From NCBI GenBank assembly GCA_001244265.2, contig CDLV01000008.1, positions 1,364,001-1,428,000 on the forward strand: a stretch of DNA of 64,000 bases, written 5' to 3'. The position numbers and the translations under genes are program-made. Numbering within the stretch: the first letter of the stretch is position 1; every line of letters begins with the position of its first letter. The notes beneath the pieces were generated by a model, which searched no databases, was not told the DNA's origin, and saw only the letters and a program-made list of their open reading frames with translations. Shown piece after piece: positions 1 through 64,000 of the stretch. This stretch comes from Microbotryum violaceum. Its lineage: Eukaryota.

Positions 1-1
1 T

Positions 2-1524
2 TGTCCTCCCCCCGAGCTCCAGAAATACGCTCCAGTCATCCATGGAGTCGCACCGGAGTCGATCATCCAAAACGGCAACACCCGGTTCAAGTTCGTGGTG
101 CGCTGCGCTAGCGCAGCGGCGCTCGACCAAGTCCACGACGCGGCGACCAAGATCGAGTGGAAACGCTCCTTTGCCCAAGTCCGCAAGCGCTTGGCGTTCG
201 TCAAGAACGTCGTCGAACTGCGTTTCATCATCAGTCCTGAGGCTGAATACACGAATGACGACCTCTGGAGCAAACTGCAAGGCGTCGTCGCCAAGCTTAC
301 CGGGGACGGCCACAAATGCGACTTGCTCCAACTCCAGCAGCCTCTAACAGTCGTTCAAGGCTCGTATCTCGTTGCTCGAGGAAACTACGCGGCCATCGTC
401 CAGTTCGAGGACGACGATCTGTTCAAAAACAACGGTGCTCAACTTCGACAGGTTCTACCGACGAGGATCGACCTTCGAGGACGACTCGCAACTCTCACCC
501 CCCTTCGCCACGACTACGAGGCCGAAGCCTCCTGCCGCCGATGCGGTTTTGTAGGCCACTCCGACAACTGCGTTCAAAAGCCGGTCCAGCGTCAGCAGGC
601 CGCCCAGAAAAATAACAACAACCAAAGGCCCCAGGCCGAGCCCCAAAGCAGCATCGAGCAAACCTCGACCCCCCAAAAACAACGCAGAGGTGATGTAGCC
701 TCTCCCTCTCCCCAATGTCCCCTGTCGCGTCCAAGCGTTCAAAGAAGAACGCATCTCCCACAAGGGCCACTAACAACTCACCACGAGTCTACCCTGCTCG
801 TTCACAAAGCTCTACACCCACAGCATCCGCCCTTTGCGGTTTCATCGTCGCCGCAAACCCATTCGCAAGTCTGGCCGGCGACGTGGCCGAAGAGGCGCAG
901 GGGGAGCCCGCTCAGGCTCTCGAGGACGACGAGGACGCGATGAGCGTAGTCGAGGCACAGCTGGAACCACAGCAGGAGGTGCCGCCGTTGGAGCCTTCGG
1001 ATCTGTCGGATCTGCAGGACCGCGGAGCGGAGGGGAACCAGGAGGAACACACGGAGACGAGTGACGCGGAAGAAGGGGAATCGCAGTCGGCCGAGACGGG
1101 GTCTATGCCTGAGGTTGTCTCGACGACCCCTGAGCTGACGCGGTTCCGATCGGCCAGTCACCATCAGCTTGATATGGACGGCCTTCCTGACGACTGGATG
1201 AATCGTGTGTCGGATCGCGAGCGCAAACAGGATGCCGGTCTGTACGATGAGATCACCGAGTTGGACCGCACCCCGTCTGTGACCGGTTGGATGCCTTCGC
1301 CGTCTCCAGGTCCAGTGTGTGATCCCGAGCCCGAGCCCAAGCAGGAGGTGGAAGAAGGAACTTCCCAGGGTCTTCGCCGGTCCGAGCGTATCCAGCGTCT
1401 CACCAGCGTTGCGCGCACATCGGACTGGAACGAATCGACTGCTGCGGACCCTCTCCCGTCACCCACATTCGGACCTATGTTGTCCATCAAGGGAGCTGCT
1501 GCTGCAACGAAGGCGCAATCGTAA
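2..1524 (+). CDS. Family A ORF1 (gag-like, partial, one frameshift within 715-943)
   Basis: Zinc knuckle CRRCGFVGHSDNC; aligns by eye with family C ORF1 (LRHDYE.EA.C.RC.FVGH); acidic disordered C-terminus; its stop overlaps the ORF2 start (TAATG). Confidence 0.8.
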
Positions 1525-4500
1525 TGATTGACTTCATCATCATGACCTGGAACGTCAACAGGGGCTTCAATACCCCTGAACGACGTCGTCTGCTTCTTTC
1601 GTATCTCACTTCGCTCACACCTCCCCCTTCTGCTATCCTTCTCCAGGAACATAATGTTCCTAAAGCACGACAATCTCACATACGCCACGAGTACGCCCAG
1701 TCCCACCAGGGCGAGGCCTACTTTTCTCAACACTGCCTCACTTTGATTCCAAGCTCTTCTCCTCTTCTCGGTGGTCATCGTCGCACGCGTCAGTCTCTTG
1801 GCGGGCGCTTACTCGTGACCACCTTCGATGTGCGGGGTTCGACGGACGTCGTCGAACTCAACAATATCTACGCTCCGGTTCAACCCGCCGAGCGCCTCCT
1901 CTTCTTCACCTCCCTTCACTTTCGGGCGACCGTCTCCTCTCACATTCGGTTCATCGCGGGCGATCTGAACGACTGCCCTATTCCCGCGGTGGATCGAGCG
2001 CAACAGGTGGACCGCCCGAACACCCACCACTGGCCTGTGCTTATGTCTCGGCTTGACGGGGCGTACACGGATGCCATTCGGCTCATGCACCCACTGTCGC
2101 CGGCGACCACGCGCCCACATCTCAGCAAGGACGGCCAGCTCATTTCGCGCGCGCGCATCGACTTTGTTCTGGTGCAGCGGCGACACGAGCGACGGGTCGT
2201 TTCTGCTTCTACTCTGTACAATATCTCTCGATCCATGTCGGATCATCGACCGGTTACGGTCACATTTAGGCTGCGCGCAAGTGGTGCCGAGGTCGAAGAG
2301 GAGCTCTGCCTTCCCCAGGCGGCTCATTTTCTGACCCGCATCAACTCGTCGACCTTCAGACACGCCGAGTTTAAGGAGTTCGTCACTCGTCTCCTTGAGC
2401 AGGCACCGTCTGGGGATCCGGTCGCGGACCTTCAGCGCGTACTCTCGGAGTCTCGGGTCCAAGCTCTCGAGCTGTCTCGGCGTCTGTTTCGGGAGCGCAA
2501 CGCCCTCGAAATGATGCTGGTATCTCGACTGCAGGACATTGAGTCTCGTCGGGTGCTGAGCCCCTTCGATATTATCGACTGGACGAACACCCACGACGCT
2601 CTCACCAAACTTGTGAACGAGCGAGCAAGGCAGTCCCGGATCAGGGCGCACGTGCCCGAGATTGCATCCGAGGAACGTCTCAGTCGTCCGGTACATGCCA
2701 AACTGGCTGCTCGGTCCCGGGATGTGAAGTTTCAGAGTATCCGGCTCGCTGATGGCGAGCTCACCACTGACATGGAGCGCACGCTCGAGCACACCCATTC
2801 TCATTTCCAGCAGCACTACCTTGTCGAAGCGAAGGATCCGGAACAGGTCGTGACGATGCGGGATGAGCTCTTGGGACCCATCAGATCAGCAAGACCTTGT
2901 GACGACCCGCTTTCCGACGCTCGCTTCCTTCGGCGGTTCTCGAATTCGCACGCCGACATTCTGGCCGAGCCCATCAGCGAGGCCGAGGTGCTCGCAGCGA
3001 TTCGAACCACGCACGAAGGTCGATCTCCGGGTCCTTCAGGGGTCCCCTATGAGATGTATCGAGCCTGCCCCCTGCTTTGGGCCCCTCTCTTGACTCGAGC
3101 CTACAACGAGCTGATTACTCGAGGCTCCCTTACTCCACAACAGAGCCAGGCCAATGTGCGCCTCTTGTTCAAACACAACAAACCTGGTGCAGCGCGGTGC
3201 GACCTCAAATCGTATCGTCCGATCACCTTGCGGGAATGCGACTACAAGATCTTCACCAAGGTCTACGTGGCTCGTCTGAACCGGATCCTCCCCGATGTTC
3301 TTCCGGCCGGACAGCATGGGTTCGTCAAGGGGCGAAGACCAGCGGACGCGGCTTTGCATCTGCGGCTCCTGATCGATGAGATTAGGGGTCGTGGGGCAGA
3401 GTTCCCGACAGCAGCGCTCCTCTCCCTGGATCAGAGCTCGGCTTACGACATGGTCGAGCACGACTGGGTCTTTGCGGTGTTTGAGGCTCTCGGCGCGCCG
3501 GAATCTTTCCAGCGCGTCTTGCGGATGCTCTACAACGGCGAGACGTCCACAGCGCGGTACATTGTCAACGGTTTCCTTACCGAGACGGTGCGACTCCTGT
3601 GCGGTCTTGGCCAGGGCGATCCTCTCTCTTCTTCTGTCTGGGATGTGGTATTCCAACCCTTCCTTGATTCTCTCAGTCGACGCAACATTGCGCTGACTAT
3701 CACTCTTCCGGAGCTGGCTCATCGTCCGCAGACTCGATGCATCACCAATTTGGCGTTCGCGGATGACGCCGTCGTCGCTGTTGCTGGGCCGGAAGCTATT
3801 GCTTCGCTCGAGGCGTTAGCTCGGGATTGGCGACTCGCGACGAACGGACGTCTAAACACCGACAAAACTGTGGTGATGCCATTGGGCGCGACGTTGTGGG
3901 ATCGCGCGGACTTGTCCAAACTGTCGTTCGTGGCACCGGACGAGTCTCTTCCCTGGATCGGTCTCCAGTTTGCGCCTGACGGCAACAACAGGCTGGGATT
4001 CCATGATCTTGAGCGAAGGGTTGATCGAGTGATTCTATCGGTGCGCGACCGATGGATGACGCACCATACCCGGGCTTTCTATCTTAACCGCTACGGCATC
4101 TCCAAGGTGCTGCACTCTCTCTCCGCCGACATCCCGCCATCCGACGTGATCAAGTCGATCGAGCGCAAGCTTGCTGACTTTGTGAAGGGAGGCCCGCGGC
4201 GCAGCGACTACAAGCAATCGGTCGTCTTCACGGCACGGGCACGAGGCGGTCTCAGCGTCGTGAGCATCCAGGATGTGGTGGATTCAGTCTCGGTACGGAT
4301 CTGGGATGTGCTGGCCGGCGGGTCAACTGCGATTTGGGGCGATCTGGCTCGGAGTTCCATCCGGCGAGCGCTTCCGACCTTTGACTTTGCTGCGGATCTG
4401 TGGACGTGGAGGAACGCCGACGCACCCCGGGAGCTACATCCCCGCTGGCGAGCGGTGCTCTCGGTCGCTGAACGCTACCCTGCCGTCGTCGATCCTGCCA

Positions 4501-5531
4501 AACTTTCGGTCTCCAATCTTCTTTCTCTTTCCCCCCTCCAACCGGGTCTGCATGACTCGCGGGCGTTCTCGGAGCAGGATAAGCGTTTGGCGAAGCATTT
4601 CAGTTTCGAACGCACCATCGCTGACATCTATGCTCGAGCTCAATACCCCGCAGCTCCAACGGTGCCCTGGACCCCTGAGAAGCATCCCCAAGGCGACGGC
4701 TCGGAGCTGTCCAACCTTTGGCAATGGAAGCGCGATCAAGTCCAGGCGTGGATCCAGGTCGCAGGCGATCGCTTCATCCCGCCGCTTCCGCCTCCTGTTC
4801 CCGTCCTCGCACGTCGACCACCCGTCATTCGTGTCGTTGGAGCACCTGGAGCCCGGCCCGGCGGTCCCCTCGAGCACATCTTGCCCAGAGCGACTCCGGT
4901 CGGCATGCCTGATCAAAGACTTCCCCTCCCCTCCGCCCCCTTGCTTGCTAATCAGTGGAGAATGTTGAGCTTGGACAGACCCTACACCATTGCGCGACTT
5001 CGACGCGTCATCAACCATCGACGTTTCGACGACACACAACGCCCTGGATCACTCGCCACACCCAAAGAAAGGCGACTCTTCTGGGGGTGGTTCCACACCG
5101 GGCCCGCCACGGCCCGCGAGCGCGAGGTGCACTTCAAGCTGGCGTACCACTTCACGCCAACGCGGAAGCGCCAGTTTGTGCAGCGGCATGGCGACTCGGC
5201 CTGCTGCCTTGTGCAGGCATGCAGCCTGGCAGGGGTGGAGGATGACTTTACTCACTTTTGGCATGATTGCCCTGACTCTTCTCAATTTTGGCAAGCAGCT
5301 AGGTCCATTCTCTGCGACGCGCTGGGGGTCGTGTCGATCCTCGACCTCGACTACACGGCACTTCAGATCGAGCACGGCCTCCCTCGACTGCGCGCTCGCC
5401 TTCCGACGTCGAAAAAGCGTCCAATCCGCGCCTTCATTGCGCTGGCGCTCGACACTCTCAGCAACCGACGCTGGATCTCCATCGCCACGCCAGAGCGATG
5501 TCGAGCATGGACAAGGAGATGGCGGGACTGA
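1524..5531 (+). CDS. Family A ORF2: APE endonuclease, reverse transcriptase, C-terminal zinc-binding motif
   Basis: TWNVN, LQE, GDLN, RIDF, SDH (endonuclease); SPGPSG, YRPITL, QHGF, GLGQGDPLS, FADD (RT); C..C...HFWHDC. Confidence 0.95.
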   Translation: MIDFIIMTWNVNRGFNTPERRRLLLSYLTSLTPPPSAILLQEHNVPKARQSHIRHEYAQSHQGEAYFSQHCLTLIPSSSPLLGGHRRTRQSLGGRLLVTTFDVRGSTDVVELNNIYAPVQPAERLLFFTSLHFRATVSSHIRFIAGDLNDCPIPAVDRAQQVDRPNTHHWPVLMSRLDGAYTDAIRLMHPLSPATTRPHLSKDGQLISRARIDFVLVQRRHERRVVSASTLYNISRSMSDHRPVTVTFRLRASGAEVEEELCLPQAAHFLTRINSSTFRHAEFKEFVTRLLEQAPSGDPVADLQRVLSESRVQALELSRRLFRERNALEMMLVSRLQDIESRRVLSPFDIIDWTNTHDALTKLVNERARQSRIRAHVPEIASEERLSRPVHAKLAARSRDVKFQSIRLADGELTTDMERTLEHTHSHFQQHYLVEAKDPEQVVTMRDELLGPIRSARPCDDPLSDARFLRRFSNSHADILAEPISEAEVLAAIRTTHEGRSPGPSGVPYEMYRACPLLWAPLLTRAYNELITRGSLTPQQSQANVRLLFKHNKPGAARCDLKSYRPITLRECDYKIFTKVYVARLNRILPDVLPAGQHGFVKGRRPADAALHLRLLIDEIRGRGAEFPTAALLSLDQSSAYDMVEHDWVFAVFEALGAPESFQRVLRMLYNGETSTARYIVNGFLTETVRLLCGLGQGDPLSSSVWDVVFQPFLDSLSRRNIALTITLPELAHRPQTRCITNLAFADDAVVAVAGPEAIASLEALARDWRLATNGRLNTDKTVVMPLGATLWDRADLSKLSFVAPDESLPWIGLQFAPDGNNRLGFHDLERRVDRVILSVRDRWMTHHTRAFYLNRYGISKVLHSLSADIPPSDVIKSIERKLADFVKGGPRRSDYKQSVVFTARARGGLSVVSIQDVVDSVSVRIWDVLAGGSTAIWGDLARSSIRRALPTFDFAADLWTWRNADAPRELHPRWRAVLSVAERYPAVVDPAKLSVSNLLSLSPLQPGLHDSRAFSEQDKRLAKHFSFERTIADIYARAQYPAAPTVPWTPEKHPQGDGSELSNLWQWKRDQVQAWIQVAGDRFIPPLPPPVPVLARRPPVIRVVGAPGARPGGPLEHILPRATPVGMPDQRLPLPSAPLLANQWRMLSLDRPYTIARLRRVINHRRFDDTQRPGSLATPKERRLFWGWFHTGPATAREREVHFKLAYHFTPTRKRQFVQRHGDSACCLVQACSLAGVEDDFTHFWHDCPDSSQFWQAARSILCDALGVVSILDLDYTALQIEHGLPRLRARLPTSKKRPIRAFIALALDTLSNRRWISIATPERCRAWTRRWRD

Positions 5532-8500
5532 AGGAGAGGTTGGAGCTCAGATTGGCGCGATGAAGTAGATGTCCCTCCCTCCCTATCCAAGCAAAAACCA
5601 AACCCCCAAAAAATCACAAGTCCCTTTTCCCTCCTTCTCAGTCTCCAAAATGTCTCCCAAACACGCCAGAATACTGAACCTGTTTTCTCTCGCTCTTTTT
5701 GCCATTCCTCCTCATAGGCTTCCGTACTCCCCAGGAGCCTCGGGTTCTTTGCGCCGGCGGGCATTGTCGCCCTTGGTTCGAGCTTCTGCCACATCACGAT
5801 GACACACAGCGAAAACGGATCCCCTTGGCCCTCTCCTGGACTATACCGTGAGTTTTCCACTCCTCTCAAGGGCCGGGTCTGTCTTCTCTTTCGGTCGAGC
5901 GACCCCGTGATCTCCTGTTCAAGGCCGGCACAAACTGCCTGCGTGGCTCGCCTCTCCTTGCTTTGCTGCTCGCTCGGAGTCGCGGCCCGCGGCGGGTGAC
6001 TCGGGTACCGAACCGCCATACACATCCACACGCGAGCGAGGTCCCACCCAATGACATCACCGTCGTGGGCCTCATGCTCCTTCTTTCCCCAGTATCTGCG
6101 GTGATTGGGAACCACCTGCACGTACAAGGGGACTCGAGTGTGCGTTCCGAGATTGGGAGTACGCCGCAGGGAAGCGAGGCCCCTGCGGAAGGTATACCCC
6201 GCCCTTGTCTCCAGCCGCGCGCCGGTGTTGACGGCCACCCGCCCGCGCTGCACCCGACCGAGGCGTGTCCAATGGACTGTCACATGCTCCGTGACTTTCC
6301 CCGGAAATCTCTGGATTGTGTGTTTTTGTGCGAAGTAGGCCTGTTTCGCAGTTGCAGTCATTGGAATGGGGGTGATCTGGGGTCGTGCGGTCGCGAGGGG
6401 GGCCGACTTTGGTAACCGAAAAGGGGTTTGGAATCCGCAGTGGAGATCCAGCGCAGACGGGTACAAGGGGTATGTGATTGCTGCGGTCGCAGGGGGTTAC
6501 ATTCCCCCTTTGGACCACGTGAATCATTTGGATTGAGCGGGATGTTTGTGCCATCGGAGGCCTTGTTCGACGCGTCTCAAAGAATTAAGGGGCTTCAAGG
6601 AGTATGGCGGTCTCAGGGGGGGCTGAAGTCAAAAGATCGAAGAAGGTTCAACTGTACGACTATAATCGGATTCGCCTGTACAACACATGTACCATCACCA
6701 ACGACTCATCCATCTTTTCCCGATTCCTTGTGTATAATCTTCAACCTTCCTTTCATTCGTCTCTGGGAGGGAGCAACCGTGGGTGGGGGGACTTGAACTC
6801 GGATGTATCGGGTTGGTCTGTTCTGCTAGTTACAACGCATCAAGCGGCGGTTGTGGTCATCATCGTGCATGCTGGGTAGCATCTCCTTTAGTTCCGTAGG
6901 GGGTTTTCTCGTCTTGCAAATTAGCGATGAGTTTCATACAAAAAAAATATATAGTCAAAAATAGTCGCTGATCTGATTTGATCATGATTGAGTCCCTCAC
7001 CGTGTTGACGTTCAACGTCCGATCGATCAAGAACGCAGTCAACCAAGTCAAAATCATCCGCTATCTAAAAACCCTTCGGCCGGCCCCTGCGGCCATTCTC
7101 CTGCAAGAGCACCACCTCAGCTACAACGCGTCGCGCGAAGGCTTCGAGAGTGCTTGCCCAGGGGCTTGTATTCGTTTCACTCCTCATGTCCTTACCCTCA
7201 TACCCGATGGCTCACCTTTGGCGGGCCATCTCCTTTCCTCTACCCCGGTCGTCTTTGCAGGAGCTCCTCGTCTCGACGGCCGGATTCTGCGCTCGGTGTT
7301 TCGTCTTGAGGAGCTCGATGTTGAGATCATCAACATGTACGCGCCGGTACAGGAGGACGATCGTCGCGACTTTTTCGGGCTCCTGCATTTCAACGCCCCG
7401 AGACCCAAGACTCTTCGGATCTTGGCCGGCGATCTCAATGATTGTCCGGATGTATCGGTCGACCGAGTGTCCATCACCGATCGCGCTTGGACTCCTGTAT
7501 CGCACTGGCAGACCTTGCTGTCAAAGATCGCGTTCAAGGCACTCGACACGGTCCGACATGTCCATTCTTGCACCCCCGCATTCACTCGTCCTCACTACCG
7601 TGGTAGAGGGGAGGAGCGAAAGATTTGCTCGTGGTCGCGGATCGACTATATTCTTGTCCAATGCAGTTGGGCAAACCGGTTGTTGAGCGCTTCTACGCTC
7701 TTCGACGCGCCCTGTTCGGACCACAGACCTGTAGTTGCGACTTTCGCATTGCCTACGTCGAACGCTGATGCCGAACCCCCCTTTCTCTTCCCTCTACGAG
7801 CGATTTCATTTCGAGGCTCAACCCAACGGTCTTTGACGATCAAGACTTTGTCGCATCGATTCCCGGGGTCGTCGACGAGGTCTATCGAAGGCTCGAGGGG
7901 ACCGCTCCGCTCGGCGACGTCTATGACGCCGCTCTGCGGGCGGTTGCAGTCGCTGGCCATGCACGATACCGCTCGACTCGTGCCGACATGCGCCGACTGC
8001 GGGCCGAGAGCCAATCCGTCATGGAGGCTTTGGAGGCACGCGGTGAGCACATGAATGAGGCCGAGCGCGATGCGTATGCTTTTGCCAAGTCGCGGTTGGA
8101 CCAGTTGGCGGTAAAGGAGGCTCAGTGGCTGCGCATTCGTGCGCATGTGCCGTCAGTCGACTCGAGGGAAGGTCAATCGGCAAGCATTCGCACGCGTCTC
8201 AACCGCCGGAGTCGCCAGACGAGCATCGTCTCGCTGGAGGATGTGGATGGCACCGAGACCGTTGACATGCAGGAGGCGCTGGGCATTGCTTCACGGCACG
8301 CACAGTCGCTCTTCACGCCGGACCCAGCTCGTGGCGACCCGACGAACCCACGTCGGTCCCTGCTCGACCCTATTCGCGCGGCGAAATGCTACGATGACGA
8401 CCGCTCGGACCCTACGTTCGGTCGTCGGCTGCTCCTTCAAGCCAGAGTGGCGCTTGACGAGCCCTTCAACCTTTCCGAGGTCGAAGCGGCGTTGAAGAAG

Positions 8501-9511
8501 ACGGATTCGGGGCGATCACCGGGGCCCTCGGGCATTCCGTACGAGCTCTTCAAGGCGCTGCCAACCTACTTTGCTCCCAAGCTGTTGGATTTGTTCAACT
8601 CGATTTGGGAGGGGGGTAAAATGACGGCGTCCTTGGCAGAGGGGCTGGTGCGGCTTTTGCCCAAGAACAAACCGGGGGCCAATCTGAAATCACTGGGGGC
8701 ATATCGACCGATCACACTGCGCGAGACGACCTACAAGGTCCTCAGCAAGGTCTTGGTGGCGCGACTCAATGGGGTGCTCGGCGAGCTTTTGCCGCCGGCG
8801 CAACACGGGTTCATGCCATCAAGACGTTCAGCAGACGCGGGAAGTCATCTCACTCTCCTTCTCGAAAAACTCAAGTCGCTAGGCACTGAAGTTTTCCCCG
8901 AGGGCGCCCTCTTGTCCTTGGATCAGCAGAGCGCGTACGATCGGGTCGATCACGCATGGATCTTCGACGTCTTCGAGGCCTTTGGCTTTGGTGAGCGTTT
9001 CATTTCCCTGCTGCGCGCTCTGTACGATCCCGAGACTCTGGGGGTGCGCTACCTCATCAATGGGTTCCCCACGGAGTTGGTGCGGTTGCTGTGTGGTCTC
9101 GGTCAGGGGGATCCCCTCTCGTGCCCGGTTTGGAACATCACGTTCCAGCCCTTCCTCGACGCCCTCGTTCGGCGCGGGATCGCGCTCGACCTGCAGAAGG
9201 TGTGGCCAGGGGGGCCGCGTGGGCAGCTTACGCATCTGGCGTTTGCCGACGATGCTGTGGTGGTAGTGGAGTCACCGGCGGCATTGTCGAAGCTGGAAAC
9301 GCTGTCGCAGACGTGGTACGAGGCAATCAACGGGAAGACCAACACGGACAAGACGCTGGTGCTACCACTCGGACCGAACTGGCTTCGGGACGAGACTGCG
9401 CAGGCGCTGCCAACGGTGCAGGAGGGGGAGAGCTTCAAGTGGTGCGGCTATGCCTTCTTTCGCCACGGTGACTCGAAACTGTTTTGGACCCATGTTCTTG
9501 ACAGGATCAAG

Positions 9512-9755
9512 TGTAGAAATCGAACAGCGATGTGCTGAACGAGTTGGCGGCAGTGGCAAGCCAATGAGTTCGTAATCAAGTGGAGGTTGCAATAAAGGAG
9601 TTCTTCACACACCTGAACGAGTTGGCGGCAGTGGCAAGCCAATGAGTTCGTAATCAAGTGGAGAAGAAGAAGGAAAGACGCGATTGGACCGCGCGGCTAA
9701 TACAAATAGAGACGCGCGCTAGGCAGATTTAAGGCAAGAGTAATCTACCTCAACA
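9512..9755 (-). repeat. 3' LTR of copia-1, containing a 51-bp direct repeat at 78-bp spacing
   Basis: Matches 12684-12927; CTGAACGAGTTGGCGG...CAAGTGGAG occurs at 9535 and 9613. Confidence 0.95.
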
Positions 9756-11523
9756 CCCCCCCTTGCTCTTGGCCTGAAATGCGGCGCAGACCGATGGCGT
9801 CACAATGACGCTGGAAGACCACTCGCGGCAGCGGCTTGGTGAAAATGTCGGCAACCATATCGTGGGTTGGGATGTAGGTGACCGAGATCTCTCCATTCCG
9901 AACATGCTCCCGAACGAAATGCTCCAACATGCGCAAATGTTTGGTGCGAGCGTGGAAGACCGGATTCTGGGTGAGCGCTATAGCTCCCTGGTTATCCCCG
10001 AGAAGACGTAAAGGGGACGACGTATCGAGACCGAGTTCGGTGAGGAGCGAGCGAAGGAAGACAGCCTCCTTGGCTGCATGCGAGAGGCCCAGGTACTCCG
10101 CTTCCGTGGATGAACAAGCTACGCGAGGTTGGAGACGAGATGACCATGAGATGGCCCCACCCGCCAGTTTGAACAAGTAACCCATAGTGGACCTCGACGT
10201 CTGTATGTCCGATCCCCAGTCCGAGTCAGAGTACCCCTCGTACCCCAGCAGAGGGGCACTGGTGCGCGTGTAGTGTATGCCAAGATCGAGCGATCCTTTG
10301 ATGTAACGAAGGACGCGCTTGGCCGCCTCGAGGTGAGTGTCGCCAGCCTTGCCGACGAAACGTGACAGATATCCGACGGAGTGGGCTAGATCAGGGCGAG
10401 TGGCAACAACAGCGTACATGAGTGAGCCGATCATGGAACGGTAGATGGCATTGTCGGCGGAGTCTGTATCGGGTTCCGGCGAAAGCTGTAGGTTGGCTTC
10501 CATGGGTGACTTGCAGGGGTTGCAGTCGGACATGTTGAAGCGATCCAAGACGTCAAGGAGGTATTGACGCTGGAGAAGGGAGATCCCGCCATCGTCGTGT
10601 CGTACGACCTGAACCCCGAGTACCCATTCGGCCGGGCCGAGGCGTTTGACTCCGTAGAGGGTGTCGAGTTGGTCAAGGACTCGATCGATTTCCCCGAGAT
10701 CCGGCCCAAAGAAGAGTAGATCGTCGACGTAGAGTGCAATGTAGTGATCACCCCCAGCGTCCTCATGACGATAGATGCATTCGTCGCAGGCGAGGCGACG
10801 ATAGCCGAGACTCGCGAGCGTGGCGTTGATCGTGTCGTTCCACACTCGACCTGCCTGCTTGAGACCGTAGATCGATCGATGAAGGCGGAGGCATTTGCCT
10901 TCGTAGCCTTCGATGCCAGTTGGAACCCGCATGTAGATCTCCTCCTCCAGCACACCGTGAAGATAGGCCTTGTCAACGTCGGCTTGAATGATGTGGTGGC
11001 CCTTCGAGGCCGAGTGCGCGATGAGCGTGCGGATGGAGGTGTACTTAGCCGTGGGTGAGAAGGTGTTGTTGAAGCTGTTTGGGCCTTGTGCGCAGCCCTG
11101 TGCAACAATGCGGTTCTTCAGTGAAACCATCTTCCCGGCTTTGTCGCGTTTGGTTCGAAAGACGTGACGACTTGGTAAGATCGTAGCTCCTTTGGGCACG
11201 GAGGATAGTCCGACGACGCTGAACACCTTGAGATCGTCTTTCATCGAGCGGAATTCCTCAATGGCTCCCGCTTTCCATGCCGCGGCGTGAGGATGGCGCA
11301 TGGCCTCATTCCACGTGGTGGGATCACTGCTCGGGAGCGAGAACGGGTCCTCTGGTTCCGAGAGCGGTCGATTCGCCGTCGAGGCGTCAATGCCCGCCGC
11401 TTCGAGATCAGCAACAAGTTCGGTTACCTCCTTGCCTAGAGAGAATGCGAAGGCAGAAGGGGTCGAGCGCAAAGATGCTAGGGCGCCGTAACGAGCTGGG
11501 GGGTTGCGCGGGCGCGAACCCAC
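9745..11523 (-). CDS. copia-1 pol fragment: RT and RNase H
   Basis: KNRIVAQG, QADVDKAYLHG, SIYGLKQAGR, LYVDD, YSDSDW, SSTEAEY, GDNQGA, ADIFTKP. Confidence 0.93.
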   Translation of the reverse strand: MGSRPRNPPARYGALASLRSTPSAFAFSLGKEVTELVADLEAAGIDASTANRPLSEPEDPFSLPSSDPTTWNEAMRHPHAAAWKAGAIEEFRSMKDDLKVFSVVGLSSVPKGATILPSRHVFRTKRDKAGKMVSLKNRIVAQGCAQGPNSFNNTFSPTAKYTSIRTLIAHSASKGHHIIQADVDKAYLHGVLEEEIYMRVPTGIEGYEGKCLRLHRSIYGLKQAGRVWNDTINATLASLGYRRLACDECIYRHEDAGGDHYIALYVDDLLFFGPDLGEIDRVLDQLDTLYGVKRLGPAEWVLGVQVVRHDDGGISLLQRQYLLDVLDRFNMSDCNPCKSPMEANLQLSPEPDTDSADNAIYRSMIGSLMYAVVATRPDLAHSVGYLSRFVGKAGDTHLEAAKRVLRYIKGSLDLGIHYTRTSAPLLGYEGYSDSDWGSDIQTSRSTMGYLFKLAGGAISWSSRLQPRVACSSTEAEYLGLSHAAKEAVFLRSLLTELGLDTSSPLRLLGDNQGAIALTQNPVFHARTKHLRMLEHFVREHVRNGEISVTYIPTHDMVADIFTKPLPRVVFQRHCDAIGLRRISGQEQGGVLR

Positions 11524-11531
11524 GGGTGGCT

Positions 11532-12304
11532 GTCGCAGCAGGCACAGTCACCGACATCTTCATCAAGCTCCAAGCCCTGCTCGATGCGGGTCCGCCTCCC
11601 TCCGGTGTCGACGCGTTCGAGAAGTACCAAGCCAACACCATTGAGCTGTTTAACACTCTTTCGGGATACAACCTTACCTTTGACCAGGTCATCTCGATAC
11701 GCTTGATCCACTTTGGCAAGGACCTCTACAAGGAGTACTATACTCAAGCGCTCCGTCAAGACCTCGACAAGCTCCCTGATCCGATTGAAGCGCTTCAAAC
11801 GCTTCAGACTCAAGCTGAATTCACGCCGGCACACAAGCCCGTGGCGATGGTAGCTAGCTTGACCGCGACGGACAGATCTTCATCGACTCCGTCAGCTCCG
11901 TGCCGACACTGTGGAGGTCCTCACTGGAATCGGCACGGAGCTGACGGAGTCGATGAAGATCTGTCCGTCGCGGTCAAGCTAGCTACCATCGCCACGGGCT
12001 TGTGTGCCGGCGTGGATTCAGCTTGAGTCTGAAGCGTTTGAAGCGCTTCAATCGGATCAGGGAGCTTGTCGAGGTCTTGACGGAGCGCTTGAGTATAGTA
12101 CTCCTTGTAGAGGTCCTTGCCAAAGTGGATCAAGCGTATCGAGATGACCTGGTCAAAGGTAAGGTTGTATCCCGAAAGAGTGTTAAACAGCTCAATGGTG
12201 TTGGCTTGGTACTTCTCGAACGCGTCGACACCGGAGGGAGGCGGACCCGCATCGAGCAGGGCTTGGAGCTTGATGAAGATGTCGGTGACTGTGCCTGCTG
12301 CGAC
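11532..12304. repeat. Near-perfect 375-bp inverted repeat (foldback) with a 23-nt spacer
   Basis: 11532-11906 is the reverse complement of 11930-12304; one mismatch seen (EFT vs EST). Confidence 0.95.
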
Positions 12305-12633
12305 CGCTTTCTTGATCATCTTCAAGACGTCGGTGGGAGTGTGATCGAATCCATCTTTGATCTGCTTCTTGATGTTGAGGGAGACCGAGCGCCTCAAGAG
12401 CGCGATCGCTTGGAAGTTGGCGTGCTCCAGGTCGGTGCGCGCGTTGGGTTTCTGAATGGGCGTCGCAAGCGTGCAGTTCCAATAGTCGCCCCCGAGAGCT
12501 CCCCGGACGTCGTTGATCCATTGCGACCAGCCTCCCGCGTTGCGCAGGTGGCATGACGGGTCGATATCGCGGGGTTTGACATAGACGATAGAGGTTGTTC
12601 CCCTGATACCACAGTGTCCGTATCACCGGGCAT
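11930..12633 (-). pseudogene. copia-1 gag remnant (frameshifted, truncated at the zinc knuckle)
   Basis: Lies just downstream of the PBS; the inverted copy continues into CRHCGGPHW. Confidence 0.7.
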
Positions 12634-12683
12634 GATGACTTGATGACTCGAGTTGGCTGGGCCGCTACGTTGGGCTCGTAACC

Positions 12684-12927
12684 TGTAGAAATCGAACAGC
12701 GATGTGCTGAACGAGTTGGCGGCAGTGGCAAGCCAATGAGTTCGTAATCAAGTGGAGGTTGCAATAAAGGAGTTCTTCACACACCTGAACGAGTTGGCGG
12801 CAGTGGCAAGCCAATGAGTTCGTAATCAAGTGGAGAAGAAGAAGGAAAGACGCGATTGGACCGCGCGGCTAATACAAATAGAGACGCGCGCTAGGCAGAT
12901 TTAAGGCAAGAGTAATCTACCTCAACA
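12684..12927 (-). repeat. 5' LTR of copia-1
   Basis: TGTTGAGG...TCTACA on the minus strand, followed directly by the PBS. Confidence 0.95.
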
Positions 12928-15428
12928 TCAAGGCCAAGACCCGCGCCGCTGGAGACCGGACACTTTCGCCGAGTGGGAAGGTCTTCTATGCCAACGCTCA
13001 CATCATCTCGACGGTCCTCCACGTGCTGTCCTTCGACATACCGCCTCAATGGTTCATTAAGGCGGCGGAGACAGCACTTACGGATTTTGTTTGGGGAGGA
13101 GCAGGGCGAAATACCGTCGCTCGCGATTTCGTGTTCCAGGCTCGGGAGGACGGTGGCTTGGGCTTGATTTCAATCGGCGACATCGTTCATTCGGTGGCGC
13201 TTCGATTTTGGGATGCTCTGGCGGGCTCGAACGAGGCGATCTGGGCGCCCCTAGCTCGCGAGAGCTGGAGGTCCCTCGTCGCTGCGACCCGCGATTTCAG
13301 TCCGTGGGGGTTCTTCAGCAGCACGGCTCGGGTCGAGAAGCTGTATCGCGACTCGACGCGCTGGGGGGCAGTCGTTGCAGCTGCCAGGGTCACCTTACCA
13401 ACCATCAAGTCCGAACTCCTTACGCTCCCCGAATTGCTCTCGCTTCCGCCTCGCCTCCCTTCACTCTATGCTGAAGGTGCCAAGCACGCATATGACGATG
13501 CGGACGCAGTGGCGAAGTTTGCGCAGATCGCGGACCTGTACTGGAGGGACGAAGGGAAGGGCTGGGCTCTGGTTGGTCATCGACGCGGGTTCTGGCAGCA
13601 CTCTAAGGAACCCGCCCTACAGCACGAGCACGTGTGGTCGCGCGTGGGTCAGTTGCTCAAGGCGAAAGCCTTGCTGCCCAAGACCGCGTTGCGACCTGCT
13701 CGGATACCTCTCAAGGAGGCTCCCCGTCCTCGGTGCTTCAACTTCTTTGGGCTCACCCGACCGTTCACTATTCGCAAGCTTCGTCGGCTTGTGAACGTGG
13801 TTCGGTTCCCAGGGAGGGAGGATCGTGTCAAGCGTTTCCGTGATGGGTCTTCTCAGAGCGATAGGAAGCGCTTCTGGAGATGGCTTCATGACCGGTTCGC
13901 GTCTACTGTGGAGCAGGACACCCACTGGCGGCTCATGTACGACGTGACGCCGACGCGCAAGAGGCAGCATACTCAGGGTCATGCCTCTTCGCCGACGTGT
14001 CTGTTCTGCGGCAACGATGCAGCGGTCATCGAGACGGTGTCGCACTACTTTTTCGAGTGCGCGTACTCGACCAGCTTCTGGGGCGGGGTGCTTCGCATTC
14101 TGTTCGACAAGCTGGGCATCGAGGATACCGACGTCGATCCGTCGACGTTCACTCCGGAGCAGCTGACTATGGGGCTCCCCCTTTTGCGGGGTCGTGGGAG
14201 AACGACCTCGAAATGGATGTGGGTTCGGCTGGCTTGCGCGATCGGCTTCCAGCGGCTGCACCTGCTCCGCTGGCGCGTTCATCAGCGGTTCGAGCTGGAC
14301 AAGGTCGTGGCCCCTCCCTCGCTCCCCAGTGCACTCAGAGCGCTCGAGCGAGATTTTCTCTCTCGAGCGGGTTTTGTACCTGGGGCTCGAGATTGGGAGG
14401 TGTGATGACCGAGTTAAGTCCTTCCTTCCGATTTTCCTCCCCTCCTTTCCTCCCTTCTTTTTCGGAGGTCGACTCCTCTTTTGTGAGCTGACTGTCTTGG
14501 AACTTGTTGCGCAGTGGAAGGCTGCGCACCTCTCTCTCTCTCTCTCTCCACTTTGCGCAGTAGCGGTTTTTTGTTCTTGGATGGATCGGCAAGCCAGGTC
14601 GATTGTCTTTGCGTTGGAGGCTTTGTGAAGTTTTTCCCTCTCCTTTCCCCCCTTTTTTCCCTTCCCTTCCTCTTCTCGTTCCTGTTGCTCGGTTGTTGAC
14701 TACGCTTCAGCCACTTCTCCTTTTACTCCTAAGCCGTGTGTTGGATTCCGTTGAATGGTTCGTTCGCTCGCGTTGGTCAAGATCTACGGCATGGCTCGGG
14801 AAGGAAGGTCGCGCGTTTCTGGTCAATATCCTCGCGTCAAGGCGAGGCTCGTTTCGTTGTACTGGATCGCTTTTCTCTCGGCCCCGACGGCTCAACAGCC
14901 AGCACTCGAGATTCAGCCAAGGGAGGACATCAGGCGCTGTCGGGGTGACGAGTAGCTGGGCCGCTGGGGCTTGGCTGCGGCCTGTTAGTCCCTGGGAATG
15001 AGGATTTCAGGGAAATCCCGGACTGGTAGATACGGAGAACAAAAGAAAGTTTGGCTGAACTGAGATTCAAACTCAGGTCCACTCCATTAATCAGAGTTGC
15101 TCGGACCACTGAGCTACTCAACCAAGGGGAATAGAGCAAGGCAGCGGCGCACTCAAGTCGGCTCGGCTGGAAAGTCTCCCCCATAGTTTTGCTCCCGATC
15201 TTGGGTTGTGAAGCGGCAGCAGTACTCACCGCTCGTTGGAGTCCGCGTTAGGTGCTCGGCGGGTTTTGGTCTGCGCAGCACTCGTTGCGCGCAGGGGTTT
15301 GATTTTCACCCAGCTGCTTGTCGTCGTTGCTTTATTACCTCTTTTAGCGCTGTTTGTAGCGATTCTAGCCAACCCGAAGGATCGTAATTTATGAGCCCAG
15401 TTAAACAAAAAAAAAAAAAAAAAAAAAA

Positions 15429-15440
15429 GCTCTACAAAAG

Positions 15441-15475
<35 letters not shown>

Positions 15476-15623
15476 AATCGCAGCGTTCTCTGCGCGCAGG
15501 GGTTTGACTTTCACCCAACTGCTTGCCGTCGTTGCTTTATAACCTCCTTTAGCTCTTTTTGTAGCGGTCCCAGCCAACCCGAAGGATAGCAATTTATGAG
15601 CCCCAGTCAAAAACAAAAAAAAA
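15429..15623 (+). mobile_element. String of LINE 3'-end tags: GCTCTAC-A(n), then about 135 nt of a family B terminus plus A(n)
   Basis: TCTAC-A(n) equals the family C terminus; 15473-15608 matches the end of B at about 36775-36903. Confidence 0.85.
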
Positions 15624-16838
15624 GTCGCTCGGGCTCAAGGGACCACCGCAGCCGGACGATCTCAGGAGCTTCTGGAAGGCGGTCAACTCGAAGGCACTGA
15701 CGGCGAGGGAGAGGGAAGTTTGGTTCAAGCTGATTCTCCGCTTCACCCCGACGCGCAAGCTGCAACACCAACAGAATCACGACACTTCTCCCGCGTGCCT
15801 CGTCTGCGAAGCGCCGGTGGACGACACCGACCACTACTTTTTCGGCTGCTTTGACTCGCGGAACGTCTGGATCGCGGCAAGGGGCGTGCTCTGCGACGCA
15901 CTCGGGTCCCAGTACACGACACTGCAACGGCTCTTTGGCCTCCCCAAGCTCAAGGCCAAGCTCAGCGAACAGGAAGGGGAAGGCAGGACGATCGAGATCT
16001 TCACGGGAATGGTTTTGGAGATGATCAGCAGTGGAAGATACAGGATGCAGAAGCACGGGAAGAGGAGAAGAGTGGTACTGGAGGAGCGGATGAAGTTGAG
16101 GGCAGGAGGAGCAAGGGGCGGGCGAGGGCAGTAGAGGCTGGGTTCGATTTCCCCCACCATCCCACACCCACACACACCCCACACACACACACCGAATCAC
16201 ACTCCCTCTTTCAAGAAGAAAAAAAAGAGAAAAAAAGAAATAAAACTGTATACTAAACATCTTGCTTTCATCTTTCATCTATTACAGGTCTGCTTTCGTT
16301 GCTCATGGACCGGCTCGTGATTTGGGGTTGACTCGACGGTGGCTCGCGCTCTTTGGCTTCGGGGTTCGGAGTCAAGGGAGGGATCAGCAGACACAGGCAG
16401 AAAGTCGGCTTTGAGGGGCCAGGGACTGCTGAGGTGGAGGTTTTGAGGGGCCTCCACCGCGTCTTGTTGTGACCAAGCATGGACTTGGGACTTCGCGGGT
16501 CAGGGTAGCTGCGCAGTCGCTCTCTTGTCTTTGTCTCGACCGAGTTGGAAAGTGACGGCGGGGTGGGTCTCTTGTCGTTAGTCAATTATTTTGTTACTCT
16601 TTCTCTTTCTCTCTCTCTCTTCTTCTCTCTCTCATTCGTCTCCTAGGGGGGAGCAACCGCTTGGCTGGGGCACTTGAATCCCAAGTATCGGATTGGTGGA
16701 CACCGGCCCGTTTCTCGCATCTTGCGGGCGGTTTGTGTTATCATCGTAGTCTTCCATCTAGTTTTTCCGTAGGCCAAAACAGGGGGAACAGGAACTGGGG
16801 GCAATATGATGAACGTTTTCTACAAAAAAAAATAAAAA
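15624..16838 (+). mobile_element. LINE family C, 5'-truncated fragment 1
   Basis: Matches 42828-44032 ([16 protein letters not shown], 3' UTR, TTCTAC-A tail). Confidence 0.92.
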
Positions 16839-16896
16839 TTGCCAGCCAACCCGAAGGATTGCAATATATGAGCCCCAGTCAAAAAAAAAAAAAAAA
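16839..16896 (+). mobile_element. 42-nt family B 3'-end tag plus A16
   Basis: CCAGCCAACCCGAAGGATTGCAATATATGAGCCCCAGTC matches the B terminus. Confidence 0.85.
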
Positions 16897-18752
16897 TCTG
16901 GTTGGTCATCGACGCGGGTTCTGGCAGCACTCTAAGGAACCCGCCCTACAGCACGAGCACGTGTGGTCGCGCGTGGGTCAGTTGCTCAAGGCGAAAGCCT
17001 TGCTGCCCAAGACCGCGTTGCGACCTGCTCGGATACCTCTCAAGGAGGCTCCCCGTCCTCGGTGCTTCAACTTCTTTGGGCTCACCCGACCGTTCACTAT
17101 TCGCAAGCTTCGTCGGCTTGTGAACGTGGTTCGGTTCCCAGGGAGGGAGGATCGTGTCAAGCGTTTCCGTGATGGGTCTTCTCAGAGCGATAGGAAGCGC
17201 TTCTGGAGATGGCTTCATGACCGGTTCGCGTCTACTGTGGAGCAGGACACCCACTGGCGGCTCATGTACGACGTGACGCCGACGCGCAAGAGGCAGCATA
17301 CTCAGGGTCATGCCTCTTCGCCGACGTGTCTGTTCTGCGGCAACGATGCAGCGGTCATCGAGACGGTGTCGCACTACTTTTTCGAGTGCGCGTACTCGAC
17401 CAGCTTCTGGGGCGGGGTGCTTCGCATTCTGTTCGACAAGCTGGGCATCGAGGATACCGACGTCGATCCGTCGACGTTCACTCCGGAGCAGCTGACTATG
17501 GGGCTCCCCCTTTTGCGGGGTCGTGGGAGAACGACCTCGAAATGGATGTGGGTTCGGCTGGCTTGCGCGATCGGCTTCCAGCGGCTGCACCTGCTCCGCT
17601 GGCGCGTTCATCAGCGGTTCGAGCTGGACAAGGTCGTGGCCCCTCCCTCGCTCCCCAGTGCACTCAGAGCGTTCGAGCGAGATTTTCTCTCTCGAGCGGG
17701 TTTTGTGCCTGGGGCTCGAGATTGGGAGGTGTGATGACCGAGTTAAGTCCTTCCTTCCCATTTTCCTCCCCTCCTTTCCTCCCTTCTTTTTCGGAGGTCG
17801 ACTCCTCTTTTGTGAGCTGACTGTCTTGGAACTTGTTGCGCAGTGGAAGGCTGCGCACCTCTCCCTCTCTCTCTCTACTTTGCGCAGTAGCGGTTTTCGT
17901 TCTTGGATGGATCGGCAAGCCAGTACGATCGTCTTTGCGTTGGAGGCTTTGTGAAGTCTTTCCCCTCTCCTTTCCCCCCTTTTTCCCTTCCCTTCCTCTT
18001 CTCGTTCCTGTTGCTCGGTTGTTCATACGCTTCAGCCACTTCTCCTTTTACTCCTAAGCCGTGTGTTGGATTCCGTTGAATGGTTCGTTCGTTCGCGTTG
18101 GTCAAGATCTACGGCATGGCTCGGGAAGGAAGGTCGCTCGTTTCTGGTCAATATCCTCCCGTCAAGGCGAGGCTCGTTTCGTTGTACTGGATCGCTTTTC
18201 TCTCGGCCCCGACGGCTCAACAGCCAGCACTCGAGATTCAGCCAAGGGAGGACATCAGGCGCTGTCGGGGTGACGAGTAGCTGGGCCGCTGGGGCTTGGC
18301 TGCGGCCTGTTAGTCCCTGGGAATGAGGATTTCAGGGAAATCCCGGACTGGTAGATACGGAGAAAAAAAGAAAGTTTGGCTGAACTGAGATTCAAACTCA
18401 GGTCCACTCCATTAATCAGAGTTGCTCGGACCACTGAGCTACTCAACCAAGGGGAATAGAGCAAGGCAGCGGCGCACTCAAGTCGGCTCGGCTGGAAAGT
18501 CTCCCCCATAGTTTTGCTCCCGATCTTGGGTTGTGAAGCGGCAGCAGTACTCACCGCTCGTTGGAGTCCGCGTTAGGTGCTCGGCGGGTTTTGGTCTGCG
18601 CAGCACTCGTTGCGCGCAGGGGTTTGATTTTCACCCAGCTGCTTGTCGTCGTTGCTTTATTACCTCTTTTAGCGCTGTTTGTAGCGATTCTAGCCAACCC
18701 GAAGGATCGTAATTTATGAGCCCAGTTAAAAAAAAAAAAAAAAAAAAAAAAA
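16897..18752 (+). mobile_element. LINE family B, 5'-truncated copy 2
   Basis: Near-identical to 13568-15428. Confidence 0.93.
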
Positions 18753-18764
18753 GCTCTACAAAAG

Positions 18765-18799
<35 letters not shown>

Positions 18800-18948
18800 A
18801 ATCGCAGCGTTCTCTGCGCGCAGGGGTTTGACTTTCACCCAACTGCTTGCCGTCGTTGCTTTATAACCTCCTTTAGCTCTTTTTGTAGCGGTCCCAGCCA
18901 ACCCGAAGGATAGCAATTTATGAGCCCCAGTCAAAAACAAAAAAAAAA
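18753..18948 (+). mobile_element. Tag string matching 15429-15623
   Basis: Same GCTCTAC-A(n) and 135-nt B tag. Confidence 0.85.
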
Positions 18949-20167
18949 GTCGCTCGGGCTCAAGGGACCACCGCAGCCGGACGATCTCAGGAGCTTCTGG
19001 AAGGCGGTCAACTCGAAGGCACTGACGGCGAGGGAGAGGGAAGTTTGGTTCAAGCTGATTCTCCGCTTCACCCCGACGCGCAAGCTGCAACACCAACAGA
19101 ATCACGACACTTCTCCCGCGTGCCTCGTCTGCGAAGCGCCGGTGGACGACACCGACCACTACTTTTTCGGCTGCTTTGACTCGCGGAACGTCTGGATCGC
19201 GGCAAGGGGCGTGCTCTGCGACGCACTCGGGTCCCAGTACACGACACTGCAACGGCTCTTTGGCCTCCCCAAGCTCAAGGCCAAGCTCAGCGAACAGGAA
19301 GGGGAAGGCAGGACGATCGAGATCTTCACGGGAATGGTTTTGGAGATGATCAGCAGTGGAAGATACAGGATGCAGAAGCACGGGAAGAGGAGAAGAGTGG
19401 TACTGGAGGAGCGGATGAAGTTGAGGGCAGGAGGAGCAAGGGGCGGGCGAGGGCAGTAGAGGCTGGGTTCGATTTCCCCCCACCATCCCACACCCACACA
19501 CACCCCACACACACACACCGAATCACACTCCCTCTTTCAAGAAGAAAAAAAAGAAAAAAAAAGAAATAAAACTGTATACTAAACATCTTGCTTTCATCTT
19601 TCATCTATTACAGGTCTGCTTTCGTTGCTCATGGACCGGCTCGTGATTTGGGGTTGACTCGACGGTGGCTCGCGCTCTTTGGCTTCGGGGTTCGGAGTCA
19701 AGGGAGGAATCAGCAGACACAGGCAGAAAGTCGGCTTTGAGGGGCCAGGGACTGCTGAGGTGGAGGTTTTGAGGGGCCTCCACCGCGTCTTGTTGTGACC
19801 GAGCATAGACTTGGGACTTTGCGGGTCAGGGTAGCTGCGCAGTCGCTCTCCTGTCTTTGTCTCGACCGAGTTGGGAAGTGGGTGCGGGGTGGGCCTCTTG
19901 TCGTTAGTAAATCGTTTTATTACTCTTTTTCTTTCTCTTTCTCTCTCCTTCTCTCTCTCATTCGTCTCCTGGAAGGGAGCAACCGCTTGGCTGGGGCGCT
20001 TGAATCCCAAGTATCGGATTGGTGGACACCGGCCCGTTTCTCGCATCTTGCGGGCGGTTTGTGTTATCATCGTCGACTTCCATCTAGTTTTTCCGTAAGC
20101 CAAATATGAGGAACACGAACTGGGGGCAATATGATGAACAAGTTCTCCAAAAATAAAATAAAATAAA
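18949..20167 (+). mobile_element. LINE family C, 5'-truncated fragment 2 with an (AAAAT)n tail
   Basis: Same 5' breakpoint as 15624; variant 3' UTR. Confidence 0.9.
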
Positions 20168-20592
20168 TTACAATGCGGTTCATTCACCAGATCGTCGAAT
20201 CTGCTAAGAAGAAGACACAAGAATGACCGCGATTTGGCTGTCGAAAATTCAACTCTCAACGTTCAACAGGCTGGGAACTTGTGAGCAACGCTCCGACTAC
20301 GTGCCAGATCAGTCGCCGCTTGCCACCGGGGCGACGGGCGGGCTTGGCGCTTGGAGCTTTTTGGAATCTGTATCCGATCGGCTGCGAGGTCAAGGCGTTG
20401 TCCCGGTTCGAGGTAGGCACCATTCGACTTGGCTAGCAGGCCCAGACGCGCGCAGGTTGGTGCTGAGACCGCTACAAAATTGCGATGTAGCCTTCATGAA
20501 CTCCTGCAGGTGCTTGAGAGGCCGACGATCGACTATGTTGAAGGGGAATATCGGCCGCGCGGGGGAAGAGCGGGCTCGAATCGCGCTCAAAC

Positions 20593-25022
<4,430 letters not shown>

Positions 25023-28000
25023 AAGCCCCTCCCACTGCGCCTGCCCTCGAAGCCTCCGAGCCGAGCCCCGAGCCGTCTTCGCCCACGCCGTTGCCCTCAG
25101 CCGCGCCCAAAGCCCGACCCGATGACGCCGACACCGACGACGAGGCCGACGAAGAAGCCGAAGACCAAGAAGCACCTCCTAAGGACGTGGAAGACGCTAT
25201 GGACCAAGATGATGAGCACAACTAAAATCCAAAACGTGTCTTTTGTTGCTGCCAACGTGCAGTCAATCAATGAAGACCGTAAGCGTGCCTCTCTTTTCTC
25301 CAGTCTCCGCTCCCATAACGCCGACGTCTTTCTCCTGAGCGAAACTGGCCGACCTTCCCCCGAAAGGGTGGCCCAGTGGACTCAGGAGTGCCAAGACTTA
25401 AAGCTCTCCGCCCCTTTTCACTCCTTTCAACAACACTGCCATACTTTGGAAGAGCGACTCCGTGGTCATTGCTTTTGATCCCGAGTCGCCTCCAAACACT
25501 CTTCGTGCCTCTTTCTCTTTCCCGGACCGAGTCACCGACGCCACCTTTTGTGTGGGTGATTCAAAAGTCCGGGTTGTATTAATATACGCGCCTTCCTCCG
25601 ACAAGCCAGACAAAAACCGCTTCCTCTCACACCTCAGCACCGCCCTCCGACAAGTTGTACGTGACGAACCCTCGCCGCCTGCGCTCCTAGTCGGGGGGAC
25701 TGGAATTGTGTTGAGTCCCAGCCCCTCGATTCGGAGAACCAAAACGGAACGAATTATGGGGGTCAGGAGATGCGCGACCTTGCCACGGCCAACAATCTTT
25801 TCGACGCCTATCGGCTCCATCATCCCAAAGGACGAGCCACGACGAATCGCTCAGCGCCCGGCACGTGCCGTCGCCTTGACCGCATCTATGTCTCGCCTGA
25901 TTGGGTCGACCTCTTCCATGATCACAAAATTTGGGCTCCTGTCCTCAAATCGACGCACTCAATGGTTGTGGCACGGTTCCAAGTGCCGGGCGCAATCGAC
26001 ATCGGTCCGGGCAAATTCAAGCTGGGTTTGCACGTGATCGAGGGCGACGCGACCTGCGAGTACCTCACCTCCATTGCGCACCCTTTACAACAAAGCCTTC
26101 CTCCAGACGCCCAACGATCCACCAGCAGCTTGGACGTCCACCAAACACCGCCTGCTGCCCGAGCTGCAGGCTCTGGCCCGGACTTTCGCTCGGCGCGGCC
26201 CTGCGGTCCCGCCTCGACCCATCTCTGGCGGGTCCCTCTTCCATCTTCATCCGCCTGCGCAAAGTGCGAGCATCCGACCTGATCCCTTCGCTCACGGTCA
26301 ACGATGTTGTTCATTCCGACCCTGATTCGATGCTTGGAGCGGCCAGCGACTACTTCGAGCGGGTCTATGAGGACCGCCCCATCGATGACGCGGCCCTGAA
26401 GGCGATCATCGACGGCCTCGCTTCAACTCGCCTCTCCCCGCGGACTCACTCAAGCTCGAGGAAGCGTACCCGTTGGAGGAGATGACAAAGGCTCAAGCTG
26501 CGTTCCTCTGCGCCGTTGGCCTCGGCCCCAAAGCCCGCCAATGGTACCGAGCGACCTACACCGACCAATCTGCCTCGATCTTCCTCAACGGTTGGCTCTC
26601 TGCCACTTTCGACATCCTGTCGGGCGTTCGGCAAGGTGATCCTTTGGCTCCGTCTCTCTTCGTCCTGGCGATCGAAGGTTTTGCCTGTCAGATTCGATTG
26701 AGAGTCAAGGGCATCGATATTGCGGGCCTCCAAATCGTTGGCGAACTCCTTTTTGCCGACGACGCTTGCTGCGCACTCCACAACCTCTCGGACCTCGACC
26801 ACCTCAATCGGGCGATCGAGCTTTACGAACGGGCAAGTGCCAGCAAGCTCAGCAACGTCAAATCTTTCCTCTACCCCCTTGGAGCTTTTCGGGATCGGTC
26901 GATCGCCCCAGATCTCGGGACCTGGCGTCTCAGCGATTCGCACTTTCGCTACCTTGGTATTCAGGTCGGGGTGGAGATCGCCGAGGATGCGGGCTGGGAA
27001 GATGTCAAGGCCTCGACCATCGCTCGGATACGCTCAGTTCCGATGTACGATCTCCCATATGCAGCCAAGTGTTTGATCATCAACATCTACTGCTACACAA
27101 AGATCTTGTACTACAGTCGATTCCTTCCCGCCCCAAGAGCGTTGTCAAGGAGATCGAGGAGGCCGCCATGCTCGCCATTCACGGTCGAGCTTCGGATGGT
27201 ACTCAGAAACCCCCGAAGGTCTCTCGCCTGCGCCTCCGCACCCCTCTCGACCACGGTGGCTTCGGTTTGATCGACTTACCTCGGCGTTCTCGCGATCGAT
27301 CACGCAAAGTGGGTCTTTCATCTTCGGGACCCGGACGGCTGCTTCATTCGGCACCTCTTCGACATCCGCACTCGCCTTCAGGCGGCGGATGAACGCACCC
27401 CCTCTACCTTGCCCAAATCGGGCCCCAACCCACATCGTCGCTCGTGGGTCTGGATCTGGTGGGCCTACTTTTGCCACCCTCCTCCACAGTGGGAACGCGC
27501 GGTGAGGAAGACGAAGGCGCTGCTCCCTCCACGATGGATCCGCTACTTCGAAGCCTGGGATTTGGTGACAACGCTCAACCCCCCCGAACTTTCCAAGAGC
27601 CCGAATCTCGAGCGATGGGCAACACCCGTCCTCTACTTCCCAGCAGGCCACGGAATCCAACTCTCGGTGAACTCGACGCTTTTCCGAGGACCCGATGGCG
27701 AGGTGATGACTCCGTATTCGTTTGTGAACGCGTCCAAACGCCACCAAGCCTTCCTCTACCCTCCTATCCTCCCTGTCGGTCATCAGTGGGTTTTCTGTCT
27801 CCCCGAGCAGCGCTGGAATGCCTGGTGGAAGGCGCTACGCAAGGTTCGCAGGGTTCATTCGGACGCCGAAGACACGGCCTACCTCCTCTCCCTAGGGTCA
27901 CTTCATCCAGGTAGCCAACTCGCTTCTCCAAACAGCCCTTTTCTCCACAATCGATCTACCGCATGTGTCATGTGCCTGTCGGAGGCTCCGGAGACCCTGG

Positions 28001-28269
28001 CACACCTAGCGGTCGGTTGCCCGTTTGCCCGCCGCCTCTGGTCTGCGCTCACTCCTTTCCCACACCTCGACTTTGTTCAGTTCGTGTGCCCGATCGTTTC
28101 TCGCTCGGAACGCCGACTCGTCGAGCTGTGTCTACTCTTCTTCCACGCGATCCGGAAGCTCTCTCGTCACCGCCGATTTTCGTCGGATCTTCTGGGGCCG
28201 ATCGCCGAAACGGCATTCGAGGAGCTCCGCGCGTCCATCCAGGAGTCCAAACGACTGGTTTCGCTGTAA
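25023..28269 (+). pseudogene. LINE family D: acidic ORF1 tail and degenerate ORF2 (frameshifts, N-terminal RT region deleted near 26490); 3' boundary of the element uncertain
   Basis: ANVQSIN, LSET, IYAP, RRLDRIY, GVRQGDPLAPSLF, LFADD, FRYLG, CVMC...HLAVGC. Confidence 0.88.
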
Positions 28270-28512
28270 TCACCTAAGGTTTTTCTTAGTGGGTATGGTT
28301 GATTTTGTTCCAAGGTCAACGAGTCCTACACTACTGGCCTAGCCAGTGTGCTTGACTGCATTCCCTCCGTCTTTTCCGAGGATTTTTAGGCATTGATATA
28401 GAGATGCTGTCAATGAAATCTAAAAAAGGAGAGGGAGCTACTATAGAATGACGCTGGGCCGAAAGGGTTCTTCATCTTGTGCGAGGGCCGGCCTCGCGGG
28501 TGAAACAAAATG

Positions 28513-29776
28513 GAGAAAAGGACAAAAATGCCCTCAAAAGATAGCGAAAGGACGAAAATGCCCTCGCTTCTTTTCATGAGGACAGAAATGCCGTTCTCTA
28601 AAGGACCAAAATGCCCTCGGATTCTCGACTTCTGTAATGCTTGATATATCAGCTCATAACCAAGAGGGTAGCTTCTTGGAGTCGTTGTGATCACCGCCGT
28701 ATACTCAGGATCCCCAGAGATGCCGTGAGAATTCATATATCACGGTCGCAAAGCCAGGGGTCCTCATCGATCGTCAACGCGTCGAGGCGCGCGAGTTCGC
28801 GAATCGACGTTGGCCACCCTGCGCATTCTCGCCCCGGCATCGAAGTCACCACCGGCTTTCGACAATGGAACATTCTCTCAGAAAGGGGGAAAGTCTCTAC
28901 GAAAAGAAGGAGCTCACAGATGCGGGCCATCAATATGCGCTTGATCACCAGTTTCAGCTCGACATTCGCAAGTCTGACACGCGTCGTGAGCAAGAGTGTC
29001 CAAGATCCTCCGTGCGCCTTCTCTGCCACTGCTCTCTACACAGGAGAATGCAGTGTGTGGACCATCATTGTCTTCAATGAAGCCCACAGTTACCGATCGC
29101 TGCTACACACCGGCGACAGCAAGAGCAGACTTACGCGACATCGCTCCAACCTGTTCCATCTCGGGCCGAATGAAAGCTGCATCGTCTTCCTCGTGAGCGT
29201 CATGAGGTCGCGGTGAAAAGGGACAATAGTGACTCAACTGGAGAAGAAGAGGGTGTCATTATCGTTCCGTCACATCTCTCCAAGCGTACACGACGTCCGA
29301 TCAAGCGCAGGATCCGGAGTGCGGACGAGAGGTCCAAGCGTGACATGATCTGTGGCCTCTGCAAGAGGCCCGGACACAATCGAGCTACGTGCGATAGATA
29401 AAACCATTTGAATATGAGCATCAGGCGTTAAAAGTGTCAATGTGACTACAAGTTGAAGGCATGCTGGTCTGTATCATATGGGAATTCACTGCGGTCTATA
29501 CTCATCGCTCGCTTTCGACTCGGACGGGCCCTGACTTTGCGACCGTGATATATGAATTCTCACGGCATCTCTGAGGATCCTGAGTATACGGCGCTGATCA
29601 CAACGACTACAAGAAACTACCCTCTTGGTTATGAGCTGATATATCAAGTATTACAGAAGTCGAGAATCCCAGGGCATTTTGGTCCTTTAGAGAACGGCAT
29701 TTCTGTCCTCATGAAAAAGAAGTGAGAGCATTTTCGTCCTTTCGCTATTTTTCGAGGGCATTTTTGTCCTTTTCTC
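28513..29776. mobile_element. Non-autonomous Mutator-like (MULE) DNA transposon
   Basis: TIRs of about 247 bp (28513-28759 and 29529-29776) starting GAGAAAAGGACAAAAATGCCC; degenerate 9-bp TSD (AACAAAATG vs AACAAAAAA); internal remnant KRRIRS...CGLCKRPGHNRATC typical of MULE transposase C-termini. Confidence 0.85.
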
Positions 29777-29971
29777 AACAAAAAAATAGGACAAGCTCGG
29801 GTTTGAAACCTCAGCCTCTAGGGGTCGATGAACATGCGAGTTTGAAGCGTAATCAGGGTGCCAGCACGACAAATGGGCTAACCGAGGTAGGGGGGCGGAA
29901 GCGCTCCACAACCGGACTTGAATGCGAGAGCGGAAAGACACCTTTGGACAGGCCAACGTGGGCAAAAAAAA

Positions 29972-30053
29972 CGATCACGAAGGGGATCGAACCCTCGATC
30001 TTCCCCTTGTCATGAAGTAGGAGGGGGACGCCGTACCGCTTGGCCACGCAACC
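29972..30053 (-). tRNA. tRNA-Arg(CCU) with an intron of about 10 nt
   Basis: GGTTGCG/CGTGATC acceptor stem, A box TGGCCAAGCGG, TCCCC/GGGGA anticodon stem with loop CT-CCT-A, intron after position 37, B box GGTTCGATCC, T8 terminator directly downstream. Confidence 0.87.
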
Positions 30054-30160
30054 GGTCTTTTCAATATGGAAACGAACATATTCAACATTACAACAGACTG
30101 GCCAATCCCATGCCTCTCATACAAAAAAAAATCATACAAAAAAAAAAAAAAAAAAAAATC

Positions 30161-30186
30161 CACACACACACACACACACACACACA
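30161..30186 (+). repeat. (CA)13 microsatellite at the 5' end of full-length B
   Basis: Direct reading. Confidence 0.9.
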
Positions 30187-30261
30187 AAGTGTGTACCGTC
30201 GTGTAGTGTGTACAGTCGCCCACCAACCGCTTCAAGAGCTACAGGACGTCGACAAGAAGTG

Positions 30262-31955
30262 ATGCCGGATCCGCCCGGCCCACCCCCGCACCCGCCCAAC
30301 GCTCCGTGGGCTGGTGACGTGTTGAGAGATGAATCACTCAACACGGAAACCCGTGAGACGGTCACTGGAGGAACCGTTAATCCTCCAGCCTGGTCTGCCC
30401 AGGCTTCTCAGGCTCGATTGGACCATGAGAAGTCGATGCAGAAGGCTTTCAAAGCCCTTGGCATCGTACCATCCTCCAAGTCGACCCGCCGGCTGATGGT
30501 ACTGTTGCATGACCCTTCCAGCCCGCCTTCGCAGGCGCTGGCTCTCGCACGAGCTGCTCAAAGGGCGGTACGAAACGACGCGATGCCGGCCTCCAACGTG
30601 ATCCGAGTCATCATGGATGGTACTGGGTCCCCAAGAGGCCCTGTACAGATTGCGCTGCGTAAGCACTTTGGGCTGGCCGAGACGCCATTCATGTTCGCGC
30701 GGCCCGAGGGCGCCGAGCTTGACCCCGAGGTCGAGAAGCTCTTCTCGAAATGTGTGAAGCTGAACCCGATCGTGACGAAGGCAACGAAGAGGTTCCCGAT
30801 TGCTCGTCATATGTACGAGCTCGTGTTCGAATCCGACCAGGCCTGTCTCGAAGCCGCTGCAGCGGGTCCATTCCCCTATCACGGAAAAGAGATGGTCACC
30901 GAGCTCCCGAGTGTTTCCCCCCTAAACCACATCGTCCAGGTGCGATTCACCTTACCCTCCTCTTCCAGCGCGATTCCCGCTTCCGTGCTCCGAAAATCTC
31001 TCGACGCTGCTCTCACTTCCTCCTTCGGCCACGCTGGTTGCATGCAAGGGTATACCCTCATGCAATTACAGCGGGGCCTCGCGGTCGATCCGAACGGTGA
31101 CCCGATGGCCATGACCGAAGACGGGTTCCACTGCGCGTACCTTCGCTTACATGCTGATCTTTTCCAAGGCTCCACCGAGACGCAGAAGGCTGCGCTCAAC
31201 GCCGCCTTGCCACAAGAGATCGAGATCCTGGGCGCCAAGTACGGCTTGCGACACGAATTTAAGACGCACTACTGCGCCGTGTGCGATCGCGCCGGACACC
31301 AGTGGGGGGCTTGCAGGAAGCCGGTTTCGACTCCGGCCACCGCCGCCCCTGTTCCGGGGCCTCGACTTCGACTTCGACTTCGACCACCGGCTTCCGAGTT
31401 GCCGGAAAGAATGGGAAGCACGGTGGGCCTGCCGCATTGAACTCTCGTGCCTCTGGCACGAACATGATCCAGCTGGGACCTCGTGCTAACCCCGCAGGTG
31501 CAGCGACCGGCAACAAGGACGATGCGAACGACGGCGACGGTGACGACGACGACGACGACGGCGAATCGGTCGCTTCGACCGAACCGGAGGGCGGCGACAC
31601 TGGGAAAGAGATGTTGACCCGTGCGACCACGGGCCCAACAAAGGAGACGCAGACGACGACAGCGGCGCCCGTTTCGACCCCGACCTCTCCTTCGCCTTCT
31701 ACTTCTGCTCCGGCATCGCCTTTGTCCGGTGGCACGTCGGAATCATCGGCAACCGCGACGACCTCGATAGCCTCGACGAGTCCTCGACGCCTTCGTTCGA
31801 GCTCGGCACCCGGCAACCGACGTGTCACCCGGGCGGGATCCGCCATGATCCACGGTGCATCAGGGGGTGACGACTCAGGGGGCAACAGTTCAGGGGGTCA
31901 CAGGTCCGAGATGACCGAATTCGAGGGGGGCGGCGCTGATCCAATTTATTCATGA
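30262..31955 (+). CDS. Family B ORF1 (one frameshift near 31350-31440)
   Basis: MPDPPGPPP start (compare C ORF1 [11 protein letters not shown]), knuckle CAVCDRAGHQWGAC, ATGA overlap with ORF2. Confidence 0.8.
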
Positions 31956-34900
31956 TTGAGTCCCTCACCGTGTTGACGTTCAACGTCCGATCGATCAAGA
32001 ACGCAGTCAACCAAGTCAAAATCATCCGCTATCTCAAAACCCTTCGGCCGGCCCCTGCGGCCATTCTCCTGCAAGAGCACCACCTCAGCTACAACGCGTT
32101 GCGCGACGGCTTCGAGAGTGCTTGGCCAGGAGCTTGTATTCGTTTCGCACCTCATGTCCTTACCCTTATACCCGATGGCTCACCTCTGGCGGGCCGCCTC
32201 CTCTCCTCTACCCCGGTCGTGTTTGCAGAAGCCCCTCAATTCGACGGTCGGATCCTGCGCTCGGTGTTTCGTCTTGAGGAGCTCGATATCGAGATCATCA
32301 ACATGTATGCGCCGGTCAAGGGGGAAGAACGTCGCGACTTCTACGGGCTCCTGCACTTCACCGCTCCGGGGCCCAAGACTCTTCGGATCTTGGCCGGCGA
32401 TCTCAATGATTGTCCGGATGTATCGGTCGACCGAGTGGCCATCACCGATGGCGCTTGGACTCCTGTATCGCACTGGCAGACCTTGCTGTCAAAGATCGCA
32501 TTCAACCCACTCGACACGATCCGACAACTCCATCCCATCACCCCGGCATTCACTCGCCCTCACTACCTTGGTAGGGGGACAAACGAGAAATCTGCTCGTG
32601 GTCGCGGATCGATTATATCCTTGTCCAGCGCAGTTGGGCAAACCGGTTGTTGAGCGCTTCCACACTTTTCGATGCGCCCTGCTCGGACCACAGACCTGTA
32701 GTTGCGACTTTCGCATTGCCTACATCGAACGCTGATGCCGAACCCCCCTTTCTCTTCCCTCTACGAGCGATTTCATTTCGAGGCTCAACCCAACGGTCTT
32801 TGACGATCAAGACTTTGTCGCATCGATTCCCGGGGTCGTCGACGAGGTCTATCGAAGGCTCGAGGGGACCGCTCCGCTCGGCGACGTCTATGACGCCGCT
32901 CTGCGGGCGGTTGCAGTCGCTGGCCATGCACGATACCGCTCGACTCGTGCCGACATGCGCCGACTGCGGGCCGAGAACCAATCCGTCATGGAGGCGCTGG
33001 AGGCACGCGGTGAGCATATGAATGAGGCCGAGCGCGATGCGTATGCTCTCGCCAAGTCGCAGTTGGATCAGTTGGCGGTAAAGGAGGCTCAGTGGCTGCG
33101 CATTCGTGCGCATGTGCCGTCAGTCGACTCGAGGGAAGGTCAATCGGCAAGCATTCGCACGCGTCTCAACCGCCGGAGTCGCCAGACGAGCATCGTCTCG
33201 CTGGAGGATGTGGATGGCACCGAGACCGTTGACATGCAGGAGGCGCTGGGTATTGCTTCACGGCACGCACAGTCGCTCTTCACGCCGGACCCAGCTCGTG
33301 GCGACCCGACGAACCCACGTCGGTCCCTGCTCGACCCTATTCGCGCGGCGAAATGCTACGATGACGACCGCTCGGACCCTACGTTCGGTCGTCGGCTGCC
33401 CCTTCAAGCCAGAGTGGCGCTTGACGAGCCCTTCAACCTTTCCGAGGTCGAAGCGGCGTTGAAGAAGACGGATTCGGGCGATCACCGGGGCCTTCGGGCA
33501 TTCCGTATGAGCTTTTCAAGGCGCTGCCGACCTACTTCGCTCCCAAGCTGTTGGACTTGTTCAACTCGATTTGGGAGGGGGTAAAATGACGGCGTCCTTG
33601 GCAGATGGGCTGGTGCGGCTTTTGCCCAAGAACAAACCGGGGGCCAATCTGAAATCACTGGGGGCATATCGACCGATCACACTGCGCGAGACAACCTACA
33701 AGGTCCTCAGCAAGGTCTTGGTGGCGCGACTCAATGGGGTGCTCGGCGAGCTTTTGCCGCCGGCGCAACACGGGTTCATGCCATCAAGACGTTCAGCAGA
33801 CGCGGGAAGTCATCTCACTCTCCTTCTCGAAAAACTCAAGTCGCTAGGCACTGAAGTTTTCCCCGAGGGCGCCCTCTTGTCCTTGGATCAGCAGAGCGCG
33901 TACGATCGGGTCGATCACGCATGGATCTTCGACGTCTTCGAGGCCTTTGGCTTTGGTGAGCGTTTCATTTCCCTGCTGCGCGCTCTGTACGATCCCGAGA
34001 CTCTGGGGTGCGCTACCTCATCAATGGGTTCCCCACGGAGTTGGTGCGGTTGCTGTGTGGTCTCGGTCAGGGGGATCCCCTCTCGTGCCCGGTTTGGAAC
34101 ATCACGTTCCAGCCCTTCCTCGACGCCCTCGTTCGGCGCGGGATCGCGCTCGACCTGCAGAAGGTGTGGCCAGGGGGGCCGCGTGCGCAGCTTACGCATC
34201 TGGCGTTTGCCGACGATGCTGTGGTGGTAGTGGAGTCACCGGCGGCATTGTCGAAGCTGGAAACGCTGTCGCAGACGTGGTACGAGGCAACCAACGGGAA
34301 GACCAACACGGACAAGACGCTGGTGCTACCACTCGGACCGAACTGGCTTCGGGACGAGACTGCGCAGGCGCTGCCAACGGTGCAGGAGGGGGAGAGCTTC
34401 AAGTGGTGCGGCTATGCCTTCTTTCGCCACGGTGACTCGAAACTGTTTTGGACCCATGTTCTTGACAGGATCAAGGCCAAGACCCGCGCCGCTGGAGACC
34501 GGACACTTTCGCCGAGTGGGAAGGTCTTCTATGCCAACGCTCACATCATCTCGACGGTCCTCCACGTGCTGTCCTTCGACATACCGCCTCAATGGTTCAT
34601 TAAGGCGGCGGAGACAGCACTTACGGATTTTGTTTGGGGAGGAGCAGCGCGAAATACCGTCGCTCGCGATTTCGTGTTCCAGGCTCGGGAGGACGGTGGC
34701 TTGGGCTTGATTTCAATCGGCGACATCGTTCATTCGGTGGCGCTTCGATTTTGGGATGCTCTGGCGGGCTCGAACGAGGCGATCTGGGCGCCCCTAGCTC
34801 GCGAGAGCTGGAGGTCCCTCGTCGCTGCGACCCGCGATTTCAGTCCGTGGGGGTTCTTCAGCAGCACGGCTCGGGTCGAGAAGCTGTATCGCGACTCGAC

Positions 34901-35947
34901 GCGCTGGGGGCAGTCGTTGCAGCTGCCAGGGTCACAGTTCCAACCATCAAGTCCGAACTCCTTACGCTCCCCGAATTGCTCTCGCTTCCGCCTCGCCTCC
35001 CTTCACTCTATGCTGAAGGTGCCAAGCACGCATATGACGATGCGGACGCAGTGGCGAAGTTTGCGCAGATCGCGGACCTGTACTGGAGGGACGAAGGGAA
35101 GGGCTGGGCTCTGGTTGGTCATCGACGCGGGTTCTGGCAGCACTCTAAGGAACCCGCCCTACAGCACGAGCACGTGTGGTCGCGCGTGGGTCAGTTGCTC
35201 AAGGCGAAAGCCTTGCTGCCCAAGACCGCGTTGCGACCTGCTCGGATACCTCTCAAGGAGGCTCCCCGTCCTCGGTGCTTCAACTTCTTTGGGCTCACCC
35301 GACCGTTCACTATTCGCAAGCTTCGTCGGCTTGTGAACGTGGTTCGGTTCCCAGGGAGGGAGGATCGTGTCAAGCGTTTCCGTGATGGGTCTTCTCAGAG
35401 CGATAGGAAGCGCTTCTGGAGATGGCTTCATGACCGGTTCGCGTCTACTGTGGAGCAGGACACCCACTGGCGGCTCATGTACGACGTGACGCCGACGCGC
35501 AAGAGGTAGCATACTCAGGGTCATGCCTCTTCGCCGACGTGTCTGTTCTGCGGCAACGATGCAGCGGTCATCGAGACGGTGTCGCACTACTTCTTCGAGT
35601 GCGCGTACTCGACCAGCTTCTGGGGTGGGGTGCTTCGCATTCTGTTCGACAAGCTGGGCATCGAGGATACCGACGTCGATCCGTCGACGTTCACTCCGGA
35701 GCAGCTGACTATGGGGCTCCCCCTTTTGCGGGGTCGTGGGAGAACGACCTCGAGATGGATGTGGGTTCGGCTGGCCTGCGCGATCGGCTTCCAGCGGCTG
35801 CACCTGCTCCGCTGGCGCGTTCATCAGCGGTTCGAGCTGGACAAGGTCGTGGCCCCTCCCTCGCTCCCCAGTGCACTCAGAGCGCTCGAGCGAGATTTTC
35901 TCTCTCGAGCGGGTTTTGTACCTGGGGCTCGAGATTGGGAGGTGTGA
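31952..35947 (+). pseudogene. Family B ORF2 with several frameshifts and a TAG at 35507-35509
   Basis: Collinear with 6984-14405. Confidence 0.9.
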
Positions 35948-36927
35948 TGACCGAGTTAAGTCCTTCCTTCCCATTTTCCTCCCCTCCTTTCCTCCCTTCT
36001 TTTTCGGAGGTCGACTCCTCTTTTAGAAGCTGACTGTCTTGGAACTTGTTGCGCAGTGGAAGGCTGCGCACCTCTCTCTCTCTCTCTCTCCACTTTGCGC
36101 AGTAGCGGTTTTTTGTTCTTGGATGGATCGGCAAGCCAGGTCGATTGTCTTTGCGTTGGAGGCTTTGTGAAGTTTTTCCCTCTCCTTTCCCCCCTTTTTT
36201 CCCTTCCCTTCCTCTTCTCGTTCCTGTTGCTCGGTTGTTGACTACGCTTCAGCCACTTCTCCTTTTACTCCTAAGCCGTGTGTTGGATTCCGTTGAATGG
36301 TTCGTTCGTTCGCGTTGGTCAAGATCTACGGCATGGCTCGGGAAGGAAGGTCGCTCGTTTCTGGTCAATATCCTCGCGTCAAGGCGAGGCTCGTTTCGTT
36401 GTACTGGATCGCTTTTCTCTCGGCCCCGACGGCTCAACAGCCAGCACTCGAGATTCAGCCAAGGGAGGACATCAGGCGCTGTCGGGGTGACGAGTAGCTG
36501 GGGCTTGGCTGCGGCCTGTTAGTCCCTGGGGACCTCTACCTCCGGCTTCGACCCCCTACCTTGGCCCCTCGGGTGTGTTCCCCTCCTCTCTGTCTTAGTA
36601 TTCCTGGTTCTCCGTATCCCCAGTCGTGACTTTCTGTATACTCTCCCCCTTCTTTCTCTAGGCGCTCTTGCCTGGTTTTCGAGTATCTTTGCTCCCGCTC
36701 TTGGGACGTGAAGCGGCAGCAGTACTCACCGCCCGTTGGAGTCCGCGTTAGGTGCTCGGCGAGTTTTGATCTGCGCAGCGCTCTTTGCGCGCAGGGGTTT
36801 GACTTTCACCCAACTGCTTGCCGTCGTTGCTTTATAACCTCCTTTAGCTCTTTTTGTAGCGGTCCCAGCCAACCCGAAGGATTGCAATTTATGAGCCCCA
36901 GTCAAAAAAAAAAAAAAAAACCACCTC

Positions 36928-37022
36928 TACTTCACTTTACTTCACTTCACTTCACTTCACTTCACTTCACTTCACTTCACTTCACTTCACTTCACTTCAC
37001 TTCACTTCACTTCACTTCACTT
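36928..37022 (+). repeat. (CACTT)n pentanucleotide array, about 19 units
   Basis: Direct reading. Confidence 0.95.
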
Positions 37023-37079
37023 CGAAATCGCCCTACCGCAGTCTTCGATACTCGAGTTAACAAGTGATACACCGACAAG

Positions 37080-39355
37080 ATGTCTACAGGAGACCCTGGG
37101 TCCCCACCGCCGGCACCGCCACCACCGGTGTCCGCCACCAGCGTCCAGCCACCCCGCGACCAGATCCCGATAAGCTCGAAGAAGACGCAAGCCACGGGCC
37201 CCGCCACCGCCGCACCCAACTATGCCGCCGCTGCGAGTCAGGCGACTCAGTCACCTGAACAACAGCAACAACAACAACAGCGTGCCAAGGCTCTGGGCAG
37301 CCTCCTACAAGCCATGGGTGCTGTACCCGGAAACCGCATGGATCGTTGGGTCCAGGCCATCTACTTCGCCGAACTCTACCCCGTCGCCACCGCCACATCG
37401 CTGAAATTCTCGGCCTTGACGCGAACCGGTCTGTCGAGAACATCTTTGATTACGCCCTTGAAGTGACTCTGTCTCACCAGAGCGCCTCGCGAGCGTCTCA
37501 TGCCGACAAGACCGATCTCGTGGCCTGCGTCACGAGGCTGTTATCGCCGATCTCTCCTATCTGCTTTGAGCCTGGAGTTCCTCTGCCGGACCACCTTGCA
37601 GCCTATCGACCACAGATCCTAGGCGTACAACATTCATCAATCCTGCGTAATGGGGCGGCTCACCATCGCGTTACGGTTGGGTTCGTCACCGGCGAGGCAC
37701 GTGACGCTGCGCTTACGACGCCCCCTGCTCTCACTTGGCGATCGGCGAAGGCCCGCTTCGCGAAATCTCACAGGTTCCACCATAACATGGTCGAGCTTCA
37801 AATCAACGTCGGTGTTCAAGGAGTGCCTTCCATGGATGCCATCATCAAATCGTTCCAATTACTAGTGCAGGACTTGTCAGGCAAGGGACATTCGTGCCAA
37901 CTTGTGCAGGTTCTGCGCATTATCAGCGTGGACAACGCCTCGGCCTTTGCCCACGTTGCCGGAGACTACTCAGCTTTCCTACACTTCGATGACGACTCCC
38001 TGTTCAAACGCCCTAACACGACCTTGAAAGAGATCCTACCTTCGAGAATCGGCCTTCCCACTCGAGGCATCCCGGTCACCGCCCTTCGCCATGACTATGA
38101 GAAGGAGGCGGCTTGCGGTAGGTGCCACTTCGTTGGTCACGTGGGAACCTGCGGACTGGATCAGGAGAGCAAGCGAAAGGAGGCTCACAACGGCAACGGC
38201 AACGGCAACACCAACGCCAACAAGAACACCATCACCAACGACACCAACATTGCGGAGGCCGAGGCCCCCATTCCTGTGCCGGTTGTTAACAGGATCGCAT
38301 CACAGAATCGCTTCGCCGGGCTCGAGGTTGAGGAGGGACAGGAGGAAGCGGTAACTGGCCAGAGCGGACAGGGGCCAGAGGAATCGGGGGAGGAGGACGC
38401 TGGTGATAAGGCGGATGACGAGGACTCGGAGGACTCGGAGATGGAATCAGAGGCGACCGTGAAAACGGAGGCCATCATACTTAAGAGCGAGGACGAGTCG
38501 GTTTTAGAGGACTGCGGAGGATCCGATGGAGAGTTGATTGATGAGGATGAGGTGATGGCGGATGGAAGGGGCGAAACAGAAGGCAAGGTGGCGACGGAGA
38601 TGGAGGAAAGGGAGGTGGCGACGGAGATGGAGGAAGAGGAGGTGGCGACGGAGGTGGACGATGTGGACGAGGCAGGGGGAGCGACGAAAGCGGAGAACGC
38701 GGAAGCGACGGACTTAGGGGAGACGAACAGGCTGGGCAATGACGACGACAGCGACGCAACAGCAATCGCCGCCACCGCTTCCCGCGAATCGACACCCCAC
38801 GAACCAACCCCACCTTTGTCACCCGAAACTCTTGCCAAGTCGCTTCGCGAGGGGGAGGAGTGGGACAGGATCAGAGCTAACTGGGTTGAGCAGGCACGAC
38901 TCGAGCGGGACCAAAGCATCGAGAGGAGGCTCGACGCTGAAACCCCTTTGGTGCGTCACAACTTTGCCACGTGGGATGAGGACGGTGAGATACGTTCCAT
39001 CAATATCAGGGGGACCGCTTCGAAGTTCAAAAAGCCGGTAATGAAGAGGTCGCAGACTGCGGCGGACCTCAGTGACCCGAGTGACGAACCGACCGACGCC
39101 AAGCGAGTGATCATCAAAGGGAAGAGCCGCGTCGTTGTCAAGGATGGAACAGAGGGGCGGAGGGTGACGAGGTCGATGTCAGCGGCGGCGGCGATGCCGG
39201 TTGGCGTGACGAAAATGGACCGAGGGAAAGCAAAGGGGGTAGCCGAGGAGAAAAGATGGTCCGACCACGAGCCCGAGGACGATGTCCTGCCCGCCCTCCC
39301 CCTCTTTGAGGACGTCACCACCGCCAAGAGCGCTTCGACCTCAACTACCCATTAA
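37080..39355 (+). CDS. Family C ORF1 (one frameshift near 37350-37460)
   Basis: Knuckle [13 protein letters not shown]; long acidic tail with VATE(MEE) repeats at 38586-38655; TAATG overlap with ORF2. Confidence 0.82.
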
Positions 39356-42300
39356 TGATTAAGCACACCATCATCACCTGGAACGTGAGGAGGGGCATGG
39401 GGGTCCCGGAGAAACGACGTGACATTTACAACTACCTATCCCTTTTCAAAGCATCGGCCATTCTCATACAAGAGCACTTCATCAGACCGCACCTCTGGCA
39501 ACTCATCAAGGACGAGTACGAGGGCAAGCTCTTCATCAACCAACATTGTCTGACTCTAATTCCGGCTGACTCCCCCCTGATCGACGCCGAGCTCTTGCGC
39601 ACCCACTCGGCACTCGACGGCCGGCTCCTCGTCACGTCCTTTCGTCTGCGGGGCGACATCAAAATTCTAGAAATCAACAACGTTTACGCGCCCGTTGACC
39701 CAAAGCAACGAGCGAAATTCTTTGACAAACTCTTATTTCACAAAACACAGAAATCCCACCTCCGACTCCTTGGCGGTGATCTCAACGACTGCCCGCGCCC
39801 AGAAGTCGATCGGCGGAACCAAAGTCGGCGCGGCCACCACTGGCCAATCCTGATCGGCAAGCTCGACTCGGCCTACACGGACTGCATCCGCTACAAACAC
39901 CCCATCACCCCATCCTTCACTCGACCTAATCCCAATCGCAAGCGACCCAACTCCTTCTCCCGGCTTGACTACTTTCTCCTGCAACGGACACACCAAAAAA
40001 GACTCGATCAGGCCTCGACGATCTACGACTATCCCAAGGAGCTTTCCGATCACCGACCGGTCTTGATTGTGCTGGCTCTCTCAGACGATCCTGATGCGAC
40101 CCTCCCACAGCTCAGCCTACCTACCACATCAAACCAACTACATCGAATCAACACCACAACCTTTAAGACGGTGGAATTCCAGCGGATGATGGAAGGATGG
40201 TTGGAAGGGGCAAGCGGGGAGGAACCGGTGGGGGAGCTCGAGGTCATTCTGAAGGCGTGCAGGGATAGGGGTGGGGAGATGGCGAGGAGGTTGCATCGGG
40301 AGCGGACGGAACGGATGGAGTATTTGGTGGGGAGGGTGCAGGATCTGGAGGCGATACCGGAATGGGGGGAGGCGGAAACGGCAGAATGGACAAGGACGTC
40401 CGAGGAACTCAAGCGGGCGGTCGAGGAGCGCGCGCGCCTACTCCGGATCCGAGCCCACGTACCCGAGATCGCCTCCGAGGAACGACTGTCGCGGCCGGTC
40501 CACGCCAAGCTCGCGGCGCGGAACTCGGACTCCAAGATCACAGCACTGCGCTTGAGCAACGGAGAGCTAACGCATGACATTGATGTCGCTCTTGACCACA
40601 CGCAGGCGCATTTCCAGCGCCTCTACCACATCGAGCCTCGTGACCCGGACCGCGTCGACCGACTTCGGGACGATTTCCTCGCGCCGATCAGGGCGGCGCG
40701 GACTTGCGACGACCCGCGCTCGGATCCTCTCTTTCTGCGCCGACTCTCGGAATCACAGAACGACTTACTCCAGCGACCAATCACCGAGGACGAGGTCGTG
40801 GCCGCGATCGGGACGACGCACCCGGGGCGATCGCCGGGACCGTCGGGCGTGCCCTACGAACTCTACCAGACCGCACCCAAGGCGTGGGCCAAGGTGCTGA
40901 CCAAGGCCTACAACGTGATGATAGAGCGAGGCTCACTCTCTCCCAAGCAGGGCCAAGGACTCGTGCGCCTCATCTTCAAGCGACACAAGAAGAATGCTGA
41001 TCGCGCCGAACTTTCGGCGTACCGGCCGATCACCCTGCGCGAGTGCGATTACAAGATCTTTACCAAGGTCTATGTCGCCCGTTTGAACCAAATTCTACCG
41101 GATCTCCTCCCGCCGCAGCAGCACGGATTCGTCAAGGACCGCCGATCGGCTGACGCTGCACTACACCTTCGTCTCCTGATCGAGGAAGTTGGCGCGCGCA
41201 GGACCGAGTTCCCCGCGGCCGCACTCTTATCTCTTGACCAATCGTCCGCCTACGACCTCGTCGAGCATGACTGGATCTTTGCCATCTTTGACGCTCTGGG
41301 CGCTCCTGCCACCTTTCTTCGCGTGCTGAGGATGCTCTACTCGGGTGACTCGACCTCGGCCCGCTACATCATCAATGGGTTCTTGACGGCGCCGGTACGA
41401 CTGACGTGTGGGCTCGGCCAAGGGGACCCGGCGTCGTCGTCGGTCTGGGACATCGTGTTTCAGCCGTTTCTGGATGCTCTACACCGTCGAAACATCGCGC
41501 TGAATCTCTCCATACCTGCACTTCATCCGTACCCACAGAGCCGCGCCATTACATCGCTTGCTTTTGCCGATGACGTTGTCGTCGCCGTCGCGGGCTTGGG
41601 GTCACTCAACTTGCTCGATGACCTGGCGCTCGACTGGAGGCATGCAACGAATGGCCGGCTCAACACGGACAAGACGGTCGTCCTACCGATCGGACGCCGC
41701 TGGGACCCGGGGCAACGCCCGCTCGTCGTCAAGGCCGCAGGCGAGTCGCTCGAGTGGATCGGCCTCCCTTCGACCCGAGCGGCGACACCGAACTCGCCTA
41801 CGCGAATCTCATCGAACGCCTCGAGGCGACGCTGGAAGGGGTTCAGCATCGCTGGCTCACACACCACACCCGTGCCTTTTACGTCAATCGGTACGCCATC
41901 CCCAAGATCCTGCACTTCCTTGCAGCCGACATCCCGCCGCCCGAAGTCGTCAAGAAGCTCGATGACATGCTCGTCGATTTCGTCCGTGGGGGCAAGGGCA
42001 GGACCAGCTACGGCAGAGATATCGTGTTCACAGCCAAGCTCAAGGGGGACTCGGGGTGATCAGGATGCAGGACGTCGTGGACGCGGTTGCGGCACGGATC
42101 TGGGACGTTCTTCTCGGCGGTTCGGGCGCGATCTGGCAAGGACTTGCGCGCGTGGCACTCCAGCGAGCTCAGTCCGACCTCGACCTGGCCACCGATCTCT
42201 GGCCACATCCATCCACTCCCATCCCCAGCGACCTCCATCCCCGATGGCGAGCAGCATTGGGGGTTCCGAAACAGCAAGACGCGCAGGTCAACCCGAGGAC

Positions 42301-43372
42301 CTTGACCACCGCGAACCTGCTCGCGCTTCCCACCTTGCTCGGCAGCCTCCACACCCCCATCAGAGGGAGACAGACCATCGACGCGGTTCATATACCTGAC
42401 TACCTTCGTCTCCAGGGCTACCCGAAGGTGGCGGATCTCTACCGGCGCGAGTTGTATGCGGGTGGGGGGTTTCACCTTTGGACGCCGCCGGCGGATGTGC
42501 TCGGCGACAACAGCGAGTACGATCGACGCGGGCTCCCGCAGCGACTGGCAATCGCGGCCTGGTACCGGTTTACTGTCGATCGACACAAGAACACGCCCTT
42601 GGCGGTGGCGGTGGCGGCAGGACGGCTCAACGTGCCTCCCCGGATCGGCACCAGCGCACCGCTCGAGGCGATTCTCCCCAAGCCCGTGGCCCGCTTCGCA
42701 ATGGAGCAGCGCCTTCCGGACCCGGTGCTTCCACAGCAGGCGAGCCAGTACAAGCTGCTGAACATGGCTCGACCGTACACCATCCGTCGCATCCGCCGGG
42801 TCCTGAACGCGAAGGCCTTTACCAACACGCTCGGGCTCAAGGGACCACCGCAGCCGGACGACCTCAGGAGCTTTTGGAAGGCGGTCAACTCGAAGGCACT
42901 GACGGCGAGGGAGAGGGAAGTTTGGTTCAAGCTGATTCTCCGCTTCACCCCGACGCGCAAGCTGCAACACCAACAGAATCACGACACTTCTCCCGCGTGC
43001 CTCGTCTGCGAAGCGCCGGTGGACGACACCGACCACTACTTTTTCGACTGCGTTGACTCTGGGAACGTTTGGATCGCGGCAAGGAGCGTGCTCTGCGACG
43101 CACTGGGGCTCGACACGATCGACAACACGCATTACACGGCTGTTCAACGCATGTTCGGACTTCCGAAGCTCAAGGCCAGTCTACGCGATCAAGAAGGAGC
43201 GGGGAGGACGATCGAAATATTCACCGGGCTGGTCTTGGAGATGATCAGCAGCGGGAGGTGGGGGATGCAGAAGTGGGGGACGAAGATGGAGGGTGTTGTG
43301 AGGAGGAGGATCATCTTGGAGGAGAGGTTGAAGCTGAGGGCGGGAGGAGCTTGGGGGAGGAGAGGGCAGTAG
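39355..43372 (+). CDS. Family C ORF2 (EN-RT-CCHC); two apparent homopolymer frameshifts near 41768 and 42050, possibly sequencing errors
   Basis: TWNVR, IQEH, GDLN, RLDY, SDH, GLGQGDP, FADD, CLVC...HYFFDC; strong similarity to family A ORF2. Confidence 0.88.
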
Positions 43373-44032
43373 AGGCTGGGTTCGACTTTCCCCCCACCAC
43401 CACCACACACACACACCAAATTCTCGTGACATCATTTTCTCCTACTGTACACTAAATAGATCGCTTTCATCTTTCATTTGTTACAGGTTCACCGTTGCGG
43501 ATCATGGACCATCTCGCGATTTGGCGTCGACTCGGTGTGGCTCGCGCTCTTCGGCTTCGGGGTTCTGAGTCAAGGGAGGGATCAGCGGACACAGGCAGAA
43601 AGTCGGCTTTGAGGGGCCAGGGACTGCCGATGGGGGAGGTTTTGAGGGACCTTCACCGCGTCTTGTTGTGACTGAGCAGAGACTTGGAGCGTCGAGGGTC
43701 GTGGTGGTTGCGCAGTCGTGCTCTTGTCTTCGTCTCGACCGAGTGGGAAGTGGCTGTGGGGTGGGCCTTCTGTCGTTAGTACATTTCTTTTCTTTCTTTT
43801 TTTTCTCTTCATCTCTCTTTCTCTCTCTCATTAGTCTCCTGGGGGGGAGCAACCGCTTGGCTAGGGCATTTGAATCCGAATCTCGGATTGGTGGACTTGG
43901 CTCGTTTCTCGCACTTTTGCGGGCGGTTTGTGTTATCATCGTAGTCTTCCATCTAGTTTTTCCGTAGGCCAAAACAGGGGGAACAGGAACTGGGGCAATA
44001 TGATGAACGTTTTCTACAAAAAAAAATAAAAA

Positions 44033-45960
44033 TTGCCAGCCAACCCGAAGGATTGCAATATATGAGCCCCAGTCAAAAAAAAAAAAAAAAATCTGGTTGG
44101 TCATCGACGCGGGTTCTGGCAGCACTCTAAGGAACCCGCCCTACAGCACGAGCACGTGTGGTCGCGCGTGGGTCAGTTGCTCAAGGCGAAAGCCTTGCTG
44201 CCCAAGACCGCGTTGCGACCTGCTCGGATACCTCTCAAGGAGGCTCCCCGTCCTCGGTGCTTCAACTTCTTTGGGCTCACCCGACCGTTCACTATTCGCA
44301 AGCTTCGTCGGCTTGTGAACGTGGTTCGGTTCCCAGGGAGGGAGGATCGTGTCAAGCGTTTCCGTGATGGGTCTTCTCAGAGCGATAGGAAGCGCTTCTG
44401 GAGATGGCTTCATGACCGGTTCGCGTCTACTGTGGAGCAGGACACCCACTGGCGGCTCATGTACGACGTGACGCCGACGCGCAAGAGGCAGCATACTCAG
44501 GGTCATGCCTCTTCGCCGACGTGTCTGTTCTGCGGCAACGATGCAGCGGTCATCGAGACGGTGTCGCACTACTTCTTCGAGTGCGCGTACTCGACCAGCT
44601 TCTGGGGTGGGGTGCTTCGCATTCTGTTCGACAAGCTGGGCATCGAGGATACCGACGTCGATCCGTCGACGTTCACTCCGGAGCAGCTGACTATGGGGCT
44701 CCCCCTTTTGCGGGGTCGTGGGAGAACGACCTCGAGATGGATGTGGGTTCGGCTGGCCTGCGCGATCGGCTTCCAGCGGCTGCACCTGCTCCGCTGGCGC
44801 GTTCATCAGCGGTTCGAGCTGGACAAGGTCGTGGCCCCTCCCTCGCTCCCCAGTGCACTCAGAGCGTTCGAGCGAGATTTTCTCTCTCGAGCGGGTTTTG
44901 TGCCTGGGGCTCGAGATTGGGAGGTGTGATGACCGAGTTAAGTCCTTCCTTCCCATTTTCCTCCCCTCCTTTCCTCCCTTCTTTTTCGGAGGTCGACTCC
45001 TCTTTTGTGAGCTGACTGTCTTGGAACTTGTTGCGCAGTGGAAGGCTGCGCACCTCTCCCTCTCTCTCTCTACTTTGCGCAGTAGCGGTTTTCGTTCTTG
45101 GATGGATCGGCAAGCCAGTACGATCGTCTTTGCGTTGGAGGCTTTGTGAAGTCTTTCCCCCTCTCCTTTCCCCCCTTTTTCCCTTCCCTTCCTCTTCTCG
45201 TTCCTGTTGCTCGGTTGTTCATACGCTTCAGCCACTTCTCCTTTTACTCCTAAGCCGTGTGTTGGATTCCGTTGAATGGTTCGTTCGTTCGCGTTGGTCA
45301 AGATCTACGGCATGGCTCGGGAAGGAAGGTCGCTCGTTTCTGGTCAATATCCTCCCGTCAAGGCGAGGCTCGTTTCGTTGTACTGGATCGCTTTTCTCTC
45401 GGCCCCGACGGCTCAACAGCCAGCACTCGAGATTCAGCCAAGGGAGGACATCAGGCGCTGTCGGGGTGACGAGTAGCTGGGCCGCTGGGGCTTGGCTGCG
45501 GCCTGTTAGTCCCTGGGAATGAGGATTTCAGGGAAATCCCGGACTGGTAGATACGGAGAAAAAAAGAAAGTTTGGCTGAACTGAGATTCAAACTCAGGTC
45601 CACTCCATTAATCAGAGTTGCTCGGACCACTGAGCTACTCAACCAAGGGGAATAGAGCAAGGCAGCGGCGCACTCAAGTCGGCTCGGCTGGAAAGTCTCC
45701 CCCATAGTTTTGCTCCCGATCTTGGGTTGTGAAGCGGCAGCAGTACTCACCGCTCGTTGGAGTCCGCGTTAGGTGCTCGGCGGGTTTTGGTCTGCGCAGC
45801 ACTCGTTGCGCGCAGGGGTTTGATTTTCACCCAGCTGCTTGTCGTCGTTGCTTTATTACCTCTTTTAGCGCTGTTTGTAGCGATTCTAGCCAACCCGAAG
45901 GATCGTAATTTATGAGCCCAGTTAAACAAAAAAAAAAAAAAAAAAAAAGCTCTACAAAAG

Positions 45961-45994
<34 letters not shown>

Positions 45995-47363
45995 AATCGC
46001 AGCGTTCTCTGCGCGCAGGGGTTTGACTTTCACCCAACTGCTTGCCGTCGTTGCTTTATAACCTCCTTTAGCTCTTTTTGTAGCGGTCCCAGCCAACCCG
46101 AAGGATAGCAATTTATGAGCCCCAGTCAAAAACAAAAAAAAAGTCGCTCGGGCTCAAGGGACCACCGCAGCCGGACGATCTCAGGAGCTTCTGGAAGGCG
46201 GTCAACTCGAAGGCACTGACGGCGAGGGAGAGGGAAGTTTGGTTCAAGCTGATTCTCCGCTTCACCCCGACGCGCAAGCTGCAACACCAACAGAATCACG
46301 ACACTTCTCCCGCGTGCCTCGTCTGCGAAGCGCCGGTGGACGACACCGACCACTACTTTTTCGGCTGCTTTGACTCGCGGAACGTCTGGATCGCGGCAAG
46401 GGGCGTGCTCTGCGACGCACTCGGGTCCCAGTACACGACACTGCAACGGCTCTTTGGCCTCCCCAAGCTCAAGGCCAAGCTCAGCGAACAGGAAGGGGAA
46501 GGCAGGACGATCGAGATCTTCACGGGAATGGTTTTGGAGATGATCAGCAGTGGAAGATACAGGATGCAGAAGCACGGGAAGAGGAGAAGAGTGGTACTGG
46601 AGGAGCGGATGAAGTTGAGGGCAGGAGGAGCAAGGGGCGGGCGAGGGCAGTAGAGGCTGGGTTCGATTTCCCCCCACCATCCCACACCCACACACACCCC
46701 ACACACACACACCGAATCACACTCCCTCTTTCAAGAAGAAAAAAAAGAGAAAAAAAGAAATAAAACTGTATACTAAACATCTTGCTTTCATCTTTCATCT
46801 ATTACAGGTCTGCTTTCGTTGCTCATGGACCGGCTCGTGATTTGGGGTTGACTCGACGGTGGCTCGCGCTCTTTGGCTTCGGGGTTCGGAGTCAAGGGAG
46901 GGATCAGCAGACACAGGCAGAAAGTCGGCTTTGAGGGGCCAGGGACTGCTGAGGTGGAGGTTTTGAGGGGCCTCCACCGCGTCTTGTTGTGACCAAGCAT
47001 GGACTTGGGACTTCGCGGGTCAGGGTAGCTGCGCAGTCGCTCTCTTGTCTTTGTCTCGACCGAGTTGGAAAGTGACGGCGGGGTGGGTCTCTTGTCGTTA
47101 GTCAATTATTTTGTTACTCTTTCTCTTTCTCTCTCTCTCTTCTTCTCTCTCTCATTCGTCTCCTAGGGGGAGCAACCGCTTGGCTGGGGCACTTGAATCC
47201 CAAGTATCGGATTGGTGGACACCGGCCCGTTTCTCGCATCTTGCGGGCGGTTTGTGTTATCATCGTCGACTTCCATCTAGTTTTTTCCGTAGGCCAAATA
47301 GGGGGAACATGACTTGGGGGCAATATGATGAACAGTTTCTACCAAAAAAAAAGAAAAAAAAAA
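44033..47363 (+). mobile_element. Third copy of the composite unit: 42-nt B tag, truncated B (44092-45948), tag string (45949-46142), truncated C (46143-47363)
   Basis: Same breakpoints and tags as 16839-20167. Confidence 0.92.
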
Positions 47364-47933
47364 TCTACAAAAAAAAAAAATCTACAGCACGAGCACGTGT
47401 GGTCGCGCGTGGGTCAGTTGCTCAAGGCGAAAGCCTTGCTGCCCAAGACCGCGTTGCGACCTGCTCGGATACCTCTCAAGGAGGCTCCCCGTCCTCGGTG
47501 CTTCAACTTCTTTGGGCTCACCCGACCGTTCACTGTTCGCAAGCTTCGTCGGCTTGTGAACGTGGTTCGGTTCCCAGGAAGGGAGGATCGTGTCAAGCGT
47601 TTCCGTGATGGGACTCCTCAGAGCGATAGGAAGCGCTTCTGGAGATGGCTTCATGACCGGTTCGCGTCTGCTGTGGAGCAGGACACCCACTGGCGGCTCA
47701 TGTACGACGTGACGCCGACGCGCAAGAGGTAGCATACTCAGGGTCATGCCTCTTCGCCGACGTGTCTGTTCTGCGGCAACGATGCAGCGGTCATCGAGAC
47801 GGTGTCGCACTACTTCTTCGAGTGCGCGTACTCGACCAGCTTCTGGGTGGGGTGCTTCGCATTCTGTTCGACAAGCTGGGCATCGAGGATACCAACATCG
47901 ATCCGTCGACGTTCACTCCGGAGCAGCTGACTA
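47364..47933 (+). mobile_element. TCTAC-A12 tag followed by a family B fragment truncated at both ends; right border of the array
   Basis: 47381-47933 matches 35159-35711 including the TAG nonsense codon; similarity stops at GAGCAGCTGACTA. Confidence 0.88.
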
Positions 47934-48573
47934 AGACGTTGCGCAACATCTCGACGCGCTCCGTGCAGGGGACGACGTTCCGCGTCCTGCTCAAAAGGCG
48001 ATACCGAGACGACGCGTCCCTCAAGGTGCTCCACTCAAACGGCGGTGACGGGAGCGCTTGCGCAAGCGAGGTCGGCGCCGTCGGAGGTTACCCCGGTGCC
48101 GAAGCATTCTACCCCTGGGTGACGGTTGGAGGCTTCAAGGACTCGGCGGCGCAGGCGGCGAGGGGTGCTAAAGGTGGCGCCGCGGGGTCGCTAGCGGGTC
48201 GAGCGAAGAAGAGGGCGTTGATTCACCAGAACCCAGCCAAGTACCGCCTCATTGGCCAAAAGGCAAGTCTTGGAACAAATAAACTTCTGGCAACGTCACG
48301 ACCGTGGCACCCTAACCAACTCTGCACCCCAACTGACGCTCCCACCCGCCTGTCCTCCGCTGCCATGATCCTCTTACTGTCGCTTGCCCCCCCCCCCTGA
48401 CAACAGACCGTTGCGGTCGCCAACGACGTCAAACATCGCAAGCGGGTGCAGAAACTGTTGGACGGTACCTTCGAAGTGAGCTCGTTCTTCGCTTCTCGTC
48501 TGCCATCGGCGCTTGCAGACCACCACTGGATTCATCGACCGATTCTGACCTTTGCTTTGTCGCCCGGCCTCTG

Positions 48574-49372
48574 TTGTGCCAGGTCCAGTCGGTCCACCCG
48601 CGTGAGGCGCACGTCGTCGTCACGAAACGGCACAGACAAAGCAAGTATTTCAAGATGGTGAAACGAGATAAGAACGGGTTCTATAGCTTGAACGAATTCA
48701 AGGGCTTGGAGGGGCACCAGCTCAAAGCCTTGGTCAAGGTCGCCGTGCCCCAGCCTTTCGCGGCCGAGCCGAACTGGAATGCAACGCTGCGCGTCGTCGA
48801 CGCGACCACCGGCCACGCGGTCAAAGAGTGGGCCTTTGACCGGGACCACACACGCTACGCGGCGAGCAAGCCGGGACGCCAGAGTCCGTTTGGGCCAGAG
48901 CTCTCGGACACGACGCGCAATCACTTCAGCGACCTCGCCCAGGATATCGCCGGGTTTCTTCAGCTGACGACGGCAAGGGCGTTGCCGGGAGCGCGAGTGG
49001 CCGAGCTCCACGCCGGTGTGGAGTCGATCGAAATGGTTGACGAGGCGGACTCTGACGGCGACGACGACGAGTACCCAGTTGACGCCCCCGATGACCCTGT
49101 TACCGCCACACGGGTGGGGAAGGGTGGGCACGGGTCCCCCTCCAGCCCAAGTTCGGCCTCCCCTTCCACCGGCTGTCGACTGCCACCTGCTCGATTTGAC
49201 CCTCGACGTCGTCGATCAAGAGTACCTCGACCTTACCCTCGACGACGCGAACTCTGAAGCGAACTTCATCGACTTGACCCTCGACGCCCTTGAGCCCGCC
49301 CCCAAACGCGCTCGCCGCAATTTCAATGATGGTACTTTGAGGACCTGGCTAGAGAGCGCAGGGAGGGCATGA
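48574..49372 (+). CDS. Unknown protein, 3' part; structure uncertain, possibly degenerate
   Basis: Protein-like overlapping ORFs 48574-49257 and 49016-49372 ending in three (L/I)DLTLD motifs and PAPKRARR. Confidence 0.4.
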
Positions 49373-50189
49373 GATGGGAGGCTTGCTGGGGGGTACCATT
49401 TCATTTTGTTTCGCGTGTTCTGCCTAGTGTGAGATTCGTTTTTTTGGCCCTTGTAGCAATAGCAGCCCAAGCAACAGTAGTGCTTTCCGATCACAGACAC
49501 GGAGCTTGCAACCTTCGCTTGAATGGCAGAACGTATTGACGCATTGAAGGTGACGGGAGCCCGAGCAAAGTTCTGAGGCGACGGTCCAGGTTTTTCTTCG
49601 TTTCGTGTTTGTTCAGCAACCTGGGCCAGTACAATCTGACTGTGAAGAGACCGCAACCCACCAACGGGTCAAGGGTTTACGGCGCGGTGATCTGCCGCCG
49701 AATGCCACTAGGTCGGGCATCATGATGGTAAACGGCTCCAAGTTACAACAGGTGTCTAGGGCGCAGTGTCGACGCTCGTCAAGCGATCCGACTCTTTTGG
49801 TCACATTTGAGGTAGAAAAACTCAGCTGTATGCACATCACACAACTACCGAGCCTAACAGTGAGTACCTGGCAACCCACGCCGCTGCGTGCGCTGCGTGG
49901 GTTGCCGTGCGCGTACGACCGACCGCGTTTAATTTACCGGTAGCATCTCGAGATTGCACCGTCCAGGCAGCAAAGTTTACTCTGTCTTGTTTCCCACCTC
50001 ATCACGCCCGCCAAACCAGCATATTTTCTCGTGTCGACCGGAATGAAGCATCAAGTCCCCCAGGTCAGCCAGTCCGTAGACTACTACTGCCCAAGACCAC
50101 GGTCCTTTCTCATTTCCGAGCTACATGAATTACAACATGTCGTCACCCGACACCAGAGTACAGCACAAATTAAAAATGGGAGACTGATC

Positions 50190-51967
50190 TCACCTGGCAC
50201 CCGCCAGCCGCTTGTAATTCTTGGGCCCATGCTCCGTTGTTCCTGTCGCAAAGTCGGGGAGATACTTGTCCGAGGAGAGTTTGGAAAGCTGCGGCTTGCT
50301 GCCGCACCGTCCAGAGGCGTGCCTGTGATTTGACCGCGCATCGGTCATCGTCGGCATGGGGACGGTGCCTCGGGGTGGTCGAGCCGACGCCGCGAGCGGG
50401 GGATGCTTCGACGACGAGAGGTGGCGCGGAGAGGGTAGGCCGTATAGGTCCTCGTCGTCGTCGCTATCGGTGATCTCGATCACTTCCGTGCGCAATCCCG
50501 GTGCTGCCGCCGCTAATGTCGTCAGACGCTGCCGTTTGCGCGGCGAGGGGCTCGGCGTCGCGCGGTTAGCATTCGAAGCAAAGCTGCTGCTCGTCATCAC
50601 CGTGTTTTTGATCCTGAAAGTAAGGCCTGTGTCGGCCGTCGTCGAAGGTGACAGTGCTCTCGCCGCGCCACAGGCTGCAGCAGGACTGCGTGGGACCGGA
50701 ACGACGGGGCAGTATTCGTATTCGTCGTCCGAGATGGCGGCCTTGGGTCGACGCCGCTTGAGCTCCTCGTACTTGTGGCGCGTCCTAGCCTGTTTGGACT
50801 CCCAGCTCTTGAGCGCCGCCTCGAGGCGCTGCACTTGACCTTTGAGCTTGCCGACTTGTTCTTGCGCGCACGTCTGGGCCTGGGCGGCCAGCGCGGCCTT
50901 TTCGTCGGCCTTGTCAATGGCTTTCGTCGTCGCGCGTTGGCACTCCGCAACGCGCTCGTCGGCTTGGTGTTGGATCCGATCCTGCGCGAGTTGCATTCTG
51001 TGCGAAGGGACCCAGACCGCGATCGATCGCCAGCCCAGCAAGAAGGTCAGCGGGGGCTGTCACACCTCAAGCTCGGTGAAAAGTGCGGGGACTCACGCAA
51101 AGAGCGCCTTGTCGTGGCCGTCGATCTGTTCGCGCAGGCTTTGGATGGTCTTTTCGCCCTCCTCGCCTCGCATCGCCAGCGTCGCCTTGAGGCGCGCGAC
51201 TTCCTCTCGGTGCTTGATCTTGGCCTCGTGCGCTTCCGACTCGACTTCGCGCAGCTGGGCCTCCAGCTTGGTGGCTTCGGCGCGCTTGGTCGAGAGTTCG
51301 TCGAAGGCGACCTCGATGACCCCGGTGAGCTCGTCGACGCGTACCTCGAGCTCCATAATGCGCTGGTGCGCACCGGGCTGCCCGCACTCGTACTGGACAA
51401 GCTCTTCCATGCGCCGGCCGAGCTCGCCCTCGAGATCGTCGATGACGCTCTCCTTGGCCTGGCACGTTTCCTCGAGCTCCTCGAGTCGCAGGGCCTGTTC
51501 TCGCGTGAGCTCGCGCAGGGGTCCAAGTTCCCGCACGGTCGCTTGCGTTTCTCGGAGCTCGCGTCGGAGCCGGTCGACTTCTTGCTCGGAACGTGCGCGT
51601 CGAGCCAGTCTGGTTGCAGGCGTTTCCCCTGTCAACACATTCTCCCGTTCGTCGTCAACGTCGTTCTCCTCGTCGTCGGTTTCGTGATCCACGCGCGCGG
51701 CTGCAACTTCTCGGCGCACCGATGCGGCCTGCGAGGCTCCGACCAGCTGGGATTGCACACCATCGCTTGTGACATCGGCTTCAAAGTAGAGGCGGACCAA
51801 CGGGTACGGGGTGCGGCGATGACTGCGGTCGGTGCTGCGCATCGAGACGTGGCGCGAAGGGCAGTGGAGCGGACAGATCGCTTCGGCGCGGTTGTGGCTT
51901 CGAATCCACTTCTTGATGCATTTCTGTTGGTCGTAAAGCCGTAAAGGCGGGTCGTGGGAAGAATCAT
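50190..51967 (-). CDS. Hypothetical spliced coiled-coil protein (ends approximate)
   Basis: Long E/R/K/L-rich heptad ORFs joined by a GTGAGT...CAG intron at 51096-50998; C-terminal EVIEITDSDDDED. Confidence 0.6.
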
Positions 51968-52528
51968 GGTCAGATGGGCTCGGTTACGGAGTATCTTTTG
52001 TCACCCAGAAGGGCCAAGGACATGATTTACGGTGTGGTAGACGTGTCCGCATGACGTCAAAGCAGACCACTCTGAGCTGTGCGCGTCGTCACCATCCTCG
52101 GGCGAGACGGTGGATTGGCAGAAGCATTCGAGCTGGCCCCGAGCCATCTATCGGGGAGCGAAGCCGTAGGAAGTAACTGAGCGCCGAGTGAGGGCGGGGG
52201 CGAGAGAATGCAAGCGACGGAATGGACAGACGCCTTCTCGGAGAGGAGCGCGGGGAGGGGCGGCCCCGTAAATCGTAAATTATGTTTGGGTGCAATTGTA
52301 AATGACTTGATGACGCGTCGAGAGCGCGTTCGAGCTTCGCTGACCCGCGCGCGTGGGAAGAAAGCACGTGAGCAAACGGCGCCTTCTTCTCAGTCGAGAC
52401 TTATCTGGGTAGCCTGCCAAGCAGCCTGTGTCGACCCACTCCCAATACTCGCCACCCTATCCTTCCAAAGGACGGCGCCAGTGGACATTGGGAGCCTTGG
52501 TCCATCACAGCTTGCCCGTCGAGGGAGG

Positions 52529-55500
52529 ATGGCACCTCGCGTCGTGCCCGGCAACCCGCAATGGATTGAATGGATCAGGACACTCGAGCTCGCCGCAGAA
52601 GAAAAGGGTTCTCGAGCGGCCAACTCGTGGGCCAAGGTACGTCCGGCCAGCCACTCCACCCGATCTTGCTCCAGGCTGACGCTCGTTTCTTTGCGATCAC
52701 CCTCCCTCGACGCGTTCCGCCCCCCCACTCAGGCAAGGAGGTCGTTCGAAAAGTGCCCGATCGTGTTCAATCACCCCGACGAAGCGCTGCAGCTCGAAGG
52801 TGTCGGCAGAAAGACGGTTGAAACACTGCTACACAAGATTACTGAAGAATGTAGACGCGTAGGTATGCCTCTTCCAGAACGAGGTCAGTCAGTTTACTGG
52901 TTTCTCCGTTGAGCCGGGACCGAAATCTTGACCCCTCTTTGCAATCTGGCACTGTGCAGCGACCGTGCCGAGACGTGTTGGGGCAGCAGCGAAGGGAGCG
53001 GTAGCACCACCCGTTCGAGATGCGACCACGGGGAATGCCGTCCCTGGGCCTTCTCGGAAATGTCCGAATTCGGGCTCGGTGGCCCTGCAAGAAGCGGCCG
53101 AGGATCAGTTGCGAGAAGCTCGGCGGCGCAGGCTGCTCGGACTGCCCCCGGAACCTTCAAGCTCGCCTTCTCACCACCAACACCACTCTGCCGTTGCGTA
53201 TACCTTGGTTCGGAACGAGAACGTCAACGCTGCCGCCGGTCTCGCTCGATCGCGCAAAGCCGCGGTCCCCAAGGCCTACGTCCCGCGTCGGGGCTCGGGG
53301 TCGTACGCGATCCTGCTCGCGTTGTACAAGAGCTGCTCGTACGACGAGCCGCAGGTGTGGACGACCAAAGCCAAACTCATGGAGGAAGCCTCCGAGTTTA
53401 GCGAACCTCCGATGGATCGACCCATGGCGGCACGCAACGGTGGCACCGAAGCGGGGACGGGCTTTTACAGCGCCTGGAACGGTATGACAACGTTGATAAG
53501 CAAAGAGTTAGTCTCGTGCGACAACAAGCGGCCCATCAAGTACTCATTGACGGACGCGGGATATGCGCTCGCGGACAGCCTCGCAGAAGCTGCGGGCATG
53601 GCGAAGCATGTCAGAGGCCCCGGACCAGCTCCGGTCCTATGGAACGCGCCGCCGCCGCCACCACCTCCAGGGGTCGCTCGCTCGTTTCAAGAGAACTTTG
53701 TCGCAGGCGGCACAGCGGGGAATCGACTCGGATGTGCAGCATCGGCGATAGATCTTGCTTCCGTGGGACCGACGGGGCGGTTCCCGAACAATGCCCACCG
53801 CACTCGACCTCGCTCGCCCCCACTCTTTGCCGACCTCGGCCGCATGGGCCACGACGAGGCTCGGTCCGAGGACGACGACGACGATCCCGAGTTTGCCGAG
53901 CAGATGCGTCAAGCAAAGGCGCTGAGTCGCCAGGAGAGTCAACACCCCTCCTCCTCGTCGTCGACCGTGATGAACCGGGATCTGATGAACCGGGATCTGA
54001 TGAACCGGGATCTGATGAACCTACGGCCGTCGCCTCCACCCTTGCCCGCGAGCCGACCGTTCTTCGACTCGAGTCTCGACGGCCGCAGAGCCGTTTCGGG
54101 TCACTATGCCGCTGCTTTACCCGCCGCCCCAGGCGTTCCTGCCGCGGGCAACGTCGATCTCCCTTTTGGGTACTATTACCTTGACGAGAGTGAGTCGTGT
54201 ACCGACAGCACTCTGCCACTCCCGTGGCCCCAGGACATTGCTGAGCCTGCGTTTCCCACGACCCCTCACCACTCCGCAGCTGACGCGAGGGTAACTCGAC
54301 GCGATCAAGCCGAGGTGGGACAGGAGGAGGGAACGCTCGCACCGATGTACCGCATCGAGTACCGCACCGCTCAAGCCCTGCATCAGATGACGCGCAGTGT
54401 CCTGAGAAGCACGACGCTAGCTCGCGGGACGCCACTCCCCGGTGGACGCACGATGACTGGCTACCTGCGAGGTCGCGTCGCAAATTCAGTCGCTCCTGGC
54501 TTCCCGTCCATGAGTGTGGCAGCTTCTTCAACCGCGGTCGCGGCCTCCTCGACCGCTCGAACGCAGTTCCCGGAAATGAACCTACTGGCGGGCTACAAGG
54601 AGTGCCCGCCTCCCTTGGACAAAGATGCGATGTACGCGCCGCCCCCTTCGGTGCGTCGGCTTAGAGGTGACCCCGCGCTGCAGCCTCCCTCTGTCGCTCG
54701 GCGGCCGGCGGATGCCGCTTCGACGTCGAGAGCCACGACTCTGGATTGCGATGGGAAGCAGGACGCGGGCAGTTACGGCACGTCTTCGCCAAACTTGTCC
54801 TCGAGTCGCATCGCGGCGGCCTCATTGATTTCTCACACGACCGCTTCACTTCCTGTCCCTCTCGGGGACCGTTACGGACCTGCGGATACTTCCGGTTTGA
54901 GCACGCGGCTGGACCGCACTCACCAGAAGCTGCCGCCTGCTGTGGCGCTGTCACGAGCCGATGCACCTGCTGGACGACCCCTGGCCCGCACCTCGTCGTC
55001 GCAGAACCCATTGCTCGCCTCCTTTGATCAGTTCCCGAACCCGCTCATCAACCGCCACCCTCTGGACCCCGTCAAGGACCACGTCGCTACGGTGCCCTAC
55101 GTCCATCACCCCTTCTCCGCCAAGGTCTTGATTGCGGGCACGTTCCGCGTCATGCTCATCATTGACTCGCGAGAGGTGGGCTTGCCGATGCGCGGCAAGC
55201 GGACGGAGATGATCAAATCGCTCGAAAAGGAGAACGTCCCCTGCGATCGGCGCATGCTGCCCCTGGGGGACATGATCTGGGTCGCTCGACCGATCAATTC
55301 TTTCGGCCAACCGACCGGAGAGGATGATGTCGTACTGGACGCGATCGTCGAGCGCAAGAGGCTCGACGATCTGTGTCACTCGATTATCGATGGGCGGTAC
55401 GTCAGCCAAAAGATTCGGCTCAAGGATTCGGCCATCTCGCACCGCATCTACCTGATTGAAAAGTACGACGACAAGAGTCAATGTGAGGCCGCGTTTCCTT

Positions 55501-56320
55501 CATTTCTTTCTTTCGTGTCCCCGTGGCCCTACTGATCCGCGGACCGTTATATAATTTTTTTGCGTTGCAGACGCTCAGTGTAAAACCACCCTTTTGACGT
55601 TTAGCTGTCACTTGCTTGAATGCAACTGACGTGATTCCAATTTTCCTCTGCAGTCGGGAAAGCGATCTGGACGTGCAAGTCTCAGTTGCAGATCAACGAC
55701 GGGTTCTACGTACACGAGTCGGGCAGCTTCAAGGACACCATCACGTATCTCAAAATGCAAACGCAGATTGTGCGCGAACAATACGAAGTGAGTACTCAGT
55801 CGTCGTGTCCACGGCTGCTCACATTTTGAAACAGCGGGCTAACAAGAGTACTTCTACGCACCAGTCGCAAGATCTGCTCGTCATTCCGGATACGTCCATT
55901 GACCGACCGACCTACCTCTCGATGCAACGCCACCTTCAAGCGACTTCCCCTGCGTACCGCTACCTGACGACGTACCGTGCGTTCGAGGAACTGAATAAGG
56001 CCGACGCGGCACTGACGCTGCGTGCGCAGTGGGCGCGTATGCTGTCCTGCGTCTCGGGACTGTCGGCCGAAAAGACTGTGCAGTTCATCGGTCGTTGGTC
56101 GACGCCAATGCAATTCTTTGCCGAAGGTTCGGAATGGAGTAGGATCGTCAAGGAGGACTCGTTCGTTGCCGTTGAGGGCAAACCGGTGCCGAAAAGGGCG
56201 AGGAAGGAGGAGGACTTTGTCGTTGAGCACCTGGAGGAGGTCGGGGCGAGGGGAATCAAAGGCAAGCTCGGGTCCAAAGTTTGGAAACTTTTCCAGACAG
56301 GCACCGCGTACGCTGAGTAA
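52529..56320 (+). CDS. MUS81: Crossover junction endonuclease Mus81 (multi-exon)
   Basis: N-terminal HhH (ALQLEGVG), winged-helix YVPRRGSGSYAILLAL, ERCC4 nuclease IIDSRE...LGDMIW...VERKRLDDL.SIIDGRY..QK.RL, C-terminal HhH; GT-AG introns. Confidence 0.92.
53970..54020 (+). repeat. In-frame 15-bp tandem repeat encoding (MNRDL)3 within MUS81
   Basis: ATGAACCGGGATCTG three times. Confidence 0.9.
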
Positions 56321-56428
56321 GAAGGTGGTGACCAGAACATGCTTTTCTTTCACTGTCGACAACTATGCGAACTATGATACAACAAAAACTAGATGCAATT
56401 GCTAGCGTTACAAGCGTATGACCTGTGG

Positions 56429-58381
56429 TCAAGGGCTGGGAGAAGAGTCATCGTCCCCGCCCAGCAAGTTCCACCGCTTCGACTGTGCAATTCACTATCC
56501 GGGTCAGCTGCGTACGGCGGGCGTAAAAAAGCCAGCACATGTTCGTAACAGACCTTTTTGGACATTCTGTGGTCGATCCCTTGCGTCGGTCCAAAGTGCG
56601 ACGCGGCAGGTGTCTGCGTGGGCGGAGGACGTTGCGACAGGGCTGCTTGCGTCAACTGATCGATCTGCGCGAACGCATCGTCGCCAAAGTCGTCCATCGC
56701 GGCTCCGTAGTCGAACTCGTCTTCGCCTTCGTCTGCATCTTGGTCGCCATGCAGAGCTCGCATGGGAGGCGGAGGGGCTGGGGGCGAGGGGGGTTCCTGC
56801 GTAGGTATCGCGCGATTGAACAAGGGCCGTTCTTGCTCTACTGCCCGATCCTGCGCCTTCTTCCCCCGTTCTGCATGCACGCGCAGTGGTTCCTCTTCCG
56901 CCTTCCCTCTCCGACCTCTGACCATGTTATCGCTGTCCCTCGCAACGTCGTCCTGATCATCCCCACCAAAGTCGGTTGTGGCGATGACAAAGTCGGCTCG
57001 GAAATTCTCGGCCTCAACAAGGATCAAGACCGGTTCGCCGCCTCTCGAACAAGCGACGTCGACCGTTGCCGGAACCGCATCGGCCAAAGCGATGATGGAT
57101 TTGAACTCTTTGAGACCAAAGGTGATGACCGACGGGCGCAAGACTTCGTACAAGTCAAAGTCCGAGACGGAGATGACGAGCTCGGTCGAGAGGGGTCGCG
57201 AGGAGAGGGAATCGGCTGAAAAACCGAGGAAACAAACCGGCGCTTATGCACCAAGGTCAGTGACTCCTGACGGACAGTCTCGAGACTCTTAGCTCTGGAC
57301 TGACCTGGGTTATCGGAGGAAGTATCTAAGCCGAAGGAGCGCAGGCGACACGAGTTTTCGTGCAGGTCGAACGAAATCTCGTCTGAGCCTCCGCCCTGAG
57401 AACCCGAACGCAAATGGAAGTGATCTGTCCTACAAGTTCATACTCTTGTTGTCAGCAGAGAGTGGGAGTCGGTCTAGGAAGACAAACGAGGGAAGACTGT
57501 ACTGACCACTCCTTGAGGATGCGACTGGATGCGATCCAGGTGATGGTGCAGGCGTCTCGTTTCGCTTGAGGATACAGTGCCGTCGAGCCCGAGCTGTAGG
57601 TCATACGATGGGTTTTGGTGACGCCTATGGGGCCATCAAGCGATCTGGGTGAGTAAGAATAGAGCCGAACCAGGGACGAGCGTTTGGCTCGGATGGTGAA
57701 CGGGGCGAAATTTGCACTAACCATGGTGACAGTGCAGTCGTATGACGATGCGGCACTGGGGTGCGGCGGCGGTTGCGGAACCACTCGCGGACGTTGCGTC
57801 ATCATCATCGTCGCCGTAAGATCCATTGTGTCGGCGATGTTGGGTGAGGTCCTGGCCGGTGACGGAGATGGAGCACGTCTCGATCGTGTTGGCCGAGCGA
57901 GGTCGCAGAGGGGAGAGCAGCGCCTGGGGTGGGGGAGGAACAAATCAGCGGGGGCATACGACGCGGGTACGAGTGTGTGTGTGGAGATTGCCGCCTACTT
58001 TGCCCACGACCGAAAACGAGACGATCGCTTCGCCCACGGGTGCGCGGACGTGGTAGCTCGGAAAGAAGTGGGCCGGGAAGGTGACGGCGGCGAAGGCGGT
58101 GCGCGAGGCGTTGATGGACGACAGCTTGAGCTGACGAGGGGCGGCGACGACGTGAATTTCTTCGCCCCATTTGGTGAGGCACGCGATCGCACGGGTAAAG
58201 TCTGTGGGATGCACGAGCCGAGAACGCGAGGATGCGGAGTCCGGGCGGCCCACGAGGAGGTAGATTGGGTCAGCTGATTGACATTCAAGCCTCGGCGCGC
58301 GTCGCGACGTGGATCGCTGCGAAATGGGCGACGATCAGACTGACGACGTAGCGCTGAGCCGGATGCGATGACCAGATCCAT
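56429..58381 (-). CDS. RAD9: 9-1-1 checkpoint clamp subunit Rad9/Ddc1 (multi-exon)
   Basis: FTRAIACLTKWGEE...LSSINASRTAFA...FF, GVTKTHRM, ITFGLKEFKSIIALAD...GEP...FVIAT, acidic tail; S. pombe/human RAD9 family, not budding-yeast RAD9. Confidence 0.88.
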
Positions 58382-58725
58382 CACCTCCAGTGACGCCGCT
58401 GCGAGGTGGTTACTCGTCGCTAGGGAGGAGCCAGCTACACGGAGAGAGTCGATGTAGGAGAGCGCTGTGTTGACGGACTGCCGTCGCTCGTCGCGCGCTG
58501 CACGACCGAGGGCAGGCAAGGCTACGGACTGGGAAAGGCGGGCAGTAGGCGGAAGTAGGGAGCGGTAGGGAGTATTAGGCGGGATTAGGCAGGATTAGGC
58601 GGGCGGTCCGACCAGGTCCGACCGGGCTCTGTTCGCGCTCACGTACTTGCTCGTGCTTGGTGCCTGTTGGCTTCCTGCAGGCACGACGCCGGTAAGCTTG
58701 GCTGCTCTCCACCCCGCACGACGCG

Positions 58726-59921
58726 ATGCTGCCACGCCTCACCTCTCGCTCACGGCCATTGACTGCTGCTGTGACGGCGCGCGTCTCGGCACCATCAACA
58801 GTCGCCACAGTGCAACCGTGGATTCGGCACTGGACACGAACGATGCACCACACATCGCGACGGACGGCCCAGTGTGAGCTCCATGCCCTCATACAGAGGC
58901 GACCGAACGACGGCACTAACCATGCGCACCCCCAAAACAGACTACTTTGATACGGCCGACTACGTTTCGCGCTTCGAGAAGCATGGCCTCACGCCCGCCC
59001 AGGCCGAAGGCGTCGTCGATACGCTCGAGGACATCATCGGCGAGTCCATCAGGAGCATGCAGGGCAACCTCGTCACCCGGGAGGAGCAGGAGAAGGTACG
59101 AGCAAATCCACCGGGCAATCTTGAGACTCATTGCCCAGACTTATCGCGTCCTTGAACCCGACAACAGCGACACTACACCCAAAAGGTCAGAATCGACGGG
59201 GAGCCGCTCAGTCCTCATCCCGAGATTATCGCTCACCTTCCGTTCACTCCAGGTCGACTTTGCCTCACTTAAGCAAACCTTGGAACTATCGGAAAAGACA
59301 GATTTCGTCAACCTCAAGGCCGAGAATGAGCGCCTCTTGGGCGACATTGAACGGCTTAAGCAACGTTTGCGCGAGGAAATCACCCGGACCCAGGCCGGCG
59401 TCCGGCTCGATCTCAACTTGGAAAAGGTGCGGGCACTTCACCCAACATCGAGCCCATAAGGCATCGTGAGCTCTGGTTGATTCTCTGTTCTTCGCTCCGC
59501 AGGGTCGAATCCGGGACGAGTTGTCGATGAGAGTCGTCCGATTGGCCGATGTCGACACGCGGATAGAGAACGAAATCGGGTTGCTGAGGACATCGCAAGT
59601 CTTCTTTCTACTCTTGCCATGTACTGTTGTTTCAGTTCACTCACGAAGATACACTTTCATCGCTTGCACAGAATGGAGGCCGTCAAATTCAAGTGAGTGA
59701 TTTGCTCCTTCAGCGACCAAAGACGGTTCGGCACCGTGGGGTAAGATTAAACTGCTAAACTGTTTTCTCGCCCGCAGTATCCTGCAATATGCCTTCGCCG
59801 TCATGTCCGGTACCGGTGCCCTCTTGCTCGCATATCTTCGCATGTACGTTGACCTAGGACAGAGTCAATGCAAAATGTTTGCGAACTGACCGGTTTCTGC
59901 CTCGTCAGGTTCGCGCACTAG
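58726..59921 (+). CDS. Mitochondrial DUF1640 / CCDC90-MCUR1 family protein (Fmp32-like), multi-exon
   Basis: Arg-rich presequence, YFDT...HGLTPAQAEG, RLREEITRTQAGVRLDLNLEKGRIRDE, C-terminal TM GTGALLLAYLRMF. Confidence 0.87.
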
Positions 59922-60197
59922 TCTGTTACATTTTTGGGGGATGGCGCATGTACTACTAACATACTCTCGCGTACTCTTTGCTGGTATTGAGAAACTTTTT
60001 TTCGCTGTTCATGCACTGGCGAGTCTCTGCAGCGAGCGAAAGTACGTGAATATTTCCCATTCAGGGGCCCTGTTCGACAAACAAGTTCTTAAGACGAGCG
60101 ATTTTACATGCAATTCAGTCATACACAGTGTAGTTTTGTGGCTCTATAACGTGTAGTCCGAATGACAATCACTATCATAAGAGTATTCACGTGGGGC

Positions 60198-62430
60198 TTA
60201 GTACCCACCCCTCATGCCACCACGACCTCCACCACGACCTCGGCCTCCACCGCCGCCTCCACCTCGGCTGCCACCTCGGCCTCCCGATCGTCCTCCTCGA
60301 TCGCCAGAGAAACCGCCCTCTGCGCCATTACCCGAGCCACCACCAACTCCGCCGCCATTGAACCCACTATTTCGGCCTCCTTGCCCGCCCTTGCCATCCC
60401 CCGGAAGCACATTCAACCCCTTCGTTCCCTTCAACCCCATCTTGCCGATCGTCTTGGCCGGAATACCCGGCACCGCACCCGAAGCACCATCGAATGCAAG
60501 GCCATCCGGGGCCGTCGCGAACGCGTTGAACGTCGCGACCATATTTTCCGCCGAACCTCGGAACGAATCTTTAAGGTACGTCTTGTAGAAACCCAACGTC
60601 GCACCGTAGAATTGCGATTTGAGATCGTCGTCGATCGTACGCATCGCAGCGGCAACTTGGGTCTTGGCCGTACGAAACGCGGCACTGTCGGGTTTCAACT
60701 CGGTCGAGGCGAGAGGATGATCTTGGATGGGGAGGGCCTTGATCTCGCGCTTGTTCAAGAAAAAGGTCTCGAAGGGGGAGAGGATCAAGACGCCCGAACC
60801 GGAGGCACCGGCACGAGCCGTTCGTCCCAAACGGTGGATGTATTGTTCGGGAGCCGAAGGTAAGCCTACTTGGAGTACGGTCGTCACGCCGGGGAAGTCC
60901 ATTCCTCGGGCGGTCACGTCAGAGGAGAACAGGATCGCAAACGGCGCGGCCTTGTACGCTTCGGCGGCGGCGTTGCGCTGCGATTGAGATTTGCGCGAAT
61001 GAATTTCGAGCACAGGCAGGCCCAGGTTCAAGCGGGTAAAGAGAGCTGCAGCGAGGCCGGTAGCACGGGCAGTGGGAAAGAAGGCCATCTGAAAATTTCG
61101 AAAAAACAAGTATACGAACGGAGTCGTCAGTCTTGGCGCCTGTGAGACAAGTTGTGAAGCGCAGCAGAGTCGGGGCTCACGATTTTGGTCGCTGGTCCGT
61201 GGGTGGCGATCTCGGCGCGAATGGCGACGAGCGTCGCCGCGAACGAGTCGTGCAGGTCCGCAACGACGGAGAACTGAGGAACGTGCTCGTGGGTATTCTG
61301 GTCCTCCTCGGTCAAGGTCGTGACGAAACGATGGGTAGGCAGCAGCGCCAGCGAGGCGATCTGGTGCACCTGCGCGGGGATCGTCGCCGAGAACAAGAGC
61401 GTTTGCCTCGGTTGCACGTCACGACGGGGGAGGAACTGAAGAATCTTCTCAATCTCGCGACGGAACCCTTGCTCGAGCAGACGGTCGGCCTCGTCGAGGA
61501 TCAGCGCGCGGCACTCGGAGAGCTTGAGCTTGAGGTTCGAGTTTTCGAGGTGGTCGAGCATGCGGCCCGGGGTCGCGACGAGGATGTCGCACCGCTGGTT
61601 GTTGAGGCGCGTCGTTTCGCTCTTCATGTTGGTCCCACCGACGACGTGCTGGACGCCGAAAGGGGTCGACGAGAGCAGGATGCGAGCGGCCTCTTCGATC
61701 TGGATCGCGAGCTCTCGCGTAGGGGACATGATAAGGATCGAAATGCGGTCGGCCTTGGGTTGCGGATTGGAGCGAAGCAGAAGTTCAATCGAAGGAATGA
61801 GGAACGCTAGCGTTTTTCCCGTGCCCGTCTTGGCTTGGGCTAGACTAAAGGCAGCAATTGAGGAGTGGGAGAGAAAGGGGTCAGTCCGTGCGACAGGGGC
61901 GGGACAATTCGGCTCCGATCCCCGAGAGGGGCGGACTGGTGATAGCCAAGCAGAAGATGCCGGAGAAGGAGATCCAGGAACCGAAGGAAGAACACTTACA
62001 CGTCAACGCCGGTGAGAATGACGGGCAAGGTTGCCTCTTGCACGGGGGTGCAGTAGATGTGAGGAGGGCTGAGCGCGGCGATGCCCTGCGCGGTGCGCTG
62101 CGAGATCTTGCCCTGGTGGTACAGATCCTCGAACTTGAGCTGCGTGAAGGCCTTGGACGAGTCGCCGGCGACCGGGGTCATGGTTCCCGTCGGAGTCGGG
62201 GCTTGCGACGACAATGCAGGGGTCGAAGTGCCCGTACCCGGGCCTGCCGACGCTGCGACCGTGGACAAACGAGACAGCAGTGACAATCCGGGTCCACCAG
62301 CAGTCGAGGGCGTGGCCGGTCCCGAGGCCGACGCGAGCTTGGGTGCAGAGGAAGTGGCCTTCTTCTGCGGCCGTCTCCTCTTGTGGGGTCGACCGTCGTT
62401 CGTAGGGGGTGGGTTGCGGGGTTGTGACAT
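60198..62430 (-). CDS. MSS116: DEAD-box RNA helicase of the Mss116/CYT-19 type with an RGG tail (multi-exon)
   Basis: TPVQ, AQAKTGTGKT, SPTRELA, ATPGR, DEAD, FSAT, ARGMD, YIHRLGRTARAG, HEHVPQ; subfamily assignment less certain than the family. Confidence 0.85.
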
Positions 62431-63089
62431 GGCTGGGTGGAAAGAATGGATGGGATCGATGGAGGATGCAGGAGTGCAAGCGCCGCGAATCACGCGTCCG
62501 AGGCTCGTCGTTGCGAAGGAGTCGAATTGGAACCGAAATACTCGTCGGCGCAAATCCTGGATTTTGAGCTTCCTGCTCGAGCTCAGCAACTGGGAGGTCA
62601 TAGACGGGTGGACGGTAACGGACCGGGGTGCGCAACACTACAGTCCGATGGGGCGATTGTCAAGAATCAGATGGCGCCGGAATCCGGTCGCGAGTGCGAG
62701 TAGTACATGAACGACAGCTACTTTCACACCGGCTGTCGGCCCACGCCGCGCCCACATCACTCGATCACTGACGGGTCCGAATTTTCCATCACGTGACTTT
62801 TCCCGGAACCCGCAAGCATTTTTCAAGATTACGGTTTCCGCTATACGATACAGAAAAACAATACGACGTGAAGACCCACGGAGAGTAATGTGATGGAAAT
62901 TCGGCGGCTTGCGCACGGTGAGGTTGGGTGCGGCTCTGGTATACTGGTAGGCTCTGGCGATCTGGCTGGCTCTGGTGGGGCGTCGAATTTCGACAGTCGG
63001 TCGAGCCGATGTGGGTGACTCTGCGCTTGTCCGCTCGTGGCAAGCAACTTACCTCGAACAACGCCGAGGCGAGCGTAGCGGGTTAACGC

Positions 63090-64000
63090 ATGTCTGGACC
63101 ACTTGGGAACGGCGATGGAGGAGGGGACCTCAGCACGGTCCGTCCCATCAGTGCTCGGCAAGGCAGCTGGGCCGACTCGTCGCCCTGGGGAAACACGACG
63201 ACCACGGGCACCCCGACCGCTCGAAGGACGACGGGCTCGACGCACATTCACGAGGAGCCACCCTCGTTACTCCCGCTGCTTCGTAGGTTCAAAGAGTCGG
63301 GGAGCATCTCCCTTGCACCTACCGCGCTTACTGGGCAGGTATCTCAATCCAGACGACTCGAATGTGCCACCCCTGTATCTCCACGCGTGGCGAGGGGCTC
63401 AGCCGATCCGCGACACCGTCTCGCTTGGAGCAGTGATGCGTGTGCTGTCCTCCGGAGGTATCAAGCAGGCCAGCATCGACAAGGCAAGCGCACTTCAGAG
63501 TGTCTGCTGATATGCTCGACCTAGCGCTGACGTTAATGGTTATGCTCCTCTGTTTGGTCCCCGTTCGGTTGCCCACTCCCCACACGGTCCGCCGCTGGAC
63601 TCCCCGAAAACCTGTTAAAATAGATCGTATTATTGGTGACGCCAACTTCCGGTATCATCACCAAGCAACAGTTCTACACCTCACTTGTGCTCCTTGCCCA
63701 CGCCCAACTCCACCGCGAAATTTCACTCCAAGTCGTGGCCCGAGCCATCGAGGTCGGCTCGCTGCCGATCCCCACCCTGTCCAGTTCTTCGGCTTCGTCC
63801 GCGGCGGTATACTCTGCGCCGTCATCGCCGACGTCCATGACCTCCCCACCAGACTATCGCCGATCAACGTCTATGTCGTCCACGAACGACGACCCTTGGG
63901 GGACGGGAACCGCCGGTGGCTCCGGCGCGGTCAAAGCGAGCGGCGGTAGTCAGCTCCATAGCTCGATGGGTGCCAGTCGCCCCACCTTCCCGCCCGTCGA
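63090..64000 (+). CDS. Probable 5' part of an unknown spliced gene running off the window
   Basis: ATG divergent from the helicase, low-complexity S/T/P-rich coding-like sequence, candidate splice donor near 63339. Confidence 0.35.

Follow-up and report, generated by a model that had tools for sequence, protein, structure and literature searches.

The Zepp retrotransposon inserts into existing copies of itself, and this nested insertion yields tandem arrays of a single orientation that consist mostly of 3' ends owing to 5' truncation (PMC8226300). The TRE5 elements are APE-type retrotransposons with two ORFs, an ORF2 made up of APE, RT and zinc-finger domains, an oligo(A) tail and an ORF1 of no known family; they are strictly associated with tRNA genes, inserting 44-54 bp upstream of them in the opposite orientation (PMC5006619, PMC5911963). 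NLTR-B from Polysphondylium inserts 39-64 bp upstream of tRNA genes, and TRE3 goes to positions 40-150 bp downstream in the same orientation as the tRNA (PMC5911963, PMC5006619). In the accessible table of a 2018 review, tRNA-targeting non-LTR elements are listed from dictyostelids only, and the entries for fungi are LTR elements only (PMC5911963, PMC5006619). The Tx1-clade elements Keno, Kibi and Koshi, which are APE-type and found in animals, prefer small-RNA genes or microsatellites as targets (PMC4494074). In Microbotryum, the anther-smut genomes of which are studied for the accumulation of transposable elements on mating-type chromosomes, the genome and transposable-element papers report 134 tRNAs, 392 LINE copies and 0 SINEs; the accessible text of these papers, supplementary tables aside, carries no statement on LINE targeting or on a link between LINEs and tRNA genes (PMC4469406, PMC10502011).

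The window analysed here, a 64-kb stretch of DNA from Microbotryum violaceum, is eukaryotic in character, with a G+C content of ~58% and a wealth of transposable elements (Table 1). We lean towards a joint reading of this region in which a host tRNA gene lies within a nest of LINEs, the array beside it has grown by insertion into LINE tails, and the founder of that array went into a Pol III-linked hot spot. The tRNA-Arg(CCU) gene would be an ordinary single-copy host gene of the fungus, located outside any LINE on an island of ~425 bp of unique DNA that was split by a later MULE-like insertion, and this island would sit inside a nest of L1-like LINEs of at least 48 kb.

Table 1. Features of the 64-kb window, in window coordinates.
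Feature	Position	Strand	Remarks
LINE A	1-6947	+	tail TCATAC+A8 (6934-6947)
LINE B, copy 1	from 6966	+	interrupted by the short copia element
Copia element, short	9512-12927		244-bp LTRs, 100% identical; inside LINE B copy 1
Composite units, 3.3 kb	13568-16837; 16897-20163; 44092-47358		order: B 3' part, cassette, B' tail, tag, 145-bp B tail, C-like 3' part, 55-bp B tail
191-bp cassette	14997-15187		also near 18322-18512 and 45518-45708; holds antisense tRNA-like gene
Degenerate tRNA-like gene	15052-15123	-	Rfam tRNA, 43.7 bits (901-base scan); anticodon loop tta; position 33 not U
Further tRNA-like copies	18376-18449; 45572-45645		within duplicated units
B'-type LINE tail	15188-15428	+	5'-truncated, 233 bp + A22; 5' end faces the tRNA-like gene from 64 bp upstream
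Copia element	20593-25022		then tandem partial LTR repeats, 24704-25022
LINE D	25023-28428	+	5'-truncated; APE start, RT, zf-RVT; stop at 28269; repeated part ends at ~28428 with A6
MULE-like DNA transposon	28513-29776		non-autonomous; 248-bp terminal inverted repeats; imperfect AACAAAA(T) duplication at flanks
Unique DNA downstream of tRNA-Arg(CCU)	29777-29963		from end of MULE-like element to terminator; no self-match
Pol III terminator, T8	29964-29971	- (A8 on + strand)	directly 3' of tRNA-Arg(CCU); from sequence
tRNA-Arg(CCU) gene	29972-30053	-	Rfam RF00005, 44.7 bits (gathering score 29), E 3e-06
Upstream flank of tRNA-Arg(CCU)	30054-30116	-	unique, 63 bp; A/T-rich beside the gene; in the low-depth contig of the tRNA
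Tag 1, TCATAC+A9	30117-30131	+	last 6 nt of LINE A-type tail + poly(A)
Tag 2, TCATAC+A21	30132-30158	+	same hexamer as LINE A end
LINE B	30159-36920	+	structurally full-length; 5' UTR with (AC)12; ORF1 from 30262; tail ...CCCCAGTC+A17
LINE C	36921-44026	+	full-length, directly after LINE B A17; (TTCAC)n 5' region, ORF1, ORF2 with APE and RT
Rest of 18-kb sub-array	44036-47933	+	55-bp B tail + A17, third composite unit, TCTAC-A tags
Internal LINE B fragment	47382-47933	+	552 bp; tail-less; abrupt end at 47933
Host genes MUS81, Rad9, helicase	from ~52 kb
MUS81 reading frame	52965-55535		97% / 96% identity to Microbotryum silenes-dioicae / M. lychnidis-dioicae proteins

An earlier note on this DNA had described an intron-containing tRNA gene with a terminator on the minus strand, and our analysis bears this out. 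In addition to the Rfam match, which scores above the model threshold, ARAGORN run in intron mode places a tRNA-Arg(cct) at 29971-30054 and an intron of 10 nt behind its position 37, i(37,10), and the T8 run follows directly. The intron occupies the canonical 37/38 site, one base 3' of the anticodon, in a complete cloverleaf; without intron mode ARAGORN misses the gene. Three G-U pairs are present in the acceptor stem, and against the consensus motifs the B-box has two mismatches and the A-box one. The combination of score, intron position and terminator is that of a functional nuclear tRNA gene as judged by sequence, and "intact-looking" is a fair description of a gene with this predicted function. 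A search of the window for other tRNA relics gave only noise when the ARAGORN thresholds were lowered (54 calls at -ps80), and a scan with A-box/B-box motifs found no further convincing relic. The Rfam scans of the full 64 kb missed, at both thresholds, three tRNA-like copies of 43.7 bits that a scan of 901 bases recovered; filter settings therefore matter for degenerate tRNAs, and absence from a large scan is weak evidence.

All LINEs of the window are on the plus strand, so that the tRNA-Arg(CCU) gene stands head-to-head with them. The ORF2s of copies A, B, C and D contain the Pfam domains Exo_endo_phos (APE), RVT_1 and zf-RVT, and the best match of a LINE ORF2 among solved structures is the human LINE-1 ORF2p (2.5e-27); no Pfam family, including Transposase_22, was found for the ORF1s. 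LINEs A and C are related (56% ORF2 identity), the RT of B is ~45-47% identical to those of A/C, and that of D only ~24% (also ~24% to A); the ORF1s of A and B, with RTs ~47% identical, show no detectable similarity. The ORF2 of LINE A has 88 homologues, which are nearly all from Microbotryum species apart from two from Rhodosporidiobolus and one JGI protein with 26% identity. Together with the MUS81 identities, these protein matches mark the host as a Microbotryum anther smut. Each element carries its own terminal motif (TCATAC, TCTAC or CAGTC) ahead of the poly(A). The identical LTRs of the short copia element indicate that it is probably a recent insertion. Within this element, at 11847-11988, Rfam gives sub-threshold matches to the plant miRNA precursors MIR5534 (64 bits) and MIR6426 (55 bits on both strands); this segment is probably a long palindromic hairpin rather than a miRNA gene.

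The 18-kb array next to the tRNA-Arg(CCU) gene opens with two TCATAC-A tags and a full-length LINE B, with the 5' ends towards the tRNA, as the earlier note had it. Measured from the 5' end of the tRNA, LINE-derived sequence starts at 63 bp, and its opening hexamer runs to 30122, at 69 bp. These tags are the last bases of LINE tails, TCATAC being that of family A and TCTAC that of family C. TCATAC followed by at least eight A occurs three times in the window against 0.03 expected, a number reached in 0 of 100 shuffles, the third copy being the tail of LINE A itself; for the TCTAC-A motif seven occurrences were observed against 0.02 expected. The ORF2 of the full-length LINE B (APE, RT, zf-RVT) is broken by frameshifts into many frames, and LINE C ends in ...TTTCTAC followed by A9. 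A clean target-site duplication for the founder event was not found, the right end of the array being a truncated internal fragment of LINE B. We read this end as the mark of a deletion or rearrangement in which the original right flank would have been lost; the ~4 kb of coding-looking sequence that follows (47934-52180, before MUS81) has no Pfam match, which leaves nothing from which to rebuild the target site of the founder.

Other short pieces of the same kind, in which an A-run follows the terminal 4-7 nt of a LINE tail, lie between LINE pieces elsewhere in the window: ATAGTC/TAGTC before LINE B copy 1 (6948-6965), GCTCTAC-A4-G-A32 after the B' tail (15429-15472) and TCTAC-A12-TCTAC after the C-like tail (47354-47381). 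These further tags may be products of abortive reverse transcription or of template switching. Both full-length elements begin with microsatellites. The start of LINE B (30162-30200) consists of (AC)12 and then GT-rich sequence able to pair with it, and that of LINE C (36931-37023) of ~18 TTCAC repeats; the window holds one full-length B and one full-length C, and these starts may be either element-encoded 5' ends or additions at the junction.

Thirteen LINE 5' junctions of the window were curated by hand, copies within duplicated units being left out. Ten are found 0-18 bp past a run of at least eight A of the preceding LINE, one (LINE D) abuts a copia LTR, and the remaining two belong to the tRNA and the tRNA-like gene, upstream of which they lie at 63 and 64 bp. 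Head-to-tail junctions also exist far from any tRNA, for example at 6966, 15479, 15626 and 16842, and LINE pieces of 55, 145, 233 and 552 bp, together with tags of 5-6 nt with poly(A), are interspersed among the longer copies. Between array members no recurrent target-site duplication of the -63 region was detected. Because those ten junctions lie directly behind poly(A) tails, the polarity of the array needs no tRNA anchor. It had been suggested in the earlier note that the LINEs use Pol III genes as anchors and that repeated insertion upstream of them builds a polar array; for the polarity this is not required, and the idea of a founder placed relative to the tRNA gene survives. We propose that the array would have grown as target-primed reverse transcription (TPRT) set new LINE copies, most of them 5'-truncated, within the poly(A) of a resident copy or immediately after it, together with abortive tags composed of the last 5-6 nt of the LINE and poly(A); the outcome would be a same-strand, head-to-tail array, as in Zepp.

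A further process appears to have acted on the 3.3-kb composite unit, which is present three times with 98% identity in addition to the 552-bp piece. The later copies begin at the same position of B, right after an A16/A17 run. Because the units share this start point and have extended flanks and patchy identity, their sequences suggest that they were shaped by DNA-level duplication and gene conversion atop retrotransposition, and these events would have copied the unit later than the growth by TPRT.

Each composite unit contains the 191-bp cassette with the antisense tRNA-like gene, and ARAGORN reports three identical "tRNA-Stop(tta)" matches in the window. A T-rich run begins 3 nt after the tRNA-like gene at 15052-15123. 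In the alignment the cassette stands in place of 157 bp of the LINE B 3' UTR, and no tRNA-like match was found in LINE B's own 3' UTR. The B body to the left is ~99% identical to LINE B up to the break, where it stops without a tail 55 bp from the tRNA-like gene; the B' tail to the right is 82-93% identical to the LINE B tail. The pieces facing the two tRNA-type loci, lineage A tags in one case and a B' tail in the other, belong to different LINE lineages. The cassette may be either a relic host tRNA locus caught between two separate LINE pieces or an internal module of a B' subfamily; on the former reading the equal spacing of 63/64 bp is striking, and on the latter it is meaningless. Under both readings the tail-less B body 55 bp from the tRNA-like gene calls for one more event, a deletion or a gene conversion. 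A 105-aa frame across the cassette returned 0 matches among 5.8 billion proteins (57-184 aa only; 7 candidates, none scored) and 0 among 1.84 billion representatives, results that are uninformative on copy number.

The second tRNA-like gene likewise has a LINE piece at 64 bp, namely a tail in the same orientation but from a different lineage, and on this basis we infer a hot spot for founder insertion. The orientation is opposite to that of the tRNA at both loci (63 and 64 bp), a sample of two that includes one ambiguous locus and comes from one window. On this view the founder would have landed where the Pol III transcription complex has its upstream edge, ~63 bp ahead of the mature tRNA, and would point the opposite way to it. 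The distance at which the array starts hints at tRNA-guided insertion, short of proof, and, with two loci in one window, it is a reasonable lead that Pol III genes have a TRE5-like founder hot spot ~63 bp upstream. Tentatively, and with less than an even chance of being right, we extend it to the proposal that at least two unrelated L1-like lineages of Microbotryum set their founders ~63 bp upstream of tRNA genes in the opposite orientation, in convergence with TRE5 and NLTR-B.

The proximity may also be a coincidence, an account that we find possible though rather doubtful. A host tRNA gene would have been engulfed by the nest and its island kept by selection, poly(A) targeting alone would have built the array, the nearby junction would be due to chance or to A/T-rich open DNA, and the 64-bp case would be internal to B' or a chance match. 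Poly(A) targeting by itself explains most of the junctions (10/13), a junction near a tRNA is not unlikely in a window so dense in transposable elements, two elements that follow unrelated mechanisms or rules of orientation, the MULE-like one and LINE D, are close neighbours as well, the site was chosen for its adjacency, and the accessible Microbotryum literature gives no hint of a LINE-tRNA link. Coincidence accounts less well for the second locus, which was found independently of the choice of site and agrees in side, in orientation and, within 1 bp, in distance, and whose cassette resembles a complete gene context with an upstream flank, a tRNA-like sequence and a T-run, a module that LINE B's own 3' UTR lacks.

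A strict ruler of the TRE5 type, by which each member of the array would have been inserted at a fixed distance from the tRNA and older copies pushed outward, is very improbable. The upstream side and opposite orientation are those of TRE5, and the two ORFs with an APE-RT-ZF ORF2 are those of the TREs; later members, however, follow immediately on the poly(A) of the copy before them, the -63 duplication is not repeated, and the same type of junction is formed far from tRNAs. The sole possible duplicate, CCATGCCTC to the left of the tags against CCACCTC after the A17 of LINE B, was rejected as a target-site duplication, for it is gapped by 2 bp and overlaps the C-type tag motif.

The proposed founder hot spot presupposes a tRNA gene that belongs to the host, and contigs of four public DNA runs (X1, X9, X11 and X15) were aligned to 27000-32000, where their word depth is not to be equated with copy number. 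The tRNA-Arg(CCU) gene is contained in one contig in each of three runs: 29747-30122 in X15 (depth 179.8, 0 differences), 29747-30108 in X1 (depth 52.1, 4 substitutions and 8 gap letters) and 29782-30122 in X11 (depth 3.63, 0 differences). In the same runs the bins over LINE D, the MULE-like element and LINE B are 20- to 500-fold deeper, at hundreds to tens of thousands. X9 has no cover over 29839-30172, a gap that proves nothing and does not speak for an empty site. In X1, a second strain, the contig ceases to match at 30108, which leaves 8 bp to tag 1, and 33 further letters are unaligned; the tag 1 junction may differ in this strain.

A second low-depth contig (28399-28542 in X15, depth 221, 0 differences) bridges the end of LINE D to the MULE-like element, spanning from 30 bases before ~28429 to 30 bases into that element, and the contig of the tRNA likewise begins 30 bases inside the element's other end. 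The contig ends at 28399/28542 and 29747 thus fit repeat boundaries at ~28428, 28513 and 29776; the contigs were presumably made with 31-letter words, and we take the 30-base overlap to be the behaviour of a word graph at a repeat boundary. In X9 and X11, loose contig ends at 28422 show that other copies of LINE D diverge there and continue into an A-rich tail of their own. The end of LINE D is followed by 85 bp of unique DNA and then by the MULE-like insertion, and the non-MULE DNA from the end of D to the tRNA amounts to 280 bp; the unique DNA that bears the tRNA gene comprises 28429-28512 and 29777-30116. The MULE-like element went in on the downstream side of the tRNA-Arg(CCU) gene, at a distance of 195 bp. 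It is multi-copy, as indicated by high depth in all four runs and by contig ends at its termini; its inverted repeats (28513-28759 / 29776-29529) are 95% identical and contain short subterminal repeats, and the label "MULE-like" reflects our reading of this repeat structure.

These contigs bear on the reading of the sequence as a pseudo-tRNA or the head of a tRNA-derived SINE, an objection that the earlier note had raised against itself. The modest score of 44.7 bits and the three G-U pairs of the acceptor stem would suit such a sequence, yet the low depth, the single contiguous contig and the unique flanks, the canonical intron position, complete cloverleaf and immediately following terminator, the identity of the sequence between two differently labelled run sets, and the 0 SINEs annotated in the accessible text of the M. 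lychnidis-dioicae genome paper make this reading more improbable still. By the same depths both the SINE head and carriage by LINE D are rejected, for the tRNA-Arg(CCU) gene is not seen to travel with an element in multiple copies, as a tRNA-derived SINE or a LINE-carried tRNA would. Least probable of all, and contradicted by the contigs, is capture, in which the tRNA would be carried antisense in the 3' UTR of LINE D or transduced by it and D would end in the TCATAC-A tail; the earlier note had raised carriage in the 3' UTR because D has no evident tail of its own before 30122. The A6 tail of D is short and easily missed, and another part of the window does have a degenerate antisense tRNA-like sequence with a B body on one side and a B' tail on the other, but the repeated part of D ends at that A6, the low-depth tRNA contig and the bridging contig set the tRNA apart from the deep D bins, the other D copies leave for their own A-tail before reaching any tRNA, and D is distant in its RT from A, the owner of the TCATAC tail, with no similarity between the 3' UTRs of the two.

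Returning to the joint reading of host gene, tail-targeted array and founder hot spot, if the placement of founders at ~63 bp is true, it would be the first case of a non-LTR element targeting tRNA genes in fungi, given that the 2018 review lists only dictyostelids in its accessible table. If the 63/64-bp spacing holds genome-wide, tRNA targeting would be extended from social amoebae to a basidiomycete, niche building would be a two-step process in which a founder at a Pol III gene is followed by self-targeted growth via poly(A) tails, and a testable model would be at hand for the start of LINE-rich islands in anther-smut genomes. If the spacing fails, the locus reduces to a Zepp-like nest of LINEs that has closed around an ordinary host tRNA gene.

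Among the systems compared, the Tx1-clade elements share with the window LINEs the APE type; Tx1 elements insert inside their target, whereas no element interrupts the tRNA-Arg(CCU) gene, which is separated from the junction by 63 bp. Human LINE-1 prefers TTTT/A insertion sites, and the likeness to it consists in the ORF2 structure match, poly(A) tails, 5' truncation and A-rich insertion sites; the window LINEs differ in an ORF1 without Transposase_22 and in the terminal motifs before the poly(A). From TRE3 the arrangement differs in that LINE D is downstream of the tRNA but in the opposite orientation.

With Dictyostelium TRE5 the window LINEs share the domain order of ORF2 (APE-RT-zf), an ORF1 of no known family and the A-tail, and at the two tRNA-type loci they may share the upstream side and the orientation. 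The distance of 63-64 bp is outside the 44-54 bp reported for TRE5 and inside the 39-64 bp of NLTR-B, and it comes from two loci only. The strict tRNA association of TRE5 is not seen here, most copies being in poly(A) tails with no tRNA nearby. Targeting by TRE5 depends on the B box, and its ORF1 protein binds TFIIIB. The Zepp and Zepp-like L1 clusters of the green algae Chlorella, Coccomyxa and Chlamydomonas are matched in the junctions behind poly(A), in tail pieces as short as those of 55, 145 and 233 bp, and in an array that is same-strand, head-to-tail and rich in 3' ends. The window differs from them in its fungal host, in the several unrelated lineages (A/C, B and D) that share one array, in the tags of 5-6 nt and in the tRNA gene at the array origin; the likeness to Zepp is put forward as one of architecture.
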